Shown: positions 1-64,000 of the stretch, one piece after another
How positions within the stretch are numbered: position 1 is the first letter of the stretch
How the letters are laid out: every line of letters starts with the position of its first letter
Assembly (NCBI GenBank): GCA_963780755.1
Contig: CAWACX010000002.1
Location: 609,813 to 673,812 of the forward strand
Direction of reading: 5' to 3'
Source: an uncultured Acidobacteriota bacterium
GTDB taxonomy: Bacteria; Actinomycetota; Acidimicrobiia; Spongiisociales; ZC4RG35
DNA: 64,000 nt
The notes under the pieces: model-generated
The model's database searches: none
The model's input: the letters and a program-made list of their open reading frames with translations, nothing else
Told to the model about the DNA's origin: nothing
Position numbers and translations under genes: made by a program

Positions 1-1515
1 CGGGGCACCGGCAAGACGACCACTGCCCGAATCCTGGCCAAAGCCCTCAATTGCATGAATCGGGGACCGCAGGGGGCCCCCTGCAACGAGTGCCTGAGTT
101 GCGTGTCCATCACCGATGGGACCTCCCTCGATGTTCTCGAGCTCGACGCGGCATCTCACAACTCGATCGATGACATTCGCGACATCAAGGTCAGTGTCAC
201 CACCGTGGCGTCGACGGCCACCTCGAAGCGTGTCTTCGTCCTCGACGAGGCACATATGTTGTCCAAAGCGGCGGGCAACGCCCTCCTCAAGACCCTGGAG
301 GAGCCTCCAGAGCATGTTCATTTCGTGCTGGCCACCACCGAGCCCTACAAGCTCCTCGACACCATCCGCAGCAGGAGCCAACGCTTCGACTTCCACCCGG
401 TCCCTCTCGAAGAGCTCGCCGGGCATTTGAGCCTCATCGCCGAGCGCGAGGGGTATCGGTTCGATGCCCCTGCCCTGCTCGCTATCTCGCGGCACGCCGG
501 CGGATCGGTGCGTGACTCACTGTCCCTGCTCGAGCAGGTGGCGGCGCTCGGGGCGGGAACGGTGGACGTGCCCGGAGTGCGCCGGGCACTTGGGCTTGCC
601 GATTCGGAGGCCTTCATGCGCCTGGTGGAGGCGGTGGCGTCCCAGGATGCCAAAGCCGGCCTGGAGCTGGTCGCCGAGCTCTCCGCCAACGGGGTCGACC
701 TGCGTCGATTCGTTGGGGAATCGGTCGGGTTCTTCCGGGGCGCATTTCTCGCCCACTACGCGCCGAACCTGGCCGAGATCACCGACGAGCCGGAGGAGGT
801 ACACGCCGCATGGCGCAAAGCGGCGGAGTTGGTCACATCGGGTGACGTCCTTCGGGCCGTCGATGTGCTCGGCGAGGCCCTGGTCAGATTGCGCGAGGGG
901 AGAGAGGAGCGTCTCATGACCGAGCTCGCTCTCATCAAGCTGACCCGTCCCGAGACCGCCAGTGATCAGGCCTCCTTGCTCGCCCGAATCGAGCGGCTGG
1001 AGCGCCGCCCCCCGACGGCCCAGCCCATGTCCGAGGCCCCGGGTGCGCCGGCCACCCAGGAGCCCGTTGAGGAGAGCACCACCCCGGCGCCGGAGCACAG
1101 CGCGCCGGGCAATGGTGGTGACAAGCCAGCCGGCATCGAGGTCTCCTTCGAGCAGCTGCAGAAGGTCTGGCCTGGCCTGTTCGGCAGCCTCCGGGATGTG
1201 CTGGGGGCCAGGCGCTGGGCGTTCTTCCGGGAGGCGGTCCCGGCTGCGGTGGAGGGTGACACCATCACCCTCGAAGTAGCCCACGATTTCCACCTCCAGT
1301 CGCTGCAAGAGGACGATGCGGTGGCCGCAATCGTCGCCACCAGGGCCAGTGATCTGCTGGGGAGCCCGGTGCAGGTCCGGTTCCGGTCCCGAGAAGGTGG
1401 GCCGGCCGCGAGCGACGAAATCGACATCACGCAGCTCGAGGAGAGGCCGGCGCACGCCTCCGACCCGACCAGCCTCCTGGTCGAGGAGTTGGGAGCCGAA
1501 GAAGTAGAGGAGTAG
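1..1515 (+). CDS. dnaX: DNA polymerase III subunit gamma/tau, 5'-truncated at window edge
   Basis: Frame 1 from nt 1 reads GTGKTTTARILAKALNC (clamp-loader Walker A) in frame with ORF 55..1515; Cys-rich zinc module; acidic/Pro-rich tau tail; conserved dnaX-ybaB-recR order. Confidence 0.9.
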   Translation, partial: RGTGKTTTARILAKALNCMNRGPQGAPCNECLSCVSITDGTSLDVLELDAASHNSIDDIRDIKVSVTTVASTATSKRVFVLDEAHMLSKAAGNALLKTLEEPPEHVHFVLATTEPYKLLDTIRSRSQRFDFHPVPLEELAGHLSLIAEREGYRFDAPALLAISRHAGGSVRDSLSLLEQVAALGAGTVDVPGVRRALGLADSEAFMRLVEAVASQDAKAGLELVAELSANGVDLRRFVGESVGFFRGAFLAHYAPNLAEITDEPEEVHAAWRKAAELVTSGDVLRAVDVLGEALVRLREGREERLMTELALIKLTRPETASDQASLLARIERLERRPPTAQPMSEAPGAPATQEPVEESTTPAPEHSAPGNGGDKPAGIEVSFEQLQKVWPGLFGSLRDVLGARRWAFFREAVPAAVEGDTITLEVAHDFHLQSLQEDDAVAAIVATRASDLLGSPVQVRFRSREGGPAASDEIDITQLEERPAHASDPTSLLVEELGAEEVEE

Positions 1516-1530
1516 GTCTACGCTCTCCTC

Positions 1531-1854
1531 ATGAACCGACAGCCCGACATGCGTCAGCTGATGAAGCAGGCCCAGCAGATGCAGGCCCAGCTCGCAGCCG
1601 CTCAAGAGGAGCTAGCGCAAAGGACTTTCGAAGGCAGTGCGGGCGGTGGGATGGTGGTCGCCACCGTGAACGGAGCACAAGAGTTGGTCGGGATCAGGAT
1701 ATCTCCCGAGGTGGTTGACCCTGAGGACGCCGAGATGCTCGAGGACCTGGTGCTGGCCGCGGTCCGCCAGGCACACGAAGCGGCAACGAGCGCGGCCTCG
1801 GAACAGCTTGGGGGCATGACCGGCGGGTTGGACCTCGGCGGCCTGTTGGGTTGA
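1531..1854 (+). CDS. ybaB: YbaB/EbfC nucleoid-associated DNA-binding protein
   Basis: 107 aa, MNRQPDMRQLMKQAQQMQAQL... typical YbaB N-terminus; sits between dnaX and recR. Confidence 0.9.
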   Translation: MNRQPDMRQLMKQAQQMQAQLAAAQEELAQRTFEGSAGGGMVVATVNGAQELVGIRISPEVVDPEDAEMLEDLVLAAVRQAHEAATSAASEQLGGMTGGLDLGGLLG

Positions 1855-2447
1855 TGTTCGAAGCCCCGGTCCAAAAGGTCATCGACGAGCTGGCCAGGCT
1901 TCCTGGAGTAGGGCAAAAAACGGCCCAACGCCTCGCATTCCATCTTCTCTCCGTGGAGGAGGCCGATGCCCGTCGCCTGGCGCTGGCCATCGAGGAGATG
2001 CGCGACAAGGTCTCCCTCTGCACCCGGTGCTACAACGTGGCGGCGGGTGACGAGTGCGCCATCTGCCTGGACTCGAGACGTGACCCTTCGCAGATCTGTG
2101 TGGTCGAGCGCCCACAGGACATCGTCGTGATCGAGAGAACCCAGGAATTCCGGGGCCGCTATCACGTCCTGGGAGGCTCTCTGTCCCCGATCAACGGTGT
2201 CGGTCCCAGCCAGCTCCGAATCGACGAGTTGAAGGCCAGGATCGGACCGGAGGGAGTCGTCGAGCTGATCGTGGCCACCAATCCCACAGTCGAGGGCGAC
2301 GCCACCGCCATGTACCTCGCACGAGAGCTCAAGCCGATGGGGACCAAGGTCAGTCGCCTCGCCTCCGGTCTCCCCGTCGGTGGTGATCTCGACTACGCGG
2401 ACGAGCTCACCCTGGGCCGAGCGCTTGTCGGGCGAATGGAGCTCTAG
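1854..2447 (+). CDS. recR: recombination protein RecR
   Basis: MFEAPVQKVIDELARLPGVGQKTAQRLAF (HhH motif), CTRCYNVAAGDECAIC zinc finger, Toprim; TTG at 1851 or ATG at 1854 overlaps ybaB stop. Confidence 0.92.
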   Translation: MFEAPVQKVIDELARLPGVGQKTAQRLAFHLLSVEEADARRLALAIEEMRDKVSLCTRCYNVAAGDECAICLDSRRDPSQICVVERPQDIVVIERTQEFRGRYHVLGGSLSPINGVGPSQLRIDELKARIGPEGVVELIVATNPTVEGDATAMYLARELKPMGTKVSRLASGLPVGGDLDYADELTLGRALVGRMEL

Positions 2448-2486
2448 GCCACCCATCGCGCAGCCGGTGGGCCGTAACCTGGGAAC

Positions 2487-3335
2487 GTGCCAGCGACTGA
2501 AACGAGCCCGCGACCTCGCATCCTCGCAATGGTGCTCGCCGGTGTCGGGGTGCTCGGCCTCGGTTTCGTGGTGGCCATGGCGAGTGCCTCGGTGCCCGGG
2601 AGGCAGGACGAGCCACTGCTCGACGTTGCTTGGCGCCCTGGCACCAACTTCACCGATGTCCTGACCTGGCTGGTTGCAATCGCAGTTGTCATCGGCGCGG
2701 TGGTCCTCATGCTGTCGGTCCGGGAGCCACGAATGCGTCAGCAACGGAAGCGAAGCCGTGTGGCCCTGGCGATCGTCGGGGGCATCATCCTCTTCTTCCT
2801 TGCCTGGAGGTACCTGCGCCCGGTGGCCGGGTCGCTGCTCGAACAGGGATCCGAGCTCGTTCCCGGCGACCTCACAGAGGCCCCGACTCCAGGCGCCACC
2901 ACATCGAATCAGGTGTGGGTCCTCGGAGCTTTGATCGGCATGGTCGTAATCGGAGCCTTGGTCCGGCTCGGCCTGTCACTTCGGTCTCCCAAGACCGACC
3001 TCGCGACCGAGCAAGCCGCCCCCGAGGAGCCGCCTCCGGCCGAGCCATCGCCACAGCCCGGGCCGCAACGCACCGACCCCAGGGGTCGGATCTTCGGTGC
3101 TTATCTCGACTTCGAGCAGGCTGCCGCCTACGCCGGGATCGGCCGCGATCCGGCCGAGACCGCGGGAACCCACGCCCGGCGCGTGGTCGCCGGTTTTTCG
3201 CTTCCCAAGGACCAGGCTCGGGCTCTGGTGGCCCGTCATGCCGCGGCCCGGTTCGGTGAGGGGGAGCCAACCGCTGCCGACGCAGACCTTGCCGAGAGCG
3301 CATCATCGAGCCTGCGCCAGGGAATGGCTTCGTGA
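2487..3335 (+). CDS. membrane protein, DUF4129-like (MoxR/DUF58-associated)
   Basis: 282 aa, multiple TM helices, Pro-rich linker, C-terminal soluble region; immediately upstream of MoxR-DUF58 genes on the same strand; GTG start. Confidence 0.55.
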   Translation: MPATETSPRPRILAMVLAGVGVLGLGFVVAMASASVPGRQDEPLLDVAWRPGTNFTDVLTWLVAIAVVIGAVVLMLSVREPRMRQQRKRSRVALAIVGGIILFFLAWRYLRPVAGSLLEQGSELVPGDLTEAPTPGATTSNQVWVLGALIGMVVIGALVRLGLSLRSPKTDLATEQAAPEEPPPAEPSPQPGPQRTDPRGRIFGAYLDFEQAAAYAGIGRDPAETAGTHARRVVAGFSLPKDQARALVARHAAARFGEGEPTAADADLAESASSSLRQGMAS

Positions 3336-3790
3336 GTCGGATCCTGGTGCGTGGCCTCCTGGTGGCCGCGGCCGCCGCGCTGCTCCTGGCGCAGCTGCAA
3401 GGAGCTTCTCTGCTCTGGGCCTGGGAGGCACTACTCGTCCTCCTGGTCATCTGGCAGGTGCGCGAGATGCCCGGAGCCGACACGACGCCGGGAATTTCGT
3501 TGCTTCCGGCGCGCGATGCGAGGCCTACCCGGCTGCCGAGGTCGGTGGTGGCCGCCGAGGTGGCCACCAGTGATGCACTCTCGGGCCACACGGGGAGGGG
3601 TCGTCGGCTCCGGCCGATGCTGCAGAGGATCGCAAGCCACCGCCTGGCGCGCCGCGGAATCGCGCTCGACAGCCCCCAGGCTCTCGGCTTTCTGGATGAT
3701 CGGACCTGGAGATGGCTTACCGGGCGCGAGGACCGCCCGCCACCGCCCGCAGAGATGAGCGCGCTGTTGACGGCACTGGAGGAGATGTGA
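3332..3790 (+). CDS. hypothetical small membrane protein in MoxR operon
   Basis: 152 aa ORF, N-terminal hydrophobic helices; start overlaps upstream stop; its stop overlaps the moxR GTG start (ATGTGA at 3785-3790). Confidence 0.4.
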   Translation: MSRILVRGLLVAAAAALLLAQLQGASLLWAWEALLVLLVIWQVREMPGADTTPGISLLPARDARPTRLPRSVVAAEVATSDALSGHTGRGRRLRPMLQRIASHRLARRGIALDSPQALGFLDDRTWRWLTGREDRPPPPAEMSALLTALEEM

Positions 3791-4771
3791 CTGCTCCCGC
3801 GGTCGAGGCGGAGCGCTTCGCAGTCCTCGCCGACGCGGTCCTCGACCAGGTGGAGAGGGCAGTCATCGGCAAACGGCAGACATTGGAACTGGTGCTCATG
3901 GCGATCCTCGCCAACGGGCACGTCCTGATCGAGGACCTTCCGGGCCTGGCCAAGACCCTCGTCGCTCGCAGCTTCGCCGCGGCAACCGACCTCGAATTCG
4001 CTCGGGTCCAGTTCACACCGGACCTGATGCCGATGGACATCACGGGCTCCTTCGTCCTCGACCCGGACACCGGGCGTCCCGGGTTCCGGCCCGGGCCGGT
4101 GTTCTCCAACCTGCTCCTGGCCGACGAGATCAACCGGGCACCGGCCAAGACCCAGGCGGCATTGCTGGAGGCCATGCAGGAGCATCAGGTGACGGTCGAC
4201 GGCGTCACCCGACCCCTCGGTCCCCCGTTCCTGGTCATTGCGACCCAGAACCCGATCGAATACGAAGGCACCTACCCCCTTCCCGAGGCCCAGATCGATC
4301 GGTTCCTGATCCGGGCCCGCATCGGATATCCCGATCGCGGGCCGGAATGGGAGATGCTCGACCGTCGAGCGCGGTCGCGGGTCCGATGACGTCGACATCG
4401 ATGTCGTGGTCGATCGCTCGACCCTTCTCCAGATGCAGGGAGTCGTCGAAGAAGTGCACCTCTCCGAGCCGGTCGGCCGCTACATCGTCGACCTGGTCTC
4501 GGCTACCCGGACGTCGGGCCGGGTGCGTGTCGGATCGAGCCCGCGCGGCTCATTGGCGCTGATGAAGCTGGCACGGGCCCGGGCGGCTCTGTCCGGGCGA
4601 AGCTTCGTCCTGCCGGACGACGTCCAGGAGGTCGCGATCCCGGCCTTGGCCCACCGCTTGATCCTCCGGCCAGAGTTCTGGGCCCAGGAGTTGAGCGAGG
4701 AGAAAGTCATCCAGGACGTCCTGGAGCAGGTGCCCAGCCCTCCGGCTGCGCCCGACGCCTTCCAACCATGA
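3787..4771 (+). CDS. MoxR-family AAA+ ATPase, reading frame interrupted by a single +1/-1 shift near 4370-4390
   Basis: Frame-1 part (GTG 3787..4389) has Walker A/B-like LIEDLPGLAKT, LLADEINRAPAKTQAALLEAMQE, VIATQNPIEYEGTYPLPEAQIDRF; the AAA lid continues in frame 2 (4406..4771: VVDRSTLLQMQ...AHRLIL); shift at the cgcggg/tcc run. Confidence 0.85.
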
Positions 4772-6054
4772 GGGTCGAGGCCAACCCTCGCCTGCGGGCC
4801 TATGTGACCGCCGGCATGACCGGGTTGGCGGGCGCCCTTGCAATCGGAGACCCGGCGCCTGCCCTGCTCGGTGCTGTGCTCTTGTCGATTGGGGTGGTCG
4901 GCCTGACCCGAATGTCGACGATCACCTCCCGCGTCGAGCTCGGTGAGATGCCGGCATTGATCGTCGAGGGCGTCGAGTTCCGGCTCCGAGTGCGACTGAG
5001 CACCGATCAGGGGGTGCGTCGGGTGTATGTCGATCTGCCACATGAAGATCTGGAGCTGGTGAGCAGCGAGGGCGCCCGTCTCATCGGTGAGCACACGCTG
5101 GCTTTCGACTCTGTTCGCACCACGGCTGAGGCAGTAGTCACCCTGCGCCCGCTGACCTGGGGCCACCTCCAGGTTGGCCCGGCCTCGATTCGAATCGAAT
5201 CCCCTCTGGGGATGTACGACATGACCAGGACCGAGCCCGTAGTCCACTCCATCGCCGTGATGCCGGCCGAGGCCAGGACACGCAGGCTCCTTGCGCCTTT
5301 GGAGACCAATTTCCACGTCGGCGAGTTGGTGTCCGCGGGTCGGGGCCCGGGGACCGAGTTCGCCGAGATCCGCCCTTACCGGCACGGTGATGACCCGAGG
5401 TGGATCAACTGGCGGGTGTCGTCGAGGGCGCAACAGCGTTGGGTAAACGACCGCCACCCGGAGCGAAATGGGGACGTCCTGCTCCTCGTCGACTCCGGGA
5501 TCGACGTTGGGACCGGTCTGGAGATCGTCATGGACCGCACGATTCGGTTGGCAGCGGCCCTGATCAATGCCCATTCCCGGCGTCAGCACCGCCTCGGGTT
5601 GATCACCACGGATGGCCGGAGCCGCTGGATCTTGCCTGGCATGGGCGAGGGACATCGTCGCCATCTCCTCGAGCAATTGATATCGGTGACTCCGGGCCGG
5701 GTGAGTTGGGACGCCGTGGAGCGAACCGTGGCCCGGGTCGCTCGCCGTCCGGCCATGGTGATTGTCCTCACCTCGCTCATCGACCCGAACCTCGCGGGCA
5801 TCACCCACTCGATGCGTCAGTCGGGGCTCGACGTCTCGGTCATCGAGCTCGAAGTGGGCTCGCTCTTGTCCCCGCCCGCCGATGACACCCGTGCGCTGGG
5901 CCGACGGATCTGGGCCATGGACCTCGACCGGATTCGTGACCGGCTCGCTGCAGAGGGGATCCCGATGGCGGTCTGGTCGCCGGATGACGGCCCCGACATC
6001 CCGATCGCACGACTCGAGCAATGGAGGACGTCTTGGCGTCGGCGGCTCGGCTGA
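4768..6054 (+). CDS. DUF58 (vWA-like) domain protein, MoxR partner
   Basis: 428 aa, N-terminal TM region then DUF58 signature (FAEIRPYRHGDDPRWINWRVSSR...VLLLVDSG); start ATG overlaps the moxR stop (ATGA). Confidence 0.85.
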   Translation: MRVEANPRLRAYVTAGMTGLAGALAIGDPAPALLGAVLLSIGVVGLTRMSTITSRVELGEMPALIVEGVEFRLRVRLSTDQGVRRVYVDLPHEDLELVSSEGARLIGEHTLAFDSVRTTAEAVVTLRPLTWGHLQVGPASIRIESPLGMYDMTRTEPVVHSIAVMPAEARTRRLLAPLETNFHVGELVSAGRGPGTEFAEIRPYRHGDDPRWINWRVSSRAQQRWVNDRHPERNGDVLLLVDSGIDVGTGLEIVMDRTIRLAAALINAHSRRQHRLGLITTDGRSRWILPGMGEGHRRHLLEQLISVTPGRVSWDAVERTVARVARRPAMVIVLTSLIDPNLAGITHSMRQSGLDVSVIELEVGSLLSPPADDTRALGRRIWAMDLDRIRDRLAAEGIPMAVWSPDDGPDIPIARLEQWRTSWRRRLG

Positions 6055-6566
6055 GCGCAATCGTCTCCGTGGCTCTCGGCTTTGCACTGGTGATCTCGAT
6101 CCCGACCAGTGGTGGCTCGGGGCTCGCCGCACTCGTCGGCTGGATCGGGCTCCTGATTCTCGTGATCGGAATGCTCACCGGCCTCCACGGGTCGGTCACC
6201 GTTGCCGCGCTGGCCTTTGTGCTCCAACTGGTCATCGTCGCGGGACTCCCCGTTGGCCTGGCCCTGCCCCTCTGGCTGCAGACGCTGCTGATCGTCCTCG
6301 TCATCGAGTTCGCCGACGCCTCCCTCTCTTACCGTGACCATGCATCGGACCTGATCGTGAGCATCGGACGGGCCCTGGGCATCGCAATCACTGCGAGCGT
6401 GGTGGTTCAGGTCATGTCGACCCTGCTCGCCGGAAGCGATGCGAGTGGAGCTCTCCTCCGCGCCGCCGGGGTAGGTGCGATGGTGATCGCAGGTGGCTGG
6501 GTGGTGACCTCCTGGCGACGGTCGGTCCTCGCGTCCGGGCGCGGCTCAGTCCAGAGTGATCGCTGA
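6021..6566 (+). CDS. hypothetical polytopic membrane protein
   Basis: 181 aa, four or more hydrophobic helices; overlaps the DUF58 3' end; convergent with glpX. Confidence 0.5.
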   Translation: MEDVLASAARLSAIVSVALGFALVISIPTSGGSGLAALVGWIGLLILVIGMLTGLHGSVTVAALAFVLQLVIVAGLPVGLALPLWLQTLLIVLVIEFADASLSYRDHASDLIVSIGRALGIAITASVVVQVMSTLLAGSDASGALLRAAGVGAMVIAGGWVVTSWRRSVLASGRGSVQSDR

Positions 6567-7535
6567 GATCTCTCGCAGCCTCGCCAAGTTGTGATGGGCG
6601 TCCATGTAGCGGATGGAGCCCGTCTTGGAGCGCATGATCACCGAGTGGGTGATCACGTGGTCACCGCGAAAGTCCACGCCTCTCAGGTAGTCGCCGCCGG
6701 TGACCCCGGTGGCTGCGAAGAACACGTTGTCCGACGACACCAGCTCGCGCGTGGTCAACACCTGAGCCAGGTCGAGCCCCTGCTCCAGGGCCTTTTGCTC
6801 CTCATCGCCGTCCCTCGGCCACAGCCGGCATTGGATCTCGCCACCGATGCAGGCGAGGGCGGCCGCGGCGATCACCGCCTCCGGCGAGCCGCCGATGCCC
6901 ACGAGTATGTCCGCTGCAGTCTCTTCTCGGGCCGTCGAGATCGCCCCGGCGACATCGCCGTCACGAAGAAGTGAGATCCGGCCCCCGGCGCGGCGCACAC
7001 CGTCGATGTAATGCTGGTTACGCGGCCGGTCGAGAATCAGGACGCGGAGGTCGTTGACGTCCTTTCCCTTGGCCTTGGCGACCTGCCTCAGGTTGTCCTC
7101 GATCGGTGCCTCGAGATCGATCGTCCCGGCAGCCTCCGGCCCCACCGCGATCTTGTCCATGTAGACGAGGGAGCCGGGGGCATACATCGAGCCCCGCCCC
7201 GCGGAGAGGGCGATCACGGCGATCGCACCCGGCATCCCGGCTGCGGTGAGAGTGGTCCCGTCCACCGGGTCGACGGCCACGTCGACGACCAGCCCGGAAC
7301 CGGTCCCGACACGTTCCCCGTTGTGCAACATCGGGGCGTCGTCCTTTTCACCTTCTCCGATCACGACCAGCCCATCGATGTCGAGAGTTGAGAGGTGAAG
7401 GCGCATCCCGTCGACCGCGGCCTGGTCGGCGGCTTCCTTGTCGCCCCGGCCCAGCCAACGCGCCGCCCCCATGGCAGCGGTTTCAGTCACCCGCACCAGG
7501 TCAAGGCCCAGATTGGGCTCGACCGGTTCGGGCAT
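6546..7535 (-). CDS. glpX: fructose-1,6-bisphosphatase class II (GlpX)
   Basis: [45 protein letters not shown]... full-length GlpX-like; ATG at 7535 overlaps the upstream thiolase stop (ATGA). Confidence 0.9.
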   Translation of the reverse strand: MPEPVEPNLGLDLVRVTETAAMGAARWLGRGDKEAADQAAVDGMRLHLSTLDIDGLVVIGEGEKDDAPMLHNGERVGTGSGLVVDVAVDPVDGTTLTAAGMPGAIAVIALSAGRGSMYAPGSLVYMDKIAVGPEAAGTIDLEAPIEDNLRQVAKAKGKDVNDLRVLILDRPRNQHYIDGVRRAGGRISLLRDGDVAGAISTAREETAADILVGIGGSPEAVIAAAALACIGGEIQCRLWPRDGDEEQKALEQGLDLAQVLTTRELVSSDNVFFAATGVTGGDYLRGVDFRGDHVITHSVIMRSKTGSIRYMDAHHNLARLREISAITLD

Positions 7536-8710
7536 CAGGAGACCCGGACCACGATGGCATCTCCCTGGCCCCCGCCCCCGCACAGCGTCGCCGCCCCCAC
7601 GCCGCCCCCTCGCGCCCGCAGCGCGTCGATGAGAGTGATGACGATGCGGGCCCCGGTCGCGCCGAGAGGATGCCCCAAGGCGACCGCTCCCCCTCTGACG
7701 TTGATCCGGTCCTGGGGCAGGTCGAGCATCCGCGCCGACCAGATCGCCACGGCGGCGAACGCTTCATTGATCTCGATGAGGTCCAGGTCCGAGGGCTCGA
7801 GCCCGGCCTTCTTCAGCGCAACGAGCAGTGCTTCGGCAGGGCGCTCGTGGAGCGTGGCATCACCTCCACCGATCTGTCCGTAGGCCAGTATCTCGGCGAG
7901 GACCGGGGATTCCGCGGCCTCTGCCGCGGATCGATCGGCCACGACTACGGCGGCCCCTCCATCGGAGATCTGCGAAGCGTTGCCCGCGGTGATGGTCCCA
8001 CCCGGGCTGAATGCGGGTCGGAGGGCGGAAAGGGACTCGAAGCTGGCGTCGGCCCGGATCCCCTCATCGGCAGCCACCACCACCGGGTCACCCTTGCGTT
8101 GGGGCACCTCGACCGGGACGATTTCCTCCGGGTTGGCCTGCGCCGCCTCGGCGGCCAGCCGATGGCTGCGTGCCGACCACTCGTCTTGCTCGCTCCTGTC
8201 GATGCCGAGTCGCTCGTTCTTGTGATCGGACGACTCGCCCATCGTGCAGTGGTCGAACGCACAGAACAGACCGTCGTGCTGCATCACGTCGATGAGAGCG
8301 GCATCGCCGATCCGGGCCCCCCAGCGCAGCTCGCGAACCACATGCGGGGCATTGGACATGCTCTCCATCCCCCCGGCGACGACAAAGCTGGAATCTCCGA
8401 GTCTCACCGCGCGGTCGGCGAGCCCGATGGCGGACATCCCCGAGAGGCACACCTTGTTGATCGTCACCGAGGGCACTGTCATGGGGAGCCCACCTGCAAC
8501 GGCGGCTTGTCTCGCCGTGATCTGCCCCTCTCCGGCCTGGAGCACGTGGCCGAACAGGACCTCGTCGATTGCAGATGGATCGACACCGGAGCGAGCCAGA
8601 GCTCCCGAAATCGCCATCCCGCCCAGATCGACGGCGCGCAATGGGGACAGGGAGCCGCCGTACTTGCCTATCGGGGTGCGGGCGATTCCGGTGATGACAC
8701 TATTGCTCAC
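7535..8710 (-). CDS. acetyl-CoA C-acyltransferase (thiolase II family)
   Basis: 391 aa; [19 protein letters not shown], active-site Cys region [13 protein letters not shown]-terminal CGGGGQGDA motif. Confidence 0.92.
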
Positions 8711-8728
8711 GTTGTCCTCCGGAGGTTG

Positions 8729-9193
8729 ATGCTACCGGTGGCCCGCGGACATCTCGGTGCCGGTGCCAATACCCTGTCGTCGGTGAAATTGCTCAATCTG
8801 GACCATGTCGCCATCGCCGTCCATGACCTCGACCAGGCCGTGGAGGACTACCGCCTCCGATATCGGGTCTCTCCCCTTTACCGGGAGGTGGTGGAGTCGC
8901 AGGGGGTCGAAGAGGCGATGATCCCGGTAGGTGGCTCCTTCGTCCAGCTGCTGGCACCGCTGGACGGGGAGAGCCCCGTGGGCAGGTTCCTGGAGAAGCG
9001 GGGTGAGGGCATCCATCACATCGCATTCCTCGTCGCCGACATTGTTGTCGCCCTGGCACACCTGAAGGAGCAGGGCGCGAACCTTATCGACGAGGTCCCC
9101 CGGATCGGGGGCCGGGGGGCTCGTATCGCCTTCGTTCACCCTGCGGACCTCGGTGGTACCTTGATCGAGCTCGTGGAGATCGCAGATGATTGA
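8729..9193 (+). CDS. methylmalonyl-CoA epimerase (VOC/glyoxalase fold)
   Basis: C-terminal 137-154 aa of the long ORF 7388..9193 (VKLLNLDHVAIAVHDL...HIAFLVADI...IELVE); GGAGG precedes ATG 8729; alternative GTG at 8783. Confidence 0.75.
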   Translation: MLPVARGHLGAGANTLSSVKLLNLDHVAIAVHDLDQAVEDYRLRYRVSPLYREVVESQGVEEAMIPVGGSFVQLLAPLDGESPVGRFLEKRGEGIHHIAFLVADIVVALAHLKEQGANLIDEVPRIGGRGARIAFVHPADLGGTLIELVEIADD

Positions 9194-9371
9194 AGGCCTG
9201 GAGATCAAGGGCGGCGCGGGGCCTTTCGAGGCAGCGGTGATCGCCGTGGTCCTCGATCGGGTCACCCAGGAGGAGAATCAGGCGCGCCAGGCCATGCCCG
9301 GGGGAAGCGCAACGCTTCCCGCCTGGATGCGGGCAGTCCTCGAAGAGGAGCCGGAGTGGCCGACCGGTTGA
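9186..9371 (+). CDS. small protein, possibly acyl-CoA carboxylase epsilon-subunit-like
   Basis: 61 aa, MIEGLEIKGGAGPFEAAVIAVVLDRV...; ATG overlaps the epimerase stop (ATGATTGA); resembles ACC_epsilon peptides in composition only. Confidence 0.35.
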   Translation: MIEGLEIKGGAGPFEAAVIAVVLDRVTQEENQARQAMPGGSATLPAWMRAVLEEEPEWPTG

Positions 9372-9397
9372 TGGGGGCCCGACTCCATCTGACCGGT

Positions 9398-10936
9398 TCA
9401 GCCCTCTCTCCTTCGGAGCTCGCTCAACTCAGGAGCCCGGAGGAGCAGCGAGGTCACGAGGAACACGGCCAGGACGGTCACCCCGCCGATCACTGCCATG
9501 ACCAGGCCTTCGACGATCGATAGCGGGTCGGTCCCAAACAGCGCCGTGATCAGGGGCAGGGCGACAAGCACCGAGATCCCGGCCGCGAGCAATGCCCGGA
9601 GCGAGGAGATCGCGACTTTCTGGACCGCTTCCCACCCGGAGTCGACACCCCAGGCAACCAGTAGCGCGCAGGCGTACAAGGTCATCACCACCGTGGATGC
9701 CGCGGCGAAGCCCTCCACTCCCATTGCCCGGTAGAGCAGGATCCAGATCGGGATCGCGATCACGGTCCCGGCGGTCCCGATGAGGACCGGGGTCCACATC
9801 TTCCTCTTCGCATAGAAATGCCGGGACAGGATCTGGTGCAGGCCCCAGGCGGGGACCGAGAGGGCGTAGAGCATCAGGAGCCCGGCCACCAACTCGGTGT
9901 CTTCTGAGCTGAAGTCACCCCACTGGTAGAGCAAGCGGACCATTGGCTTGGCGAGGACGAGGAGTGCGGCACCGGCCCCCGCCGCGACGAACACCGTTGT
10001 GCGCGCTGCCCTCGAGGTGGTCGCGGTGAGCGCCGGCTCGTCGCCCCTGGCTGCCAGACGGGCAAAGAACGGGTAGGCGGCAACTCCGGCAGCCTGCGCG
10101 ATGACCCCGATTGGGACCATGTTCAGCTGCCGGGCGAAGCTGAGGGCGGAGGTCGCCCCCTCCTCCACCTGCCCGAACCACTTGACGAACTGCTCGTCGA
10201 GCACCGCTATCGACTGGCCCACCATCAAGGGCAGCGCCAATAACAGGTACTCGCCCACCGAAGACTGACCTCTGGGGACCGGCACCATCCGCACTCCGGT
10301 GCGGCGAGCCCCATACCACTGCAGGCCGAAATTGCCGATCGCCGACCCGATCACCGCGCCCCAGAGGAACCCCTCAGGGCTGGCCTCACCCACCACTGCG
10401 GACGCCAGCCCGCCGATGATGATCGCCAGGTTGTAAATCACCGGCGCCAGAGCGGGGACCAGGAAGCGGCGGTGGGTGTACTGCACCGCCATGAGCAGGG
10501 CGCCAAGCACGAGGAACACCTGGGCCGGGAGCACGAGCCGGGTGAGGGAGACAAGCCGGTCGTGATCGGCCACCACTTCAGGGAACATCAGTGACACAAA
10601 CCAATCGGTCCCCACCCACATCAGCGCGGTGAGGGCCAGGATCGCGATCAGGGTGAACCTGAAGACCGAGCTGAACGCCCGGTCCAGGGCGGCACCGTCC
10701 CCCCGTTCCAGGTGCCGGCTCAGTATCGGGATCAGAGTGATTGTGAGATAGGCGCCGGCGAGCAGGTAATTGAGGAAATCCGGGATGGTGAACGCCTGGC
10801 GATAGAGGTCGCCTTCGACGTTGACGCCGATCAATGAGGCGAGCAGCGTCTCGCGTGCTAGCCCGAGGAGCCTCGACAGGAGCACGCTCGCCGAGACCAC
10901 CAGGGCGGCGGTCCCCATCCTCATCGGCCTACTCAT
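9398..10936 (-). CDS. murJ: lipid II flippase MurJ (MviN)
   Basis: 512 aa, 14 predicted TM segments, MurJ-like N-terminus LLSRLLGLARETLLASLIG. Confidence 0.88.
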   Translation of the reverse strand: MSRPMRMGTAALVVSASVLLSRLLGLARETLLASLIGVNVEGDLYRQAFTIPDFLNYLLAGAYLTITLIPILSRHLERGDGAALDRAFSSVFRFTLIAILALTALMWVGTDWFVSLMFPEVVADHDRLVSLTRLVLPAQVFLVLGALLMAVQYTHRRFLVPALAPVIYNLAIIIGGLASAVVGEASPEGFLWGAVIGSAIGNFGLQWYGARRTGVRMVPVPRGQSSVGEYLLLALPLMVGQSIAVLDEQFVKWFGQVEEGATSALSFARQLNMVPIGVIAQAAGVAAYPFFARLAARGDEPALTATTSRAARTTVFVAAGAGAALLVLAKPMVRLLYQWGDFSSEDTELVAGLLMLYALSVPAWGLHQILSRHFYAKRKMWTPVLIGTAGTVIAIPIWILLYRAMGVEGFAAASTVVMTLYACALLVAWGVDSGWEAVQKVAISSLRALLAAGISVLVALPLITALFGTDPLSIVEGLVMAVIGGVTVLAVFLVTSLLLRAPELSELRRREG

Positions 10937-11781
10937 GTCATCCCCACGTGGGCGCGCAGCCCCTCGACCACGGAGTCGGGGACGGCGAGGTCGCCATACC
11001 CCGTCCCCAACTCGAGGCCCGGCTTGTAGGCACCGTGATAGTCGCTGCCACCGGAAGGGACGAGACCGAAGCGGTGGGCGAGATCGCTGTACCCCTCGCG
11101 CTCGTGTCGGCGGTAGCCGGCGTAGTTCGCCTCCAGGCCGACCAACCCGGCCCGCACCAGTCGATGGAGGAGGTCCTCCATCTCAGCGGCACGGTTGATG
11201 GCGAGGGTGTGGGGGTGGGCGAGCACCGGCACGGCTCCCGATTCCCGAGCCAGCCGAATTGCGTCCTCCGGGGTGAGACGGGGCCGACTGACGTATGCAG
11301 ACCCACCCGCGGTCAGGTAGGACTCGAAGGCCTCCTCCTGTGACTCGACATAGCCTTTTCGCAGCATGACTGCCGCGATGTGGGGTCGGCCCACCGTTCC
11401 GCCGCCGGCCTCCATTTCGATCTCTTCGATGGTGACGTCCATCCCCAACTCGGCAAGCCTCAGGGCGATTGCGGCATTCCGCTGATCGCGTCCCAGTCGC
11501 AGACCTTCGAGCCGGTCCTGGAGAGGGCCCGGCCCCGGTGAGAGCCACAGGACTACGAGGTGCATGCCCCCCTGGTCGTAAGCGAGGGACAGTTCGGTGC
11601 CCGGAATCAGCTCGAGCTCGGTCCCCTTTGCCGCCGCGACCGCATCGGCGATTCCGATCTGGGTGTCGTGATCGGTCAGGGCGAGGGTGGTGAGGCCGAT
11701 CTCCAGTGCGCGGAGCACCAGCGCGGCGGGCTTCTCGGTCCCGTCGGAGGCCGTGGAATGGGAGTGGAGGTCTACCGCCAT
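10933..11781 (-). CDS. PHP-domain metal-dependent phosphoesterase (TrpH/YciV-like)
   Basis: MAVDLHSHSTASDG...ALTDHDT... His/Asp motifs of the PHP family; stop overlaps the murJ start. Confidence 0.85.
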   Translation of the reverse strand: MAVDLHSHSTASDGTEKPAALVLRALEIGLTTLALTDHDTQIGIADAVAAAKGTELELIPGTELSLAYDQGGMHLVVLWLSPGPGPLQDRLEGLRLGRDQRNAAIALRLAELGMDVTIEEIEMEAGGGTVGRPHIAAVMLRKGYVESQEEAFESYLTAGGSAYVSRPRLTPEDAIRLARESGAVPVLAHPHTLAINRAAEMEDLLHRLVRAGLVGLEANYAGYRRHEREGYSDLAHRFGLVPSGGSDYHGAYKPGLELGTGYGDLAVPDSVVEGLRAHVGMT

Positions 11782-11818
11782 GGGGTCATCTGCACCCCGA
11801 TGATGGTGGCTGGGACCG

Positions 11819-12607
11819 TCAAGAACCGGTTACGTCGATGGTCACCGAGTCGATGTAGACCGTCTCCAGAGGGAGGCTCTTCTCTCTGGTACCGGGACGG
11901 GTGGCGGTCTCGACTCCGGCAATGAGCTCCAGGGTCTCCTGACCGGACACCACCTCGCCGAGGACGTTGAACAGGGGATTGAGGGTTGAGGCCCCCTCGC
12001 CGGTGACGATGAAGAATTGGCTGCCGGTCGTTCCCTTGCCCCGGTTGTCCATCGCGACCACACCCGGCTCGTAGATGAAGTCCTCGGCCGGGAATTCGTC
12101 GGCGATCTCGTATCCTGGCCCTCCCGATCCGTCGGCCATGGGGTCTCCGGTCTGGACTTTGAAGTCCTCGACGACACGGTGGAAGACCTGGCCGTCGTAG
12201 AACCCTTCCCGTGCCAGGAACACGAACGAGTTCACCGTTTCCGGGGCTTCCCCAGGATCGAGGCGGAGGACGATCTGGCCACAAGAGGTCTCCAGCGTCG
12301 CCGTGACCTCACTGTCCGCAGTGATGTCTGCCTGAGGCTCGGGCTCGGTGAATTGGAGGACTTCCTCCTCAGGCGGCTGCTCGGCCCCGCAGGCCGTTGG
12401 CTGATTGCGAAAGCCTGCGTAACCCTGGGGCAGATCTCCTTCGTCATCCCCGAGGAATGCCCCCAACGCCAGGACCGCGACCACCAGGGCTCCGAAGACG
12501 AGGGCGGTGCCCAGCCGGCGCCACAGCTCCCGGCGAGCAGACTGCTTCTTCTCGGCCTCCAACTTGGCCGCTCGTTGTTCCTTTTGACGTCTTCGCCTGT
12601 CGGTCAT
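11819..12607 (-). CDS. membrane-anchored cyclophilin-type peptidyl-prolyl cis-trans isomerase
   Basis: 262 aa; N-terminal basic/TM anchor; [15 protein letters not shown]...[13 protein letters not shown] cyclophilin signature. Confidence 0.88.
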
Positions 12608-12691
12608 GGCGCGGCGACTTTAGGCAGGGCCTGGTTTCAACCCGGACCGGTGTTCGTGTTCCGTCGAGAAACCTTCCAAACTGTCATCGAC

Positions 12692-13684
12692 ATGCCGGTG
12701 ACAGTCCAGAAATACGGTGGGACCTCGGTGGCCGACCCCTCCCGGATCCACGCCGTGGCAGATCGAGTCACCGCGACCCGGGGATCTGGTGAGGACGTGG
12801 TCGTGGTGGTGAGTGCCATGGGGCAGACCACCGACGAACTGCTCGCCCTGGCGGCCGCGATCAACCCCAACCCGCCGCCCCGTGAGATGGACATGCTCCT
12901 CACCGCTGGGGAGCGAATCACCATGGCGCTGCTTGCCATGGCCCTCGACGCCCGGGGAGTTTCCGCCGTCAGCTACACGGGGTCACAGGCGGGGATCCTC
13001 ACCGACTCCTCACATGGCGAGGCCAGGATCCGCGAGGTCACCGGCCACCGGGTGCGGGAATCGCTGGCCGAGGGAAAGGTGGTCATCGTGGCCGGCTTCC
13101 AGGGCGTCGACCCCGAGCGTCGTGAGATCACGACACTGGGCCGGGGCGGGTCGGACACCACCGCCGTCGCCCTCGCCGCTGCCCTCGACGCCGAGGTATG
13201 CGAGATCCTCACTGATGTCGACGGGGTGTACACCGCAGATCCTCGGGTGGTCCCCGAAGCGCGCAAGATCGATTCCATCGGGTATCACGAGATGATGGAG
13301 ATGGCATCGTCTGGAGCAGGTGTCCTCATGCCCCATTCCGTGGAATTTGCCCATCGATTCGGGGTTCCCGTTCATGTGCGATCTTCCTTTTCCGCTGCTC
13401 CGGGCACCTGGGTCGTGAGCGATGCCCCGGCATCGATCGTGATTGGGTTGGCACACCGCCGCGCCGGCGACAAGGCCATGATCTCGATCATCGGGAGCGG
13501 GGCGAGCACGGTCAGCGACCGGAGCGTCGAAGCCCTCGCCGATCATGGGATCGCCGTTCTCGACCAGAGCAGCACCGGCCTCAGCGTCACCATCGAAGTG
13601 CCTGGCGAGCGTTTGGAAGACGCCACCAGGCTGCTGCATGTGACCCTCGACCCGCCGCTGGTCAACGAGGAGGTCCCGGCATGA
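12692..13684 (+). CDS. ask: aspartate kinase (short form, ~330 aa)
   Basis: [19 protein letters not shown]...[13 protein letters not shown]...[18 protein letters not shown]; C-terminal regulatory region appears to hold a single ACT-like module; ask-asd pair. Confidence 0.85.
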
Positions 13685-14694
13685 GCGATCGGGTCGTGGC
13701 GGTTGTCGGCGCCACCGGCGCGGTGGGGCGCACCATGTTGTCCGTCCTCGAAGAGCGTGACTTTCCCCTGGGAGCCCTGCGCCTGATGGCGTCCGAGCGA
13801 TCGGCGGGAAGGACCGTGGACACCGCTTGGGGAGCGGTCGAAGTGGAGGACCTGGCTTCGGCCGACCCGGAGGGAATCGACATCGCCCTGTTCTCCGCCG
13901 GCGGCGCCCGCTCCAAGTCCTTCGCCCCCGATTTTGCCGCAAAGGGCGCGGTGGTTATCGATAACTCGTCCGCCTTCCGCATGGAAGGAGACGTCCCGCT
14001 GGTGGTGGTCGGAGTAAACGATCACGCCGCGGCTGCCCACCAAGGGATCATTTCCAATCCGAACTGCACGACGATGGCGCTGATGATGGCTGCGGGCCCT
14101 CTGCACCGGGCTGCGACCCTGAGGAGCATCGTGGCCTCGTCATATCAGGCTGTTTCCGGCTCCGGCCAGCAGGGAGTCACCGAGCTGATCGGCCAGGTCG
14201 ACGCCCTGCGCCCGGATCTCGACGCCTTGATGTCGGGTGGCTGGGAGGATCCCGGAGTGGAACTCTTCGCCCGCCCCATCGGGTTCAACGTGCTCCCCTT
14301 CGCCGGGAATGAGTCCGAGCACGGGTACACCGACGAAGAGTGGAAGCTGGTCAACGAATCACGCAAGATCCTCGAGATCCCGGGGCTGCTCGTGGAGCCG
14401 ACCTGCGTCCGGGTCCCGGTGCTGGTGGGTCATGCCGTGTCGGCCACGCTCCGCTTCGATCGCCCGGTCACCGCGGACGAGGCGGTCCAGGTCCTCGACG
14501 CTGCGGAGGGGATCGCGGTCTGGACCGACAAGGTGCCCACTCCGCTCGACGCTGCGGGGATCGACGACGTGCTCGCGGGCCGGATCAGGGGGACCGTGGG
14601 AGAGCCCGGCGGTATCAACCTATGGGTCGTTGGAGACAATCTCCGCAAGGGAGCCGCGTTGAACGCGGTGCAGATCGCGGAGCTGTTGCTCTAG
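13681..14694 (+). CDS. asd: aspartate-semialdehyde dehydrogenase
   Basis: 337 aa; [11 protein letters not shown] Rossmann fold, [12 protein letters not shown] active-site Cys region; start overlaps the ask stop. Confidence 0.93.
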
Positions 14695-14990
14695 CGCTCC
14701 GTGCGGAGGAGGGCGGACATCCGCCGGCGCAGGGTGGGTGGCGCGTTGCGAAGACCGAGGTCCAAGGCGAAATGGGCGTCATCGGTCACGTCGAGGATCA
14801 CCTCTTCACCTTCGGCCCTGATGTGGAACCCGTCCAGCATCGGCGAGACCCTGATCTCCTGGCGCGACCAGTCGGCGACCTCGACCTCGCCGGCCTTCAT
14901 CGACAACCTGTCGTCGGTGAGATCGATGACTACGTGTATCGGTACGTCGTCAACGCCGTTCAGCCTGAGCTGGGCGTCGTAGACAGTCAT
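14691..14990 (-). CDS. hypothetical small acidic protein
   Basis: 99 aa ORF convergent with asd (4-nt stop overlap); no recognisable motif. Confidence 0.4.
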   Translation of the reverse strand: MTVYDAQLRLNGVDDVPIHVVIDLTDDRLSMKAGEVEVADWSRQEIRVSPMLDGFHIRAEGEEVILDVTDDAHFALDLGLRNAPPTLRRRMSALLRTER

Positions 14991-15122
14991 CCTTTTCTTC
15001 CTCCCCTTGGTCGGTGTGAGCCTCCACGGTCATTGTAAATCCTGTTCGGCAATCTGTTGAGTGTCGGTTGGATGAATGCCCGAATGGGCTAGACCGCGCC
15101 ACTGCCTAGAATCCGCTCCCAT

Positions 15123-15196
15123 CGGGACGTAGCGCAGCTTGGTAGCGCGCAGCGTTCGGGACGCTGAGGTCGTGGGTTCAAGTCCCACCGTCCCGA
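15123..15196 (+). tRNA. tRNA-Pro (anticodon CGG)
   Basis: Manual fold: acceptor CGGGACG/CGTCCCG, D-arm GCGC-AGCTTGGTA-GCGC, anticodon stem CAGCG/CGCTG with loop TTCGGGA, T-arm GTGGG-TTCAAGT-CCCAC, discriminator A; CCA not encoded. Confidence 0.85.
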
Positions 15197-15203
15197 CTCA
15201 GAC

Positions 15204-15237
15204 GATCGCCGTCCCCCTGCGTCGCAGGGGGACGATC
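15204..15237. other. 34-bp near-perfect GC-rich palindrome immediately 3' of tRNA-Pro (terminator and/or ArsR operator candidate)
   Basis: gatcgCcgtccccctgcg t cgcagggggacgatc, one bulged C; no T-tract; about 55 bp upstream of the ArsR gene. Confidence 0.5.
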
Positions 15238-15292
15238 ACCCCGCAGTTCCAGCGGTCGTATCGACAACTGTCGATGTAAGCTGTCCTCCCAC

Positions 15293-15640
15293 ATGAAATT
15301 CCCCGCCGAGACCATCTGCCTGCCTGTGTCCGAGGCGTCGCTCTCCATGCTCGAAGCCGAGACGCTGGCCAGTGACTTCAAGGTCCTCGCCGACCCGATC
15401 CGACTTCGCTTGCTGAGTGTGATCGCCAGTGTTCCCGAGGGCGAGATCTGCGCCTGCCAGCTCACCGAGCCACTCGGTCGGAGCCAGGCAACGATCAGCC
15501 ACCACCTCTCGGTGCTGGTGAAGTCCGGCCTCGTGAATCGCGAACAGCGGGGAAAGTGGGCCTGGTTCGAGATCTCTCCCGATCGGGCCGAATTCGTCCG
15601 CTCGGTCCTGGTCGGCGAGCCGACCCCATCCCTCGCCTGA
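15293..15640 (+). CDS. ArsR/SmtB-family metalloregulator
   Basis: 115 aa; wHTH with CxC metal site (GEICACQL) and recognition helix ATISHHLSVL. Confidence 0.85.
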   Translation: MKFPAETICLPVSEASLSMLEAETLASDFKVLADPIRLRLLSVIASVPEGEICACQLTEPLGRSQATISHHLSVLVKSGLVNREQRGKWAWFEISPDRAEFVRSVLVGEPTPSLA

Positions 15641-15655
15641 GGCCGGCTCCGGGGG

Positions 15656-16075
15656 CTACTCGAAGCGGTCCTCGGGCAAGCCATGGCTGACCCGAAACAC
15701 GTGCCCGTCCGGATGACGAACGTGCATCTCCCTGACTCCCCAGGGCATGTCGTTCGGAGGCCAGGTGATGTCGAGCCCGCTGTCGACACAGAGGCGATGC
15801 ACCTCGTCCACGTCGTCGACCCACACACTCATCCACACCCCGGAGTCCAGGTCGTCTCGACCGTCGGGGCCGAAGGTGGTCGCGATCTCGCTCTTCCCAC
15901 GCCCACCCTGTCCGTCCTTGCACAGGAAGATCTCGCAGGCGCCCGATCCGACGGCCCCAAAGTCCGGGGGATCGCCCCAGTCCCAGAGCCGGTGCCATCC
16001 CCATTGCTCGAACCAATGGAAGCTGGCTTCGAGGTCGGTGACGTTGAGGATCGGCGTCACGACGTGAGCGTTCAC
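15656..16075 (-). CDS. VOC-family (glyoxalase/bleomycin-resistance fold) protein
   Basis: 139 aa; GTG start; VOC-like beta-alpha-beta(3) pattern; its start overlaps the stop of the upstream receiver gene. Confidence 0.7.
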   Translation of the reverse strand: MNAHVVTPILNVTDLEASFHWFEQWGWHRLWDWGDPPDFGAVGSGACEIFLCKDGQGGRGKSEIATTFGPDGRDDLDSGVWMSVWVDDVDEVHRLCVDSGLDITWPPNDMPWGVREMHVRHPDGHVFRVSHGLPEDRFE

Positions 16076-16422
16076 CGTGCCATCGCCTCCCTCAACTCGG
16101 CGGCATGGAAGGGCTTCAGCACCCAGGCATCGGCGCCGGCCCGCTTGGCCAGGAAGGTATCGGCCGAGCGGTCCAGTAGAAGCACGGTCCGGGGGCGATT
16201 CCCGTCCTGGAAGGCATCACGGATGTCCCGGATCACCGCCATGCCACCCATGCTGGCCACCTGCATGTCGATTATGACCGCATCCGGCTTGGTCTCACTG
16301 GCGACAGCGGCGGCGGTGGTGGGGTCGTCCGTCGACTCGATCAACCAGTCGCCCATCGATAGAGCGGCGATCGCGTCATTGGCCACCCAGGGTGTGTCAC
16401 AAACGAGAAGGGCTTTCGGCAT
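16072..16422 (-). CDS. stand-alone response-regulator receiver (CheY-like, no output domain)
   Basis: 116 aa; acidic pocket, DAVIIDMQV (phospho-Asp), TVLLL, VLKPF (conserved Lys). Confidence 0.8.
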   Translation of the reverse strand: MPKALLVCDTPWVANDAIAALSMGDWLIESTDDPTTAAAVASETKPDAVIIDMQVASMGGMAVIRDIRDAFQDGNRPRTVLLLDRSADTFLAKRAGADAWVLKPFHAAELREAMAR

Positions 16423-16494
16423 CCGCTGGGCACGATACCCCTGGGCCTGGCCGCCAGATCTGTACCGACGGGGCGACTCCTAACCTCCGCCCTC

Positions 16495-17721
16495 GTGCAC
16501 CGCCTGGTATTGACCGTTGCCATCCTGCTGATCCCGGCTGTCGGTTTGGCCCAGGAGGAACCCGAGCCCGGAATCGACATCATCGATGTCAGCGGGCCAC
16601 TGGACGCCTCTGCCCTCGAGTTCATGCGGACCTCGATCGAGTCGGCGGCGGAAAACGGCCAGGTGCTGGCGGTGCTCCAAGTCGACTCTCCAGCCGTGCT
16701 CGACGGCGAGGCGCTTGCAAATCTCCTTGGGCTGATCGAGAACCCCCCTCTGCCGGTCGCGGTGTGGCTGGGGCCGGCCCCGGCCACCGCGTACGGCGGT
16801 GCCGCGAGGGTCGTCATGGGAACCGAGAAGTCGGCGGTCGCTCCCGGATCGCTGATCGGGATCACGTCGCCCACGGTCGCCGGGGACCCCGCGGTCGAAG
16901 CCGGCGATTCAAACACCAGGGAAGCGGTACCCGCAGAGGATCTGGGCCTACCTCTGCACTCCGGGGTCCGGCAATACCTGCAGAGTCTCAATGGGCAGAC
17001 ATTTCAAACTTCGGGCGGCCCGGTCGTGGTGGAGACGGTGAAGCCTTTCGAGGACGGAGTCACCTTGAAGACCCCGACCTATCGCGAGCCCGGGTTGGGC
17101 ACCAAGTTCTTCCGGCTTGCGGTCACCCCAGAAGCTGCCTTCTTCTTCCTCGTCGTCGGGCTCTCCATTGTCTCTTTCGAGTTCTTCGCCATCGGTCCCG
17201 GGGTCGCGGCCGGCGTTGCCGCGATCTCACTTCTCCTCGCCGGTTGGGGCATCGTCAACCTCCCCATCCGCTGGTGGGCGCTCGCTCTCGCGCTATTGGG
17301 ATGGGTGACACTGACCGCGGCGTATCAGCGGGGCGGAGTCCTCGCCCTCACTGTGCTGGGGGCGGTGATGCTCCAGGTCGCGGGGACGTTCTATGTCGAC
17401 GGCTCAGGACAGATCGACCCGCGGTGGTACCTGGTCCTGCCCTCGGTCCTCGCCGTCCTCTTCTTCTTCCTCCTGGCGATGCCGACAGTGCAACGGGCGC
17501 GCTTCTCCACCCAGACCATCGGGCGTGATTCTCTGGTTGGAGAGCCCGGTGTCGCATTGGCGGACTTCGACCCGGACGGGGTGGTGGAGGTGCATGGAGC
17601 CCGTTGGCGGGCCACGGCTCACCGCGAGGCCAGGGTCAGCCAGGGCTCGGACGTGGTGGTCACTGGGGTCGACGGCATGTTCCTCGAAGTCGACGTGCCG
17701 TCGACAGGTCGCGAAAACTGA
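16495..17721 (+). CDS. NfeD-family membrane-bound ClpP-class serine protease (long form)
   Basis: 408 aa; signal peptide, ClpP-like domain, central TM cluster, C-terminal OB-fold (VVVTGVDGMFLEV). Confidence 0.75.
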   Translation: MHRLVLTVAILLIPAVGLAQEEPEPGIDIIDVSGPLDASALEFMRTSIESAAENGQVLAVLQVDSPAVLDGEALANLLGLIENPPLPVAVWLGPAPATAYGGAARVVMGTEKSAVAPGSLIGITSPTVAGDPAVEAGDSNTREAVPAEDLGLPLHSGVRQYLQSLNGQTFQTSGGPVVVETVKPFEDGVTLKTPTYREPGLGTKFFRLAVTPEAAFFFLVVGLSIVSFEFFAIGPGVAAGVAAISLLLAGWGIVNLPIRWWALALALLGWVTLTAAYQRGGVLALTVLGAVMLQVAGTFYVDGSGQIDPRWYLVLPSVLAVLFFFLLAMPTVQRARFSTQTIGRDSLVGEPGVALADFDPDGVVEVHGARWRATAHREARVSQGSDVVVTGVDGMFLEVDVPSTGREN

Positions 17722-17811
17722 CATTACGCCTGGAAAATCTTTCCTGGTGAGTCGCAGCCGTCATGAGTAGGTTTCCATGCGGTTGTCGCTTCAAACAAGG
17801 GAGGAGTCGAA

Positions 17812-18060
17812 TTGTCCCCGATGGACGATTGGCAGCTCGACGCGCTGTGCCGTGGAAACCACGCCTATCTCTTCTTCCCGCCCTCGACCTTCGAACGTAA
17901 GGACGAGCGCGAGCGCAGGGAGATGAAGGCGAAGGCGATCTGCGGGGTGTGTCCGGTGAGACAGCCTTGTTCCGAGCATGCGGTCCAGATCCGGGAGCCT
18001 TTCGGGATCTGGGGTGGTCTGACCGAGGTCGAGAGGAGGACGTTGCCTCTGGTCGGCTGA
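17812..18060 (+). CDS. WhiB-family Fe-S transcription factor
   Basis: 82 aa; four Cys (C13, C44, C47, C53), GIWGGLTEVERR turn; AAGGGAGGAG RBS 5 nt before TTG. Confidence 0.85.
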   Translation: MSPMDDWQLDALCRGNHAYLFFPPSTFERKDERERREMKAKAICGVCPVRQPCSEHAVQIREPFGIWGGLTEVERRTLPLVG

Positions 18061-18078
18061 CGCATCACAAATCGCACA

Positions 18079-18124
18079 GGGCTCACCTGCTGGCCACGGA
18101 CCTTCGTCCGGTCGGGGTGAGCCC
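18079..18124 (+). terminator. possible stem-loop terminator downstream of whiB
   Basis: GGGCTCACC ... GGTGAGCCC 9-bp arms around a structured 28-nt loop, followed by TTCGATTTGAGG. Confidence 0.3.
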
Positions 18125-18170
18125 TTCGATTTGAGGGGTTCTTCCCCGTCCCGTCCTTAGGATCCCCCTG

Positions 18171-18860
18171 GTGCCCCCATCAGTCGAGCCCCGTCTCGCG
18201 GCCACGATGATCCTGCTGCGTGACGACCCGCTCGGGACCGAAGTGCTCATCGTGGAGCGTCCGGCCCGAGGCTATTTCGGCGGGCTCATGGTGTTCCCCG
18301 GAGGTGCCGTCGATCCCGTCGATCGAGGCCCCCTCGCTGCGACTGTGGTCTCCGGCCCAGGCCCCGACCACGAGTTCCGCTCCGCCGCCCTGCGCGAGGT
18401 CGCCGAAGAGGTGGGCGTCGCATTCACGGCTGATGGGCCCGAGCCCGCCCCCGACCTTCGTGGCGAGCACCTTTATGCCGAATTCAGTCGAACCGGCACC
18501 GTTCTCGATGGAGAGAGCCCGGTCCTCATCTCGCGATGGGTGACTCCGACCCATGCCCCGGTCAGGTTCGACACCCGCTTCTACGTCATGCCGGTTGAGG
18601 GAGACCCGCAGATTCGCCTCGATCCCGATGAGTTGATCGGGCACATGTGGGCCGCTCCTGCGCAGGTCCTGGACGCCCACGCCCGGGGAGGTCTCGAACT
18701 GATCCTTCCCACCATCGCCCATCTGCGCTGGCTGGCGAAGAGGGCATCTGTGAGCGATGTCCTGGCTTCGGCCCGGGGTGCCGACGGGCGCAGCGTGATC
18801 GAGCCCAGCGAGATGGAAGATGGGTCCCTGGTCCCGATACACCTTCCGGCGGACAGATGA
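18171..18860 (+). CDS. NUDIX hydrolase
   Basis: 229 aa; Nudix box-like GGxxDPxDRGPLAATVVSGPG...REVAEEVG; GTG start (ATG at 18207 is an alternative). Confidence 0.75.
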   Translation: MPPSVEPRLAATMILLRDDPLGTEVLIVERPARGYFGGLMVFPGGAVDPVDRGPLAATVVSGPGPDHEFRSAALREVAEEVGVAFTADGPEPAPDLRGEHLYAEFSRTGTVLDGESPVLISRWVTPTHAPVRFDTRFYVMPVEGDPQIRLDPDELIGHMWAAPAQVLDAHARGGLELILPTIAHLRWLAKRASVSDVLASARGADGRSVIEPSEMEDGSLVPIHLPADR

Positions 18861-19636
18861 TCCAGATCGAGCAGGTCCTTGCCAACAATCCCGGCCCTTT
18901 CACCGGCCCTGGCACCAACACCTGGATCGCGGACGATGGTTCCGGGAGCCTGGTGGTCATCGATCCCGGGCCGGTGGACCCGGCACACGCCCGTTCCATC
19001 GAGGCCAAGATCGGCGGTCGCACCGTCATCGCAGTGATCGTCACTCACACCCACATCGACCACGCTCCGATGGCCAATCCGCTGGCGCGAGACCTGGGAG
19101 TGCCCGCGCTCGGGTACGCGCCCGGGCCTGAATTCGAACCGGATACGAGGCTGGATGACGGGTCACGGGTCGGTTTCGGTGATGCTGTGCTCGAGGTGGT
19201 GTACACCCCGGGCCATTCCGACGATCACCTCTGCTTCCGGGTCGGTGACGTCCTGTTCAGCGGCGACCACGTCATGGGAGGCTCCTCGGTGATGGTGGAG
19301 GAAATGGGGGCCTATATCGACTCGCTCGAGAAGCTCCGGGGGACCGGATTGGCACGTCTCTATCCGGGCCATGGGCCCGAGATGGAGCACCCCGACGATG
19401 TGATCGATTGGTACCTGGCCCATCGCCGTCAGCGTCACGAGCAGATCTATGAGGCGGTGCTCGCCGGCGCCGGCGACCCCGAGGCGGTGCTCGAGACGGT
19501 CTACACCGACGTCGATGGCGCGCTGCACCCCCTTGCCTTGCGCTCGGTCCTCGCGCATCTCACTTTGCTCACCGAGCAGGGACGGATAGCCTTTGACGGC
19601 GCCAGCATCGCTGTGGCGCCGCCCCAAGCGCCGTGA
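18857..19636 (+). CDS. MBL-fold metallo-hydrolase
   Basis: VIVTHTHIDHA (HxHxDH), later HSDDH and GDHV metal ligands; ATG overlaps the NUDIX stop (ATGA). Confidence 0.88.
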   Translation: MIQIEQVLANNPGPFTGPGTNTWIADDGSGSLVVIDPGPVDPAHARSIEAKIGGRTVIAVIVTHTHIDHAPMANPLARDLGVPALGYAPGPEFEPDTRLDDGSRVGFGDAVLEVVYTPGHSDDHLCFRVGDVLFSGDHVMGGSSVMVEEMGAYIDSLEKLRGTGLARLYPGHGPEMEHPDDVIDWYLAHRRQRHEQIYEAVLAGAGDPEAVLETVYTDVDGALHPLALRSVLAHLTLLTEQGRIAFDGASIAVAPPQAP

Positions 19637-20776
19637 TCAAACTCCCCAAGACGCTCGCTGTCCTTCTCGTCCTGACTCTGGCGATGCCCGCTGCTGCCGC
19701 CGTGAGTGACGAAGACATCGAGCGCGCCCGCGACGAGGTCAACGCGATGCTCGCCGAGTCAGAGGCGCTGGGCATCCAGGTTCAGGATGCTTGGGCCCGC
19801 CAATACGCGTTGGAGCGCGAGATCCAGGACCTCAACTCCTCGATCGACCTGGCGAGGGTGCAGATCGGTGAGATCGAAGAGCGCCTGCAGGATGTCGCGG
19901 TCGAGATGTACATGGGATCCACCAGTTCCGCCTCGCTTCAGGTCCTGTTCTCAGATGAGACCGAGGGTTATGGCGCCGGCGTCGAATATTTGAAAGAGGT
20001 GTCGGGAACCGATCAGGACCTGATCACCCAGCTTCGTTCCTTTCGCACCGAGCTGGACCGACAGACCGGCCGCCTCGCCGAAGCGTCGACCGAGCAGGAG
20101 CAGGTGACCGCCGAGCTGGAGGGGATGGCGGAGCAGCTCCAGGGTGATCTGTCCGAGGCTCAAGAGGTCTACGACGACCTGGTGGCTCAGCAGATTCGTG
20201 AGGAGGAAGAAGCGAGGCGGCGCGCCGAGGAGGAAGCTCGCCGTCGAGCTGCCGTGGAAGCCGCCCGCAACGCGACCGACCACCACTGTCGCCGGGGAGA
20301 CACCAGCCTCACCCGACGATGACGATGAGGAAGAGCCGGCACCTGATCCTGCTCCGCAGCCCGCGCCGGATCCCCCCTCCGGCGGGAGCTGTCCGGTGGC
20401 CGGAGCCGTGTCGTTCAGCGATTCATGGGGAGATTCCCGATCGGGTGGACGAGCCCACCGCGGGGTCGACATGATCGCCGCCCGGAACACTCCGATCGTC
20501 GCCATCTACTCGGGGACGATCAGCAGATTCTCCAACAGCAGCCTGGGCGGGTTGTCCATCTACTTCCGCTCGGACGACGGCGACATGTTCTATTACGCCC
20601 ATCTCGAGAGCTTTGCGGACGTGTCCGCAGGTCAACACGTGGACCAAGGGCAGGTGCTCGGATACAACGGGTCGAGCGGCAATGCGCCGGAATATCTGCC
20701 GCACCTCCACTTCGAGTGGCACCCGGGCGGCGGAAGCGCGGTCAACCCGTACTCGCTGGTACGCGGCCTCTGCTGA
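19633..20776 (+). CDS. secreted coiled-coil / M23 (LytM) peptidoglycan endopeptidase, frameshifted near 20270-20300
   Basis: N-terminal signal peptide plus long coiled coil (frame 1, 19633..20322); M23 domain in frame 2 (HRGVDMIA...HLHFEW); shift within gaccgaccaccac. Confidence 0.8.
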
Positions 20777-21115
20777 GAAACGGAAAGAGGGCCCTCGCGG
20801 GCCCTCTTACCGAGGCCTCCCTCTCCCCAACCCCAACAGTCCACTTGGCACGTTCCTTGTAGATCATCAACCACGGAGAGTGGTCAATAAAGGACCCTTC
20901 CCCACAAGCCCAACGGGACTAGTCCGTGGCGTGAACGAAGTGGGGTCTGAGATCGGCCAACAAACAATGGTGGAAACCGACATCGGTCGATGGTGGGTGG
21001 CACAATGCGGCACCCACTCCGAGGAGGATCGTTGACCACGTCAGAGCCCCCGGCGACCCCGCCACCCGCCGAGCCACCGCCACCCGCCACCCCCACCCCC
21101 ACCCCCACCTCCACC

Positions 21116-21202
21116 TCCATCGGAACCACCTCCTTCCGAGCCACCACCTCCATCGGAGCCATCTCCTTCCGAGCCACCACCTCCATCGGAACCGTCACCT
21201 CC
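21116..21202 (+). repeat. 33-bp in-frame tandem repeat (2.6 copies) encoding a PSEPPP-type proline-rich linker
   Basis: tccatcggaaccacctccttccgagccaccacc / tccatcggagccatctccttccgagccaccacc / tccatcggaaccgtcacctcc. Confidence 0.8.
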
Positions 21203-21275
21203 GGCTGTCCCGCCGCCTGCGCCTGCGTCACCGGCCGTCCCTCCGCCTGCGGCACCGGCAGTCCCCCCATCAGGT

Positions 21276-21689
21276 ATGCCATCCAACCTGGCCGACTGGG
21301 GAATCCGCGCCATTGGGGCGATCATCGACTGGTCGCCGGTGATCATCATCAGCATCGTCACCTATCGGGTTCCCTTCTTCGGGCTGCTCTCGGCGGCGTA
21401 TCTGGCCTATCTCGGGCACCTCGAGGGCACCACCGGTCAGACCCCGGGGAAGGCGATGCAAGGGACCAGACTGGTCAACGAGCAGGGCGAGCTGTTGGGG
21501 AGCGGTGCCGGCATCGGGCGCAAGTTCGTCCACATCCTTGACTCGCTCGTCTGCTTCCTCGGTTGGCTGCTTCCACTTGTCGACAACAAGCGACAGACCA
21601 TCGCCGACAAGGTGATGAACACCTATGTGGTCACCGGCGTGGAAAAGAAGGGCTTCGCCGTCGACCTCTGGATGCCACCGAAGACGTAA
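21276..21689 (+). CDS. RDD-family membrane protein (N-terminal Pro-rich extension probably longer, see findings)
   Basis: 137 aa from ATG 21276 with an RDD pattern; the same frame is open upstream to 21036 with no start codon. Confidence 0.7.
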   Translation: MPSNLADWGIRAIGAIIDWSPVIIISIVTYRVPFFGLLSAAYLAYLGHLEGTTGQTPGKAMQGTRLVNEQGELLGSGAGIGRKFVHILDSLVCFLGWLLPLVDNKRQTIADKVMNTYVVTGVEKKGFAVDLWMPPKT

Positions 21690-21718
21690 CACGTAGTACG
21701 TAACACGTAATACGGAAC

Positions 21719-21740
21719 CTCAACGCCGTCAGGCGTTGAG
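21719..21740. terminator. bidirectional hairpin between convergent RDD and mrp genes
   Basis: ctcaacgcc-gtca-ggcgttgag, perfect 9-bp stem; the loop contains the mrp stop codon; preceded by AT-rich direct repeats cgtaacacgta x2. Confidence 0.5.
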
Positions 21741-22865
21741 TTCCAGCTCGGTCAGGATCTTGGCGATCCGGCCGGTGCAGGTCTCGAGGTCGGCCGGTGG
21801 CACCAGGCCAACCAGTGCGCTCGCTGCCTGTTTGAGGGCTTCTCCCGCCGGGGAGATGCTCTCCGAGGAAACTACGGGTGCTCCTTCGTCCCCGCCGGGC
21901 ACCACGGCGGGGTCGAGCGGGATCGAGGCGATGAGGGGCACCCCGAGCTCATCTGCCAGCTCCTGTCCACCGCCGTGCCCGAAGACCTCGTGGACCCGGC
22001 CGCAATCGCAGACCAGGCCGGCCATGTTCTCCACGACTCCGACGATGGGCATGTGGGATCGGCGAGCCATGTCGGCGACCCGGACCGCGACCTTCTGTGC
22101 TGCCCGCTGCGGCGTCGTGACCACCACCAGCTCTGCCTGAGGGAGCATCCTGGTCAGCGCCATCTGGATGTCGCCGGTGCCCGGAGGCAGGTCGATCAGC
22201 AGGTAGTCGAGGTCGCCCCAGTCCACCTGCTTGAGGAACTGCTCGAGCGCCTTGGACAGCATTAGGCCCCGCCACATCAACGCGGTCTCCTCGGACTCGA
22301 TGATCAAGCCCGTCGAAACCAGCTTCACACCCTGCGCCTCGACCGGCTCGATGAGCTTGCTCTCGTCGTTGGCGTGGAGTCGATCCTCCACTCCCAGCAT
22401 GCGGGGGGTCGAGAAGCCCCAGATGTCGGCGTCGAGCAGGCCGACCCGGTACCCGGCGGCGGCCATCGCCACTGCGAGATTGACCGCTACCGAAGACTTG
22501 CCAACGCCTCCCTTGCCCGATCCGATGGCAATGACTCGCGTCGTGGGGGAGACCTGGGTGGGCTCGGCCGTCTCTCGGGCCCGACGGCGGGCCACGCTCA
22601 TCAACTCGGCGCGTTGCTTCTTGGTCATCGCCGTCGTGCGCAGGTTGAGCTCGGAGACTCCAGGCATGGACAGGACGCGGCGCCTCGTGTCGCTTTCGAT
22701 CTGGTTGCGAAGCGGGCACTCGGCGATGGTCAGGGCCAGCCCGACGTCCACGGTCGAGCCGTTGACCTCGACGTCGCTGATCATCCCCAACTCCACGATG
22801 TTCCCACCCAACTCGGGGTCGCGGACACCCTCCAGGGTCTTGAGGACGTCATCGCGAGTAGGCAT
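21729..22865 (-). CDS. Mrp/ApbC/NBP35 Fe-S cluster carrier ATPase
   Basis: 378 aa; N-terminal DUF59-like region; P-loop GKGGVGKSS; CxxC (LVCDCG). Confidence 0.9.
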   Translation of the reverse strand: MPTRDDVLKTLEGVRDPELGGNIVELGMISDVEVNGSTVDVGLALTIAECPLRNQIESDTRRRVLSMPGVSELNLRTTAMTKKQRAELMSVARRRARETAEPTQVSPTTRVIAIGSGKGGVGKSSVAVNLAVAMAAAGYRVGLLDADIWGFSTPRMLGVEDRLHANDESKLIEPVEAQGVKLVSTGLIIESEETALMWRGLMLSKALEQFLKQVDWGDLDYLLIDLPPGTGDIQMALTRMLPQAELVVVTTPQRAAQKVAVRVADMARRSHMPIVGVVENMAGLVCDCGRVHEVFGHGGGQELADELGVPLIASIPLDPAVVPGGDEGAPVVSSESISPAGEALKQAASALVGLVPPADLETCTGRIAKILTELELNA

Positions 22866-22956
22866 GATCTCAAATGGTAATTTCCACCAGTCCGAATGTG
22901 GGAATGGCCCAAGCCAGGCCCGGGGTTACAATGAGGGTCGGAGAAACACCAGGAAC

Positions 22957-23319
22957 ATGACACAAATCCTCAGCATCAAGTCCAGCCAGCCCGCAAAGAC
23001 GGTGAATCTCACAGAGACCGCTGTCGAAAAGGTCCGTGAGTTGATCCAAGCGGAGACCGACCCCGGCCTCGCCCTGCGCATGGCAGTCCGGCCCGGTGGG
23101 TGCAGCGGCTTCTCCTACGAGATGTATTTCGACTCCCAGATCGACAGTGCCGACATCGTCGAGGAGTTCGGTGACGTCCGGGTCGTTGTCGACTCCCAGA
23201 GTGCGGAGATGGTCCGCGGCGCAACTCTGGACTACAAGGACGGGCTGATGGAGAAGGGCTTCTCCATCGACAACCCGAACGTGTCGCACACCTGCGGCTG
23301 CGGCAACTCCTTCTCCTGA
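22957..23319 (+). CDS. HesB/IscA/ErpA-type Fe-S cluster insertion protein
   Basis: 120 aa; GGCSGFSY ... C-terminal CGCGNSF motif; true start is internal to the spurious long ORF 22231..23319. Confidence 0.88.
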   Translation: MTQILSIKSSQPAKTVNLTETAVEKVRELIQAETDPGLALRMAVRPGGCSGFSYEMYFDSQIDSADIVEEFGDVRVVVDSQSAEMVRGATLDYKDGLMEKGFSIDNPNVSHTCGCGNSFS

Positions 23320-23376
23320 CATCTGCCTCCTTCGAACGGTGTAGCCTCGCTTCGTCAATCGAATCAGGAGGAGTAG

Positions 23377-23751
23377 TTGATCGATAGTTTCTGGGACGTC
23401 ATTCTCTGGATGCTGGCGTTGTTCATCTTCGCCATGTTCTTCTGGCTCTTCATCTCGGTCCTGTCGGACCTGTGGACTGACCCGGAGACCAGCGGGTGGG
23501 GTAAGGCCTTCTGGACCTTCTTCGTGGTCATCCTGCCCTGGCTCGGGATCCTGATCTATCTGATCGCCCGTGGCGGCGGCATGACAGAGCGGGCAATCAT
23601 GAAGCAGAAGCAGCAGGAGGAGTACATCCGACAAGTCGCCGGCGGGGGAAGCGCAGCTTCCGAGCTTGCCGCCCTTGCCGACTTGAAGGAGAAAGGCCAC
23701 ATCACCGACGAGGAGTTCAACAAGGCAAAGGCCTCACTCCTCGCCAGCTGA
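23377..23751 (+). CDS. PLDc_N / SHOCT-domain small membrane protein
   Basis: 124 aa; two TM helices, then C-terminal SHOCT-like LAALADLKEKGHITDEEFNKAKASLL. Confidence 0.7.
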   Translation: MIDSFWDVILWMLALFIFAMFFWLFISVLSDLWTDPETSGWGKAFWTFFVVILPWLGILIYLIARGGGMTERAIMKQKQQEEYIRQVAGGGSAASELAALADLKEKGHITDEEFNKAKASLLAS

Positions 23752-23770
23752 CGGCCGAGGTCGACTGAAG

Positions 23771-23797
23771 GAGCCCGGGTGATACCCGGGCTCTTTC
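23771..23797 (+). terminator. rho-independent terminator
   Basis: gagcccggg-tgata-cccgggctc (9-bp stem) followed by TTT. Confidence 0.6.
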
Positions 23798-23866
23798 GCG
23801 CCCGACCGCCTTGGCTCACACCACCGCCCGTCGGGTACGCTCGGGTCTCCCCCACTCAGGAGAATC

Positions 23867-24247
23867 GTGCCAAAAAAGGTCCCCGTTCTCCCATCGGCGC
23901 CCGGCGCCATGGGCCCCTATTCGGTGGCCACCGAAGCCAATGGGTTCGTGTTCATCTCGGGCCAGGTGGCGGTGGACCCGATCACCAGCGAGAGATCTCC
24001 GGACGACGTCGAGATCCAGGCGAGCAAGGTGATGACGAACATCACCGCGATCCTCGGGGATCTCGGGCTCGGGCTCTCCGACATCGCCAAGACCACCATC
24101 TTCCTCGCCGACATCGCGGACTTCCCCAAGGTGAATGAGGTCTATGCCGGCTTCTTTGAGGGCGAGCCTCCAGCACGCTCCACGGTCCAGGCCGGGGCCC
24201 TCCCAGGAGGATTCTTGGTCGAGATCGAAGTGATCGCTGCACGATGA
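23867..24247 (+). CDS. RidA (YjgF/TdcF) family reactive-intermediate deaminase
   Basis: 126 aa; GPYSVATEANGFVFISGQ...PARSTVQAG; AGGAGA RBS before GTG 23867. Confidence 0.85.
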   Translation: MPKKVPVLPSAPGAMGPYSVATEANGFVFISGQVAVDPITSERSPDDVEIQASKVMTNITAILGDLGLGLSDIAKTTIFLADIADFPKVNEVYAGFFEGEPPARSTVQAGALPGGFLVEIEVIAAR

Positions 24248-25759
24248 ACAAGAACGAGGTTTTCAAGGCGCTGGGTCTCTCAGACGAGAACTCGGGCGTG
24301 TTCGCAGGGGAGTGGCTCGAATCGAGCGGCGAGCTGATCGAAGTCATCAGCCCGACCACAGGTGAGCGCTTGGCGACGGTGGGCATGGCCTCGGTGGGCG
24401 ACTACGAAAAAGTGGTCTCCAACTCGGTCGACACTTTCGAGCGCTGGCAGCGCCTTCCGGCGCCGAAGCGAGGCCAGTACATCAGGAGCCTCGGCGACGC
24501 GCTGCGCGACAACATCGATGCGCTCGGCGCCCTGGTCACGATGGAGATGGGAAAGATCCTCCCCGAGGGCGTGGGGGAGGTCCAGGAGATGGTCGACATT
24601 TGCGACTTTGCGGTCGGCCTTTCCCGCCAGCTCTACGGGAACACCATGGCTTCGGAGCGCCCGAGCCATCGGATGTACGAGCACTGGCACCCGCTGGGCC
24701 CGATCGGGGTCATCTCAGCCTTCAACTTCCCGGTGGCGGTCTGGTCGTGGAACGCAGCCATCGCCGCCGTCTGTGGGGACACCGTGGTCTGGAAGCCGTC
24801 GGAGAGGACGCCGTTGAGCGCGATCCGCGGTTACCAACATCGCCAATCAGGTGATGGCGGGCAGCGGCTTCGAGGGTGTTTTCAACCTGGTCGTGGGTGA
24901 CGGCGCCACCGTCGGCAACCGAATGAACCAGGACATCAGGTTGCCGCTGATCTCGGCCACCGGCTCGTGCAACATGGGCCGGATCGTCGGCCCGGCGGTC
25001 GCCCAGCGGCTGGGCCGGACCATCCTCGAGTTGGGGGGCAACAACGCGGTGATCGTCATGGACGACGCCGATCTCGAGCTCGCGGTGCGGGGGACTCTGT
25101 TCTCGGCGGTGGGCACCGCAGGTCAGCGCTGCACCTCGTTGCGGAGGCTCCTGGTGCACCGGGCGATCTCTGACAAGCTCGTCGCCCGGCTCGCTGAGGC
25201 GTACCGGCAGGTCAAGATCGGTGATCCCTCTGAGCCAGGGACGCTGATGGGGCCGCTGGTCAGCGAGGGAGCCGTCGAACAGATGATGAGCGCCCTGGAC
25301 ATCGCACGGGAACAGGGCGGTCGGATCGTCACCGGGGGCAACCGGATCGACCGGCCAGGGTTCTTCGTCGAGCCCACGATCGCCCTGGTCCCCTCCGACG
25401 CCAGCATCACCCAGCAGGAGACCTTCGCCCCGATCCTGTGGGTCATGGAGTTCGACACCCTCGATGAGGCGATCCAGATCCAGAACGGCGTCACCCAGGG
25501 GCTGTCCTCGGCGATCTTCACCGAGTCGCTGAAGTACGCCGAGAAGTTCTTGAGCGATGTCGGCTCGGACTGTGGGATCGCCAACGTCAATATCGGGACC
25601 TCGGGCGCCGAGATCGGCGGCGCTTTCGGGGGCGAGAAAGAGACCGGTGGTGGACGGGAGGCCGGCTCCGACGCCTGGAAGGCGTACATGCGCCGCCAGA
25701 CCACCACTATCAACTGGGGTGACGACCTCCCGCTGGCACAGGGGATCGAGTTCGGCTGA
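24244..25759 (+). CDS. aldehyde dehydrogenase, ALDH7/piperideine-6-carboxylate dehydrogenase-like, frameshifted at ~24821-24832
   Basis: N-terminal half in frame 1 (24244..24900), C-terminal half in frame 2 (24851..25759; ELGGNNA, catalytic Cys in GQRCTS); one extra C in gcgatcCgcggtt restores P-L-S-A-I-A-V-T-N-I-A-N-Q-V-M-A-G-S. Confidence 0.85.
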
Positions 25760-25761
25760 CG

Positions 25762-26352
25762 ATGGACGCTGCCGAATGGGACGAGAGGTACGCGGAGACC
25801 CACCGCCACTGGTCGGTGACCCCGAACATGTTCGTCGCCGACCGTCTCCGCCACATCACCCCGGGCCGGGGCCTGGACCTCGGTGCCGGCGAGGGTCGGA
25901 ACGCGGTATGGCTGGCCTCGCTGGGCTGGGAGATGACCGCGGTCGACTTCTCCAGGGTGGCCATCGAGCGGGGGGCCGCTGACTCCGACGCAGTCGAATT
26001 CGTGGTCGCCGACGTCCGGGAGTGGGAGCCCGAGGGCAGCTTCGACCTCATCCTCATCGCATACATCCACCTCCAGGCCCCCGACTTCGAGAAGGTGGTG
26101 CGCAGGGCACGTGAATGGCTCACTCCCGGCGGCGAGCTGTTCCTGATCGGGCACGACGTGAGCAATGTCGATCACGGGCATGGTGGTCCTCAGGACCCGG
26201 GGATTCTCTGGGACGTCGACGAGACCCGCGATTGGCTCGAAGGGATGACGATCGTGGAAGCCCAGGTCGTGCGCCGCCCGGTTGACACCGACGAGGGCCG
26301 GGAGTTCGCCCGGGACGCTCTGATCCGGGCGCGGTCCGCGGTGTCCGCCTAG
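25762..26352 (+). CDS. class I SAM-dependent methyltransferase
   Basis: 196 aa; motif I LDLGAGEGRNAVWLA; acidic motif II. Confidence 0.75.
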   Translation: MDAAEWDERYAETHRHWSVTPNMFVADRLRHITPGRGLDLGAGEGRNAVWLASLGWEMTAVDFSRVAIERGAADSDAVEFVVADVREWEPEGSFDLILIAYIHLQAPDFEKVVRRAREWLTPGGELFLIGHDVSNVDHGHGGPQDPGILWDVDETRDWLEGMTIVEAQVVRRPVDTDEGREFARDALIRARSAVSA

Positions 26353-27504
26353 TCAGATCCTGTCCAGCGCACCACTCAAGTCGTCGATCAGGTCCTCGAC
26401 GTCCTCGAGGCCCACGGAGAGTCGGACCAGCCCGTCCGTGATCCCCACTGCCTCCCGGTCCGCCTGGGGAATGGAGGCATGGGTCATCGTCACCGGGTGG
26501 GTGATCAGAGATTCGACCGATCCCAGGTTCTCGGCGAGGCTCCACAGCTCGACGGCGTCCATCATCTTCTTGCCGGCCTCCAAACCGCCCTCGACCTCGA
26601 AGCAGACCATCGCCCCATAACCGGTGGCCTGAGAGCTGGCCAGGGCGTGTTGGGGGTGGGCGGCGAGCCCCGGGTAATTCACGTAGTCGACCTTGGGATG
26701 GCCCTGGAGCCACTCTGCGATCGCCATTGCGTTGGCCGACTGGCCCTCCATTCGCTCGCTCAGGGTCTTCACCCCCTGCAGGGTGAGCCACGCCACCATT
26801 GGGGACATGACCAGACCGGCGGCGATCCGGGCGAAGGCGATCCTTTGGTGCAGATCGGGGTCGTTGACCACCACGGCCCCACCGAGAGTGGCGTTGTGCC
26901 CGTCGAGGAACTTGGTGGTCGAGTGGAGGACGATGTCGGCCCCCAGCTCGAATGGCCGTTGGAAAAACGGGGTGAGGAAGGTGTTGTCCGTGACGTGGAG
27001 CACACCTGCCTCCTTGGTGATCTCAGAGACCATGGCGAGGTCGGTGAGCTTCAGGGTGGGGTTGGCCGGGGTCTCGGTGAACACGATCCGGGTCGAAGGG
27101 GTGAGGGCGGCTCGCACCTTCTCCGGGTCGGTGGCGTCGACGAAGGAAACCTCGACTCCGAACTTGGTCAGAAACTGGTCGGCGAAGCGGTAAGTGCCCC
27201 CATAGACCACATCCCCGATGACCACGTGGTCACCGGCCTGGAGGAGGCCGAGAAACACCGCCACCGTGGCCGCCATCCCCGATGCGTAGGCGGTGGTGTC
27301 GACCCCGCCCTCGAGGGCGGTCAGCTTCTCTTCCAGCGCCCGGACGGTTGGGTTCCCGGCCCTGCTGTATGAGAAGCCTTTGGACATGTAGTCATCGACC
27401 GACTCTTGGACGAAGGTGGTCGATTGGTGGATCGGGGTCAGGATCGCCCCGGTGGTGGGGTCCGGCGTCACCCCGGCGTGGATCTGCTTGGTGCGAAAGC
27501 CCAT
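26353..27504 (-). CDS. Cys/Met-metabolism PLP enzyme (cystathionine gamma-synthase/lyase family)
   Basis: MGFRTKQIHAG...; PLP-Lys context HSTTKFLDGHNATLGGAVV; start trimmed to the internal ATG matching family N-termini. Confidence 0.85.
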   Translation of the reverse strand: MGFRTKQIHAGVTPDPTTGAILTPIHQSTTFVQESVDDYMSKGFSYSRAGNPTVRALEEKLTALEGGVDTTAYASGMAATVAVFLGLLQAGDHVVIGDVVYGGTYRFADQFLTKFGVEVSFVDATDPEKVRAALTPSTRIVFTETPANPTLKLTDLAMVSEITKEAGVLHVTDNTFLTPFFQRPFELGADIVLHSTTKFLDGHNATLGGAVVVNDPDLHQRIAFARIAAGLVMSPMVAWLTLQGVKTLSERMEGQSANAMAIAEWLQGHPKVDYVNYPGLAAHPQHALASSQATGYGAMVCFEVEGGLEAGKKMMDAVELWSLAENLGSVESLITHPVTMTHASIPQADREAVGITDGLVRLSVGLEDVEDLIDDLSGALDRI

Positions 27505-27541
27505 CGCGGTCACGTTATACGGGGGTCGATTGTCCCGGCTC

Positions 27542-28177
27542 TCAACCGAAGCGGTAGCCCACCGACCGGACCGTTGTGATCCACGAGGAGCGCTCCTCAC
27601 CGAGTTTGGCCCGCAGCCGTCGGACGTGGACGTCGACGGTGCGGGCGCCGCCGTAGTAGTCGTAGCCCCAGACCTTGGACAGCAACTGCTCCCGGGACCA
27701 GACCCGGACCGGGTTCTTCACCAGGAAGTGGAGCAACTCGTATTCCATGAAGGTCATGTCCAGTGGCTCCCCGGCGAGAGTGGCCTGGTAGTTGAGCGGG
27801 TTCAACTCCAAGTCCTTGAAGGTGACCAACGCTTCGTCCTGGTCCTCGGCGGCCAGGCGCTGCAGGCGCAGCCGCATCTCGAGGGGGTCGACGGGGGAGG
27901 TGATGAAGTCGGTGACCCCGGAGCCGGGCTCGATCAGAGCCAACTGCTCGATCGAGACCACGAGCAGCACGGGAAGCCCGATCACTTCGACGATCCGCGA
28001 CAGCTCACGTAGTCGGCGTAATGGCTGATCGCCGAGTTCCACGCACAAGAGGTCGGCGTCGTTGATCCGTCGGTCCTCGGGGACCAGTTCCGGGGCGGCC
28101 ACCACCGTGGCCCCGGCCAGGTCGAGGCCATCGGACACTCCCTCGGAGCAGTGTTCCGGGTGGAGCGCGACGTTCAC
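27542..28177 (-). CDS. OmpR-family response regulator with degenerate receiver (GlnR-like orphan regulator)
   Basis: C-terminal winged helix (RVWSREQLLSKVWGYDYYGGARTVDVHVRRLRAKL...VGYRF); receiver lacks the N-terminal acidic pair and the conserved Lys; GTG start overlaps the glnA stop (GTGA). Confidence 0.75.
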   Translation of the reverse strand: MNVALHPEHCSEGVSDGLDLAGATVVAAPELVPEDRRINDADLLCVELGDQPLRRLRELSRIVEVIGLPVLLVVSIEQLALIEPGSGVTDFITSPVDPLEMRLRLQRLAAEDQDEALVTFKDLELNPLNYQATLAGEPLDMTFMEYELLHFLVKNPVRVWSREQLLSKVWGYDYYGGARTVDVHVRRLRAKLGEERSSWITTVRSVGYRFG

Positions 28178-29499
28178 AGGACCGGCAGGTAGGTCTCGAG
28201 CTCGAAACGGGAGACGTGGTGCTGGAAGCGGTCCCACTCCCGCCGCTTGTTGCGGAGGAACCAGTCGAAGACGTGCTCCCCGAGTGCCTCGGCCACCAAC
28301 TCGGACCGCTCCATGCTGTCGAGGGCCTCGGCCAGGGTCTCCGGAAGGCGTCGCACACCTGCGGCGGCCCGCTCCGCTGAGGTCAGTCGGTGGATGTCGG
28401 CTGCGACCTCGGGTGGGAGCTCGTATCCCTCTTTGATCCCGGCCAGGCCCGCGGCCAGGATCACCGAGAGTGCCAGGTACGGGTTGCAGGCGGTGTCCGC
28501 AGCCCGATACTCGACCCGAACACTCGAGGGCTTGTTCTTCTTCACCGAGGGCACCCGCACCAGGGCCGACTGGTTGTTGCGCGCCCAGGACACGTAGATC
28601 GGGGCGTCGAATCCCGCCACCAACCTCTTGTAGGAGTTGACCCATTGGTTGGTTATGGCGGTGATCTCCGGGGCGTGTCGGAGCAGCCCGGCGATGAAGG
28701 CCTGCCCTACCTTGGACAGCCCGCCCGGTGTCCCCGGCTCGTGGAAGGCGTTGACCTCACCCTCGAAGAGCGAGAGATGGAGGTGCATCCCCGATCCGTC
28801 GTAGTCCTCGAGCGGCTTGGGCATGAAGGTGGCATAGATCCCGTGTTGCAGAGCGACTTCCTTCACGGTGAGCCGGGAAGTCATGATGTTGTCGGCCATG
28901 GTGAGGGCGTCTGTGTAACGCACGATGATCTCGTGCTGGCTGGGGGCCACCTCGTGGTGGGAGTGCTCCACGGGGATTCCCATGTGCTCCAGCGCATTGA
29001 TCGTGTTCCGCCGGTACTCCTGGGCGACGTCGAGCGGGGTCAGATCGAAGTACCCGCCCCGGTCGAGGACTTCGGGCTCGGGCCCGGAGTCCCTGAAATA
29101 GAAGAATTCGAGCTCGGGAGCGGCATAGAAGATGTAGCCCATCTCGGCGGCCTTCTCCACGTTCCGCTTGAGGACGATGCGAGGATCGCCGGAGAACGGC
29201 TCGCCATCGGGGGTGTAGATGTCGCAGAACATCCGTGCCACCTGCTCCTCGGTGCGCCAAGGGAGCACCTGGAAGGTGGAAGGGTCGGGTTTCGCCAGCA
29301 TGTCCGCTTCCTGGATGCGGGCGTACCCGTCGATCGAGGAGCCGTCGAAGGTCATGCCCTCCTCGAAGGCGACCTCGAGCTCGGCGGGGCCGATGGAGAC
29401 CGACTTGAGGAATCCCTGGACATCGGTGAACCACAGCCTGACGAAACGGATCCGCCGCTCCTCGACTGTCCTCAGCACGTACTCGGCTTGTTTGTTCAT
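28174..29499 (-). CDS. glnA: glutamine synthetase type I (GlnA2-like, ~441 aa)
   Basis: MNKQAEYVLRTVEERRIRFVRLWFTDVQG...; GS catalytic motifs; start trimmed to ATG 29499. Confidence 0.9.
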   Translation of the reverse strand: MNKQAEYVLRTVEERRIRFVRLWFTDVQGFLKSVSIGPAELEVAFEEGMTFDGSSIDGYARIQEADMLAKPDPSTFQVLPWRTEEQVARMFCDIYTPDGEPFSGDPRIVLKRNVEKAAEMGYIFYAAPELEFFYFRDSGPEPEVLDRGGYFDLTPLDVAQEYRRNTINALEHMGIPVEHSHHEVAPSQHEIIVRYTDALTMADNIMTSRLTVKEVALQHGIYATFMPKPLEDYDGSGMHLHLSLFEGEVNAFHEPGTPGGLSKVGQAFIAGLLRHAPEITAITNQWVNSYKRLVAGFDAPIYVSWARNNQSALVRVPSVKKNKPSSVRVEYRAADTACNPYLALSVILAAGLAGIKEGYELPPEVAADIHRLTSAERAAAGVRRLPETLAEALDSMERSELVAEALGEHVFDWFLRNKRREWDRFQHHVSRFELETYLPVL

Positions 29500-29527
29500 C
29501 GATGGGCTCCCGGTGTCCGGCCACACA

Positions 29528-30655
29528 TTATGAATCCGCCGACCCGGGAATGGAATCGACGGTGCGGCCAGGGGCGGACACGGTCAGGCTGATGGCCAGC
29601 ACCGCACATCCGGCGGCCAACGTCACCACCCAGGCCACGGCGGACCGCAGCCCGATTCGGTCGGCGCCGAGGCCGATCAGCGCCGGGCCGAGCATGATCC
29701 CGAGCCGGGTGCCCACGGTGAGGGCGGCGAGCCCGGCGCCTTCGGAGAAGGAGGAGTGCGATCCGGCGAGCTTGTAGAGCACCGGGAGCGCGACCGAGAT
29801 CCCCAGCCCCCAGATACCGAACCCGAGCAGGGCCATGCCCACCGTCGATGACGTGACGACGATGAACATTGCGGCGACTGCCACCCCGATCCCGGTGAAG
29901 AGAGTCCGTCGGCCCCCGAGGCGATCGACCACGAAGTCCCCACCCATGCGACCGATGAGCGTCCCTCCGGTGAAGAGAATGAGGCCGACTCCACCTGTCG
30001 TTCCGACCTCATCCACGAGGAAGATCGCGCTCCAATCGAATGGCGCCCCTTCGATCATCACCGCGGTGGCTCCGGCAAGCATCAACCCGATTGCGAGCCG
30101 GCCCGACCGTTCGCCAACCCTGGCCCTCAACGGCGCAGAGGGCACCATGCGCGCTGCGAAGAACACGACTAGGAGTCCCACCACCGCAGTGACCGACAGC
30201 TGGGTACCGAGACCGATGTCGGCGCTCACTGCCAGAGCGGCGATCCCGGCGCCGAGAAAAGTCCCCAGGCTCCACATCCCATGAAGGCGGGTCATGATCG
30301 ATCGCCCGACTTGCTCCTCCACCCTCACCCCGACTGCGTTCATCCCAACGTCGGTCTGGGCGTCCAAGAATCCGAGCACGCCCAGCACCACGGCCAGCCA
30401 GGCCACAGAGGGCACGAGAGCGATCAAAGGGAGCAGGGCAAAGAGGAGGACCGATCCCAGCACCGCCGACGTCTTCGACCCGAGGCGCCCCAGGATCACC
30501 CCGCTCAGCGAGGAGCCCGTGATCGCGCCCAGACCTCCGAGGGCGAGAGCCAGGCCCAGGGTCCCCAGGTCGACTCCGAGCCGGTCCCGGATCTCAGGAA
30601 GACGGGGAAGCCAGCTTCCGGCGACGGCGCCATTGGCGAGAAAGATCAACGCCAC
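29528..30655 (-). CDS. MFS transporter
   Basis: 375 aa, about 12 TM helices, MFS motif-A-like GRLGGRRT. Confidence 0.8.
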   Translation of the reverse strand: MALIFLANGAVAGSWLPRLPEIRDRLGVDLGTLGLALALGGLGAITGSSLSGVILGRLGSKTSAVLGSVLLFALLPLIALVPSVAWLAVVLGVLGFLDAQTDVGMNAVGVRVEEQVGRSIMTRLHGMWSLGTFLGAGIAALAVSADIGLGTQLSVTAVVGLLVVFFAARMVPSAPLRARVGERSGRLAIGLMLAGATAVMIEGAPFDWSAIFLVDEVGTTGGVGLILFTGGTLIGRMGGDFVVDRLGGRRTLFTGIGVAVAAMFIVVTSSTVGMALLGFGIWGLGISVALPVLYKLAGSHSSFSEGAGLAALTVGTRLGIMLGPALIGLGADRIGLRSAVAWVVTLAAGCAVLAISLTVSAPGRTVDSIPGSADS

Positions 30656-30709
30656 TCCGACGGTGGCACGGCGGACGGAGCTCAGGGCAGTGTCTTCCGG
30701 CGGTTCAGC

Positions 30710-31024
30710 TCAACGCCGTCGGGCGGCCAGCCATTTGCGACGAAGCGACTTGCGCTCCTCCTCGGTGGTCCCACCCCAGATCCCGGTCCGCTCGTTGGTC
30801 TCCAGGGCGAACTCGAGGCAGTCCTCACTCACCTCGCAGGTCGCGCATATCGCTTGAGCCCGCTCGACGATGTCCTCGATGTCGTCGCCATTGGGGAAGA
30901 AGAGGGCGTGGGGGTGTCCGGAGCAGGCAGCGCGATCCCTCCAGTCGGCAACCAGCCCGGTGCCGAGTTGTGTCGAACCATGCGTCACTGATCCGAGTTT
31001 GGTGCAGCCGCGGCCGATTTCCAA
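30710..31024 (-). CDS. WhiB-family transcription factor (second paralog)
   Basis: four Cys (AACSG...CATC...C); GIWGGTTEEERK; N-terminal extension, start uncertain. Confidence 0.75.
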   Translation of the reverse strand: MEIGRGCTKLGSVTHGSTQLGTGLVADWRDRAACSGHPHALFFPNGDDIEDIVERAQAICATCEVSEDCLEFALETNERTGIWGGTTEEERKSLRRKWLAARRR

Positions 31025-31048
31025 GACCGATTTCTGATTTGACCGAAA

Positions 31049-32038
31049 TCAGCCGACAGGCGGCGGGGCCTCTTCATCCTCGTCTGGCGGTGGCGCGGCC
31101 ATGGGCCCGGGTTCGTCGGTTACCTCTTCCTCAACGACCGGCTCCACCGGCTCCACCGGCTCCGTGACTTCGTCTGCGACCGGCGCGCTCGCCGCCGCGA
31201 CTCCGGCTGCCGTTGTGGCCTCGGGAACGACATCGGCGATTCTGGTGCGCCGGGTAGCGAGCACTATGAGCGAGATCAGGGAGACGAGTCCGATCAGCGC
31301 CGCGATCCGCGAGACCGTCGTCGAGAACGGGTCGGCGGTCAGGGTGACGAACGCGAAGCCGTCACATTGGCCCCCGTCGCCGCTGATCTCACCGCCCACT
31401 TCGAACACGCCCCGGATCACCTGCCCAGAGATATCACTGACTTCGTCCACATACGCCGATATGTCGGCGACTTCGCCCTGATTCTCGGTGTTGCCCGCGC
31501 TGTTCGACTCGCTGCCATCGGCGATCACGATCGGGAAGCCCCCGACGTCGACCCAGATCTCCCAGGTGTGGTCCATGATCGGTGCCGGCGAGGTGGCCTG
31601 CCAGGACAGCCCGCCTTCCGGGTCGATCTCGAATGGATCACCTCGAGTGGTGTCGGTCATGATGGTGCTGTCGACATCGGACTGGGCCTCGACCGTGCAC
31701 CCACCGTTGAGCTCGCCGCTCTCGTCGAGATCGGCAATTCCGGTGGCGCCCCAAGCGATCAGCGCAACTGCGATGACCATGGGAAACAGGAACGAGAAAG
31801 CGGAGGCGCGCTCCCGGCCCCACCCACTCATGAAGATGCCGATCAGGCCAAACACTCCGGCTGTGCCGAATGCCAAGAGTCGGTCGAACGGCCAGACCCC
31901 GGCCTGTTGCAGGATCACTGCGACGGAGAGGCCGAGGAGGATCCCGAGGAACAAACCGGTCCAGGGCCGGGCTCGGGTCTGAACCCTCACCGTGCCCGTT
32001 TCGCCGGTCTTCCCAATGGTGTCATCACCGTTTGGCAT
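31049..32038 (-). CDS. hypothetical membrane protein with acidic Pro-rich C-terminal tail
   Basis: 329 aa; two N-terminal TM helices, extracellular Asp/Gly-rich region, a C-terminal TM helix, VEPVEPV repeats (9-bp DNA repeat ccggctcca x3). Confidence 0.5.
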   Translation of the reverse strand: MPNGDDTIGKTGETGTVRVQTRARPWTGLFLGILLGLSVAVILQQAGVWPFDRLLAFGTAGVFGLIGIFMSGWGRERASAFSFLFPMVIAVALIAWGATGIADLDESGELNGGCTVEAQSDVDSTIMTDTTRGDPFEIDPEGGLSWQATSPAPIMDHTWEIWVDVGGFPIVIADGSESNSAGNTENQGEVADISAYVDEVSDISGQVIRGVFEVGGEISGDGGQCDGFAFVTLTADPFSTTVSRIAALIGLVSLISLIVLATRRTRIADVVPEATTAAGVAAASAPVADEVTEPVEPVEPVVEEEVTDEPGPMAAPPPDEDEEAPPPVG

Positions 32039-32141
32039 CTTTCACCTCCAGGTACGACGCGAATCTAGGACGAGACGGGAATCGATCGTCGGCAAGACCT
32101 CGATGGCTCTTGGCCCGATTGCGGGATAGCCTTGCCTTTCC

Positions 32142-32759
32142 ATGCCACGTATCCGCGCGGCCTCCATCGACGAGCACAAGGCGCTGACCAAGAGGGCCCT
32201 GCTCGATGCCGCCCAGGCCCTGATCCGGGAGTCGGGCACTGCAGACCTCCCACTGGGGGAGATCGCGCTCGCGGCCGGGGTCGGCCGCACCACTCTCTAC
32301 GACTACTTCGACGACCGCGATGACCTGATAGCGACCCTCGTCGAGGACGAGCTTCCCGGGGTGGTCGAGACCATCCTCGAGTCGGTCCCAGCGGCTGGGA
32401 GCCACGCCGAACGACTCGCCGAGCTGGCCTCTCGCACTGTCCGGTTCGTGGTGACCGACCCGGTCCTCGGAGTCATTCTTCACCGCGAGGTGGGCCGAAT
32501 GAGCCCCGCCGCCGAAGTCCGGATCAGGGCGGCACATGCCACCCTCGCCGAGACCATGATGGGCCTCTATCAGGCCGGGGTCTCGGCTGGTGATTTCCGT
32601 CTCATTCCTCCCGATCTTGCCGGGCGCTGGATTCAGGACACGATCATGTCCGCTGCGAGGTCAGTGCTCATCTCGCCGAGCCCGGCGGACCGAGTCGAGC
32701 TCGTTATACCGCACCTTCGACTTTTCCTGCTTGGCGGGCTTTCCGCCGGCCGGAGTTAA
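32142..32759 (+). CDS. TetR-family transcriptional regulator
   Basis: 205 aa; N-terminal HTH TKRALLDAAQALIRESG...IALAAGVGRTTLYDYF. Confidence 0.85.
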   Translation: MPRIRAASIDEHKALTKRALLDAAQALIRESGTADLPLGEIALAAGVGRTTLYDYFDDRDDLIATLVEDELPGVVETILESVPAAGSHAERLAELASRTVRFVVTDPVLGVILHREVGRMSPAAEVRIRAAHATLAETMMGLYQAGVSAGDFRLIPPDLAGRWIQDTIMSAARSVLISPSPADRVELVIPHLRLFLLGGLSAGRS

Positions 32760-32798
32760 CGGATCGGTAACCAGGCCGTGGTATTCATCCCAACCGAA

Positions 32799-34850
32799 AT
32801 GGAGCATTTCGACCCGGATCATTTCCTCAACCGCGAGCTCTCCTGGTTGGAGTTCAACAAGCGGGTGCTGACCCTGGTGCAACGGCCTGATTTCCCGTTG
32901 CTGGAACGTGCCAAGTTCCTTGCCATCTGGGCGGCCAACCAGGACGAGTTCTTCCAGGTCAGGGTGGCAGGCCTCAAAGAGCAGGTGGCGCACGGAGTGG
33001 GGGTCACCCCCGACGATGGGATGACGCCGAGCCAGCAATTGGCGGCCATCCGACACGACGTCGACCTCCAGTACGAGGCAGTTTCCAAGCAATTCCTGTC
33101 CGAGGTGGCCCCCGCCCTGGCCACGGAAGGAATCGTGTTCAGCGACTACCCAACACTCGATGCCGAAGACCGGGAGTTCCTCGACCGGCAGTTTCGGGAC
33201 CTGGTGTTCCCGGTGGTGACACCACTCGCAGTCGACCCCTCCCATCCCTTCCCGTACATCTCGAACCTGTCACTGAACATGGCGGTGTTCGTGAGGAATC
33301 CCGACACCGGTCTGGCCCGGTTTGCCCGGGTCAAGGTGCCGCCGATCCTGCCCCGCTTCGTGGTGCTCCCCGACGGCGAGAGGTTCGTGCCGCTGGAGCA
33401 GGTGATCGCAGCCCACTTGCCCGCTCTCTTCCCCGGCATGGAAGTCCTGGCCAACCACGTGTTCCGCGTCACCCGAAACGCCGACATCGACGTCGAAGAG
33501 GACGAGGGTGGGGACCTGTTGATGGCCATCGAGTCCGAGCTCACCCAACGTCGCTTCGGGAGGATTGTGCGTCTCGAGATACACCCCGACATGCCCGACG
33601 AGGTGCTCGACCTGCTGCTCCGGGAGATGGGCGCCACCGAGGATGACGTGTTCCGGGTGGAAGGGCCCCTCGACCTTGCCGGGCTGTGGGGGCTGTACGA
33701 CCTGGATCGCCCGGAGTTGAAGTTCGACACTTTCACCGGGGTGACGCCGGCGCGTCTTGCCGTATCTGCAGGCGAGCAGGTGGACCTGTTCGAAGTCATC
33801 CGCCAAGGCGACCTCCTCGCCCATCACCCGTACGACTCGTTCACCCCCACAGTCGAGGCGTTCATCGACCGCGCCGCCCGTGATCCCAGGGTGCTTGCGA
33901 TCAAGATGACTCTTTACCGCACCTCGAGCGACAGCCCGATCATGGCCTCATTGATCCAGGCCGCCGAGTCGGGCAAGCAAGTCGTCGCGCTGGTCGAGTT
34001 GAAGGCCCGATTCGACGAGGAGCGCAACATCGAGTGGGCGCAGCGCCTGGAGGACGCAGGCGTCCATGTCACCTATGGCGTGGTCGGGCTCAAGACGCAC
34101 ACCAAGCTCACGCTTGTGGTGCGCCGAGAGGGTGAGGGGGTTGCCCGTTACGCCCACGTCGGGACCGGCAACTACAACGAGAAGACCGCTCGGACCTATG
34201 AGGACGTCGCGATGTTCACCGGCGATCCCGACATCGGGTCGGATCTGTCCGACATCTTCAACTACCTCACCGGTTACTCCCGTCAGACCAACTACCGAAA
34301 GCTGGTCGTCTCACCCAACGGCATCCGCAGCCGGATCACCGAGTTGATCGAAGACGAGGCTTCACGGACCGACGGGCACATCGTCATGAAGATGAACTCC
34401 CTGGTCGACGCCCGGATCATCGAGTCGCTATACGCGGCTTCCCGGGCCGGGACCCGGGTGGATCTCATAATTCGCGGAATCTGCTGCCTTCGCCCTGGTG
34501 TCCCTGAGCTCTCCGAGAACATCACGGTGCGCTCGATCGTGGGCCGCTATCTCGAGCACTCACGGATCTATCGCTTCGGAGCGAGGGGACGGTCCCGCCA
34601 TTACTACATCGGCTCCGCGGACCTGATGCCCCGGAACCTCGACCGCAGGGTCGAGGCCCTGGCGCCGATCCTCGATCCCGACTTGCAATTCAGGGTCGAC
34701 GAAGTCCTCGACGTGCTTCTTGCCGACGATCACCTGGCCTTCGAGCTCGCCGGTGACGGGACCTGGACCAGAGTCCCATCGGTGAAGGGCGTCGACGCCC
34801 ATATCGCCCTCCAGGAACTGGCCCGGACCCGGTCCACCGCTCACCTTTGA
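32799..34850 (+). CDS. ppk: polyphosphate kinase 1
   Basis: MEHFDPDHFLNRELSWLEFNKRVL...; autophosphorylated-His region and two PLD-like HKxxxxD modules; alternative GTG at 32778. Confidence 0.9.
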   Translation: MEHFDPDHFLNRELSWLEFNKRVLTLVQRPDFPLLERAKFLAIWAANQDEFFQVRVAGLKEQVAHGVGVTPDDGMTPSQQLAAIRHDVDLQYEAVSKQFLSEVAPALATEGIVFSDYPTLDAEDREFLDRQFRDLVFPVVTPLAVDPSHPFPYISNLSLNMAVFVRNPDTGLARFARVKVPPILPRFVVLPDGERFVPLEQVIAAHLPALFPGMEVLANHVFRVTRNADIDVEEDEGGDLLMAIESELTQRRFGRIVRLEIHPDMPDEVLDLLLREMGATEDDVFRVEGPLDLAGLWGLYDLDRPELKFDTFTGVTPARLAVSAGEQVDLFEVIRQGDLLAHHPYDSFTPTVEAFIDRAARDPRVLAIKMTLYRTSSDSPIMASLIQAAESGKQVVALVELKARFDEERNIEWAQRLEDAGVHVTYGVVGLKTHTKLTLVVRREGEGVARYAHVGTGNYNEKTARTYEDVAMFTGDPDIGSDLSDIFNYLTGYSRQTNYRKLVVSPNGIRSRITELIEDEASRTDGHIVMKMNSLVDARIIESLYAASRAGTRVDLIIRGICCLRPGVPELSENITVRSIVGRYLEHSRIYRFGARGRSRHYYIGSADLMPRNLDRRVEALAPILDPDLQFRVDEVLDVLLADDHLAFELAGDGTWTRVPSVKGVDAHIALQELARTRSTAHL

Positions 34851-34874
34851 CGGCCGATTCGGGGCGTCCTCAAC

Positions 34875-34918
34875 GTTCATCTCTCGTTCACACGGCGGTC
34901 GGATCTCGTTCAAGGCCC
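34875..34918 (+). promoter_or_regulatory. PHO box: three GTTCA direct-repeat units phased at 11 bp (PhoP/RegX3-type operator) upstream of pstS
   Basis: GTTCAtctctc GTTCAcacggc (ggtcggatctc) GTTCAaggcc, unit starts 34875, 34886, 34908 (spacings 11 and 22 bp); 80-120 bp upstream of the pstS ATG 35001. Confidence 0.6.
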
Positions 34919-35000
34919 ACTCTTAGCTTGCCGCGTGACCGTGGGGGCGAGACCTTCATGGTTTGTTGAAAACCGTTTCCCTATCAAGGAGATAGAAGGG

Positions 35001-36084
35001 ATGAAGGTCCGAATTGCCCGCCTCATCGGCTGTGTTTGCGGTGCTGGCGCTGGTCCTCGCCGCGTGCGGCGACGGGGCGCGGAGGAACGACCACGACCGC
35101 CGGCTCCGAAGAGCCAACGACCACGACTGCACCGACGAGCCGGCCACACTGCCGAGGGGGCGGCGGCGGGACCTGTCAGGGAACATCGTCGTTTCCGGAT
35201 CGTCCACTGTGGAGCCGATCGTGGCCCGGGTCGGCGGAGGCTTTCGACGGCGCCAACCCGGGTGTCGCCACCTCTGTCGAAGGGCCCGGCACCGGAGACG
35301 GCTTCGCCCGGTTCTGCGCCGGGGAGACCGACATCTCCAACGCCTCACGGCCGATTTCCGATGAAGAGATCGCCCTTGTGCGAGGAAGGCGGCAGTCGAA
35401 TACGTCGAGCTTCACGTCGCGACCGATGGGATCACGGTGATCACCAACCCGGCGAACGAAGCGGTGAGCTGCCTTGCCTTCACCGACCTCTACGCCCTCG
35501 TCGGTCCCGAGTCGGAAGGGTTCGCCAATTGGTCGGACGCCAATGCGCTGGCCGCCGAGTTGGGAGCCCCCAACGCTCCCTACGCCGACGATCCGCTGGT
35601 GATCACCGCTCCTGGTGAGGAGTCGGGCACCTATGACACCTTCGTCGAATTCGTGATCGCCGACATCTCCGAGGAGCGACTCGGTGAGGACAACGACTTC
35701 ACCCGTGCCGACTACAACGCAGCGGCCAACGACACGGTCATCGTCGACGGCATCACCGGTGATCCCACATCGCTGGGTTGGGTTGGCTTCGCCTTCTACG
35801 AGGAAAATGCCGATGCCCTCAAGGCGATCGAGTTGGACGATGGTGAGTCAGGGTGCGTCGCGCCCACGGCCGAGACCATCGCCAGCTTCGAGTACCCGCT
35901 CTCCCGGCCGCTGTTCATCTACGTGAAGACCACCGACCTGGCGAATCGGGCCGACCTGACGGCATTCGTCGACTACTTCCTCTCCGATGAGGGGTTGGCT
36001 GCGGTGACCGAAGCCGGATACGTCCAATTGCCGGCAGAGGACATCGAGGCCACCCGGGCCGCCTGGACGGGCGCCAAGGGCTAG
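35001..36084 (+). pseudogene. pstS: phosphate ABC transporter substrate-binding protein PstS, reading frame broken about 5 times
   Basis: PstS-like segments alternate between frames 3, 1, 2, 3, 1 (MKVRIARL / SAVFAVLALVLAACGDG / ...GSEEPTTTTAPTS / GNIVVSGSSTVEPI / AEAFDGANPGVATSVEGPGTGDGFARFCAGETDISNASRPISDEEIAL / VEYVELH... / MITNPANEAV...). Confidence 0.75.
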
Positions 36085-36097
36085 ACCGACTGAACGA

Positions 36098-36136
36098 TTG
36101 GGGGGCCGGACCGGCTCCGGCCCCCCAATCTCTATA
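36098..36136 (+). terminator. strong intrinsic terminator/attenuator between pstS and pstC
   Basis: ttggggggccgg-accggct-ccggccccccaa (12-bp stem) followed by tctctatatt. Confidence 0.6.
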
Positions 36137-36149
36137 TTCAGGACGAGTC

Positions 36150-37090
36150 ATGGCCTCGCTCAAACAGTAAGCAGCCTGCGATCGAACTCACAGGTGATCG
36201 GCGCCGTCGCCGGCGTGAGCGGGTGGTCGAAGTCGCTGTTCTTCGCGCGCCGCTGCGGTCGTCGATTCTGATCTCGGTGCGCCATCGTGCTGGCACTGGT
36301 CGGGCAAGGCCTGGTCGTTTTTGACCTCGATCGAAGCTCAATCAACTTTGGTCGAGTGGTTGGTTCCCACGACGGGGGCGATTCCAGCTCTCGGCGTTGC
36401 TGGTCCACACCCTGATAGTGACCGGGATCGCAATGATGGTTGCGGTCCCCTTCGGGCTGGGCTCGGCGATCTACCTCTCCGAGTACGCCAGGTCGAGTGT
36501 GCGCCGGGTCCTGAAGCCCACCCTCGAGATCCTCGCCGGGATCCCCTCGGTGGTCCTCGGCTTCTTCGCTCTCCAGTTCCTAACCCCGAACGTGGTCAAA
36601 GGCTTGTTTCCCGGGCGCTGAGACCGCCAACTTCCTCGCCGCCGGGATCGCGGTCGGGATTCTGACCGTTCCACTGATCGCATCGGTGTCCGAGGACGCG
36701 ATGCGTGCCGTCCCCTTGGCGCTGAGGGAGGCTTCGTATGGCCTGGGGGCCAAGCAGTGGCACACCGCCCTTCGGGTGGTATTCCCGGCCGCGATCTCCG
36801 GCATCATCGCCGCCATCATCCTCGGCATGTCGAGGGCGGTCGGCGAGACCATGGTCGTCGCCCTCGCCGCCGGTCTCAACGGGATAATGAACTTCAACCC
36901 GACCGGGGGCGGGCTGACCATGACCGGAGCGATGGCGAACCTGGCCGTGGGGTCCGATCAGGTGGCTGGTGACGCGGCCGCTTTCCAGTCACTCTTCTTC
37001 GTCGGCCTGGTGCTCTTCGCCTTGACCCTCGGCCTGAATGTCATTAGTCGAGCGCATGGTCCGCCGGTATCGGCAGAGGTACTGAGATGA
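36150..37090 (+). pseudogene. pstC: phosphate ABC permease PstC, fragmented by frameshifts
   Basis: PstC fragments at 36397..36621 (IYLSEYA...) and 36686..37090 (EAA-loop region RAVGETMVVALAAG) lie in different frames; the N-terminal ~80 codons from ATG 36150 are disrupted. Confidence 0.7.
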
Positions 37091-38053
37091 CGGCGACACG
37101 CAGAGACATTGTCGACTCCCGAGCTGGTTCGCAGATCGATCGAGGGGCGTCGGTTCAGCCCGGTCGAATGCCCTGGTCGACCTTCATGCTCTGTTGGCGC
37201 TGCTGTCCTCCGTGGTCATCCTCATCACTCTCCTCGCTGACACCATCGCGGCCGCAATGCCTGTGTTCCAAGCGCGGGGCCTTACCTTCGTCACCGACTC
37301 CCTGTCACCGGACGCCGGAGTCGGCGGGGATCTGGCAGGGGATCATGGGGTCGCTGGCGCTGACTGCCTTCGTGATCGTCATCTCCTTCCCTCTGGGTGT
37401 GGCGGCCGCCGTCTATCTGGAGGAATACGCGTCGGAGAACCGGGTGACCAAGTTCATCAATGCCAACATCCGCAACCTGGCCGGGGTGCCTTCGATCGTT
37501 TACGGGATCCTCGGTCTGTTTCTTTTCGTCGAGATATGATGAGCGGGGTCTTCGGTGCCGAGGAGGGGATCGGGGGCCGGAATGTCATCGCTGGTGGACT
37601 GACGCTGGCAGTCCTCGTCCTCCCGATCATGATCATCACCACCTCGGAGGCGCTGCGGGCGGTCCCCGGCGGCCTGCGCGAGGCCTCCCTTGCGGTGGGG
37701 GCAACTCGATGGGAGACGATCCGGCATCACGTCCTCCCGGTCGCCTTCCCTGCGATCCTCACCGGGTCGGTGCTCACCATCGCCCGGGCGTTCGGGGAAT
37801 CGGCGCCTTTGCTGCTCGCCGGCGCCCAACTCTCCTTGTTCTTCAGCGTCTCCAGCGAAGCGTCCTTCGTCGACTTGGTCTCCAACCAGCCCTACACGGC
37901 GCTGCCGATCGTCATTTCAACTTCGCACGACAACCGCAGGAGGCATTCGTAGCGCTCACCGCGGCCTCGATCGTCGTGCTCTTGGTCATGTTGCTCACGG
38001 TCAATGCCGTGGCGGTGATCATGCGTGACCGGTTCGAGCGGAGATATCGATGA
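37087..38053 (+). pseudogene. pstA: phosphate ABC permease PstA, at least 4 frame changes
   Basis: PstA-like segments alternate between ORFs 37087..37539, 37194..37952 and 37460..38053 (C-terminal ...AVIMRDRFERRYR). Confidence 0.7.
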
Positions 38054-38988
38054 ACCACCAGGAAGGCGAAGACTTGACCATTGACACCACCACCACCGGA
38101 ACCACCGACACCGCTCCCGACTCGGTCGGGGCAAGTGTCTCGGCGCTCGAGGAACAGGCAGCGCGGGTCGCGGAGGCTTCGGAGGCGGCGACCGGGACCG
38201 ATCCGCATCAGCCGATGATTTTCGACGTGGACGACCTAACTGTTTTCTACGGGTCGTTTCGGGCGGTCAAGAACGTGAGCATGGAGATTCGTCAAAATCA
38301 AATCACCGCCTTGATCGGCCCCTCGGGATGCGGCAAGTCGACCGTGCTCCGTTGCTTCAACCGAATGAACGACCTGATCGAGACCGCCCGGGTCGAAGGG
38401 ACGGTGCACTACCACGGCGTCGACCTCTACGGGGAAAAGGTGGACCCGGTGGAGGTGCGGAGGCGCATCGGGATGGTGTTCCAAAAGCCGAACCCGTTCC
38501 CGAAGAGCATCTACGAGAACATCGTGTACGGGCCGAAGATCGCCGGTTGGAAGGGGAACTACGACGAGCTGGTGGAGGAGGCCTTGATCAAGGCCGCTCT
38601 CTGGGACGAGGTCAAGGACAAGCTCAAGGAATCGGGCATGGCCTTGTCCGGGTGGCCAGCAACAGCGACTTTGCATCGCCCGGGCCATCGCCACCAGCCC
38701 CGACGTGGTTCTGATGGACGAGCCGTGTTCCGCCCTCGACCCGATCGCAACCTTGAAGATCGAGGAGCTGATGCTCGAGTTGAAGAAGGACTACACCATC
38801 GTCATCGTCACCCACAACATGCAGCAAGCCGCTCGGGTGTCGGATCAGACCGCCTTCTTCTCGGTGAACGTCGAGCGATGAAGGGACAGCGCACCGGTTA
38901 CCTCGTCGAGTACAACCCCACCGAGCAGATCTTCACTTCGCCAACCGAGAAACAGACCGAGGACTACATCACAGGACGGTTCGGATGA
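38050..38988 (+). pseudogene. pstB: phosphate ABC ATPase PstB, 2 or more frame disruptions plus in-frame stop
   Basis: Walker A GPSGCGKST in frame 1; the signature [16 protein letters not shown] is readable only in another frame (a T inserted in gggTggcc); the C-terminus returns to frame 1 after a TGA. Confidence 0.75.
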
Positions 38989-39692
38989 CCGACGTCACAG
39001 ACACCAATCTCCATTTTCACCAGGAACTCGAAGCGTTGGAGCACACCGTGCTGGGCATGATCGATCGCGCCGAGCAGATGGTGGAGATGGCGGTCGAAGG
39101 GGTGTGCACGAGCAACCTCGAGCTGGCAGACCGGGTAATCAGCCTCGATGACGGGATGGATGAGACCTACTTGTCGGTCCACAACCATTGGACAACCCTG
39201 ATGGCCCGGTTCCAGCCATTGGGCTCCGACCTGCGAAAGATGACAGTGCTCCTCCAGCTCAACCAGACTTTCGAGCGCATGGGCGATCAATGCGTGAATA
39301 TCGCCAAGATCTCGAAGCTGAACGTCGGGCTGCCCCCCGTGGAGCGGATCGTGGGGCAGATCCAGGAGATGGGAGACCTGGTTCGGCCCATGATCCGATC
39401 GTCGATCGAGGCCTACTTGCGCCAGGACCTGGACGAGGCCCGCCTCCTCCCGGCCATGGATCAACCGGTGGATCGGCTCAACGCCAACATGTACAAGGAG
39501 ATCGTTGCCGTCGGGGACAAACCGCAAATGCTGGAATGGGCCTCCAAGATGCTGATGGTGGCCCGCGCCCTGGAGCGGATCGGTGACCAGGCTGTCGACT
39601 TCGCCGAACAGACGGCGTATCTGATAACAGGAGAGCGAGCCGAGTTCGTGAAGGCGGGTCTCAACAGGTCGGCCGATGACGACACAGGCTGA
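38985..39692 (+). CDS. phoU: phosphate signalling complex protein PhoU
   Basis: 235 aa, two PhoU repeats (ERMGDQCVNIA / ERIGDQAVDFA); intact. Confidence 0.9.
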   Translation: MTDVTDTNLHFHQELEALEHTVLGMIDRAEQMVEMAVEGVCTSNLELADRVISLDDGMDETYLSVHNHWTTLMARFQPLGSDLRKMTVLLQLNQTFERMGDQCVNIAKISKLNVGLPPVERIVGQIQEMGDLVRPMIRSSIEAYLRQDLDEARLLPAMDQPVDRLNANMYKEIVAVGDKPQMLEWASKMLMVARALERIGDQAVDFAEQTAYLITGERAEFVKAGLNRSADDDTG

Positions 39693-40388
39693 CCGAAGGT
39701 CGCATCGCATCCTCCTCGTCGAGGATGAGCCCGGACTTGCCGAGTCGGTCCGTTATGCCCTGGGAAGCGAGGGATTCGATGTGCTCGTCGCCGACACCGG
39801 GGTCAGCGGCTTGGAGTCGGCTCGCACCAATCAGCCCGACCTCATCCTGCTCGACCTGATGCTCCCCGGGATGTCGGGTCTCGACGTCTGCCGCCAGATC
39901 CGGTCGTCGTCGGACGTCCCGATCATCATGCTCACCGCCAAGGACGCCGAATCGGACAAGGTCGCCGGGCTCGAACTGGGGGCCGACGACTACATGACGA
40001 AGCCGTTCTCGATGCGCGAGCTTGTCGCCCGGGTCAGGGCGCAGTTGCGCCGCGCTGCCAAGAGTGGGCTGCTCTCGGACTCCAACGAGGTCCTGCGGGG
40101 GGAGCCATCGACCTCGACATCGACGCCCACCAGGCCCGTTTCAACGGGGAGGACGTCGAACTCCGCCCCAAGGAGTTCGAGCTCCTCGAGTCCCTGATGC
40201 GGAGGAAGAACCGGCTGGCCGCCCGACACACCTTGATCGATGAGGTGTGGGGACCGAGCTACTTCGGGGACACCAAGACACTCGACGTCCACATCAAGCG
40301 CCTCCGTCAGAAACTGGAGCCCGACCCCGCCAAACCGGTCCACATCGTCACGGTGCGCGGTCTCGGCTACAAATTCGTGGATGAGTGA
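39676..40388 (+). CDS. regX3: OmpR/PhoB-family response regulator (RegX3/PhoP-like), single frameshift in a G6 run at 40097-40102
   Basis: Receiver in frame 1 (ILLVEDEPG...DLILLDLMLPG...MLTAK); winged-helix output in frame 3 (GGAIDLDIDAHQARFNGEDVELRPKEFELL...VRGLGYKFV); one G more or two fewer restores it. Confidence 0.85.
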
Positions 40389-42111
40389 CCGGACCGACTC
40401 CGGCCGGACCTCATTGCCGCTTCGCTCGCTGGCCTACTTTGTCGTCGCCTACCTGCTCCTGATCGGGCCCGCGGCGTGGCTGATCGCCGACGGGGTCACC
40501 GAACAAGCCACAGAGCAGGCGCTATCCGCACTGGAGACCGATGCTCGCCTCGCTTCCGAGTCGCTCCCAAGCGACGATCTCGATGCGTGGGTGGAGCAGA
40601 TGTTCCTGATCACCGGGCTCCGTTATGCGGTGATATCCACCGAGGGCGAAGTGCTCGCCGACTCCCACAGTGATGTCGCCGAGACCGAGAGCCATGCCGA
40701 CCGTCCCGAGGTGGTCGCGGCCAATGCCGGAGAAGTTGGAACCGATTCCCGGCCGAGCGAGACCACAGGCTTCGATCAGCACTACCTGGCCCTGCCTCCC
40801 GAGGACGGGTTGATAGTGAGGGTCTCGATCTCAGACCAGGACCTGTTGGAAGACGTGACCTTCGCCCGCAACGCGGTTTGGTGGATTGCGGGCCTGGCCG
40901 GCCTGGTCGGGGTCCTCGTGGTGTGGGTGCTCAGCTCGCGTCTTTCTGGGTCGATCACGAAGCTGACCGACCAGACACTGTCCGTCGCCGCCGGCGGGGA
41001 ATCGCCGCCCTCCCGCTCCTCGGTGCTCGAGTTGGACCGGCTGGGAGCCGCTGTCGTCCAACTCGAGGGCAGTCAGAAGGTCAGGGTCAACGAGGCGCAG
41101 GCAGCGAGCGAGACACTGGAGAAGGTGCTTGGCGCCCTACCCCAGGGGACCATCCTGTTCTCGGAGGCAGATGAGGTCATCTACGCCAACCCTTCGGCAT
41201 ACGAGCTCCTCGGCGCGGTCCCCGGCTCGCTCGCGGCGCTTGTCCCGTTCCCGTTTCAGGATGCGGTCCACGAGTGCAAGGAAGCCCGGCAGCCGGTGGA
41301 GCGCGTCGCCGAGCACGGGAAGCCGTCCCGAAGGTTGCGAGCAGTAGCCACCCCGTTCACAGGCGATGAGCGGATCCTGTTGGTGGTCGTCGATGTCACC
41401 GATCGGGAGCGGGTCGCATCGGTCCGCCGTGATTTCGTGGCCAACGCCTCGCACGAGCTCAAGACCCCGGTGTCGGCGATCATCGCTTCCTCGGAGGCTC
41501 TCCAGATCGCGATCGGCCGGGGCGACGAGTCGGCGGCCGGGTTCGCTCTTCAGATCGAAAGCTCGGCCCGCCAGTTGGACCGCCTGGTTGGGGACCTTCT
41601 CGACCTTTCCCGATTGGAGCGCGACGAGCCCGAGTTGGACCCGCTCAGCCTCGACCTCCTGGTGCGTGAGGAGTTGGAGCGAATTCGACCGGGAGCGGAG
41701 GAGAAGGGCATCGCCCTCGACTTCGACCTCGATCCGGTGCAGGTCTCCGGGAGCCGGCGCGACGTGGCGATCGCAGTCCGCAACCTGCTCGACAATGCCG
41801 TTCGCTACACCGGGTCTGCCGGCACGGTGAGCGCCAGCCTGCACCGGTCGAACGGGCAAGCCGTGCTCCAGATCGCCGACACCGGCGAAGGCATTCCAAC
41901 CCGGGACCTGAGCCGTGTGTTCGAGCGCTTCTATCGGGTGGACAACGCCAGGTCCCGTGCCACCGGTGGGACCGGGCTTGGGCTCTCCATCGTCAAACAC
42001 GTCGTCGAGAGCCACGGTGGCGCGGTCGACGTGGAGAGCGAGCTGGGGGAAGGGTCGGTATTCACAGTGCGACTGCCCGTTCTCGAAGGGGAAGCCCTGG
42101 TCGCTGGCTAG
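40381..42111 (+). CDS. senX3: sensor histidine kinase (SenX3/PhoR-like)
   Basis: N-terminal TM and sensor region, PAS-like region, HisKA box ASHELKTPVSAIIAS, HATPase_c (DNAVRYT...GTGLGLSIVKHVV); ATG overlaps the regX3 stop. Confidence 0.88.
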   Translation: MSDRTDSGRTSLPLRSLAYFVVAYLLLIGPAAWLIADGVTEQATEQALSALETDARLASESLPSDDLDAWVEQMFLITGLRYAVISTEGEVLADSHSDVAETESHADRPEVVAANAGEVGTDSRPSETTGFDQHYLALPPEDGLIVRVSISDQDLLEDVTFARNAVWWIAGLAGLVGVLVVWVLSSRLSGSITKLTDQTLSVAAGGESPPSRSSVLELDRLGAAVVQLEGSQKVRVNEAQAASETLEKVLGALPQGTILFSEADEVIYANPSAYELLGAVPGSLAALVPFPFQDAVHECKEARQPVERVAEHGKPSRRLRAVATPFTGDERILLVVVDVTDRERVASVRRDFVANASHELKTPVSAIIASSEALQIAIGRGDESAAGFALQIESSARQLDRLVGDLLDLSRLERDEPELDPLSLDLLVREELERIRPGAEEKGIALDFDLDPVQVSGSRRDVAIAVRNLLDNAVRYTGSAGTVSASLHRSNGQAVLQIADTGEGIPTRDLSRVFERFYRVDNARSRATGGTGLGLSIVKHVVESHGGAVDVESELGEGSVFTVRLPVLEGEALVAG

Positions 42112-42139
42112 CCTGACTTCCGGCATTCGCCACCATCCG

Positions 42140-43993
42140 ATGTCGATTCTGGACACCATTTCGAGCCCCGCCGACCTGCGCGAGTTGAGCCCTGACCAGC
42201 TGGCTCAGCTCAGTGAGGAGATTCGGGCGTTCATCATCGAGAAAGTCTCCGCAAACGGTGGGCATCTCTCCCCCAACTTGGGTGTCGTCGAGCTAACGCT
42301 GGCCCTGCACCGGGTGTTCGACTCCCCGAACGATCGGATCATCTGGGATGTCGGGCATCAGGCCTACGTCCACAAGCTGGTGACCGGCCGCTCGGGCGAC
42401 TTCGACCGGCTCCGCCACACGGGCGGGCTCTCCGGCTACCCGAGTCGCGAGGAATCCCCTCACGACTTCGTCGAGAACAGCCACGCATCCACTTCGCTCT
42501 CCTACGCCTTGGGGCACGCTCTCGCCGGGTACCCCGGGTACACGATCGCAGTCATCGGTGACGGCGCTCTGACCGGCGGGATGGCCATGGAGGCGCTGAA
42601 CCACATCGCGGTGGCGCGCCCCCCTCGCCTCATCATCGTGCTCAACGACAACGGCCGGTCCTATGCCCCGACCGTCGGCGGCATCGCCGCCCTGGCCACT
42701 CTGGCCCACTATCGCTTCGATCCCCGGTACGAGCGCACCAAGCGCACACTGGGGAAGATGCTGCGGGGGATCCCCCTGGTCGGTGAGACCGCAGACGAGC
42801 TCGCCGGGCGGCTCAAGGACGCCATCAAGCAGATCCTGGAGCCATCGACCGTCTTCGATGCCCTCGACCTCAAGTACACCGGTCGGATCGACGGGCACGA
42901 CATAGCGCTGCTCGAGGAGACATTCGAGGTGGCAAAGAGCTTCGATCGACCTGTGGTCGTCCATGTGGTCACCGAGAAGGGCAGCGGCTACCAGCCCGCG
43001 ATCGAGGACGAGCTGGAGAAGCTTCACGGCGTGCCAAGTTTCGACGTGGCCACCGGCAAGGCCCTGAAGAGCGAGCTCAAGCTGACCGAGGTCGCCGGCA
43101 AGGCGATCGCGGCTGCAGCCGACACCCGTCCTGACTTGATCGGCATCTCGGCGGCGATGGTGAGCACGGCAGGCTTGTTGGAGATGGCGCAGAGGCACCC
43201 CGACCGGGTCTATGACACGGCGATCGCCGAACAGCATGCGGTGACCCTGGCGGCGGGGGTCGCGATGGCGGGGAAGAAGCCGGTGGTCGCGATGTACTCC
43301 GCTTTCCTGCAGCGTGCCATCGACCAGATCATCGCCGACGTCGCCCTCCATGACCTTCCGGTGGTCTTCCTCGTCGACCGAGCCGGGATTACCGGTCCCG
43401 ACGGCCCCTCCCACCACGGTGTGTTCGACCTGTCCTACCTGAGGATGATCCCCAACATGGTCGTGGGTGCGCCGGCCGATGCCACCGAGTTGTGCGCCAT
43501 GATCGAGACCGCGGTCGATCACAACGGCCCGATCGCCATCCGCTACCCGAAGGGGGCCGCAGTCTCCGTCCCTTCGATCCCGGTGGCGCCGATCCCGATC
43601 GGAGAGGCCCAACTGCTCAGTCCAGGCGATGCGGTGCTGCTGGTCGCAGTGGGGCGCATGGTCGAGGTGGCGGAGAAGGCCGCAGTCGACCTCCAAGGGA
43701 GGGGCATATCCACCGGAGTGGTCAATGCGCGCTGGGTGAAGCCACTCGATCCCAGGATCATCGAATGGGCGAGCCCGGTGTCGCACGTGGTGACGCTCGA
43801 GGACAACGTGTTGTCAGGGGGCTTCGGCTCGGCGGTGATGGAGGCTTTCTCGGCGGCAGGCGTCGTCAAGGAGATCACGTCGATCGGGGTCCCCGATCAG
43901 TTCCTTCCCTTCGGATCTCCGTCCGACCTCCACGAAGCGGTGGGGATGGACGCGGTGGGGGTGGTCGACCGCGTTCTGGCGCTATTGCGCTAG
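42140..43993 (+). CDS. dxs: 1-deoxy-D-xylulose-5-phosphate synthase
   Basis: MSILDTISSPADLRELS...; ThDP motif GDGALTGGMAMEALNH; transketolase-like pyrimidine-binding and C-terminal domains. Confidence 0.92.
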   Translation: MSILDTISSPADLRELSPDQLAQLSEEIRAFIIEKVSANGGHLSPNLGVVELTLALHRVFDSPNDRIIWDVGHQAYVHKLVTGRSGDFDRLRHTGGLSGYPSREESPHDFVENSHASTSLSYALGHALAGYPGYTIAVIGDGALTGGMAMEALNHIAVARPPRLIIVLNDNGRSYAPTVGGIAALATLAHYRFDPRYERTKRTLGKMLRGIPLVGETADELAGRLKDAIKQILEPSTVFDALDLKYTGRIDGHDIALLEETFEVAKSFDRPVVVHVVTEKGSGYQPAIEDELEKLHGVPSFDVATGKALKSELKLTEVAGKAIAAAADTRPDLIGISAAMVSTAGLLEMAQRHPDRVYDTAIAEQHAVTLAAGVAMAGKKPVVAMYSAFLQRAIDQIIADVALHDLPVVFLVDRAGITGPDGPSHHGVFDLSYLRMIPNMVVGAPADATELCAMIETAVDHNGPIAIRYPKGAAVSVPSIPVAPIPIGEAQLLSPGDAVLLVAVGRMVEVAEKAAVDLQGRGISTGVVNARWVKPLDPRIIEWASPVSHVVTLEDNVLSGGFGSAVMEAFSAAGVVKEITSIGVPDQFLPFGSPSDLHEAVGMDAVGVVDRVLALLR

Positions 43994-44832
43994 GTCGGTA
44001 TCGCGATCCTCCGCTCGTACCAGCGGAGCAGAAGGCTGAGGGTCAAGGTGAGCACCACGTACATCACCGCCAAGACGAAATAGGCCTCGCGGTAGCGAAA
44101 GCTGGACGCCGCGTACAAGCGAGCCATCTGGGTCAGCTCCCGAACCGCGAGCACGCTCACCAGTGAGGTGTCCTTCATCAGCGAGATCAGGTCGTTGCCG
44201 AGGGCAGGGAGCATGTTGCGCACCGCTTGGGGGAGCACGATCTTGCGCGTGATCTGACCCTCGCTCAGCCCTATGGAGCGCCCGGCCTCGGACTGAGTCT
44301 TGGGCACGGATTGGATCCCGGCGCGGAAGACCTCGGCGATGAAGGCCGCGTAGAAGAGCGAAAGGGCAGCCGAGGCCCGCAATGCGTTCGAGATGGCTCG
44401 CGTCTCCAGGTTGAGGAGGGCTGCAAAGTCCGGGACCAGGACCAGGGCGACGAGAAAGATGAAGACGATGACCGGGATGCCGCGTATGAATTCGATGTAC
44501 AGGGCGGCGAGGTTGCGGACCACGGTGTTGCGGCTGAGGCGGGCGAGCCCGAGGAACAGCCCCAGGATGGTTGCCACCACGAACGATCCGACGGTGAGAT
44601 AGATGGTGAGGGCGAGGCCCTGCTGGAAGTTGGCCGGCAGAGGCAGGATCGCCTCGAACGCTTCCCGATAGTCCTCGGTGAAGGCAATGGCCGTTGCGAA
44701 GAGACCGATGATCACGAGCATCCCGACGAGCCACCAAGGGAACTCGCGGGCGTCGAAGCTGTAGGCGCTGGCCCCGGGGCCTAGGGCGATCTCCGTTTCG
44801 GGTTGGTCGGTCATGGCGTCAGATGAGGGCAC
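43990..44832 (-). CDS. polar amino-acid ABC transporter permease
   Basis: 280 aa; EAA loop LSEGQITRKIVLPQA; His/Gln/Glu-permease-like. Confidence 0.85.
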   Translation of the reverse strand: MPSSDAMTDQPETEIALGPGASAYSFDAREFPWWLVGMLVIIGLFATAIAFTEDYREAFEAILPLPANFQQGLALTIYLTVGSFVVATILGLFLGLARLSRNTVVRNLAALYIEFIRGIPVIVFIFLVALVLVPDFAALLNLETRAISNALRASAALSLFYAAFIAEVFRAGIQSVPKTQSEAGRSIGLSEGQITRKIVLPQAVRNMLPALGNDLISLMKDTSLVSVLAVRELTQMARLYAASSFRYREAYFVLAVMYVVLTLTLSLLLRWYERRIAIPT

Positions 44833-44882
44833 ACCGGGCCAGGTGGCCCGGTGTGCAGCTCAACGAGTCTTCTCCTTTGGGC

Positions 44883-45698
44883 CTACCCGTCGAGATCGTC
44901 GTAGGTGATGGTGAAGGCGTCGGTGAAGAACTTGACACCGAGCTCCTCCATGGTGCCGTCGTCCTTCATCTGCTGGATGGCGAAGTTGACCGGCGCCACC
45001 AGCTCAGATCCCTTGGGGAAGATGAACCCGAGGGGATCAGACTGGAGCCCGTCGTCGATGGTCTTGATCGAGTCGGCGTTCTCACCGACATAGCCGAGAC
45101 CGGCGGCGTCGTCGATGATCACTGCGTCGACATCGCCGGCGATCAGGGCCTGTATCGCGAGACCGAATTGGTCATACGCCTGAACCCGGTCCTCGCCTAC
45201 GAGCTCGGTCGCCAATTCCAGGTTGGTCGTCCCCACCTGGGTGGCCACGATGGCCTCGGCATCGTCGATCAGGGACTGAGCGGTGTCGTACCGATCGTCA
45301 TCCAACTGAACGATGAACTTCTGCTCGACGACCATGTAGGCATCGGAGTAGTCGACTACCTCTTTGCGCTCGTCGGTGATCGAGATCCCATCCGCCGCGG
45401 TGTCGAACTCGCCCTGAGCGACCTGGTCGATCATTGGCTCCCATGCCGTCTCCACGAACTCGGGCTCGCAGTTGATGACACCGCAGATGTGCCTCCACGC
45501 GTCATAGTCCCAGCCCGCAGGGTCTTCGCCGGGCAGCTTGTAGTTGAAGGGGAGGTAGGCGTTTTCGACCGCGATCGTCACGGTTTGGCCGCCCAGATCG
45601 TTGCCTTCGACACCACCGGCGTCGCCCTCCTCGCCGCAAGCGGCCAGAACGAAGGCGAGCACGATGCCAACAATCAATAATGTGTGTCGTCTCTTCAT
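44883..45698 (-). CDS. polar amino-acid ABC substrate-binding lipoprotein
   Basis: [22 protein letters not shown] lipobox; SBP_bac_3-like; second ATG chosen (AAAGGAAC upstream); note the TTA codon in the signal peptide. Confidence 0.8.
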
Positions 45699-45782
45699 GG
45701 GTGTAGTTCCTTTCATGCTCTTCGAGCCGGGCGCAGCGTATCAAGATTGCCCGGCCAGCCTGCCTCCGAACGGGTTCTCTCG

Positions 45783-46565
45783 GTGACGGTCGAATCGACT
45801 CCCGAGCGCTACGCCGACGCCACGCGCGCCAAGGGCGAGCCCATCATCGAGGTCATCGGTGTCAACAAGTTCTTCGGCGACTTCCAGGCGCTTCGGAACA
45901 TCGACATCAACATCGGCTTCCGCGAGGTGGTGGTGGTGATCGGGCCTTCCGGCTCCGGCAAGTCGACGCTGATCCGCTGCATCAACCGGCTGGAGAAGCA
46001 CGACCAGGGGCGCATCATCGTCGACGGCGTCGAGCTCTCCGATGATCTTCGGGCCATCCAAGAGGTGCGCAGGGAAACCGGGATGGTGTTCCAACAATTC
46101 AACCTGTTTCCCCATCTCACAGTTCTCGACAACATCACCCTGGCGCCCCGACACGTGCGCCAGGAACCGAGAGGGGAAGCCGAGGCCAAAGGGATGGAGC
46201 TCCTCGAGCGAGTCGGAATCCCCGAGCAGGCCAGGAAGTACCCGGGCCAACTCTCGGGCGGTCAGCAACAGCGGGTAGCGATCGCCCGGTCGCTGGCGAT
46301 GAGGCCCAAGGTGATGATGTTCGACGAGCCGACCTCGGCTCTCGACCCGGAGATGATCAAAGAGGTCCTGGACGTAATGATCGAGCTGGCCGAGGGAGGG
46401 ATGACCATGATCGTGGTCACTCACGAGATGGGTTTCGCCAAAGCGGTTGCCGATCGCGTGGTGTTCATGGCCGAAGCCCAGATCGTCGAAGTGGGCACAC
46501 CGGAGCACTTCTTCACGGACCCCGTCGAAGACCGAACCAAGCTCTTCCTCAGCCAGATCCTCTGA
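45783..46565 (+). CDS. polar amino-acid ABC transporter ATP-binding protein (GlnQ-like)
   Basis: Walker [11 protein letters not shown]-loop, [16 protein letters not shown], Walker [13 protein letters not shown]-loop VTHEM; GTG start, uncertain by about +/-40 nt. Confidence 0.85.
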
Positions 46566-46696
46566 GGCTCCAGACAGGGCATCACACTGGAGATGGTCCA
46601 TTCGCGCCGGCACCTGGTTCGAATCGACTCACGAGGGGTAGGTTCGCCTTGCGCAGCAGGGGCGTTTTGCGTTCGTGGAAGCAATAGGAGGAAATC

Positions 46697-47851
46697 ATGA
46701 GATCAGGCAAGCTGTTCGTGTTCCTGGCTGCCTTGACGTTGGTGCTCGCCGCCTGTACCGAAGCGGCCGACACCACCACGAGCACCGGGGCCGAGGAGCC
46801 CGGCGGTGAGGAAAGCACGACAACCGCTGCAACCGGAGAATCGACGACGACTGCTGGGGAGGAGCCCGCGGCCGGCGGCCTCCTGGCCGAGGTGCAGAGC
46901 CGGGGCAGCGTCCTGTGCGGAGTCAACAATGCGGTGCCTGGTTTCGGGTTCGTCGAGGCCGACGGGAGCCATTCCGGTTTCGACATTGACTTCTGCCGCG
47001 CCATCGCCGCTGGAGTCCTCGCTGACCCGGAGGCGGTCGAGTTCGTAGACCTGACTGCCGAACAGCGGTTCCCTGCCCTTCAGTCCGGCGAGGTCGACGT
47101 CCTGGTGCGAAACACGACCTATACCGCGAGCCGCGACGGTGGCGACGGGGCGACTTTCCTCACCACGACCTTCTACGACGGGCAGGGGATGATGGTCTCC
47201 GCTGACAGCGGATTCACTTCGATCGATGACATGACCGACACCAGCATCTGCGTGTTGTCCGGTACCACGACCGAATTGAACCTGGCCACCCGGATGGCCG
47301 GGATCGAGTACACGCCGCTCACCTTCGACGAGAATCCGCTCATCCAGGCTGCGTTCATCGAAGGCCAGTGCGACGGGTGGACATCGGACAAGTCACAGCT
47401 GGCGGGGGTGCGCTCTGCATGGCCCGAGGACCAGGGAGGCCCCGAGGCCTTGGTCATCCTCGATGAGACCTTCTCCAAGGAACCACTCGGCCCGGCGGTG
47501 CTGGACGGTGACCCCCAGTGGGCCCAGGCGGTCGACTGGATCATCCTGTCCACGATCCAGGCCGAAGAGTTCGGTATCGACTCCACCAATGTCGACAGCT
47601 TTGCCGACACCGAGGATGCCTCGATCAGGAGATTCCTCGGGCTCGAGGTGACGACCGATGATGGGACCGCTCCCTTCGACCCTGGCCTCGGGCTGCCGGT
47701 CGACTTCGCGGCGCAGGTGATCGCGGCCGTGGGCAACTATGGCGAGATCTATGACCGCAACGTGGGCCCCGGCACCCCACTCGACCTACCTCGTGGGCTC
47801 AACGCCCTGTGGACTGATGGTGGCTTGCTCTACGCACCGCCTTATCGCTGA
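46697..47851 (+). CDS. general L-amino-acid ABC substrate-binding protein (AapJ-like)
   Basis: 384 aa; lipoprotein signal LAALTLVLAAC, Thr/Glu-rich linker, SBP domain. Confidence 0.8.
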   Translation: MRSGKLFVFLAALTLVLAACTEAADTTTSTGAEEPGGEESTTTAATGESTTTAGEEPAAGGLLAEVQSRGSVLCGVNNAVPGFGFVEADGSHSGFDIDFCRAIAAGVLADPEAVEFVDLTAEQRFPALQSGEVDVLVRNTTYTASRDGGDGATFLTTTFYDGQGMMVSADSGFTSIDDMTDTSICVLSGTTTELNLATRMAGIEYTPLTFDENPLIQAAFIEGQCDGWTSDKSQLAGVRSAWPEDQGGPEALVILDETFSKEPLGPAVLDGDPQWAQAVDWIILSTIQAEEFGIDSTNVDSFADTEDASIRRFLGLEVTTDDGTAPFDPGLGLPVDFAAQVIAAVGNYGEIYDRNVGPGTPLDLPRGLNALWTDGGLLYAPPYR

Positions 47852-47862
47852 TAACAACCCAA

Positions 47863-47892
47863 GGGGTGGTCTGCCGGTGGGCAGGCCACCCC
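47863..47892 (+). other. intergenic stem-loop between the SBP and permease genes (mRNA stabiliser / partial terminator)
   Basis: ggggtggtctgcc-ggtg-ggcaggccacccc, 13-bp stem with one mismatch. Confidence 0.5.
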
Positions 47893-47917
47893 GCACGCGA
47901 GACTTGGCTGTGGACTT

Positions 47918-49093
47918 ATGACGGTGGCCGAGGCGACCACCCGGTCGCGCCCGCCGTGGTGGCGCGATCTACGGGTCTTGCGTGTAGTGGCCCAGGTGGT
48001 GGCGATAGTCGCGGTCGGGGCCGTTGCCTACGTTCTCTGGTTCAACCTGACCAACAACCTCCGTGCGGCCGGGCTGCCAACCGGCTTCGATTTCCTCACC
48101 CAACCGCTTGGCGTCGACATCGCAGGCTCGGATCTGAGCTCGGGAGCTCCTATCTGGCGCGGGCTGCTGGTCGGGATCAAGAACACGCTCGCTCTTGTGG
48201 TAGTGGGCATTCCCGCTCTGACCCTCATCGGAGTTGTCGTCGGCATCGCCCGCCTTTCCACCAACTGGCTGGTGGCCAAGGCTGCCGGGATCTACGTCGA
48301 GGTCCTGCGAAACATCCCGCCGCTTCTCATCATCTTCTTCGCGTACAACGCCGTGATCCTGCGATTCCCGGTCCTTCAGGAGTCGATCAAGATGTCTGAT
48401 CTGGTGATCATCAACAACCGCTACCTGGCGGTGGTTGGATTTACGGCTCAGCCCAATTCCGGCCCTTTCCTGCTGATCCTGGCCTTTGCGCTCGTGATCG
48501 CGGCCGGGGTTTGGTGGTGGCGGAGCCGTCGCTTCGATCGAACGGGGGAGCCCCACCACAGGCTGGTTTGGGCCACGGTCGTGTTCGTCGTGATCGCCTC
48601 GGTCGGCTTTGTCGCCCTGGGTGGTCCCATCGGGCTCTCCCGGCCCGCGCTCGACGGTCGTTCGCTCGAAGGCGGCTATGTCGGCCTCGTCTCCTACTTC
48701 GGTGTGCTCGTCGCCCTCGTCCTCTATACCGCGTCACACGTCGCAGAGATCGTCCGAGGGAGCATCCTCGCCGTCGCCAGAGGCCAGACCGAGGCATCGG
48801 ATGCCCTTGGCCTGAGCGCATTCCAACGGCTGCGACATGTGGTCCTGCCCCAAGCGATGCGCATCGCGATCCCTCCCGTCATCAACCAGTACCTCAATTT
48901 CACCAAGAACACATCGCTGGGGATTGCCATCGGGTACGCCGAATTGACGAGGATCACCTTCCAGACGATTGGGAACGGGCAACCGGCGCCACAGATGATC
49001 GCACTCATGATGTTGATCTACCTGGCGTTCTCTCTCACCATCTCGCTGGTGGCCAATCTGGTCAACCGTCGATTGCAGTTGGCGACCAGATGA
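47918..49093 (+). CDS. amino-acid ABC permease (AapQ-like)
   Basis: 391 aa, polytopic; EAA loop ASDALGLSAFQRLRHVVLPQA. Confidence 0.85.
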   Translation: MTVAEATTRSRPPWWRDLRVLRVVAQVVAIVAVGAVAYVLWFNLTNNLRAAGLPTGFDFLTQPLGVDIAGSDLSSGAPIWRGLLVGIKNTLALVVVGIPALTLIGVVVGIARLSTNWLVAKAAGIYVEVLRNIPPLLIIFFAYNAVILRFPVLQESIKMSDLVIINNRYLAVVGFTAQPNSGPFLLILAFALVIAAGVWWWRSRRFDRTGEPHHRLVWATVVFVVIASVGFVALGGPIGLSRPALDGRSLEGGYVGLVSYFGVLVALVLYTASHVAEIVRGSILAVARGQTEASDALGLSAFQRLRHVVLPQAMRIAIPPVINQYLNFTKNTSLGIAIGYAELTRITFQTIGNGQPAPQMIALMMLIYLAFSLTISLVANLVNRRLQLATR

Positions 49094-50337
49094 CGGTCGA
49101 GGTACCTCTGGTCGACGAGCAGGAGCCGCGGGTAGAGCCGGCGCGGGGACCGTGGGACTGGGTCAGGAAGAACCTCTTCAACACCTGGTACAACACGCTC
49201 TTCACCCTGATCCTGGGCGGGGTATTCGCCTGGGTGGCAGTCGCCCTGGTACGCGGGCTCCTTGGTGTCGACTTCGAAATCATCAGAGTCAACCTTCGCC
49301 TCTTCATGGTCGGAGGTTTTCCACCGGACCAGCTGTGGCGGCCATGGCTGGCGACTTACCTGATAGCGGTCCTCATCGGGCTCATGGCCGGGTCGGCAGC
49401 CGCTAGTGCCAAGGACCGAGCAAATGAGGCCGGTCTTCCCTTCGTGAAGACCACGTTCCGCCAGATCGTTCTTCGCTTCTGGCCCATGATCGCCCTGGTG
49501 ATCGTCATCCTGGGCTTCACCACCACCATCACCCCGGTCGTCCTGACCATCGGGGCAGCGACCCTGGGGGTGGTGGTGTATTACCTGGGGCGGGCTCTCC
49601 CCCGGGGATTCCGACGTTGGACGTGGTTGTACGCCGGCTTGCTGCTCGCTGCCACCTATCTGGCGCTGGCCGGTTTCGGTGGGGTCGGCTGGGAGGAGTG
49701 GGGCGGCCTCCAACTCAACCTGTTCCTGACCACCGCAGGGATCATGATCGCCTTTCCCTTCGGGCTGCTCCTGGCGATGGGGCGTCGGTCATCGTTGCCT
49801 GCGGTCAGGACCATTTGTGTGACCTACATCGAGTTTGTGCGAGGAGTGCCTCTGATCACCGTCCTCCTCGCCGGATTCCTCGCACTCGGGTTCCTGCTTC
49901 CCAGGGACCTGAGACCCGGTTTCGTCACCAGGATGCTGATCGCCATCGTCCTCTTCGAGTCGGCATACATCGCAGAGGTGGTTCGCGGAGGCCTGCAGGC
50001 AGTTCCGCGGGGGCAGGTCGAGGCAGCGCAGGCGACAGGCCTGTCGGCGTGGGCCACGACGCGGCTCATCGTGTTGCCCCAAGCTCTGCGGGCGACGATT
50101 CCGGCAATGGTCGGCCAGTTCATCAGCTTGTTCAAGGACACCACGCTGATAGCAATCCTCGGCTTCACCGACCTTCTCGACGCGACCTTCATCGTCAACT
50201 CACAGCCGGACTACCTGGGCCAGGGGCTGTTCGTGGTGACCCTGGCCTTTGCCGGGCTCGTCTTCTGGGTTGGCTCCTACACGATGTCACGAGAGGCTCG
50301 AAGACTGGAGAAGAAGCTGGGCGTGGGCGAACGTTGA
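49090..50337 (+). CDS. amino-acid ABC permease (AapM-like)
   Basis: MTVEVPLVDEQ...; EAA loop ATGLSAWATTRLIVLPQA; ATG overlaps the upstream stop (ATGA); start internal to ORF 48511..50337. Confidence 0.85.
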   Translation: MTVEVPLVDEQEPRVEPARGPWDWVRKNLFNTWYNTLFTLILGGVFAWVAVALVRGLLGVDFEIIRVNLRLFMVGGFPPDQLWRPWLATYLIAVLIGLMAGSAAASAKDRANEAGLPFVKTTFRQIVLRFWPMIALVIVILGFTTTITPVVLTIGAATLGVVVYYLGRALPRGFRRWTWLYAGLLLAATYLALAGFGGVGWEEWGGLQLNLFLTTAGIMIAFPFGLLLAMGRRSSLPAVRTICVTYIEFVRGVPLITVLLAGFLALGFLLPRDLRPGFVTRMLIAIVLFESAYIAEVVRGGLQAVPRGQVEAAQATGLSAWATTRLIVLPQALRATIPAMVGQFISLFKDTTLIAILGFTDLLDATFIVNSQPDYLGQGLFVVTLAFAGLVFWVGSYTMSREARRLEKKLGVGER

Positions 50338-50388
50338 GCTCGTTGGTGGTCACCTCGATAGTCCCCTGGAGCCTCCTAGCCTGCCCTC

Positions 50389-51969
50389 GTGAACGATCGA
50401 TTTGGCCGGGTCCTCGTGATATTGGTCACGGGGCTTGCGCTTGGCGTCGGGGTGTTCCTGGTCACCCGCGGGGAGGCGGCCACGCCTTCGACAAGTGGCA
50501 CTGTCCCCGAAGCCGGTGCCGCCACCTCCGTGCCCGGGTCGGTCCCCGGGACCACCGGCGCCAATGGCGAGACCACGACGACGGCTGGCACCACGCCCCC
50601 GGGGGAGCGCCCCGCGGACACCGTTCCCGGCTGGACGGTCGGTCAGCCCTGGGGGTCAACGGTCGGCCTGACCATGTTCCGGGGCAACCCGACCCGGAGC
50701 TTCTTCGGAACGGGGCCGATAAGTGAATCCCCGTCCGTCGATTGGACCTACCCCGACAGTGGGATGTGCAGCACCTCGACCAACCTCGGCGAGACCACCA
50801 CCTGGTGCGGCATGGGTTGGACCGGCCAGCCCGCGGTCTGGGAGCGGCCAGACGGCGTGACCGAGCTGATCTTTGGCGCCTACGACGGGGCGGTCCACTT
50901 CGTCGACGCGGCGACCGGCGAGGACCTTCGTCCCAAGTTCCAGACCGGCGACCTGATCAAGGGCTCGGTGACCCTCGACCCCGACGGTTATCCGCTTCTC
51001 TACTTTGGCTCCCGCGACAACAAATACCGGATCCTGGCACTCGATCAGGCAGAGCCGGTCGAGGTGTGGTCGATGGATGCCACCGATGTCAACGGCACCT
51101 GGAACGACGACTGGGACTCCAACGGGGCGGTTGTCGACGACATCCTCTACGTCGGGGGTGAGAACAGCTGGTTCTTCGCGGTCGAAGTCCATCGCGCCTA
51201 CGACAGTGCGGGCAAGGTCACGGTCGCTCCCGAGATCCTGGTCGAGATGCCCAGCTACGACGACGAGTTCATCGAGACCTCGGGGGGCAACGTCTCCATT
51301 GAGAACTCACCCGTGGTCTACGAGCAGCGGGTCTACTTCGCCAACTCCGCAGGGCGGATCCTGGGACTCGACGTGAGCCGGGTCCGTGAAGGGGAAGCCC
51401 CGGTGGTGTTCGACTATTGGGCCGGTGGTGACATCGACGCCTCGCTGGCGGTCGACGCCGAGGGGATGCTGTACGCCGCGGTCAACGTCAAACCCGACCA
51501 GGTGGCCCCCGGCTATCGCACCCAGGCCAACATCGATCGCACCAGGGACGTGGGCCAATTGCTCAAGCTCGACCCGTACGCCGAAGGCGACCCCAGGTTG
51601 TGGGGTGTCGACCTCACCGCCGGCAGCGAGCAGTCCGGTACCTGGAGCACACCGGCCGTGTACCAGGGCGTGGTCTACAACAACACGATGCAGGGGAGCC
51701 TGATCGCGGTGGACGCCGCCAACGGAGAGACTCTCTGGTCCGATCAGGTCGGTTGGCACTCGTGGTCGTCGCCGGCGGTGGTCGACGGGATGCTGGTCAC
51801 CGCCACCTGCGAGGGCGACGTCCGGGGCTATTCGCTCGAGGACCCCAGGTCCCCGGTCCAGCAGTGGTCGGTGAGCCTCGGTGAGACCTGCCTCGAGTCC
51901 ACGCCGGCGATCTGGGGTGGCGTCGTCTACATCGGCTCTCGTGATGGCTACCTGCGCGCTTTGAGCTGA
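50389..51969 (+). CDS. PQQ-like beta-propeller repeat protein, membrane-anchored/secreted
   Basis: 526 aa; N-terminal TM helix, Thr/Pro-rich linker, repeated PQQ-like blades. Confidence 0.7.
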   Translation: MNDRFGRVLVILVTGLALGVGVFLVTRGEAATPSTSGTVPEAGAATSVPGSVPGTTGANGETTTTAGTTPPGERPADTVPGWTVGQPWGSTVGLTMFRGNPTRSFFGTGPISESPSVDWTYPDSGMCSTSTNLGETTTWCGMGWTGQPAVWERPDGVTELIFGAYDGAVHFVDAATGEDLRPKFQTGDLIKGSVTLDPDGYPLLYFGSRDNKYRILALDQAEPVEVWSMDATDVNGTWNDDWDSNGAVVDDILYVGGENSWFFAVEVHRAYDSAGKVTVAPEILVEMPSYDDEFIETSGGNVSIENSPVVYEQRVYFANSAGRILGLDVSRVREGEAPVVFDYWAGGDIDASLAVDAEGMLYAAVNVKPDQVAPGYRTQANIDRTRDVGQLLKLDPYAEGDPRLWGVDLTAGSEQSGTWSTPAVYQGVVYNNTMQGSLIAVDAANGETLWSDQVGWHSWSSPAVVDGMLVTATCEGDVRGYSLEDPRSPVQQWSVSLGETCLESTPAIWGGVVYIGSRDGYLRALS

Positions 51970-52481
51970 TGAGAAGGTTCTTCGTCATCACCGCCCTCGT
52001 CGTCACGGCCTGCGCCGGAGCCGCCGATTCGACAACCACCACCGCGCCGGTCACGACCACGACCACGGCGGCCACCACGACCACCGAGCCACCGGTCGAC
52101 TGCCCCGCCGCCCCGTACGACCTGACCTTCGTCCCCACCGGGGTGGGGACCGCAACGCTCGACCCCGACACCATCGAGATGGATGTTTGGACCTCCGAGG
52201 GGGGGACGCAGACCACCTTCTTCGGGCGCAACGACGGCACCGTGGCCATCGCCCTGGTCCGGGGCACCCTGCCCACGGTGGAGTGGCCGGCGGATCAGGG
52301 CGAGATCTTCGTCGATGGCACCAGGGGTGTCGTCGGGCCTCATCCCGACGGGACCTGGGTGGCCGGGTGGTACGAGGAGCCCGGGGAGCGTTGTGACGAG
52401 TACTCGATCATCTTCTACCCCCCGGTATCGCCTGCGGACGTGGAGGCAGTGATCAACGGGATGAACCGGGTTGGGGGTTGA
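51969..52481 (+). CDS. hypothetical lipoprotein
   Basis: 170 aa; signal peptide with lipobox TAC, poly-Thr linker; overlaps the upstream stop. Confidence 0.55.
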   Translation: MRRFFVITALVVTACAGAADSTTTTAPVTTTTTAATTTTEPPVDCPAAPYDLTFVPTGVGTATLDPDTIEMDVWTSEGGTQTTFFGRNDGTVAIALVRGTLPTVEWPADQGEIFVDGTRGVVGPHPDGTWVAGWYEEPGERCDEYSIIFYPPVSPADVEAVINGMNRVGG

Positions 52482-52545
52482 CGCCCCAAATTGAGACGAA
52501 AACGGCTGGTATGGCGACCTTTCCGTCCCAATTTCGAGGTCGACC

Positions 52546-52574
52546 TTGACGGTTCGGCGCCGTGGGCGTAGCGT
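52546..52574 (+). promoter_or_regulatory. candidate sigma-A promoter of the trp operon
   Basis: TTGACG -17 nt- TAGCGT, about 10 nt upstream of the leader ATG (near-leaderless transcript). Confidence 0.35.
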
Positions 52575-52584
52575 TCGGCCGGCA

Positions 52585-52662
52585 ATGATCAGAGTCAGCA
52601 TCCCGACGACGACCGCCTGGTGGTGGCGTTGGACCGCGCCGGAGGTGGCGTCGGTCGGATAG
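52585..52662 (+). CDS. trpL: trp leader peptide (25 aa, WWWRW)
   Basis: atg atc aga gtc agc atc ccg acg acg acc gcc TGG TGG TGG cgt TGG acc gcg ccg gag gtg gcg tcg gtc gga tag; absent from the ORF track because <60 aa. Confidence 0.7.
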   Translation: MIRVSIPTTTAWWWRWTAPEVASVG

Positions 52663-52690
52663 CCCTCCAAGGCTGCTGATCACACCAGGA

Positions 52691-52725
52691 CCCACCTCCG
52701 GAGACGGAAGGTGGGTTTCTCGTTC
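52691..52725 (+). terminator. trp attenuator terminator hairpin
   Basis: cccacctccg-gaga-cgg-a-aggtggg followed by tttctcgtt; its 5' arm ccacctccgg is the exact reverse complement of the leader segment ccggaggtgg (52639-52648), giving an antiterminator alternative. Confidence 0.65.
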
Positions 52726-52762
52726 AGGAGGCTCATCTCCCACCGGCGAGAGGAGCAAATCC

Positions 52763-54139
52763 TTGAATCACCCATTCGACATCCCGGCAGATCTCGACAC
52801 ACCGACCTCGGTGTACCTCAAGCTGGGCCCGCTCCGTCCTCGATTTCTTCTCGAGAGCGTCGAGCATGGCGACCGCATCGGGCGCTTCTCCTTCATCGGA
52901 TTCGGCGACGGCCTCGAAGTGACCAGCGACGGCCATGCCATCGATGCCGGTGGCACCCGGATCGAGACCGACGGCACGGTCCGCGGGCTGATGGATGCGC
53001 TGCGCAAGGTGCTGGCGGAGGCACCAACGCCCGGGCCGGTGTCAGGCGCGATCCCTTTCGCCGGCGGGCTGGTCGGGGCGGTCGGCTTCGACGTCGCTCA
53101 CCGGCTGGCCGGCTCGATCCCGCCTCCCTCGGCCGCCCCCGAGATACTCCTCTACGGCCCCCCCAGCGTCATCGTCTTCGATCATCTCAGCCGGCGGGCC
53201 GCTCTGCTCCACGACGGGCCCGAGGAGGAGCGACTCGCACTGCGTGGTGAGGTGATCTCGTTGCTGGCCGCCGGCGTGAACCGGACGAGCGCAACGGTCG
53301 GGTTCAGCGAGCCGGTCCCTTCCATGACCCAGGGCGAGTACATGGCGGCCGTGGACACGGCCCGGGAGCACATCGCAGCCGGCGACGTCTACCAGTTGGT
53401 GCTCTCGGTGAACTTCGCCGGGGAGACCGAACTCGATCCCTTCGACGTGTACCGGGGACTGCGACTGCTCAACCCCTCGCCGTACATGTACTTCTGCGAG
53501 CTCGGCGAGACCCGGGTGATCGGCTCCTCGCCGGAGGCCCTGGTCCGGCTTCGGGGCACGGGCGCCGAATTGCGTCCCATCGCCGGGACCCGTCCCCGCT
53601 ACAACGACGAAGAGACCGATCGGCGGGCCGAGTCGGAGCTGCTCGATGACGCCAAGGAAGCCGCCGAGCACGTGATGCTTGTCGACCTGGCTCGGAACGA
53701 TCTGGGCCGGGTCGCGGTCCCGGGCTCGATCCGTGTCGATCCCTACCGCGCCATCGAGAGATACAGCCACGTGATGCACCTGGTGAGCGGGGTGACTGGA
53801 GTCATGGAGCCCGGGGCAGACGCCTTCGACCTCTTCGCCGCCGCGTTCCCGGCGGGGACCGTGGTTGGCGCGCCCAAGGTCCGGGCCCTGGAATTGCTCG
53901 CCGAGTTGGAGCCCGTCACCCGGGGGATATACGCGGGCACGGTCGGCTACTTCGGACACGGTGGGAGCATGGACCAGGCGATCGCGATCCGGACGATCGT
54001 CATGAGAGAGGGCCAGTACTCATATCAGGCGGGAGCAGGGATCGTCGCCGACAGCGTCCCGGCCACCGAGTGGGAGGAAGTCAAGTCCAAGGCCGGGGCG
54101 ATGCGCGGTGCCCTGGAGAGCGCGGCGAGCGGGCTATGA
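52763..54139 (+). CDS. trpE: anthranilate synthase component I
   Basis: 458 aa; chorismate-binding domain motifs; TTG start after GAGGAG. Confidence 0.9.
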   Translation: MNHPFDIPADLDTPTSVYLKLGPLRPRFLLESVEHGDRIGRFSFIGFGDGLEVTSDGHAIDAGGTRIETDGTVRGLMDALRKVLAEAPTPGPVSGAIPFAGGLVGAVGFDVAHRLAGSIPPPSAAPEILLYGPPSVIVFDHLSRRAALLHDGPEEERLALRGEVISLLAAGVNRTSATVGFSEPVPSMTQGEYMAAVDTAREHIAAGDVYQLVLSVNFAGETELDPFDVYRGLRLLNPSPYMYFCELGETRVIGSSPEALVRLRGTGAELRPIAGTRPRYNDEETDRRAESELLDDAKEAAEHVMLVDLARNDLGRVAVPGSIRVDPYRAIERYSHVMHLVSGVTGVMEPGADAFDLFAAAFPAGTVVGAPKVRALELLAELEPVTRGIYAGTVGYFGHGGSMDQAIAIRTIVMREGQYSYQAGAGIVADSVPATEWEEVKSKAGAMRGALESAASGL

Positions 54140-54714
54140 GCCGGGTCCTTCTAGTCGACAACTACGACTCGTTCACCTACAACGTGGTCCAGGCCCTGAG
54201 GATCCTCGGCGCCGAGGTCGTGGTTCGCACCAATGACGACATCGACCTCCAATCGGCGCGGGAGCTGGCACCGACCCATCTCGTTGTCTCACCAGGGCCG
54301 GGCCGCCCCGAATCGGCCGGAGAGTCGATGAACGTGATCGAAGGGATGATGGGCGAGGTGCCGATCCTCGGTGTCTGTCTCGGCCATCAGGCCCTGGCCG
54401 CGGTCCTCGGGGGCCGGGTCGAACGTGCTGCCGAACTGCGGCATGGCAAGTCGTCGCCGGTCTATCACGACTCGGCGACCATTTACGCGGGGCTTCCCAA
54501 CCCCTTCGAGGCGGGTCGCTATCACTCGCTAGCCGTCAAGGAGGACGACCTCCCAGAGGAGCTGGTGGTGACCTCATTCACCTCCGATGGCGAGATCATG
54601 GGCATCAGGCATCGGGAGCATCCGGTCGAGGGCGTCCAGTTCCATCCCGAGAGCCTGCTCACACCTCACGGTGACCTCTTGTTGCGCAACTTCCTGGACA
54701 TGGCGGGGAACTGA
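54136..54714 (+). CDS. trpG: anthranilate synthase component II / glutamine amidotransferase
   Basis: MSRVLLVDNYDSFTYN...GVCLGHQAL (catalytic Cys)...HPE; ATG overlaps the trpE stop. Confidence 0.9.
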   Translation: MSRVLLVDNYDSFTYNVVQALRILGAEVVVRTNDDIDLQSARELAPTHLVVSPGPGRPESAGESMNVIEGMMGEVPILGVCLGHQALAAVLGGRVERAAELRHGKSSPVYHDSATIYAGLPNPFEAGRYHSLAVKEDDLPEELVVTSFTSDGEIMGIRHREHPVEGVQFHPESLLTPHGDLLLRNFLDMAGN

Positions 54715-55730
54715 ATGAAGCAGCTCCTCGACGACCTGCTTGCAGGCACCGATCTCTCGACGGAAGGTGCAGACGAGCTTCTCGTGGCCTTGACCAAGGG
54801 TGATGTCGAGCCGGCGATGGCGGGGGCCGTACTCACCGCACTGCGGGCGAAGGGAGAGACGTCCGACGAGGTGCGTGGGTTTGCTCAGGCCATGCGCCGC
54901 CTCTCCTCCGATCCGGGGATCGACGCTTCCGGCGCCGTGGACGTGGTGGGGACAGGGGGGATCGCTCCGGCTCGCTCAATCTCTCCACCGGCGCTGCGCT
55001 CTTGGTAGCTGCGGCCGGGGTCCCGGTGGTCAAGCACGGCAACCGGTCGATGACGAGCCAGAGCGGGAGCGCCGACGTCCTGGAGGCGCTGGGCCTGCCC
55101 ATCCCGCTCGACGCCGAGCAGGCGCAGCGCTGCTTCGCGGCGCTCGGCTTCAGCTATCTGTTCGCCCCGCACTACCACCCGGCGATGGCGGCGGTGGGGC
55201 CGATTCGGCGTGCCCTCGGGGTCCGCACCGTCTTCAACATGCTGGGCCCACTGACCAATCCGGCAGGGCCCCGTCACCTCGTGATCGGGGCTTTCGACGC
55301 TCGAGCGGCCGAATTGATGGCCGGCGCCCTTGCCGGACTCGACATCGATCGGGCCTTCGTGGTCCATGGTGCGGCTGGATGGGACGAGCCGAGCCCGATC
55401 GGTGAGTTCCTCCTTTTCGATGTCCGTGGCGGAAAGGTCGAGCGGTCGACCCGTGATCCCGCCAACCTGGGCCTGACCCGATGCGATCCGTCCGACCTCG
55501 CCGGCGGCGACCCGGCGCACAACGCGGCACAGCTCAAAGCGGTGTTCGGCGGCGAGCCGGGTCCGCACCGCGACGCGGTCCTGCTCGGCGCCGCACTGGC
55601 CCTGGAAGTCACCGGCCACGCCCCGGATCCCGAGGCGGCGCTCGCTGGTGCCGGCGCCGCGTTGGATGACGGGCGGGCGTTGGCCCTCCTTGATGGCCTG
55701 ACCGAGTTCGGGGAGGGAGAGCGGGCGTGA
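54715..55730 (+). CDS. trpD: anthranilate phosphoribosyltransferase, frameshift in G run 54955-54960
   Basis: N-terminal part 54715..55008 (VVGTGG) and the remainder 55002..55730 (VAAAGVPVVKHGNRS...) in adjacent frames; one added G gives GTGGDRSGSLNLSTGAALLVAAAG. Confidence 0.88.
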
Positions 55731-56540
55731 GCAGGTTCCTGGAGGAGATGGAGCGGGGCTCGAGGCGACGGTTCGAGCAGTCCCGTGCCCGACGACCCCT
55801 CCCAGCGGTGCGTCAGGACGCGCTGTCAGCCTCTCGGGCCAGGGAGCTGGGCGGCTTCGGCGAACAGTTCGATGTGATCGCCGAGATCAAGCCTCGCTCG
55901 CCGGCCGAAGGTGACCTGGGGAGCGACGGCCTCATGGAGCGAATCGGGGATTACGAACGAGGCGGTGCGGCCATGATCTCCGTGCTCACCGAGCCCGACG
56001 CCTTCTCCGGGTCCTTGGAGCTGCTCACTGCGGCCGCGTCGCAGGCCACGGTCCCGGTCATGCGCAAGGACTTCCTCGTCGACCCGTATCAGGTGTATGA
56101 GGCCCGGGGCTCGGGAGCCGACGGTGTCCTCCTCATCCTCCGCCTCCTCGACGACACCGCCCTGGAAATCGATGTTGGATGCGGTGCACGAGACCGGGAT
56201 GTTCGCCCTGCTCGAGGCCTTCGATCGCCAAGACCTGTCGCGGGCGGTCGCTGCACTCGGCAGGGGGCCGTATTTGTTCACCGGGGTCAACTCCCGTGAT
56301 CTGGAGACCCTGGAGGTCGACCCGGCTGCTCATGTCGGTCTTTCGGAGTTGCTCCCCACGGGCCGGCCGACCGTTGCTGAGAGCGGCATCGCCGGGCCGG
56401 AAGACGTAGGGAGAGTGGCGGCGCTCGGATACCGGGCCGCGTTGATTGGCTCCGCCTTGATGAGATCCGAGGAGCCGGGGAGAGAAGTCACCAGGATGCT
56501 CGAGGCCGGGCGGGCCGCGGTCGGGGCGGCAGCCAGATGA
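55727..56540 (+). CDS. trpC: indole-3-glycerol-phosphate synthase, frameshift at an A run ~56166
   Basis: 55727..56299 and 56097..56540 overlap in adjacent frames; removing one A from ctggaAAtcg gives ...DTALESMLDAVHETGMFALLEAFD. Confidence 0.85.
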
Positions 56541-57162
56541 CGCTCTTCGTAAAGCTCTGTGGCCTTTCCACCGCTGTGGACGTCGAGGTGGCGGTCGACG
56601 CCGGCGCCGACGCCATCGGGCTGGTGATGACCGACTCCCCTCGCCAAGTGAGCCTGGAGCGCGCCGCCGAACTCCGAGCGAGGCTCCCAAAGGGGGTCCT
56701 CGCCGTTGCCGTGTTCCACGCGCCCACCCCGGAATTGGTGCGCAAGGTCGAAGAGGTGGTCTCACCCGACCTGTTTCAGGCGACTCCCGACGCGTTGGCC
56801 GGCATCGACGGGACCAGGGCGCTGCCGGTCGTGGTCGACGGGCCGGGGGTGGGGAACGCGCCCTGGCCGCCCTCGAGGAGACCGGGGCGGCCCGCTTTCT
56901 CCTCGACAGCGCGCCGAAGGGCGGCACCGGGCGCCCTGCCGATTGGGGCCGTTTGGCCGGGCTCACTGCCCTCGACCGCATGGTCCTCGCCGGAGGCCTC
57001 AATCCGGGCAATGTCGCCCAGGTCTTGTCGGTCCTGCGCCCGGCCGGCGTGGACGTCAGCTCAGGCGTGGAGAGTGAGCCAGGGGTCAAGGACCATGCCC
57101 TGATGCGCGCCTTTGTCCACGCCGCTCGATCGATCGACGTTCAGGGAGAGGTGATGGTGTGA
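56537..57162 (+). CDS. trpF: phosphoribosylanthranilate isomerase, frameshift in G run ~56851-56855
   Basis: 56537..~56860 ([11 protein letters not shown]...) plus 56953..57162 frame (…[33 protein letters not shown]...) readable after one added G in gtggggaacgc. Confidence 0.8.
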
Positions 57163-58349
57163 GCGGCGCAATCGTCGGTGTCCTTCCCGATGAGAGAGGG
57201 CGGTTCGGGCCATTCGGCGGGCGCTATGTGCCCGAGATCCTGGTGCCTGCCTTGGAACGTCTCGAGTCGGCTGCGTTTCGCCTCCTCGAGGATCCGGGCT
57301 TCCTGGCCGAGCTCGGTGGGGAAATGTCGAGCTGGGTGGGCCGGCCCACGCCGCTGACCAGGGCAGGCCGCCTTGGTGAAGCGTGGGGAGGCGACATTTG
57401 GCTGAAACGCGAAGACCTCGCCCATACCGGCGCCCACAAGATCAACAACGCCATCGGTCAGGCCCTGCTCGCCCGGGAGATGGGTGCGGGAAGGGTCATT
57501 GCCGAGACCGGCGCCGGTCAGCATGGCGTCGCCAGCGCCGCAGCTTGCGCCCGGGTCGGCCTCGATTGCACGGTCTACATGGGGACGGTGGACATCGAGC
57601 GCCAGGCGCCGAATGTGGAGCGGATGCGCCTCCTCGGGGCGAAGGTGGAACCGGTCACCAGCGGGGATGCCACCCTGCGAGCGGCGATCAACGAGGCACT
57701 TCGCGACTGGGTAAGCGACCCCGAGAGCACCTACTACCTGCTGGGCTCCGCCGTCGGTCCCCATCCCTATCCGTGGCTGGTGCGCCGCTTGCAGTCGGTG
57801 ATCGGAACCGAGGCAAGGCACCAGATCATCGAGGCCACCGGGTCCCTCCCCGACGTCGCCATCGCATGTGTCGGCGGCGGCTCCAACGCTATCGGGCTCT
57901 TTCACCCGTTTCTCGAGGATCCGGTGCAACTGGTCGGAGTCGAGGCCGGTGGCCGCGGCCCCGGCCTCGGGATGAATGCAGCTCCGATCGCACACGGCTC
58001 ACCGGGTGTGCTCCACGGCAGCTTCTCGTTCCTCCTCCAGGACGCCGACGGCCAGGTCCAAGAGACCCACTCGGTGTCCGCCGGCCTCGACTACCCGGGG
58101 GTGGGGCCCGAGCACTCCTGGCTCGCCGAGTCGGGGAGGGCGGTCTATGAGGAGGCTTCCGACGACGAGGCCTTGTCGGCACTGGACGAGCTCGGCCGCA
58201 ATGAGGGGATCCTGCCTGCTCTCGAGTCCAGCCATGCCCTGGCTGCCGCCCGGCGCTGGCTGGTAGGCCATCCAGGTTCCACCGTCCTGATCGGGCTCTC
58301 GGGACGGGGGGACAAGGACATCGACATCCTGCGCGGGTTGAACCGATGA
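57159..58349 (+). CDS. trpB: tryptophan synthase beta chain
   Basis: 396 aa; PLP-Lys context [12 protein letters not shown]; GGGSNA; intact. Confidence 0.93.
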
Positions 58350-59110
58350 CGACTCTGGAAACGGGATGGGCCCGGCTCGAAGAGCGTTTGCGTCCGGGTG
58401 GCGCCATCGTGCCATACCTCACGGCCGGTTACCCGACGTTGGGCCGCTTCGTCGAGGCCCTCTCCCTGGTGGCGGAGATCTCGGAGGCAGTCGAGATCGG
58501 GATCCCATTCAGTGATCCCATGGCCGACGGGGCCACCATTCAGGACTCGAGCCGGATCGCTCTCGAGCAAGGGGCAACTCTGGAGTCGATACTCACCGCA
58601 CTTGAGGCCGCTGGCCCGCTCACTTCGCCGTTGGTGGTTATGAGCTACTTGAATCCGCTGATGGCCTTTGGATTCGACCGGTTGCTGCCGCGCCTCTCCG
58701 CAGTGGGGGTTTCAGCACTCGTGGTCCCCGACCTCCCCCACGAAGAGGGCGCCGAGCTCAAGGAGGAGGCCAACGGCGCGGGTGTCGGGCTCGTGGAGCT
58801 GGTGACTCCGGTCACCGCCCCGGACCGGCTCCGGCTGCTGGGAGCGGAATCACAGGGATTCACCTACGCAGTCACCATGACCGGAACCACCGGCGGGAGC
58901 GCCGAGATCGACAGCGACACCTACGACTACCTGAACCTGGTTATGGAGGTCTCCAGCCCTCCGGTGCTCGCCGGGTTCGGGGTGCGGAGCGTCGAGCAGG
59001 TGGCGGCGCTGTCGGGCTACTGCGACGGTGTCATCGTGGGGAGCGCCCTGGTCGAGGTCTTGGCCAACGAGGGCGACCCGGTCAGCTTCCTCCAGGGACT
59101 GCGCCTGTGA
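58346..59110 (+). CDS. trpA: tryptophan synthase alpha chain
   Basis: 254 aa; [13 protein letters not shown] catalytic region; overlaps the trpB stop. Confidence 0.92.
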
Positions 59111-60147
59111 TCGCGACGCTGGCATCCGACTGCACTCTCGCCCAGAAGGCGGCGATTCTCCGATTCATCGAGGGCTACGGGCTTCGGGTCCACGTCGGAG
59201 AGGCCGGATCGACCACGGTGGTCAGCATCATCGGTGACCCGGAACCGGGCATGGCCGAGGAGATAGCGGGCCTGGTTGGTGTGGAATCGGTGAGCACCGA
59301 GGCTCCGCGGTATCCGTTCGTGGCCCGGGAGGCGCGCAACTCCCCGACCACGGTGAGAGTCGGCGATGTCCTCATCGGCGGCACCGAGCTGGTGGTGATC
59401 GCCGGGCCGTGCTCGGTCGAGTCCGGTGATCAGATCGCCCGCATCGCCCGTGGGGTGGCCGCGAGTGGGGCGGTCCTCCTCCGCGGTGGGGCTTTCAAGC
59501 CCCGGACCTCACCGTATGCGTTCCAGGGACTGGGCGAGGAGGGCCTGCAGCTGCTCGCCGCGGCCCGGGAGGAGACCGGGCTCGCCGTGGTCTCGGAGTG
59601 TGTTGCCCCCGAGGACGTCGATCTCATGACCAGCTATGTCGACATGCTCCAGGTGGGAAGCCGCAACATGCAGAACTTCCGCCTCCTGTCGGCGGTCGGG
59701 GAGCAACCGAAGCCGGTGCTGCTGAAACGAGGGCTGATGTCCACGATCGAAGAGCTCCTGTTGGCCGCCGAGTACATCGTGGGCTCCGGGAACCCGCGGG
59801 TGGTTCTCTGTGAGCGCGGCATCCGCTCCTTTGATCCCTCGACACGGGGGACGCTCGACATCAGTGCGGTCCCCGTGCTCGAGGAGAAGACCCATCTCCC
59901 CGTGATCGTCGACCCGAGCCATGCCGCCGGAAGGCGGTCCCTGGTGCCCAGCCTGGCCACTGCCGGCGTCGCAGCCGGTGCCGACGGGCTGATCATCGAA
60001 GTCCACGACCGCCCCGAGGAAGCCCTCAGCGATGGGCCCCAGAGCCTGACCCTGGAAGGGTTCGCCGAGACGATGGACACGGTGAGCCGGGTCGCAGACG
60101 CACTGGGCCGGCCGTTGGCCGCCTTGCGCACCGCCGCCGCCGGCTGA
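59107..60147 (+). CDS. 3-deoxy-7-phosphoheptulonate (DAHP) synthase, type I-beta with N-terminal ferredoxin-like regulatory domain
   Basis: 346 aa; KDO8P/DAHP synthase TIM-barrel motifs (CSVES, KPRTSPY, GSRNMQN, DPSHA); overlaps the trpA stop. Confidence 0.85.
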   Translation: MIATLASDCTLAQKAAILRFIEGYGLRVHVGEAGSTTVVSIIGDPEPGMAEEIAGLVGVESVSTEAPRYPFVAREARNSPTTVRVGDVLIGGTELVVIAGPCSVESGDQIARIARGVAASGAVLLRGGAFKPRTSPYAFQGLGEEGLQLLAAAREETGLAVVSECVAPEDVDLMTSYVDMLQVGSRNMQNFRLLSAVGEQPKPVLLKRGLMSTIEELLLAAEYIVGSGNPRVVLCERGIRSFDPSTRGTLDISAVPVLEEKTHLPVIVDPSHAAGRRSLVPSLATAGVAAGADGLIIEVHDRPEEALSDGPQSLTLEGFAETMDTVSRVADALGRPLAALRTAAAG

Positions 60148-60156
60148 GCCACCCCC

Positions 60157-60720
60157 TTGGCGACCCTGACCACCCCGCGGCTTCGACTGCGGCGCTGGCA
60201 GGACGAGGACCGGAGACCCTTCGCCGTGATCAATGCCGACCTCGAGGTGATGGAGCATTTCCCGGGTCCACTCGACGCCGAGGCCTCCGACCAGTTGCTG
60301 GACCGGATCGAGCAGCATTTCGACGAATACGGCTACGGGCTCTGGGCGGTCGAGACCAAGGACGCCAGGGAGCTCATCGGGTTCTGCGGGCTGGCGGTGC
60401 CGACATTCGAGACGGACTTCACCCCGGCCGTAGAGATCGGGTGGCGACTTGGCCGAGACCATTGGGGCAACGGATACGCCACCGAGGCGGCCCGCGCCGT
60501 ACTCGACTACGGCTTCGGCGAGGCGGGGTTGGATCCGATCTTGAGTTGGGCTGTGCCTGCAAATCACCGCTCGCTGGCGGTCATGGCGCGCATCGGCCTC
60601 CGACCGGCTCCTGAGCTCGACTTCGACCATCCCCGGCTCATGGGCGACGACCGGCTGCGCCGGCACGTCGTCTACAGGATCAGGCGGGAGGAGTGGCTTC
60701 GCCTCCGGCCGTCTCTCTGA
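60157..60720 (+). CDS. GNAT-family N-acetyltransferase (RimJ/RimL-like)
   Basis: 187 aa; PRLRLRRWQDED N-terminus, acetyl-CoA-binding GNGYATEAARAVLDYGF; TTG start, uncertain. Confidence 0.75.
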   Translation: MATLTTPRLRLRRWQDEDRRPFAVINADLEVMEHFPGPLDAEASDQLLDRIEQHFDEYGYGLWAVETKDARELIGFCGLAVPTFETDFTPAVEIGWRLGRDHWGNGYATEAARAVLDYGFGEAGLDPILSWAVPANHRSLAVMARIGLRPAPELDFDHPRLMGDDRLRRHVVYRIRREEWLRLRPSL

Positions 60721-61621
60721 ACATCTCGCCGATGGCGGCGATGCTTCCCAACACGCCCGAGGTCTCCAGGGGGAGGAAGATCTTGGTCGCCTGACCCTCG
60801 GCGATCCGCTGCAGGGTCTCCAGGTAGCGGATGGCGATCAGGTCGGGTGTCGGGTCTCCGTTGTGGATCGCGGCGTACACCCGCTCTATGGCCTGTCCCT
60901 CGCCTTCGGCAACAGTGAGCAATTGGTATTGCTCGGCGTCGGCCACTGTCTTGATCGCCTCGGCCTGGCCAGTGGCTTCGAGGACCTGGCTCTCCTTGAA
61001 GCCTTCCGCTTTCAGGATCGCGGCCCGCTTCAGCCCTTCGGCCTCGGTGACTGCGGCACGACGCTCCCGCTCCGCCTTCATCTGGCGGTGCATGGCGTCG
61101 GTGACGTCCACTGGTGGCTCGATCCTCTGGATCTCGACCCGGACCACGCGCACTCCCCACTTGTCGGTGGCGTCGTCGAGGATCTGGCGCAGCTTGGCGT
61201 TGATCACCTCACGGGAGGTCAGCGCCGAGTCGAGGTCGAGGTCGCCGACCACGTTTCTCAGGTTGGTCTGGGCGAGCTTGGTCACGGCCAGAATGAAGTT
61301 GCCGACGTTGTACTCCAGCTTCACCGGGTCGGTGGCCTCGAAGTAGATGACGGCATCGACGGTCACCACCACGTTGTCCTTGGTGATCACCTCTTGGGGT
61401 GGGACGTCGATGACCCGCTCCCGCATGTCCACCTTGGTCAACCTCTTCACGAAGGGAAGCACCCAGCGCAACCCGGAGTCGACCGTTCGCTGGTATCGGC
61501 CGAGGAACTCGATGAGGCCTTTCTCGAAGGGCCTGACCACCTTGAACCCGGCGGCTGCGATCAAGATCAGCACCAGCGCCAGGACGGCGAACAGGATTAC
61601 GACTGCCTGCGTTGTCTCCAT
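60680..61621 (-). CDS. SPFH/band-7 (stomatin-like) membrane protein
   Basis: 313 aa; N-terminal TM helix, SPFH core, long coiled-coil/Ala-Glu-rich tail. Confidence 0.88.
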   Translation of the reverse strand: METTQAVVILFAVLALVLILIAAAGFKVVRPFEKGLIEFLGRYQRTVDSGLRWVLPFVKRLTKVDMRERVIDVPPQEVITKDNVVVTVDAVIYFEATDPVKLEYNVGNFILAVTKLAQTNLRNVVGDLDLDSALTSREVINAKLRQILDDATDKWGVRVVRVEIQRIEPPVDVTDAMHRQMKAERERRAAVTEAEGLKRAAILKAEGFKESQVLEATGQAEAIKTVADAEQYQLLTVAEGEGQAIERVYAAIHNGDPTPDLIAIRYLETLQRIAEGQATKIFLPLETSGVLGSIAAIGEMFRETAGGEATPPA

Positions 61622-61638
61622 ACCTTTCCTTCCAATCT

Positions 61639-62127
61639 TCAGCCAGTCTCATCCGGCTCGACCACAAACCGCGTGCCCTGCACCTCGGTGACAATTATCC
61701 GAGCATCCTTGGCGATGGGCATCATCGAGGTGGCGCGCCATTCCTCGGTGGCCACCCGCACCATTCCCGCCCCGCTCTGGGGGTCGATGTCCTCGAGCAC
61801 GATTCCTCGCACGCCGACCCAGCGGTTGGCCCCGACCTTGGGTTGCTCACCTTCGTCCTGCCTGCTGATGAATCGTCGAAGGACGACGAGGGAGAGGATG
61901 GAGACTCCGAAGAAGACCAGCCACTGCGCCAGCACTGCGACGTCGGCCCAGGCCAGGATGGCGGCGGCTGCGGCGCCGATCGCGAAGGGGAGCAGGAAGA
62001 ACCCGGCAGTGAAGATCTCCCCGATTCCCATCACGATGGCGAAGATCGTCCACAGCCAGCGCCAGACCTCGTTGTCCACTGCTACCTCCTGGTGCGCACT
62101 ATCAAGTCGTGACTCTCCGTTTGACAA
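61639..62127 (-). CDS. NfeD-family protein (short form, SPFH partner)
   Basis: 162 aa; two TM helices plus C-terminal OB-fold (GMVRVATEEWRA...IIVTEVQGTRFVVEP); directly upstream of the SPFH gene on the same strand. Confidence 0.8.
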   Translation of the reverse strand: MSNGESRLDSAHQEVAVDNEVWRWLWTIFAIVMGIGEIFTAGFFLLPFAIGAAAAAILAWADVAVLAQWLVFFGVSILSLVVLRRFISRQDEGEQPKVGANRWVGVRGIVLEDIDPQSGAGMVRVATEEWRATSMMPIAKDARIIVTEVQGTRFVVEPDETG

Positions 62128-62263
62128 ACAACATTGGACCGATGCGTGGCGGATCGAAGAGGAAGATGCCGACGATCAGGAAGTTGAGTAGGGATCCCAG
62201 GAATGCCCCAACACTACCGTTATCCCCGAAAGTCCCCAGAGCGCTTCGACTGAAACATTGAGA

Positions 62264-64000
62264 TGAATCCCGAGAAGCTCACCGCCAAGAGTCGCGACGC
62301 CCTCATCAATGCAACTCAGGCCGCGCGTGACCACAACCACGGTCTAATCCAACCGGCCCACCTCGCCCTTGCCTTGCTCGGCCAGCAAGAGGGCATCGTC
62401 TACCCGGTCCTCGACCGTCTCGAAGCTCGGCCGGTGGATTTGCGGCGCGCCCTCGAGGAGGTCCTCGATCGTGAGCCCAAGGTCTACGGCGGGAGCGAGG
62501 CGGCAGCATCGCCGGATCTGAACCGGGTGCTCGCCGCAGCTGACCGCCACCGTGAGTCACTGCGGGACGACTACCTGTCGGTGGAGCACCTGCTCCTTGC
62601 CCTCGCCGAAGACCCGGGCCCGACCGGGGACACCTTTCGCGCACAGGGACTCGATCCGACCGCGATCCTGGAGGCGCTGCAGGCTCTCAGGGGCAACCGC
62701 CGGGTGACCACCGACGATCCCGAGGCGACGTTGAACGCTCTCGAGCAGTACGGGCGAGATCTAACCGCCGAGGCTCGCAAAGGCAGTCTCGACCCGGTGA
62801 TCGGCCGCGATGACGAGATCCGGCGGGTGATCCAGGTGCTCTCCCGACGCACGAAGAACAATCCGGTGCTGATCGGGGAGCCCGGTGTGGGGAAGACAGC
62901 GATCGTCGAAGGGCTGGCCCGCCGCATTGCCGACGGGGACGTGCCCGACGGCCTGAAATCCAAGCGGATCATCTCTCTCGACCTCGGCGCCATGGTCGCC
63001 GGCGCCAAGTACCGGGGTGAGTTCGAGGAGAGGCTCAAGGCGGTGCTCGAAGAGATCAGATCGGCCGAGGGCGAGATCATCACCTTCCTCGACGAGTTGC
63101 ACACCCTGGTCGGCGCCGGGGCGGCGGAAGGGGCGATGGACGCCTCCAACATGTTGAAGCCGATGCTGGCCCGCGGCGAATTGCGGCTGATCGGGGCCAC
63201 CACACTCGACGAGTACCGAAAGCACATCGAGAAGGACGCCGCCCTGGAGCGGCGCTTCCAACCGGTTTTGGTCGAGCCACCCTCAGTGGAGGACACCATC
63301 GGCATCCTGCGCGGGCTGAAGGAGCGGTACGAGATCCATCACGGCGTGCGGATCACCGACTCCGCTCTGGTGGCCGCAGCCGTCCTCTCCGACCGCTACA
63401 TCCCGGCTCGGTTCCTTCCCGACAAGGCCATCGACCTCATCGATGAGGCGGCGAGCCGGCTCCGGATCGAGATCGACTCCATGCCCGAGGAGATCGACGA
63501 GCTGACCCGGCGCCGCATCCAACTCGAGATCGAGAGGGAGGCCCTGAAGAAAGAGAGCGACTCCGTCTCCGCAGAGCGCCTGGGGAGCGTGGAGCAGCAA
63601 ATCGCCGACCTGGGCGAGGAGATCGACGGCCTCACCGCCCGGTGGAACATGGAAAAGGAAGTGATCACCTCGATCCAGGACCTCAAGGAGCAGATCGAGG
63701 AGACCCGGACCGAGGCGGCGCGGGCCGAGCGTGACGGGGACCTCGCCCGCGCCGCCGAGCTCCGCTACGGGACTGCGGCCAGCTTGCAGGCTCAACTCGA
63801 AGAGCAAGAAGCGGAGTTGGGGCGCCTCCACGAGGAGGGCCGCATGCTCTCCGAGGAGGTCACCGAGCAGGACGTCGCAGAAGTCGTTGCTCGCTGGACC
63901 GGGATCCCGGTATCGAAGTTGATGGAAGGGGAGACCCAGAAGCTGATCCGTCTCGAGGAGGAACTTCACCGTCGGGTGGTCGGCCAGCACCACGCGGTGA
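62264..64000 (+). CDS. clpB: ATP-dependent chaperone ClpB, 3'-truncated at window end
   Basis: [22 protein letters not shown]...; NBD1 Walker [16 protein letters not shown], Walker B ITFLDELH, coiled-coil middle domain; no stop before 64000, so absent from the ORF track. Confidence 0.92.

What the first reader, a model, noticed from the sequence alone, without database searches (positions are those of the whole stretch)
34870..34920. Phased GTTCA direct repeats (PHO box) in the pstS promoter
Three GTTCA cores start at 34875, 34886 and 34908, at 11-bp and 22-bp helical phasing, 80-120 bp upstream of the pstS ATG. This is the arrangement of direct-repeat units bound by actinobacterial PhoP/RegX3 regulators, and a RegX3/SenX3-type two-component system is encoded 4.7 kb downstream.
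Basis: partly seen in the sequence, partly recalled or inferred. Interest (0 to 1): 0.55.

Follow-up and report, generated by a model that had tools for sequence, protein, structure and literature searches.

The report
Phosphate-starvation switch before pstS gene
The phased GTTCA repeats are a real, strongly conserved docking site (PHO box) for the phosphate-starvation regulator in front of the phosphate-uptake operon of an uncultured Acidimicrobiia bacterium; this is a textbook kind of switch seen in a group where nobody had described it.

Summary
GTTCA starts at 34875, 34886 and 34908 on the + strand, in the 150-bp gap between ppk and pstS. It is the only phased GTTCA cluster in the 64 kb (0 of 2000 simulations give one).

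GTTCA-N6-GTTCA with at most one mismatch lies upstream of pstS in 69 of 77 usable related loci, mostly Acidimicrobiia, and the flanks have diverged to randomness. A third unit (G[G/T]T[C/A]A) is fixed at +33 and a TAnnnT -10 box at +49. No -35 box is present. The unit consensus GTTCAYCT on an 11-nt period matches the published sites of Streptomyces PhoP and mycobacterial RegX3.

The response regulator 4.7 kb downstream is closest to RegX3 among solved structures (E 2e-76). Its recognition helix is invariant in most box-bearing loci that carry this regulator.

- The array is four 11-nt units, and unit 3 is a non-conserved spacer unit.
- The cores lie 93-126 bp, not 80-120 bp, before the ATG at 35001.
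- The kinase is PhoR-like rather than SenX3-like, and the regulator gene comes first.

This is a new member of a known kind, of modest interest. An unexplained side issue is 25 frameshifts confined to pstSCAB.

The parts
34875..34885 (+). PHO-box unit 1 (GTTCATCTCTC), a core unit
   Evidence: It scores 15.8 bits on a single-unit matrix built from other genomes, within the top 0.002% of all 11-mers in the window. Units 1 and 2 together carry at most one mismatch to GTTCA-N6-GTTCA in 69 of 77 usable loci.
34886..34896 (+). PHO-box unit 2 (GTTCACACGGC), a core unit
   Evidence: It scores 9.1 bits, within the top 0.04%. It lies exactly 11 nt after unit 1, and this spacing is conserved across the loci.
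34897..34907 (+). Unit 3 (GGTCGGATCTC), an in-phase spacer unit that is not a recognisable site
   Evidence: It scores -9.4 bits, only within the top 7%. The same position in other loci is indistinguishable from background (median -20.5 against -23.1). It reads CGTCG in the closest relative, L001.
34908..34918 (+). PHO-box unit 4 (GTTCAAGGCCC), an auxiliary promoter-proximal unit
   Evidence: It scores 4.6 bits, within the top 0.16%. G[G/T]T[C/A]A is conserved at +33 without having been selected for: G 42, G/T 54, T 51, C/A 48 and A 53 of 57 loci.
34924..34929 (+). Predicted -10 hexamer TAGCTT (TAnnnT); no -35 hexamer lies 16-18 nt upstream
   Evidence: At a fixed +49 from unit 1, T occurs in 54, A in 52 and the last T in 54 of 57 loci. 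The sigma-70 consensus scan finds no full promoter here. The positions where a -35 would sit are G/C-rich and unconserved. The transcription start near 34936 is inferred.
34937..34965 (+). Conserved hairpin in the predicted 5' leader (GACCGTGG...CATGGTT)
   Evidence: It is predicted in an alignment of 8 relatives. All pairs are invariant, so there is no covariation. It is absent in L001, and there is no Rfam match. Its role is unknown.
34986..34991 (+). Shine-Dalgarno sequence AAGGAG, 9 nt before the ATG
   Evidence: Read from the sequence. It is conserved in relatives.
35001..36084 (+). pstS, the phosphate-binding lipoprotein; 10 frameshifts in the window copy
   Evidence: PBP_like_2 domain. 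The L001 orthologue passes the TIGR02136 cut-off. The frameshift-aware alignment gives 89.6% identity once the frame is corrected.
36097..36131 (+). Perfect 15-bp G+C-rich hairpin between pstS and pstC
   Evidence: The 71-nt stretch 36080-36150 that holds it folds at -40.9 kcal/mol, z-score -6.4, and 0 of 200 shuffles fold as well. A role as attenuator or mRNA stabiliser is inferred.
36150..38988 (+). pstC, pstA and pstB, the phosphate ABC transporter; 8, 5 and 2 frameshifts
   Evidence: BPD_transp_1 and ABC_tran domains. Alignment to the intact L001 proteins.
38985..39692 (+). phoU, intact; its start overlaps the pstB stop
   Evidence: TIGR02135 phoU_full scores 150 bits against a cut-off of 130.
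39676..40388 (+). RegX3/PhoP-type response regulator of the OmpR family, with one frameshift in a G-run near 40100
   Evidence: The best solved relative is M. tuberculosis RegX3, 2OQR, at E 2.2e-76, against MtrA at 6e-63. It is 96% identical to the intact L001 protein. Its helix is GDTKTLDVHIKRLR.
40393..42111 (+). PhoR-like membrane histidine kinase, intact
   Evidence: HisKA, HATPase_c and PAS domains. The best NCBIfam models are PnpS (279 bits) and PhoR (260 bits), both below their cut-offs. The start coordinate is taken from the alignment to L001.

Best explanation
The repeats are the PHO box of the pstS promoter. Under phosphate limitation, the PhoR-like kinase encoded in the same gene cluster phosphorylates the RegX3/PhoP-type response regulator.

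A head-to-tail dimer of the regulator then binds the two well-conserved 11-nt units (34875 and 34886). This occupancy extends cooperatively across the degenerate unit 3 to unit 4 (34908). The core of unit 4 ends 9 nt before the -10 hexamer TAGCTT (34924-34929).

There is no -35 element, so the promoter-proximal regulator stands in for it and recruits RNA polymerase. Transcription starts near 34936.

The genes from pstC to the kinase overlap or abut. The same transcript therefore probably carries pstSCAB, phoU, the regulator and the kinase. That would give positive autoregulation plus negative feedback through PhoU and Pst.

Shown here: the sequence elements, their conservation and fixed geometry, and the orthology of the regulator. 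Inferred: binding, activation rather than repression, the transcription start, and the extent of the operon.
For: - **Conservation.** GTTCA-N6-GTTCA with at most one mismatch lies upstream of pstS in 69 of 77 usable loci from distinct species, down to 57% PstS identity. About 0.5 loci would be expected by chance (my calculation from base composition). Flanking columns carry about 0 bits.
- **Columns not used to pick the sites are also conserved.** These are YCT after each core, C at unit position 11, G[G/T]T[C/A]A at +33 and TAnnnT at +49.
- **Uniqueness.** The leave-window-out matrix gives 28.9 bits here, 8.3 for the next hit in the window, and a null maximum of 11.2 +/- 3.2.
- **Negative control.** The four Chloroflexota loci with a similar PstS (L043, L051, L054, L064) lack the box. 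In the three whose regulator helix could be read (L043, L054, L064) it is GDGRTVDVHVSWLR.
- **Regulator.** The regulator is closest to RegX3. The helix GDTKTLDVH[I/V]KRLR is invariant in most box-bearing loci that carry this regulator after phoU.
- **Published sites match.** Streptomyces PhoP binds 11-nt units G(G/T)TCAYYYR(G/C)G, needs at least two units, and weak adjacent units are filled cooperatively. The S. coelicolor pstS box lies on the coding strand and is activating (PMC2275107). The most conserved part of the unit is GTTCACC (PMC4415409). RegX3 binds G(T/G)TCAcc-n4-cG (PMC7884335). Microlunatus has GTTCACnnnnnGTTCaC before its pit, pstS and ppk genes (PMC6754071).
- **Other Pho genes in relatives.** A 20.2-bit box lies 52 nt before ppk in L074, and a 30.8-bit box lies before pstB in L068. 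Hits away from the pstS box are about tenfold enriched over column-permuted matrices.
- **Promoter logic.** E. coli PHO boxes sit around, or in place of, the -35 box (PMC8601176). The same logic applies here.
Against: - There is no binding or expression data for any Acidimicrobiia.
- The transcription start is predicted only from a conserved TAnnnT.
- Unit 3 is not a recognisable site, so occupation of unit 4 relies on assumed cooperativity.
- Position 6 of unit 4 is A, where the consensus has a pyrimidine.
- The window has no second box, so regulon-level support comes only from relatives.
- The window copies of pstSCAB and the regulator carry 26 frameshifts. If these are real, the switch would be a relic in this genome.
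- A sub-clade with boxes has a different regulator next to pstS (helix DSKTLDQHIRRLRR). The box-to-regulator assignment is therefore not one-to-one across the class.
Confidence: 0.85

Rival explanations
1. The site is functional in relatives but is a relic here. On this reading the pstSCAB genes and the regulator gene of this genome are decaying pseudogenes, so the box no longer controls a working transporter.
For: There are 25 single-base frameshifts in pstS, pstC, pstA and pstB and one in the regulator. There are none in tetR, ppk, phoU, the kinase or dxs. Changes in GC3 phase peak at 36-40 kb within the whole window. Many of the indels are not in homopolymers.
Against: Frame-corrected identity to L001 is 88-91% for the Pst proteins. 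Relative to ppk, the regulator and dxs, this is no lower than in relatives with intact operons. The aligner needed no in-frame stop codons and found no large deletions. The box, the -10 and the Shine-Dalgarno sequence are all intact. Relatives include many long-read metagenome bins. A local polishing artefact is the simpler reading.
Confidence: 0.08
2. A different regulator with a similar direct-repeat preference binds the repeats. Candidates are another OmpR-family protein such as MtrA, or a DevR/PolR-type protein as reported in Microlunatus. The operon-encoded RegX3-like protein would then not be the binder.
For: MtrA is the second-best structural relative of the regulator family. In Microlunatus a DevR-like PolR was reported to footprint GTTCACnnnnnGTTCaC (PMC6754071). 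Some box-bearing loci carry a different adjacent regulator.
Against: The box co-occurs with an invariant RegX3-type recognition helix in most loci. It disappears in the Chloroflexota loci, where the helices that could be read differ. The motif equals the sites determined experimentally for PhoP and RegX3 (PMC2275107, PMC7884335). The regulator lies in the operon it would control.
Confidence: 0.05
3. The regulator binds here but represses. Units 3 and 4 cover the -35 and spacer region and would block RNA polymerase.
For: The array spans roughly -61 to -18 relative to the predicted start. PhoP is known to repress some Streptomyces promoters (PMC2275107, PMC2691820).
Against: The promoter lacks a -35 element across the whole class, which is the mark of an activator-dependent promoter. 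pstS is activated by PhoP, RegX3 or PhoB in every system studied (PMC2275107, PMC4415409). The geometry, with the proximal core 9 nt before the -10, resembles that of E. coli activation sites (the E. coli geometry is from my own knowledge).
Confidence: 0.02
4. The repeats are a chance cluster of a short word.
For: An exact pair alone is expected 0.05-0.09 times per window.
Against: The triple appeared in 0 of 2000 simulations. The site is conserved in 69 of 77 loci with fixed geometry.
Confidence: 0.005

Closest known systems
PHO box of Streptomyces coelicolor PhoP (pstS, phoU, phoRP and other promoters; PMC2275107)
   Same: Both use 11-nt direct repeat units with a GTTCAY core. At least two consecutive units lie on the coding strand near the -35 region of pstS, and the site is activating. 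Weak neighbouring units are filled cooperatively. In Streptomyces, class III operators have core (C) plus extension (E) units.
   Different: The tail of the unit here is YCTnyC rather than YYYR(G/C)G. The layout is two core units, a spacer unit and one auxiliary unit at a fixed 49 nt from the -10. The regulator and kinase lie inside the pst-phoU operon with the regulator first. In Streptomyces (my own knowledge) phoR-phoP is a separate unit divergent from phoU, and pstSCAB lies elsewhere.
RegX3 sites of Mycobacterium smegmatis and M. tuberculosis (G(T/G)TCAcc-n4-cG, as cited in PMC7884335)
   Same: RegX3 is the closest solved relative of the regulator (2OQR, E 2e-76). Its recognition helix differs at one position, DVHVKRLR against DVHIKRLR. 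The core word is the same.
   Different: SenX3 is a shorter kinase encoded before regX3 and away from pstS (my own knowledge). Here the kinase is PhoR/PnpS-like, about 570 aa, and follows the regulator gene.
Pho box of Escherichia coli PhoB (CTGTCAT-n4, two 11-nt units; PMC4415409, PMC8601176)
   Same: Both have an 11-nt period, a head-to-tail dimer, and a site that replaces the -35 box. The proximal core lies about 10 nt before the -10. Two tandem boxes, that is four units, also occur at E. coli pstS (the last two points are from my own knowledge).
   Different: The core word differs (TGTCA against GTTCA). In E. coli the promoter-proximal box is well conserved. Here the distal pair is the conserved one.
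GTTCACnnnnnGTTCaC sites before pit, pstS, ppk and ppgk in Microlunatus phosphovorus (PMC6754071)
   Same: The sequence pattern is the same and lies before phosphate-transport and polyphosphate genes of an actinobacterium.
   Different: In that study the sites were attributed to a DevR-like regulator, PolR. The authors themselves note that they look like PhoP sites.

Membership tests
Actinobacterial PHO box (PhoP/RegX3 operator) | At least two consecutive direct repeat units with a period of exactly 11 nt | tested here: met
   Units start at 34875 and 34886, and a further in-phase unit starts at 34908. The 11-nt spacing is kept in 69 of 77 loci.
Actinobacterial PHO box (PhoP/RegX3 operator) | Unit matches G(G/T)TCAYYYR(G/C)G, with a GTTCAY core in well-conserved units (PMC2275107) | tested here: met
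   Unit 1 is GTTCATCT and unit 2 is GTTCACAC, so positions 1-6 match in both. Unit 4 is GTTCAA, where position 6 is not a pyrimidine. Unit 3 matches only GGTC. Tail positions 9-11 differ from the Streptomyces consensus.
Actinobacterial PHO box (PhoP/RegX3 operator) | Lies in the promoter of a phosphate-regulon gene, at or next to the -35 region | tested here: met
   The site lies 93-126 bp before the pstS ATG, and unit 4 ends 5 nt before a conserved TAnnnT. The transcription start is predicted, not mapped.
Actinobacterial PHO box (PhoP/RegX3 operator) | A cognate PhoP/RegX3-type regulator is present in the genome | tested here: met
   The best solved relative is RegX3 at E 2.2e-76, ahead of MtrA. 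No NCBIfam equivalog model passes its cut-off, so orthology rests on best-hit ranking and helix identity.
Actinobacterial PHO box (PhoP/RegX3 operator) | Conserved in orthologous promoters and found before other Pho genes | tested here: met
   pstS promoters carry it in 69 of 77 loci. It also occurs before ppk in L074 and before pstB in L068. There is no second box in the 64-kb window itself, and the rest of this genome could not be read.
Actinobacterial PHO box (PhoP/RegX3 operator) | Bound by the phosphorylated regulator, with phosphate-dependent transcription | not testable with these tools
   This needs a gel-shift or footprint assay and expression data.
SenX3-RegX3 two-component system, in the strict mycobacterial sense | A SenX3-type kinase encoded immediately upstream of regX3 | tested here: not met
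   The regulator gene (39676) precedes the kinase gene (about 40393) and follows phoU. The kinase matches PnpS and PhoR models best, below their cut-offs. It works like PhoR-PhoP or SenX3-RegX3, but it is not a SenX3-RegX3 locus by organisation.

The most novel reading that the evidence does not exclude
In Acidimicrobiia the whole phosphate-sensing circuit may be wired as one self-controlling transcript. The transporter PstSCAB, the brake PhoU, the regulator and the kinase would all be driven by a single four-unit PHO-box promoter. In that promoter the strong regulator sites are the distal pair and the polymerase-proximal sites are weak. This would build in a cooperative threshold, with positive and negative feedback on one mRNA. 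Such wiring differs from that of Streptomyces, Mycobacterium and E. coli.
Probability: 0.45. Interest if true: 0.35.

Novelty: new member of a known kind. Interest (0 to 1): 0.25.

Why it matters
The result gives a well-supported regulator-binding motif and promoter layout for a large class of soil and water actinobacteria known mostly from metagenome bins. No paper in the held library joins Acidimicrobiia with PHO boxes.

The motif can be used directly to predict phosphate regulons in these metagenome-assembled genomes. It also shows that the GTTCA-type PHO box and the RegX3/PhoP recognition helix were probably already in place in the common ancestor of Acidimicrobiia and the classical actinomycetes. 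It does not change how phosphate control is understood.

Tried and rejected
- **Other boxes in the window.** I looked before ppk, phoU, the regulator and elsewhere. None was found; the best other hit scores 8.3 bits, below the null.
- **Full sigma-70 promoter.** None is present in 34600-35100. The only terminator-like hit lies inside ppk.
- **Known RNA family in the leader.** There is no Rfam match, even at E up to 5. The leader hairpin shows no covariation and is missing in the closest relative, so I make no claim for it.
- **Source contig.** Exact-protein look-up of ppk found nothing on record, with either V or M as the first residue.
- **Unit 3 as a fourth true site.** Rejected. It is at background level in relatives and begins with C in L001.
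- **Third GTTCA at +52 in the L004-type sub-clade.** Rejected as a unit. It arises where the -10 TACGTT overlaps the following CA.
- **Minus-strand hits at about -379 in L045 and L078.** Rejected. They are the Shine-Dalgarno sequence plus a GTG-AAC start, read backwards.
- **Papers not held.** Two papers, on RegX3 footprints (Glover 2007) and on the PhoB-sigma70 structure (Blanco 2011), could not be read. I cite the RegX3 consensus second-hand, and the E. coli geometry rests on my own knowledge.
- **GlnR-type sites (gTnAc-n6-GaAAc).** Considered from memory and rejected, because the cores do not fit.

Full report
**1. What is there**

The + strand reads aacGTTCAtctctcGTTCAcacggcGGTCGgatctcGTTCAaggcccactctTAGCTT. 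GTTCA starts at 34875, 34886 and 34908.

The repeats lie in the 150-bp gap between the stop codon of an intact polyphosphate kinase gene and the pstS start codon. The ppk gene spans 32778-34850 and has four PP_kinase domains. The pstS ATG is at 35001-35003, preceded by AAGGAG at 34986-34991.

The gene order on the + strand is tetR, ppk, pstS, pstC, pstA, pstB, phoU, an OmpR-family response regulator (from 39676), a histidine kinase, and dxs.

**2. Is it more than chance?**

Within the window, GTTCA occurs 48 times on the + strand and 40 times on the - strand. This is the only place where copies share an 11-nt register.

An exact pair alone is only marginal, at 0.05-0.09 expected per window. 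The in-phase triple appeared in 0 of 2000 Markov simulations, and the analytic expectation is about 2.5e-4.

**3. Evidence from relatives**

A search of one genome per species with the undamaged C-terminal part of PstS returned 80 loci. Nearly all are metagenome bins labelled Acidimicrobiia or Actinomycetota, at 92% down to 56% identity.

- In 56 of the 77 loci with enough upstream sequence, an exact GTTCA-N6-GTTCA lies in front of pstS. With one mismatch allowed the count is 69 of 77. From base composition I expect about 0.5 such loci by chance.
- Sequence around the box has diverged to about zero information. Several columns that were not used to pick the sites are nevertheless conserved:
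  - A at -3.
  - YCT after each core.
  - C at unit position 11.
  - G[G/T]T[C/A]A at +33.
  - TAnnnT at +49 (T 54, A 52 and T 54 of 57).
- A matrix built without the window scores the window site at 28.9 bits. The next hit in the 64 kb scores 8.3, and the null maximum is 11.2 +/- 3.2.
- The four loci labelled Chloroflexota (L043, L051, L054, L064) have a similar PstS but no box. In the three whose regulator helix could be read (L043, L054, L064) it differs. This serves as a useful negative control.

**4. Anatomy**

Scored with a single-unit matrix from other genomes:

| Unit | Start | Score | Rank among window 11-mers |
|---|---|---|---|
| 1 | 34875 | 15.8 bits | top 0.002% |
| 2 | 34886 | 9.1 bits | top 0.04% |
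| 3 | 34897 | -9.4 bits | top 7% (not distinguishable from background) |
| 4 | 34908 | 4.6 bits | top 0.16% |

In relatives, unit 3 is at background level and unit 4 is intermediate. The closest relative has CGTCG at unit 3. The array is therefore two core units, one in-phase spacer unit and one auxiliary unit.

The 7-nt core of unit 4 ends 9 nt before the -10 hexamer TAGCTT (34924-34929). No -35 hexamer exists here or in the relatives. If the start is placed near 34936, the units span about -61 to -18. The start position is an inference.

**5. The regulator**

After repair of one frameshift in a G-run, the regulator is closest to M. tuberculosis RegX3 among all solved structures. RegX3 (2OQR) scores E 2.2e-76, ahead of MtrA at 6e-63. 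The recognition helix differs at one position.

The regulator is 96% identical to the intact protein of L001. No NCBIfam equivalog model reaches its cut-off for either the regulator or the kinase. The kinase is nearest to the PnpS and PhoR models.

In most box-bearing loci the regulator gene sits 4.1-5.7 kb after the start of the pstS match, and its helix GDTKTLDVH[I/V]KRLR is invariant. In the intact L001 locus every gene from pstC to the kinase overlaps or abuts its neighbour. A single operon is therefore likely, but it is not shown.

**6. Comparison with what is known**

- Streptomyces PhoP binds 11-nt units with consensus G(G/T)TCAYYYR(G/C)G and needs at least two of them. Deleting one base from a unit nearly abolishes binding. 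Poorly conserved neighbouring units are filled cooperatively. The S. coelicolor pstS box is on the coding strand and is activating (PMC2275107). The most conserved part of the unit is GTTCACC (PMC4415409).
- The RegX3 site is quoted as G(T/G)TCAcc-n4-cG (PMC7884335).
- Microlunatus has GTTCACnnnnnGTTCaC before its phosphate and polyphosphate genes (PMC6754071).
- E. coli PHO boxes sit at the place of the -35 box (PMC8601176).

The window site fits this family in period, core word, strand, position and target gene. It differs in three ways: the tail of the unit (YCTnyC), the fixed two-plus-spacer-plus-one layout, and the placement of the regulator and kinase inside the pst-phoU operon with the regulator first. 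No paper in the held library links Acidimicrobiia with PHO boxes.

**7. Other Pho genes**

The window has no second box. Across the 1.28 Mb of related loci, hits away from the pstS box are about tenfold more frequent than with column-permuted matrices.

- A 20.2-bit box lies 52 nt before ppk in L074. Its -10-like TAGTGT sits just before the ATG, which suggests a leaderless mRNA.
- A 30.8-bit box lies before pstB in L068, where the operon is rearranged.
- Some Ilumatobacteraceae carry a second, inverted box about 40 nt upstream of the pstS box.

The rest of this genome could not be read.

**8. Mechanism proposed**

At low phosphate the kinase phosphorylates the regulator. A dimer nucleates on units 1-2, occupancy spreads to units 3-4, and the proximal protomer replaces the missing -35 contact and recruits RNA polymerase.

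A perfect 15-bp hairpin after pstS (36097-36131; the 71-nt stretch that holds it folds at -40.9 kcal/mol, z -6.4) may raise PstS relative to the downstream genes. Co-transcription of phoU, the regulator and the kinase would give both positive and negative feedback.

Only the sequence elements, their conservation and the regulator's relationships are shown. Binding, the direction of control, the transcription start and the operon extent are inferred.

**9. The frameshifts**

A frameshift-aware alignment to the intact L001 proteins finds 26 events:

| Gene | Frameshift events |
|---|---|
| pstS | 10 |
| pstC | 8 |
| pstA | 5 |
| pstB | 2 |
| response regulator | 1 |
| tetR, ppk, phoU, kinase, dxs | 0 |

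A GC3-phase scan of the whole window also peaks at 36-40 kb. Frame-corrected identities are 88-91%. Relative to the flanking genes, they are no lower than in relatives with intact operons. There is thus no sign of relaxed selection.

I favour a local assembly or polishing artefact in a metagenome bin, but this is not proven. It does not affect the reading of the box, which is intact.

**10. Verdict**

This is a clear new member of a known kind, with a well-defined clade-wide promoter layout and modest interest.

Noticed in passing
window 35029-38881 and near 40100: There are 25 single-base frameshifts confined to pstS, pstC, pstA and pstB, plus one in the response regulator. There are none in about 7 kb of flanking genes (tetR, ppk, phoU, kinase, dxs). 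They occur in runs of the same sign, and many follow GTCG or GGTC rather than lying in homopolymers. Frame-corrected proteins are as conserved as in relatives with intact operons, so a local assembly artefact is favoured but not proven.
   Followed up: partly
window 36097-36131: A perfect 15-bp G+C-rich hairpin lies between the pstS stop and pstC. The 71-nt stretch 36080-36150 that holds it folds at -40.9 kcal/mol with z -6.4. It is followed by TCTCTATATTC. It may be a partial terminator or an mRNA stabiliser that sets the PstS to PstCAB ratio.
   Followed up: partly
window 34937-34965: The predicted 5' leader holds a hairpin, GACCGTGG...CATGGTT, that is invariant in 8 relatives. It shows no covariation, has no Rfam match, and is missing in the closest relative L001. 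The window copy lacks one C of the 3' arm.
   Followed up: partly
L004, L006-L009, L011-L015, L020, L021, L073 (between unit 2 and the -10): This sub-clade has a strongly conserved spacer, GCAAACGCCCGGTTAACGAC. It contains the auxiliary unit as GGTTAAC, and its -10 TACGTT creates an apparent third GTTCA at +52 by overlap. It could hold a second regulator site.
   Followed up: no
L022, L023, L026, L029, L031, L039, L041, L067, L075, L077, L080 (1.3-1.9 kb upstream of the pstS match, minus strand): This sub-clade has a divergently encoded OmpR-family regulator about 45-53% identical to the window's, with helix DSKTLDQHIRRLRRKLE. Several of these loci have ATTCA instead of GTTCA in unit 1.
   Followed up: no
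L042 9464, L066 2856, L072 9428-9449 (minus strand): These loci (L066 and L072 are labelled Ilumatobacteraceae, L042 Acidimicrobiaceae) carry a second two-unit box in inverted orientation about 40 nt upstream of the pstS box. In L072, where the sequence was read, it lies in the ppk-pstS spacer.
   Followed up: partly
L074 3845-3900; L068 4014-4090: PHO boxes also lie before ppk (probably a leaderless mRNA, with TAGTGT 7 nt before the ATG) and before a relocated pstB. Their box-to-promoter geometry differs from that at pstS.
   Followed up: partly
locus titles (e.g. L001, L006, L009, L012, L018): Many MAG records with MFD isolate names are titled 'uncultured Acidobacteriota bacterium'. Their PstS is nevertheless 83-92% identical to that of bins titled Acidimicrobiia or Actinomycetota, and L001 carries a RegX3-type regulator. 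The titles look mislabelled.
   Followed up: no
window 15123-15196: A tRNA gene on the + strand is the only Rfam match at gathering threshold in the window.
   Followed up: no

Follow-up and report, generated by a model that had tools for sequence, protein, structure and literature searches.

Clustered small indels across the pstSCAB operon of a soil Acidimicrobiia metagenome-assembled genome point to probable consensus error rather than gene decay

The 64,000-nucleotide stretch of contig CAWACX010000002.1 that we analysed (the window) carries a phosphate-acquisition locus in the gene order ppk, PHO-box-like repeats, pstS, terminator, pstC, pstA, pstB, phoU, response regulator and kinase, which is also that of its Acidimicrobiia relatives. 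The features of the locus are as follows.

32778 to 34850, forward strand: ppk (polyphosphate kinase), intact; bounds the indel-rich tract upstream
34875 to 34918, forward strand: PHO-box-like array of four 11-nt direct-repeat units (GTTCATCTCTC, GTTCACACGGC, GGTCGGATCTC and GTTCAAGGCCC), upstream of pstS
34934, forward strand: extra C in the pstS leader, at a point where all relatives have GCCG-GTGACC in otherwise conserved sequence
35001 to 36084, forward strand: pstS, six frame changes (35031, ca. 35080-35092, ca. 35168, 35236, 35378 and 35395)
36096 to 36130, forward strand: intrinsic-terminator-like hairpin after pstS, 15 pairs including 11 G-C, then TCTATATTC
36151 to 37085, forward strand: pstC, ca. 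nine indels (deletions at 36155 and 36169; insertions at 36250 (2 nt), 36261, 36280, 36301, 36334, 36613 and 37050)
37087 to 38053, forward strand: pstA, five indels (insertions at 37097, 37166 and 37314; deletions at 37535 and 37915)
38050 to 38988, forward strand: pstB, two indels (+1 at 38650, in the LSGGQ codons, and +2 at 38880)
38985 to 39692, forward strand: phoU, intact; bounds the tract downstream
39676 to 40388, forward strand: OmpR-type response regulator (RegX3/PhoP-like), 1-nt deletion near 40096
40381 to 42111, forward strand: sensor histidine kinase (SenX3-like), intact, with HisKA and HATPase_c domains

This layout is that of the actinobacterial pstSCAB-phoU locus, which lies beside a SenX3/RegX3- or PhoR/PhoP-type two-component system and ppk and carries 11-nt PHO boxes; once the frames are repaired, the window shows no substantive difference from it. 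The elements flanking and regulating the operon are well preserved. Ppk is encoded by a single 690-amino acid open frame without a frame change, contains all four PP_kinase Pfam domains and is 93-99% identical to the proteins of relatives, while PhoU (235 amino acids, no frame change, two PF01895 matches) is 91-95% identical. The GTTCA cores of the PHO-box-like repeats are invariant across the window and four relatives (L001, L002, L003 and L081), and the exact pattern GTTCAN6GTTCA occurs only once in the window, where a match with at most one mismatch is expected by chance. By analogy with actinobacterial PHO boxes, we take the repeats to be a putative site for a PhoP/RegX3-type regulator. 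Each arm of the hairpin after pstS is one G or C longer than in the relatives, with complementarity kept, and the promoter repeats, ribosome-binding site and terminator of the operon are all conserved. Thus, the first-pass annotation of this DNA was right to call the PHO box, the pstS-pstC terminator, phoU, senX3 and ppk intact. Its broader description of the surrounding Pho genes as intact holds for ppk, phoU and the sensor kinase, but not for the response regulator, which is 95% identical to its relatives on either side of its shift.

The four transporter genes are heavily frame-disrupted, as had been reported. Frameshift-aware alignment of relatives' proteins to the window DNA, together with a 4-way DNA alignment, located ca. 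22 frame-disrupting indels in pstS, pstC, pstA and pstB (35001-38988), or ca. 1 per 180 nt, and the operon as given therefore lacks uninterrupted reading frames. Insertions (17) outnumber deletions (5), almost every event is 1-2 nt long, and DNA alignment with relatives revealed no deletion longer than 5 nt in pstSCAB. The earlier count of at least five shifts in the first 450 nt of pstS agrees with the six found within 35031-35395; all lie in the first 395 nt of the gene, and the last 215 codons form a single clean ORF. For pstA, where at least four shifts had been noted, we found five. In pstB, the two insertions jointly restore the frame, so that an ORF of 312 amino acids remains open, although its middle part is scrambled. 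An extra base does interrupt the LSGGQ codons, but it is not the T first proposed; it is most simply read as a G (GGT GGC to GGG T GGC), given the GGT GGC present in every relative. Nor does an in-frame TGA lie near the end of pstB: the TGA at 38879-38881 belongs to the shifted frame and coincides exactly with the second indel, the 2-nt insertion by which frame 0 is regained, and it is no nonsense mutation in its own right. Most of the inserted bases lie outside long homopolymers, and no k-mer or methylation-like motif was enriched near the indels among 3- to 5-mers after correction for multiple testing. All 14 single-base insertions can be placed between codons; this is uninformative, because 82% of random insertions can be placed there too.

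Frameshifts are far rarer in the remaining 60 kb of the window, with five confirmed and one possible (1 per 10-12 kb). This count was taken from a codon-usage segment map and Pfam split-domain checks; a GC3/GC2 frame plot was dropped for the purpose, being blind to strand and unable to resolve closely spaced shifts. At the background rate, 0.2-0.7 events would be expected within the tract (P for at least 20, < 1e-22), and its indel density is 50-80 times that of its own contig. The rates given previously, ca. 1 per 300 bp inside the tract and ca. 1 per 5-7 kb elsewhere, were thus too low and too high, respectively, whereas the conclusion that background cannot explain the tract was sound. The tract spans ca. 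34.93-38.88 kb (ca. 4 kb), with its first event at 34934 or 35031 and its last at 38880, and on both sides its ends match those of the operon to ca. 100-300 nt. By a rough, uncomputed estimate, a randomly placed tract would match the operon in roughly a few per cent of cases, and the coincidence gives a hint that the localization has a biological basis. The extra C at 34934 suggests that the tract may begin in the intergenic region, ahead of the coding sequence. Outside the tract, split Pfam domains reveal single frameshifts in a MoxR ATPase gene (ca. 4375), trpD (ca. 54950), trpC (ca. 56165) and trpF (ca. 56870); beside these, trpE, trpG, trpB and trpA are intact. As biology, three broken tryptophan-synthesis genes in a row, with intact ones around them, are not credible.

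When the frames are repaired, each gene encodes a recognizable transporter component. Repaired PstS matches PF12849 (1e-34) and is 85-88% identical to the intact PstS of relatives; its TIGR02136 score (200.6 bits) is just below the cut-off of 206.6, since the repair of the N-terminal linker is ambiguous, and we counted it as a PstS (PBP_like_2 / TIGR02136). The permeases exceed their cut-offs, with 221 bits for PstC (TIGR02138, cut-off 196.45) and 239.8 bits for PstA (TIGR00974, cut-off 193.45), as does the ATPase PstB (TIGR00972, 396.5 bits, cut-off 343.2), which carries Walker A, LSGGQ, Walker B and the H-loop. In a search of the window for a second pst locus, the only matches, at 45.8-46.6 kb and 49.6-50.2 kb, were remote ABC paralogues.

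The repaired genes are under normal purifying selection. Against four relatives their dN/dS is 0.06-0.13, compared with 0.05-0.16 for relative-versus-relative pairs; pairwise dS in these comparisons is 0.6-1.0, and therefore only a test on invariant sites is sensitive to recent change. We examined 637 columns at which 22-51 relatives show no variation. The window departs from them at four, of which three lie where the sequence is briefly out of frame, between the 36250 and 36261 indels, leaving one true deviation; PstA shows none at its 191 invariant columns. Had the 22 indels accumulated neutrally with at least three substitutions per indel, at least 24 deviations would be expected (P for four or fewer, < 1e-6). 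The pst genes also contain no nonsense mutation independent of the indels.

Comparison with relatives, which the first-pass annotation had proposed, shows pstSCAB to be intact in all that are syntenic; intact orthologues are present in L001, L002, L003, L081 and more than 20 others. When the same 8 genes were compared across assemblies classed by contig naming ('MFD ... contig_' names as long-read, short-read assembler names as short-read), frame changes were present in 9 of 15 long-read loci versus 0 of 64 short-read loci (Fisher test, 2e-8). The number of tblastn HSPs served solely as a presence/absence flag for these control loci, because BLAST runs through short shifted stretches and HSP counting badly undercounts frameshifts. 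Thirteen of the 15 events examined in the other long-read loci are +1 insertions, and there too several events cluster, e.g., four in the pstS of L011 and two within 80 nt in L016. PstS searches among 5.8 billion proteins, made with the full-length repaired protein and then with its N-terminal 172 amino acids, found no intact same-strain PstS; the best match is 88% identical, and the sole hit at 100% is the 215-amino acid fragment from the window itself. An exact look-up of the PhoU protein returned one 912-bp Logan contig (ERR11571139), which starts only 30 nt upstream of phoU.

From contig size, repositories and relatives, we infer that the source contig is of Nanopore origin. The MFD long-read MAG pipeline is Nanopore-only, with Flye and one Medaka round (PMC12313526), and Nanopore consensus free of frameshift errors needs ca. 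40x coverage (PMC9262707). The 1.03-Mb contig would then have been produced by Flye with one Medaka round, without short-read polishing, and, being unpolished or lightly polished, would have kept small indels uncorrected in the tract. The local trigger may have been a fall in usable coverage; alternatively, strains that co-occur and differ in their pst alleles may have contributed conflicting reads. The ca. 22 indels are thus very probably uncorrected consensus errors in a ca. 4-kb tract, arising from low local coverage or collapsed strain variation. The genes look healthy in all other respects, which makes a poor local long-read consensus likelier than gene decay. What would be expected of an error tract is also what is seen: small indels only, in otherwise normal coding sequence; frameshifts elsewhere on the contig that hit indispensable genes (trpD, trpC, trpF, MoxR and the response regulator); and the same lesions in long-read, but not short-read, assemblies. 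The evidence thus favours the first-pass annotation's alternative of a locally low-quality or collapsed assembly region, and, as judged from the repaired genes, the pstSCAB-phoU operon is most likely intact and functional in the organism itself.

Residual indels of Nanopore-only (Flye plus Medaka) assemblies, which the IDEEL truncated-protein test detects (Sereika et al. 2022, PMC9262707; MFD catalogue, PMC12313526), resemble those in the window in that single bases break conserved genes, in their occurrence in the long-read but not the short-read MAGs of the clade and in their scatter over housekeeping genes of the same contig. The window differs in its density, 50-80 times background over ca. 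4 kb matching one operon, and in that its events are mostly insertions outside long homopolymers, whereas the literature stresses homopolymer indels (PMC9262707). Consensus errors in long-read MAGs can thus cluster strongly, here, over 4 kb, to 50-80 times the average of the contig, and badly damaged loci can therefore hide behind genome-wide quality scores. Taken at face value, the locus would read as if a soil Acidimicrobiia MAG had lost high-affinity phosphate uptake, a false lifestyle signal for metabolic reconstructions and for pangenome or pseudogene surveys. An error tract can be told from true decay reference-free, by repairing the frames and then examining invariant sites and the indel spectrum.

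A more specific form of the consensus-error explanation, and one compatible with it, has a biological trigger: reads from co-occurring strains with near-identical flanks and divergent pst alleles would have piled up on one contig, and the consensus would either have kept both SNP alleles in series (a spurious +1) or have dropped both (a spurious -1). This mechanism is possible, and we propose it tentatively. It would account for the match between tract and operon. Thirteen of the 14 single-base insertions allow two one-base repairs that both give residues known in relatives, and each pair of repairs diverges at a single site, in most cases the third position of a codon or a position polymorphic among relatives (e.g., Q/E at 37050, D/N at 37166 and A/P at 37314). 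Random insertions allow such dual repair 58% of the time (p=0.005); the statistic is post hoc and the effect modest, and we keep it solely as a lead. Many of the insertions read equally well as +1 extensions of 2-3-nt runs. The start of the Logan contig looks as if the assembly graph branches there. Ppk is 99.0% identical to that of L081, but PstS, PstA and PstB are only 87-91% identical, and DNA identity falls from 93% to 82.5% at 34853/34872; on this sequence comparison, the ppk/pstS junction is a recombination breakpoint in the clade. Against strain collapse, no second haplotype was seen, and the pst sequence of the window is no visible mosaic of any known relative. A hybrid or mosaic of known relatives was considered for the window and rejected, there being no block of near-identity to any of them.

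The pst operon might instead be a genuine, very recent pseudogene array, in a lineage that lost high-affinity phosphate import and kept ppk, phoU and the Pho two-component system. We consider this improbable. As in the pseudogene decay of host-restricted bacterial lineages, frames are disrupted relative to intact orthologues, each of the four genes carries several lesions, damage is limited to one functional unit from pstS to pstB and the neighbours on both sides are intact; the lack of an intact same-strain copy among the searched proteins also fits. However, 22 indels have accumulated with essentially no substitutional decay, and neither relaxed selection nor an excess of nonsynonymous change at conserved sites is seen. 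Repaired genes without decay do not uphold a pseudogene reading. Nor is the indel spectrum that of natural decay, with an excess of insertions (17:5, or 3:1) and no large deletions in place of a deletion-biased mixture of sizes; a deletion bias is well established for bacterial pseudogenes and was reportedly described by Mira, Ochman and Moran in 2001. The conserved regulatory signals, the trpD, trpC and trpF frameshifts on the same contig and the look-alike lesions in long-read but never short-read MAGs likewise weigh against the array, which would demand a local mutational process yielding insertions alone. The suggestion of a recent pseudogene array as a lifestyle signal thus finds no support. 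Were the indels nonetheless real and fixed, for which we see only a slim chance, a soil Acidimicrobiia lineage would have just inactivated its only high-affinity phosphate importer by an insertion-biased, operon-restricted process without substitutions. A milder version would make the pst operon a hypervariable recombining cassette, several haplotypes of which coexist in one population, with the assembly errors as its footprint.

Readthrough of the shifts, by programmed recoding or by some translational peculiarity of the lineage, finds its sole support in the conserved repaired protein sequence and can be dismissed: the 22 shifts are of both signs and have no common sequence context, some shifted stretches are just 11-20 nt long, and no shift recurs in any of more than 25 relatives with intact genes. 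The sister genomes all keep pstSCAB whole and in synteny, without a single one of the interrupted frames, which excludes recoding or a lineage-wide feature. Two of the syntenic relatives, L001 and L081, have an additional YibE/F-family gene between ppk and pstS.

Relatives of this locus were collected via its intact PhoU; all are uncultured Acidimicrobiia MAGs, and the closest share 80-83% DNA identity with the window (65% G+C) over 20 kb, with conserved synteny. Fragments of the window itself occur in NCBI and ENA records of a 1,034,395-bp contig. The gene order ppk, pstS, pstC, pstA, pstB, phoU, response regulator, histidine kinase is common to the window and these relatives. A frameshift-aware dynamic-programming alignment of the window DNA with proteins of the relatives, together with a four-way DNA alignment, revealed approximately 22 frame-disrupting events in pstSCAB.

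Frame-disrupting events in the four pst genes
35001-36084, pstS: 6 events, all within the first 395 nt
36151-37085, pstC: about 9 events
37087-38053, pstA: 5 events
38050-38988, pstB: 2 events

Insertions outnumber deletions seventeen to five; each event spans 1-2 nt, apart from one ambiguous rearrangement within the low-complexity linker of PstS. The first-pass annotation had described the surrounding Pho genes as intact, which is true of ppk, phoU and the SenX3-like sensor histidine kinase, none of which has a frame change. It did not mention the response regulator (39676-40388, between phoU and the kinase), where a 1-nt deletion lies near 40096; the protein is 95% identical to its relatives on either side of the shift.

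The background frameshift rate was established in two ways. Between 27.5 and 34.9 kb and between 39.0 and 49.6 kb, relatives' proteins were aligned to the window, and all but the response regulator matched in single full-length frames. The remainder of the window was examined with a codon-usage segment map, and candidate junctions were then tested with Pfam, which placed the two parts of four proteins in different frames.

Frameshifts located by codon usage and Pfam
3700-4768, MoxR-type AAA ATPase: +1 near 4375, AAA_3 and AAA_lid_2 in successive frames
about 54950, trpD: -1, two TrpD domains
about 56165, trpC: +1, two IGPS/TrpC halves
about 56870, trpF: -1, two PRAI/TrpF halves

A further frameshift is possible near 21250 in an RDD-family membrane protein (20951-21689), where a single frame matches no more than profile positions 48-137 and the stretch immediately upstream gives a coding-like signal in a different frame; Pfam gave no confirmation of this shift. 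The window outside the indel-rich tract thus has 5-6 events in 60 kb, which predicts 0.2-0.7 events in the tract, versus at least 20 observed (P<1e-22). This confirms the broken pst frames and places them even further above background than the first-pass annotation had stated. The trp genes form a second, milder cluster (54715-57162), with trpD, trpC and trpF each split once within 1.9 kb; the flanking trpE, trpG, trpB and trpA are open.

Two explanations had been proposed for the broken operon, a pseudogene array or a low-quality or collapsed assembly region. Three independent lines of evidence argue against real pseudogenes, and on these we consider it very probable that the pstSCAB indels stem from low-quality or collapsed assembly. 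First, the proteins look normal after correction of the indels. Repaired PstC, PstA and PstB score above NCBIfam equivalog cut-offs, all ABC motifs are found, and dN/dS against four relatives is 0.06-0.13, matching intact relative pairs. At 637 alignment columns that are invariant in 22-51 relatives, the window deviates at only four; three of these fall inside an 11-nt out-of-frame stretch bounded by further indels at 36250 and 36261, leaving one true change, PstS D113N. A neutral model with 22 indels and three substitutions each predicts approximately 24 replacements at those columns (P(<=4) < 1e-6). Second, bacterial pseudogenes are deletion-biased, whereas this spectrum is insertion-biased (17:5) and lacks larger deletions.

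Third, lesion type tracks sequencing technology. Among 81 related loci, 15 have records named in long-read style ('MFD ... contig_N') and 64 have short-read assembler names; 9 of the 15 show frame changes within this set of eight genes, versus 0 of the 64 (Fisher 2e-8). Thirteen of the 15 events examined in the long-read loci are +1 insertions, several of them clustered, and the three consecutive broken tryptophan genes amid intact neighbors point the same way. The MFD long-read MAGs were produced by Nanopore-only Flye assembly with one Medaka round (PMC12313526), and the same group found that approximately 40x coverage is required for a Nanopore consensus free of frameshift-causing indels (PMC9262707). 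We infer that the source contig of the window is Nanopore-derived. Across long-read MAG loci of the clade, +1-dominated frameshifts hit ppk, pstS, pstC, pstB, phoU, the response regulator and dxs: pst/pho genes are affected in the loci designated L011, L014, L016, L017, L026, L029, L038, L079 and L081, and dxs in L001 (about 13134-13565). L001 and L081 also have frameshifts in genes unbroken in the window, and very long ENA contigs hold many truncated PstS fragments.

Real, very recent inactivation of pstSCAB is very improbable. What speaks most strongly for a biological component is that the tract ends coincide with the operon ends to within 100-300 nt on both sides. The case is useful as an annotation warning, not as biology.

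No intact same-strain PstS was found in the protein collection. As for a local cause, no enriched sequence motif was found at the indels, G+C is unremarkable, and the tract does not read as a mosaic of known relatives. A coherent candidate is collapsed strain variation. Consistent with this, the ppk-pstS junction (34853-34872) is a recombination or indel breakpoint in the clade: Ppk is 99% identical between the window and L081 and the Pst proteins merely 87-91%, with DNA identity falling from 93% upstream to 82.5% downstream of 34853/34872. Moreover, 13 of 14 single-base insertions admit two distinct one-base repairs, each compatible with relatives, as if both SNP alleles had been kept (null rate 0.58, p=0.005), although this test was devised after data inspection and provides a lead only. 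Between ppk and pstS, L081 (8671-9873) and L001 (4720-5905) have an extra minus-strand YibE/F-family gene that the window and a further relative, L003, lack. A 912-bp Logan contig (ERR11571139; window about 38955-39870) independently encodes an identical PhoU and starts 30 nt upstream of phoU, near the right-hand end of the tract.

Regulatory elements of the operon
34875-34918, four 11-nt GTTCA-type direct repeats: present, conserved across relatives
AAGGAG ribosome-binding site: present, conserved across relatives
36096-36130, pstS terminator hairpin: present

An extra C at 34934, inside an otherwise invariant leader segment, suggests that the error tract begins upstream of the coding region. 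The terminator arms (36098-36128) have six G and six C in the window versus five or fewer in relatives; these length differences, which may be real changes or paired homopolymer errors, compensate one another and preserve complementarity.

Follow-up and report, generated by a model that had tools for sequence, protein, structure and literature searches.

A Predicted trpL-Type Attenuator, Homologous to Proteobacterial Leaders, ahead of the trp Operon of an Uncultured Acidimicrobiia-like Bacterium

Introduction

Does the DNA ahead of trpE in an uncultured Acidimicrobiia-like bacterium carry a tryptophan-responsive switch, and if so, of what kind? Classical trp attenuators in Corynebacterium and Streptomyces have been predicted by comparative genomics (PMC1262725), and experiments on actinobacterial trp attenuators have been done in C. 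glutamicum and S. venezuelae (PMC1262725; PMC4833913); for the class Acidimicrobiia, the literature searched held no report of one. A preliminary description of the 64-kb stretch of DNA analysed here (64,000 nucleotides, hereafter the window) had claimed the architecture of classical ribosome-mediated trp attenuation at this place. Conservation, covariation, folds and homology support that claim, and on these grounds the leader is very probably a classical four-segment ribosome-mediated transcription attenuator (trpL) controlling the complete trp operon. The attenuator is a textbook one, ordinary in kind, and its host is an uncultured Acidimicrobiia-like bacterium. To the preliminary description we add the helix that pairs regions 1 and 2 (1:2), a covarying hairpin that holds the leader stop codon (hairpin B) and homology to proteobacterial trpL leaders.

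Results

The genes under the predicted control of the leader were assigned with Pfam and are as follows.

52763–60147, + strand: predicted regulated operon
52763–54139, + strand: trpE (Anth_synt_I_N and Chorismate_bind, E 1.9e-87)
to 54714, + strand: trpG
54715–55730, + strand: trpD
55727–56540, + strand: trpC
56537–57103, + strand: trpF
57159–58349, + strand: trpB
58346–59110, + strand: trpA
59107–60147, + strand: DAHP synthase gene

The order is thus trpE-G-D-C-F-B-A followed by the DAHP synthase gene, with stop and start codons overlapping at several junctions, and the Pfam match to trpE bears out the earlier placement of the leader directly before that gene. Ahead of trpE lie the following elements.

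52546–52574, + strand: promoter, with −35 TTGACG (52546–51), a 17-nt spacer and −10 TAGCGT (52569–74)
52585–52662, + strand: trpL leader ORF, 25 codons and a stop, MIRVSIPTTTAWWWRWTAPEVASVG*, without a Shine-Dalgarno sequence
52618–52632, + strand: putative regulatory Trp codons UGG UGG UGG CGU UGG, judged from the W-run patterns in relatives

The leader ORF opens with ATG at 52585 and closes with TAG at 52660–62, the peptide as read from the sequence being MIRVSIPTTTAWWWRWTAPEVASVG, and four of five consecutive codons are UGG (52618–26 and 52630–32), all as the preliminary description had it. A short ORF with clustered codons for the regulatory amino acid before a biosynthetic operon is what marks a trpL-type leader, and the predicted ORF has this form. 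It lies about 100 nt 5′ of trpE in the window and in 13/13 close relatives, the latter being the Acidimicrobiia-type MAGs that have DNA upstream of trpE, while 64 of 66 more distant relatives, most of them Steroidobacteraceae (Gammaproteobacteria), carry a W-rich uORF; conservation before orthologous trpE genes, which had been proposed as a check, is therefore found in both sets. The Trp run reads WWWRW, WWWAW, WQWRW or WEWRW in all close relatives, and most of the 64 distant uORFs place an R after WWW or WW. Within the close set the ORF has 25–26 codons throughout and its start and stop are invariant. Its N-terminal codons drift freely by in-frame changes only, one 3-nt indel among them; its C-terminal codons and region 2 are invariant, synonymous and third codon positions included, and the constraint therefore acts on the RNA, not on the peptide. 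The distant relatives have quite different flanks, yet in 64 of the 66 an ATG-initiated ORF puts WW or WWW just 5′ of region 2. As for further W-run uORFs in the window, the other TGGTGGTGG sites all fall within long coding ORFs, in another frame.

The promoter TTGACG-17-TAGCGT proposed about 10 nt upstream of the uORF is likewise present as described, and its pattern is kept in 13/13 aligned relatives, CTTGAC and T-A-n-C-G-T being invariant and the spacer sequence variable. The −10 element TAGCGT agrees with TATAAT at 3/6 positions only. Gammaproteobacterial relatives have CTTGACGC-17-GATACT at the equivalent place, and in both groups the leader ATG is fixed at 7–10 nt from the −10 element. 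The window has 10 nt between the two and no Shine-Dalgarno sequence in between, and calling the ORF nearly leaderless is reasonable on this promoter geometry; a distance of 9–10 nt from −10 to ATG suggests a leader of 2–4 nt, not zero. A generic promoter and terminator scanner run over 51900–53200 flagged neither element; the result says nothing either way, since a TAGCGT −10, a bulged stem and an interrupted T-run all fall outside its criteria.

Downstream, three segments form the two competing helices.

52632–52648, + strand: region 2, core ccggaggtgg (52639–48), inside the leader ORF; pairs with region 1 or region 3
52689–52701, + strand: region 3, terminator 5′ arm and also antiterminator 3′ arm
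52705–52724, + strand: region 4 (52705–17, terminator 3′ arm) and imperfect U-tract uuucucguu (52716–24)

The core ccggaggtgg is the exact 10-bp reverse complement of ccacctccgg (52692–52701), which lies within the 5′ arm of the terminator hairpin and is shared by both pairings. The hairpin itself (52689–52717) has 12 bp with one bulged A at −20.5 kcal/mol, and the tttctcgtt that follows it stops 39 nt short of the trpE TTG (52763). The perfect complementarity and the GC-rich hairpin before trpE, both reported earlier, thus stand, the accompanying U-tract being clearly sub-canonical (UUU C U C G UU, an interrupted T-run). The antiterminator 2:3 duplex comes to about −22.3 to −22.9 kcal/mol (z −3.9 versus shuffles), and 52639–48 with 52692–701 to −18.3 kcal/mol in context; the whole leader folds at −89.9 kcal/mol versus −73.4 ± 4.5 for shuffles (z −3.7, 0/200 shuffles as good).

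The terminator helix is 99.4% paired in the 13 close relatives, whose stems are too conserved to covary. Over 75 distinct sequences it is 95.7% paired, three pairs are changed on both sides, including U-A to C-G and C-G to U-A, and its covariation score is reached by 0/500 shuffles; the antiterminator upper stem is 97.7% paired in the same sequences, with two doubly changed pairs and again 0/500 shuffles. Where region 3 has changed from U to C, region 4 has changed from A to G in a column-by-column test, and the corresponding region 2 change is visible on inspection of the tabulated sequences; the gammaproteobacterial versions have U-A where the window has C-G in both 2:3 and 3:4. In nearly all loci the region 3 complement keeps a fixed place, 4–15 nt beyond the Trp run, and the hairpin with its pyrimidine/U-rich tail is strictly conserved in position. 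Both pairings are kept in orthologous regions with compensatory substitutions, which answers the question of hairpin conservation that had been raised with the preliminary description, and their sharing of 52692–701 makes 2:3 and 3:4 mutually exclusive. As a trpL-type terminator, the element combines a strong covarying hairpin with a tract, uuucucguu, that the scanner did not call. That tract is degenerate in every Acidimicrobiia-type locus, compared with U6–8 in the gammaproteobacterial relatives. Canonical terminators are scarce in this window and not enriched in this genome, and, the U-tract being poor, efficient intrinsic termination is not assured.

Two further elements complete the leader structure.

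52613–52627, + strand: region 1, 5′ arm of the 1:2 helix, overlapping W1–W3 (RNAalifold consensus of 13 leaders)
52653–52681, + strand: hairpin B, between regions 2 and 3, holding the leader stop UAG (52660–62); −14.6 kcal/mol

The 1:2 helix (52613–27 with 52632–48) joins the Trp codons to region 2 and so completes the classical four-segment design; the consensus helix and the masked folds agree on a segment 1 that overlaps the regulatory codons and pairs with segment 2. In 13 leaders 96.2% of its cells are paired versus 32–52% with the partner slid, and none of its pairs is changed on both sides. Single sequences form the 1:2 hairpin at −18 to −21.5 kcal/mol, and in the window (−18.3 kcal/mol) it is in competition with two local hairpins (−20.2 kcal/mol). 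A window hairpin at 52632–56, considered as the 1:2 element, was rejected because it is absent from loci L001–L012. Hairpin B has 88% of its cells paired and a covarying inner stem (AGCC/GGCU in the window, AAUCC/GGAUU in L001, AGC/GCU in L011).

Comparison of the 2:3 and 3:4 folding energies had also been proposed, and truncated-transcript folds behave as the attenuator model demands. In masked folds of a transcript ending at 52704, 10/10 antiterminator pairs form with a ribosome at W1–W3, 6/10 with a ribosome at W4 and 0/10 with a ribosome at the stop codon, where the antiterminator is impossible. Equilibrium folds of the full transcript give the terminator for every ribosome state; the modelled switch would therefore be kinetic, as in E. 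coli, and the argument rests on co-transcriptional kinetics.

The proposed mechanism runs as follows. From the conserved TTGACG-17-TAGCGT promoter, transcription would begin at the leader ATG or a few nucleotides 5′ of it, and a ribosome would initiate on the (nearly) leaderless AUG. With charged tRNA-Trp plentiful, it would pass the four UGG codons and region 2 and reach the UAG at 52660, region 2 would be occupied or melted, the 3:4 terminator (52689–52717) would form and polymerase would stop at the pyrimidine/U-rich tract before trpE. With tRNA-Trp scarce, a ribosome stalled on the UGG codons at 52618–32 would cover region 1 and free region 2, which would pair with region 3 once the latter is made, with hairpin B nested within; no terminator would form, and polymerase would read through into trpEGDCFBA and the DAHP synthase gene. 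Without translation, the 1:2 helix would form first and then the terminator. In this scheme we infer where transcription starts, that initiation is leaderless, that polymerase terminates at the weak U-tract and that the switch responds to tryptophan.

Where the leader belongs was assessed with covariance models. Model R1 was built from 60 non-Acidimicrobiia leaders of the Steroidobacteraceae trpL type and contains no Acidimicrobiia-type sequence. It matches window positions 52618–52724 with 50.7 bits (E 1.7e-11) over model positions 1–113 of 113, and such a significant full-length match defines the window leader as Steroidobacteraceae-type trpL. The next match in the 64-kb window falls on the opposite strand of the same hairpin (E 0.07), leaving the leader as the only significant one, with no second copy of the switch found in the window. 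The Rfam family RF00513 (Trp_leader, gathering threshold 41 bits) does not match the window at a cutoff as loose as E ≤ 10, which places the leader outside it by threshold, and has no match at the gathering threshold among 18 related loci; the gammaproteobacterial relative L033 gives a full-length sub-threshold match (27.9 bits, E 6e-4). Permissive Rfam scans, T-box included, found no family matching the window leader region, and among the 18 related loci no Rfam family reached its gathering threshold.

The trpL leaders of Steroidobacteraceae and related soil Gammaproteobacteria (L015–L080) share with the window the motifs UGGUGGUGGCG, GGAG(G/A/-)UGGGCGCUGGUCG, GAACCCAYCUCCG and GAUGGGUU, the ACCCAYCUCCG of region 3 being common to both; they also have the same CTTGACG −35 with the leader ATG close after the −10, and the same trpE-G-D-C order, at 42–60% protein identity. 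They differ in their perfect U6–8 tracts and weaker 2:3 with a bulged U, where the window U-tract is degenerate, and in having mostly 2–3 Trp codons, often with the stop codon in the 1:2 loop, against four Trp codons in the window. We found no description of Steroidobacteraceae-type trpL attenuators in the literature searched. By sequence comparison the window leader is demonstrably homologous to proteobacterial trpL leaders, and the promoter-leader-operon module has likely moved whole across phyla.

Between the terminator and trpE lie two more conserved elements.

52727–52741, + strand: region 5 (GGAGGCUCAUCUCCC), pyrimidine-rich and conserved; could pair with region 4 or the trpE Shine-Dalgarno sequence, a hypothetical role
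52748–52765, + strand: trpE ribosome-binding site GAGAGGAGC (52748–56) and start TTG (52763–65)

These elements allow a reading in which the main or an additional output is translational: with 3:4 formed, region 5 would block the trpE Shine-Dalgarno sequence, and with 2:3 formed, 4:5 would release it, giving a six-segment chain. Such combined transcriptional and translational attenuation could offset the weak U-tract, degenerate at all Acidimicrobiia-type loci, yet we consider it unlikely. The sequences at first sight accord with it: GAGAGGAGC is invariant, TTG or ATG stands at the trpE start in every relative, and the region 5 core GCTCATCT is nearly invariant within the 86–90% group amid variable neighbouring sequence. 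Without region 3, minimum free energy folds pair region 4 with region 5 in 7/13 leaders (14 bp in the window, segment fold −21.8 kcal/mol), and with region 3 present, 11/13 (all but L004 and L009) form the terminator and, over the Shine-Dalgarno sequence, a GCUC.AUCU/AGAG.GAGC hairpin. The 4:5 and 5:Shine-Dalgarno helices are 92% and 90% paired, versus 46–71% slid, and in the gammaproteobacterial relatives L015, L016, L019 and L041 region 5 is different (CCCGCUCCCCGG) yet still complementary to region 4 (about −22 kcal/mol), and its GCUCC core, on inspection of the folds, is also able to pair with GGAGC of the Shine-Dalgarno sequence. Against this, partition functions give equal Shine-Dalgarno accessibility in the terminator and antiterminator states (0.29 vs 0.29 in the window), and across 60 loci, run with shuffled-spacer controls, the two states differ by 0.00 on average (7 loci up, 5 down), so that this test does not support the dual hypothesis. 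Covariation is not significant for either helix (shuffles reach the observed score in 59/500 for 4:5 and 500/500 for 5:Shine-Dalgarno), and L011 and L012 do not fold according to the scheme. Purines predominate in regions 2 and 4 and the Shine-Dalgarno sequence, pyrimidines in regions 3 and 5, so that base composition by itself should produce some complementarity. Compared with translational attenuation of the erm/cat type, minimum free energy folds suggest such an output and the helices are conserved; computed accessibility is unchanged and covariation absent. The fullest form of this reading, a dual-level attenuator with pairings 1:2, 2:3, 3:4, 4:5 and 5:Shine-Dalgarno, in which one stall sets both read-through and access to the trpE ribosome-binding site and which arose after a complete promoter/leaderless trpL/trp operon module had passed between Gammaproteobacteria and Acidimicrobiia and had shed its canonical U-tract in a high-GC host, is equally doubtful.

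The weak U-tract, and the scarcity of canonical intrinsic terminators in the window, could also mean that the leader peptide senses tryptophan while the stop itself is factor-dependent, through Rho acting on untranslated RNA or NusG-assisted pausing, with 3:4 serving mainly as a pause or structure signal. At suboptimal terminators, mycobacterial RNA polymerase depends on NusG. For mycobacterial Cys leader peptides that have no terminator, Rho-dependent attenuation has been proposed (PMC1262725). We nevertheless regard this as improbable here: hairpin and tail are strictly kept in position, the hairpin is homologous to gammaproteobacterial hairpins bearing perfect U6–8 tracts, and the segment from the stop codon to trpE is folded (hairpin B, terminator), with no C-rich, G-poor unstructured stretch evident. 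Far more improbable still is that the short ORF is untranslated, the RNA serving, for example, as a small RNA or as a binding site for a protein or ligand, and the Trp codons arising as a by-product of GGUGG/CCACC pairing. The UGG codons do lie within the 1:2 helix, where RNA-level selection could in principle keep UGGUGG, and the ATG has no Shine-Dalgarno sequence before it; against this reading stand the invariant start and stop and the strictly in-frame indels across a variable N-terminal half, the recurrence of WW or WWW upstream of region 2 in ATG-initiated ORFs of the distant relatives, an ATG spacing from −10 that is the geometry expected for leaderless initiation in both groups, and the lack of any T-box or other Rfam match. 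Transcription attenuation by a translating ribosome thus remains the preferred reading.

Discussion

For annotation, the gain is a trpL gene and a predicted Trp-responsive switch before an eight-gene operon, comprising the whole tryptophan branch and DAHP synthase, in an uncultured soil lineage. Classical attenuation would be extended to the class Acidimicrobiia, and current understanding is not overturned by the finding. The promoter, the leader peptide, the RNA switch and the structural genes seem to have crossed phyla together; in the new host the U-tract has apparently decayed and GC content has risen in the stems, which offers a natural experiment on the adaptation of intrinsic-terminator switches to actinobacterial transcription machinery. 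The Rfam Trp_leader model misses the whole branch, and our 75-sequence alignment could seed a better one.

The Corynebacterium and Streptomyces attenuators, presumably from the same phylum, likewise have a leader peptide containing two or three UGG codons, and a GC-rich terminator and antiterminator upstream of trpE. They share a conserved triple gGCC-rGCy-GGCC (PMC1262725), whereas the window uses CCACCUCC/GGAGGUGG and aligns with the gammaproteobacterial leaders. For translation at or near the transcript 5′ end without a Shine-Dalgarno sequence, as suggested for the window by promoter geometry, mycobacterial Cys uORFs offer a parallel, being leaderless. The C. glutamicum ilvB leader peptide offers another, being translated without a ribosome-binding site according to a passage of PMC4046766 that cites Morbach 2000; both kinds of leader sense another amino acid than that of the window. 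Sinorhizobium meliloti trpL is again a trp attenuator upstream of trpE(G), and its terminated product is a discrete small RNA, rnTrpL, which acts in trans, as does the peptide peTrpL (PMC6614838). For the window leader, the nucleotide-level invariance of the C-terminal codons among the close relatives points to a constraint on RNA, not peptide.

In design the leader resembles E. coli/enterobacterial trpL (RF00513), with its short leader ORF, tandem UGG followed by Arg, four segments (1:2, 2:3, 3:4) with the Trp codons in segment 1, a terminator just 5′ of trpE and a kinetic choice between 2:3 and 3:4. Bridging gammaproteobacterial relatives encode ...WWRTS, which matches the E. coli leader peptide. 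The window leader differs in going undetected by RF00513, in its four Trp codons against two, and in a longer ORF that runs through segment 2 and ends in the extra hairpin B, whereas that of E. coli ends before segment 2. It also lacks the Shine-Dalgarno sequence and 5′ UTR of E. coli trpL, its U-tract is degenerate and its stems are far more GC-rich, the 2:3 duplex being about −23 kcal/mol compared with about −13 in the gammaproteobacterial relatives. Unlike in the enterobacterial operon, trpG and trpD, and trpC and trpF, are separate genes in the window, and its TrpE is not of the enteric type, scoring 200 bits to Serratia and Salmonella TrpE and 310 to M. tuberculosis TrpE. As a minor observation on the same operon, trpD (near 54960) and trpC (near 56165) are each broken by one frameshift, presumably an assembly error, in this window only.

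Results and Discussion

The leader preceding trpE consists of the following elements, in which regions 1–4 are the pairing segments (1:2, helix over the Trp codons; 2:3, antiterminator; 3:4, terminator) and W1–W4 are the four UGG codons of the leader ORF, trpL.

Elements of the trpE leader
52546–52551 and 52569–52574, plus strand: promoter, −35 TTGACG and −10 TAGCGT with a 17-nt spacer
52585–52662, plus strand: trpL, 25 codons from ATG (52585) to TAG (52660–52662), peptide MIRVSIPTTTAWWWRWTAPEVASVG, read from the sequence
52613–52627 with 52632–52648, plus strand: 1:2 helix, CC(A/G)CCUGGUGGUGG (includes W1–W3) with GCGCCGGAGGUGG, RNAalifold consensus of the close group
52618–52626 and 52630–52632, plus strand: UGG codons, read from the sequence
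52639–52648, plus strand: region 2 core ccggaggtgg, exact reverse complement of ccacctccgg
52653–52681, plus strand: hairpin B, between regions 2 and 3, containing the leader stop codon
52689–52717, plus strand: terminator hairpin, 12 bp and one bulge, −20.5 kcal/mol
52692–52701, plus strand: ccacctccgg (region 3), within the 5′ arm of the terminator hairpin
52716–52724, plus strand: U-tract tttctcgtt
52727–52741, plus strand: region 5, pyrimidine-rich GGAGGCUCAUCUCCC with conserved core GCTCATCT, downstream of the terminator
52763, plus strand: trpE start TTG, preceded by GAGAGGAGC at 52748–52756

Loci for comparison were taken from one TrpE scan of species-representative genomes, seeded by exact 8-residue words, which is not a phylogeny. 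It returned 14 close loci at 77–90% identity, in MAGs labelled Acidimicrobiia, Actinomycetota or Acidimicrobiaceae, and 66 distant loci at 57–61% identity, almost all from Steroidobacteraceae or unclassified Gammaproteobacteria; no further Actinomycetota appeared, which with exact seeds is suggestive. The preliminary description had proposed a TTGACG-17-TAGCGT promoter about 10 nt before a 25-codon uORF with four Trp codons. Both are borne out by the sequence, and the uORF is conserved upstream of trpE in all 13 close loci with upstream DNA (ATG start, 25–26 codons, ending 96–101 nt before trpE) and in 64/66 distant loci, where ORFs of 6–29 codons, started at ATG or in one case GTG, carry WW or WWW, mostly with R next. 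Several of the latter peptides finish in ...WWRTS, like the E. coli leader peptide. L054 and L075, both gammaproteobacterial, have no WW-containing uORF by the criterion used within 400 nt upstream of trpE, and their leaders may be decayed or re-wired; L075 still carries the ACCCAUCCCCG...GAUGGGUUU terminator.

Within the 13 close leaders CTTGAC and T-A-n-C-G-T are invariant around a variable spacer sequence, and 9–10 nt separate the −10 element from the leader ATG; in the window this distance is ten bases, and the interval holds no purine-rich ribosome-binding site. In the gammaproteobacterial loci the region about 70 nt before each leader ORF carries a strong CTTGACGC-17-GATACT promoter, with the leader ATG only 7 nt later (e.g. 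L050, 2764–2836) and no space for a Shine–Dalgarno sequence between −10 and ATG. With transcription starts inferred from promoter geometry in both groups, these short distances indicate that the leader peptide would be made from leaderless or nearly leaderless mRNA. This is unusual for Gammaproteobacteria. Actinobacteria provide known examples of leader peptides that lack such a site (Morbach 2000, as cited in PMC4046766).

The close-group peptides follow the pattern ...T(W)(W/Q/E)(W)(R/A)W.(A/V/T)PEVASVG. In the alignment of these 13 leaders the start and stop codons are invariant and the Trp codons constant, the second Trp position being W/Q/E, while the N-terminal half varies through substitutions and one 3-nt indel only. 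The last nine codons are invariant at synonymous sites as well, which argues that this part, equivalent to region 2, is constrained as RNA and not as peptide. The pair TGGTGGTGG/CCACCACCA occurs 8 times in the whole window versus 0.76 expected from shuffles; copies outside the leader lie within long ORFs, not in the Trp frame, and presumably represent Gly, Val, Pro, His or Thr codon runs.

Compared with dinucleotide shuffles, the fold of the 191-nt leader is better by 3.7 SD. Complementarity of ccggaggtgg to the 5′ arm of a hairpin, with a tttctcgtt tail before the trpE TTG, had also been claimed; the hairpin and tail are present, and the partner is placed at 52692–52701. The terminator (3:4) is paired at 99.4% in the 13 close sequences and at 95.7% across 75 distinct sequences of the two groups combined, where double-sided changes affect three of nine pairs (U-A in 47 sequences vs C-G in 13; C-G vs U-A) and 0/500 shuffles reach the covariation score. 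In nearly all loci the region 3 complement lies at constant distance past the Trp run, and the upper four antiterminator pairs, whose register the two groups share, reach 97.7% pairing with two double-sided changes, their covariation again matched by 0/500 shuffles. Where region 3 has U, both its region 2 and region 4 partners have A; where it has C (the window, close relatives and L039), both have G; and L017 and L021 (distant loci) show an extra region 3 U-to-C change matched by A-to-G in both partners. Covariation of a single base with two partners marks alternative pairing. Hairpin B covaries as well (AGCC/GGCU, AAUCC/GGAUU, AGC/GCU). The 1:2 helix, absent from the preliminary description, is 96% paired versus 32–52% in slid controls and reaches −18 to −21.5 kcal/mol in single sequences; the near-identity of the sequences in this stretch explains its lack of covariation. 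Its 5′ arm is segment 1 of the classical design.

A consensus scanner flags neither promoter nor terminator around the leader. Elsewhere, the strongest terminator-like structure in the window is a perfect 15-bp GC-rich hairpin at 36096–36130, GATTGGGGGGCCGGA...TCCGGCCCCCCAATC, with a weak T tail, which shows that this genome's hairpins come without a U-tract.

Switch geometry was assessed in folds with the transcript ending at 52704 (region 3 made, region 4 absent) and the ribosome footprint forced single-stranded.

Antiterminator pairs formed, transcript to 52704
No ribosome: 10/10
Ribosome A site on W1, W2 or W3: 10/10
Ribosome A site on W4: 6/10
Ribosome A site on stop codon: 0/10

With a transcript that includes the U-tract, the fold at equilibrium is the terminator whatever the ribosome state, so the decision between 2:3 and 3:4 must be kinetic; in the E. 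coli paradigm, likewise, 2:3 prevails solely by forming first. Unlike in E. coli, the window ORF continues through region 2, as it does in several gammaproteobacterial relatives, so that the ribosome, in translating it, melts region 2 directly instead of merely abutting it. Folds and covariation fit the earlier reading as a ribosome-mediated trp attenuator of conventional mechanism. The leader is very probably a functional Trp-sensing attenuator of this type, and its output is likely to be intrinsic termination specifically.

The weak U-tract makes it attractive to suppose that region 5 pairs with region 4 or with the trpE Shine–Dalgarno sequence, coupling trpE translation to the same switch. 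A 4:5 pairing indeed forms once region 3 is withheld (14 bp in the window; seen in 7/13 close leaders in folds without region 3), and region 5 pairs with the Shine–Dalgarno sequence when the terminator is present (terminator plus Shine–Dalgarno hairpin in 11/13 with region 3). Some gammaproteobacterial loci have a region 5 block of other sequence, complementary to region 4 and, by inspection, also pairable with the Shine–Dalgarno sequence. The two helices are paired at 92% and 90%, but neither covaries significantly, and computed Shine–Dalgarno accessibility is equal in both states in the window, with no mean shift over 60 loci. As these tests did not bear out translational coupling, we regard it as an unlikely addition to the attenuator.

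The 75-sequence alignment holds motifs common to both groups: UGGUGGUGGCG, GGAG.UGGGCGCUGGUCG aligned with GGAGGUGGCUUCGGUCG, GAACCCAYCUCCG and GAUGGGUU. A covariance model built from 60 non-Acidimicrobiia leaders only gives one significant match in the window, end to end at 52618–52724 on the plus strand (50.7 bits, E 1.7e-11). Rfam gives no match at the leader, even under permissive settings on just the 211 nt that surround it; the gammaproteobacterial L033 matches the full length of the Rfam Trp_leader model at 27.9 bits (E 6e-4), below the 41-bit threshold. By sequence, the leaders form a chain in which the Steroidobacteraceae type links the enterobacterial type with that of Acidimicrobiia. 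In its workings the window element resembles Trp_leader, to which it is evidently related, yet it falls outside formal Rfam membership, exposing a gap in that model. Tests of trp attenuators have been published for C. glutamicum and S. venezuelae (PMC1262725; PMC4833913), and our literature search found no report of one for Acidimicrobiia. Genome comparison thus supports well a predicted regulator of known kind in a new lineage, unannotated and mechanistically conventional.

Behind the leader, anthranilate synthase component I (trpE, by Pfam) is followed by trpG, trpD, trpC, trpF, trpB, trpA and DAHP synthase (59107–60147; DAHP_synth_1 with an N-terminal ferredoxin-like domain), whose start overlaps the trpA stop by 4 nt. 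The switch therefore precedes the whole tryptophan branch and the shikimate-pathway entry enzyme, and this first shikimate enzyme appears to be co-transcribed with the operon and so under the Trp attenuator. One frameshift each in trpD (base missing after GGGGG near 54960; 54955–54975) and trpC (extra A in an AAA run near 56167; 56160–56172) most likely reflects (long-read) assembly error and not pseudogenes; relatives have both genes intact (338 and 270 aa). Directly upstream of the trp promoter, a 170-aa ORF without Pfam match (51969–52481) ends in ...GATGAACCGGGTCGGCGG and a stop. This C-terminal coding sequence aligns in L003, L006, L007 and L009–L013, about half of the close relatives, where by alignment the ORF would be a partly syntenic gene; in the window's own row the ...GATGAACCGGGTCGGCGG stretch precedes the aligned segment. 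Beyond the operon and a GNAT acetyltransferase gene, a 442-aa ORF (60863–62191) likewise has no Pfam match.

TrpE, TrpG, TrpD and TrpC are collinear with Peristeroidobacter and another gammaproteobacterial locus at 42–60% identity; M. tuberculosis TrpE, the best solved-structure relative, scores 310 bits, far below what such identities imply. The −35 element, leaderless ATG and RNA motifs are common to Acidimicrobiia-type and gammaproteobacterial loci. These facts are most simply read as joint transfer of promoter, leader and operon in a single module, in either direction, between this Acidimicrobiia lineage and a Steroidobacterales-like gammaproteobacterium; sequence composition shows no anomaly. 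Since divergence of the groups, the U-tract would have decayed from U6–8 to UUUCUCGUU or UUCUUCUUU, the stems gained G-C pairs and the fourth Trp codon arisen. Notably, an entire regulatory module appears to have crossed between phyla; Xie et al. (2004) reportedly proposed a similar transfer for coryneform trp operons.

Four Microflora Danica MAGs of the close group (L005, L007, L010 and L013) are titled 'uncultured Acidobacteriota bacterium'. In trpE and leader they share 86–90% identity with MAGs whose titles give Acidimicrobiia, Actinomycetota or Acidimicrobiaceae, so one set of labels is probably wrong. L013 is the nearest locus at a DNA identity of only 82–85%, which places the window's own genome outside the collection scanned. 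In L013, trpE and trpG read as a single 701-aa ORF (2857–4962) and the trpE match spans 1378 nt, a length not divisible by three; the cause is either an indel error or a genuine TrpE–TrpG fusion.
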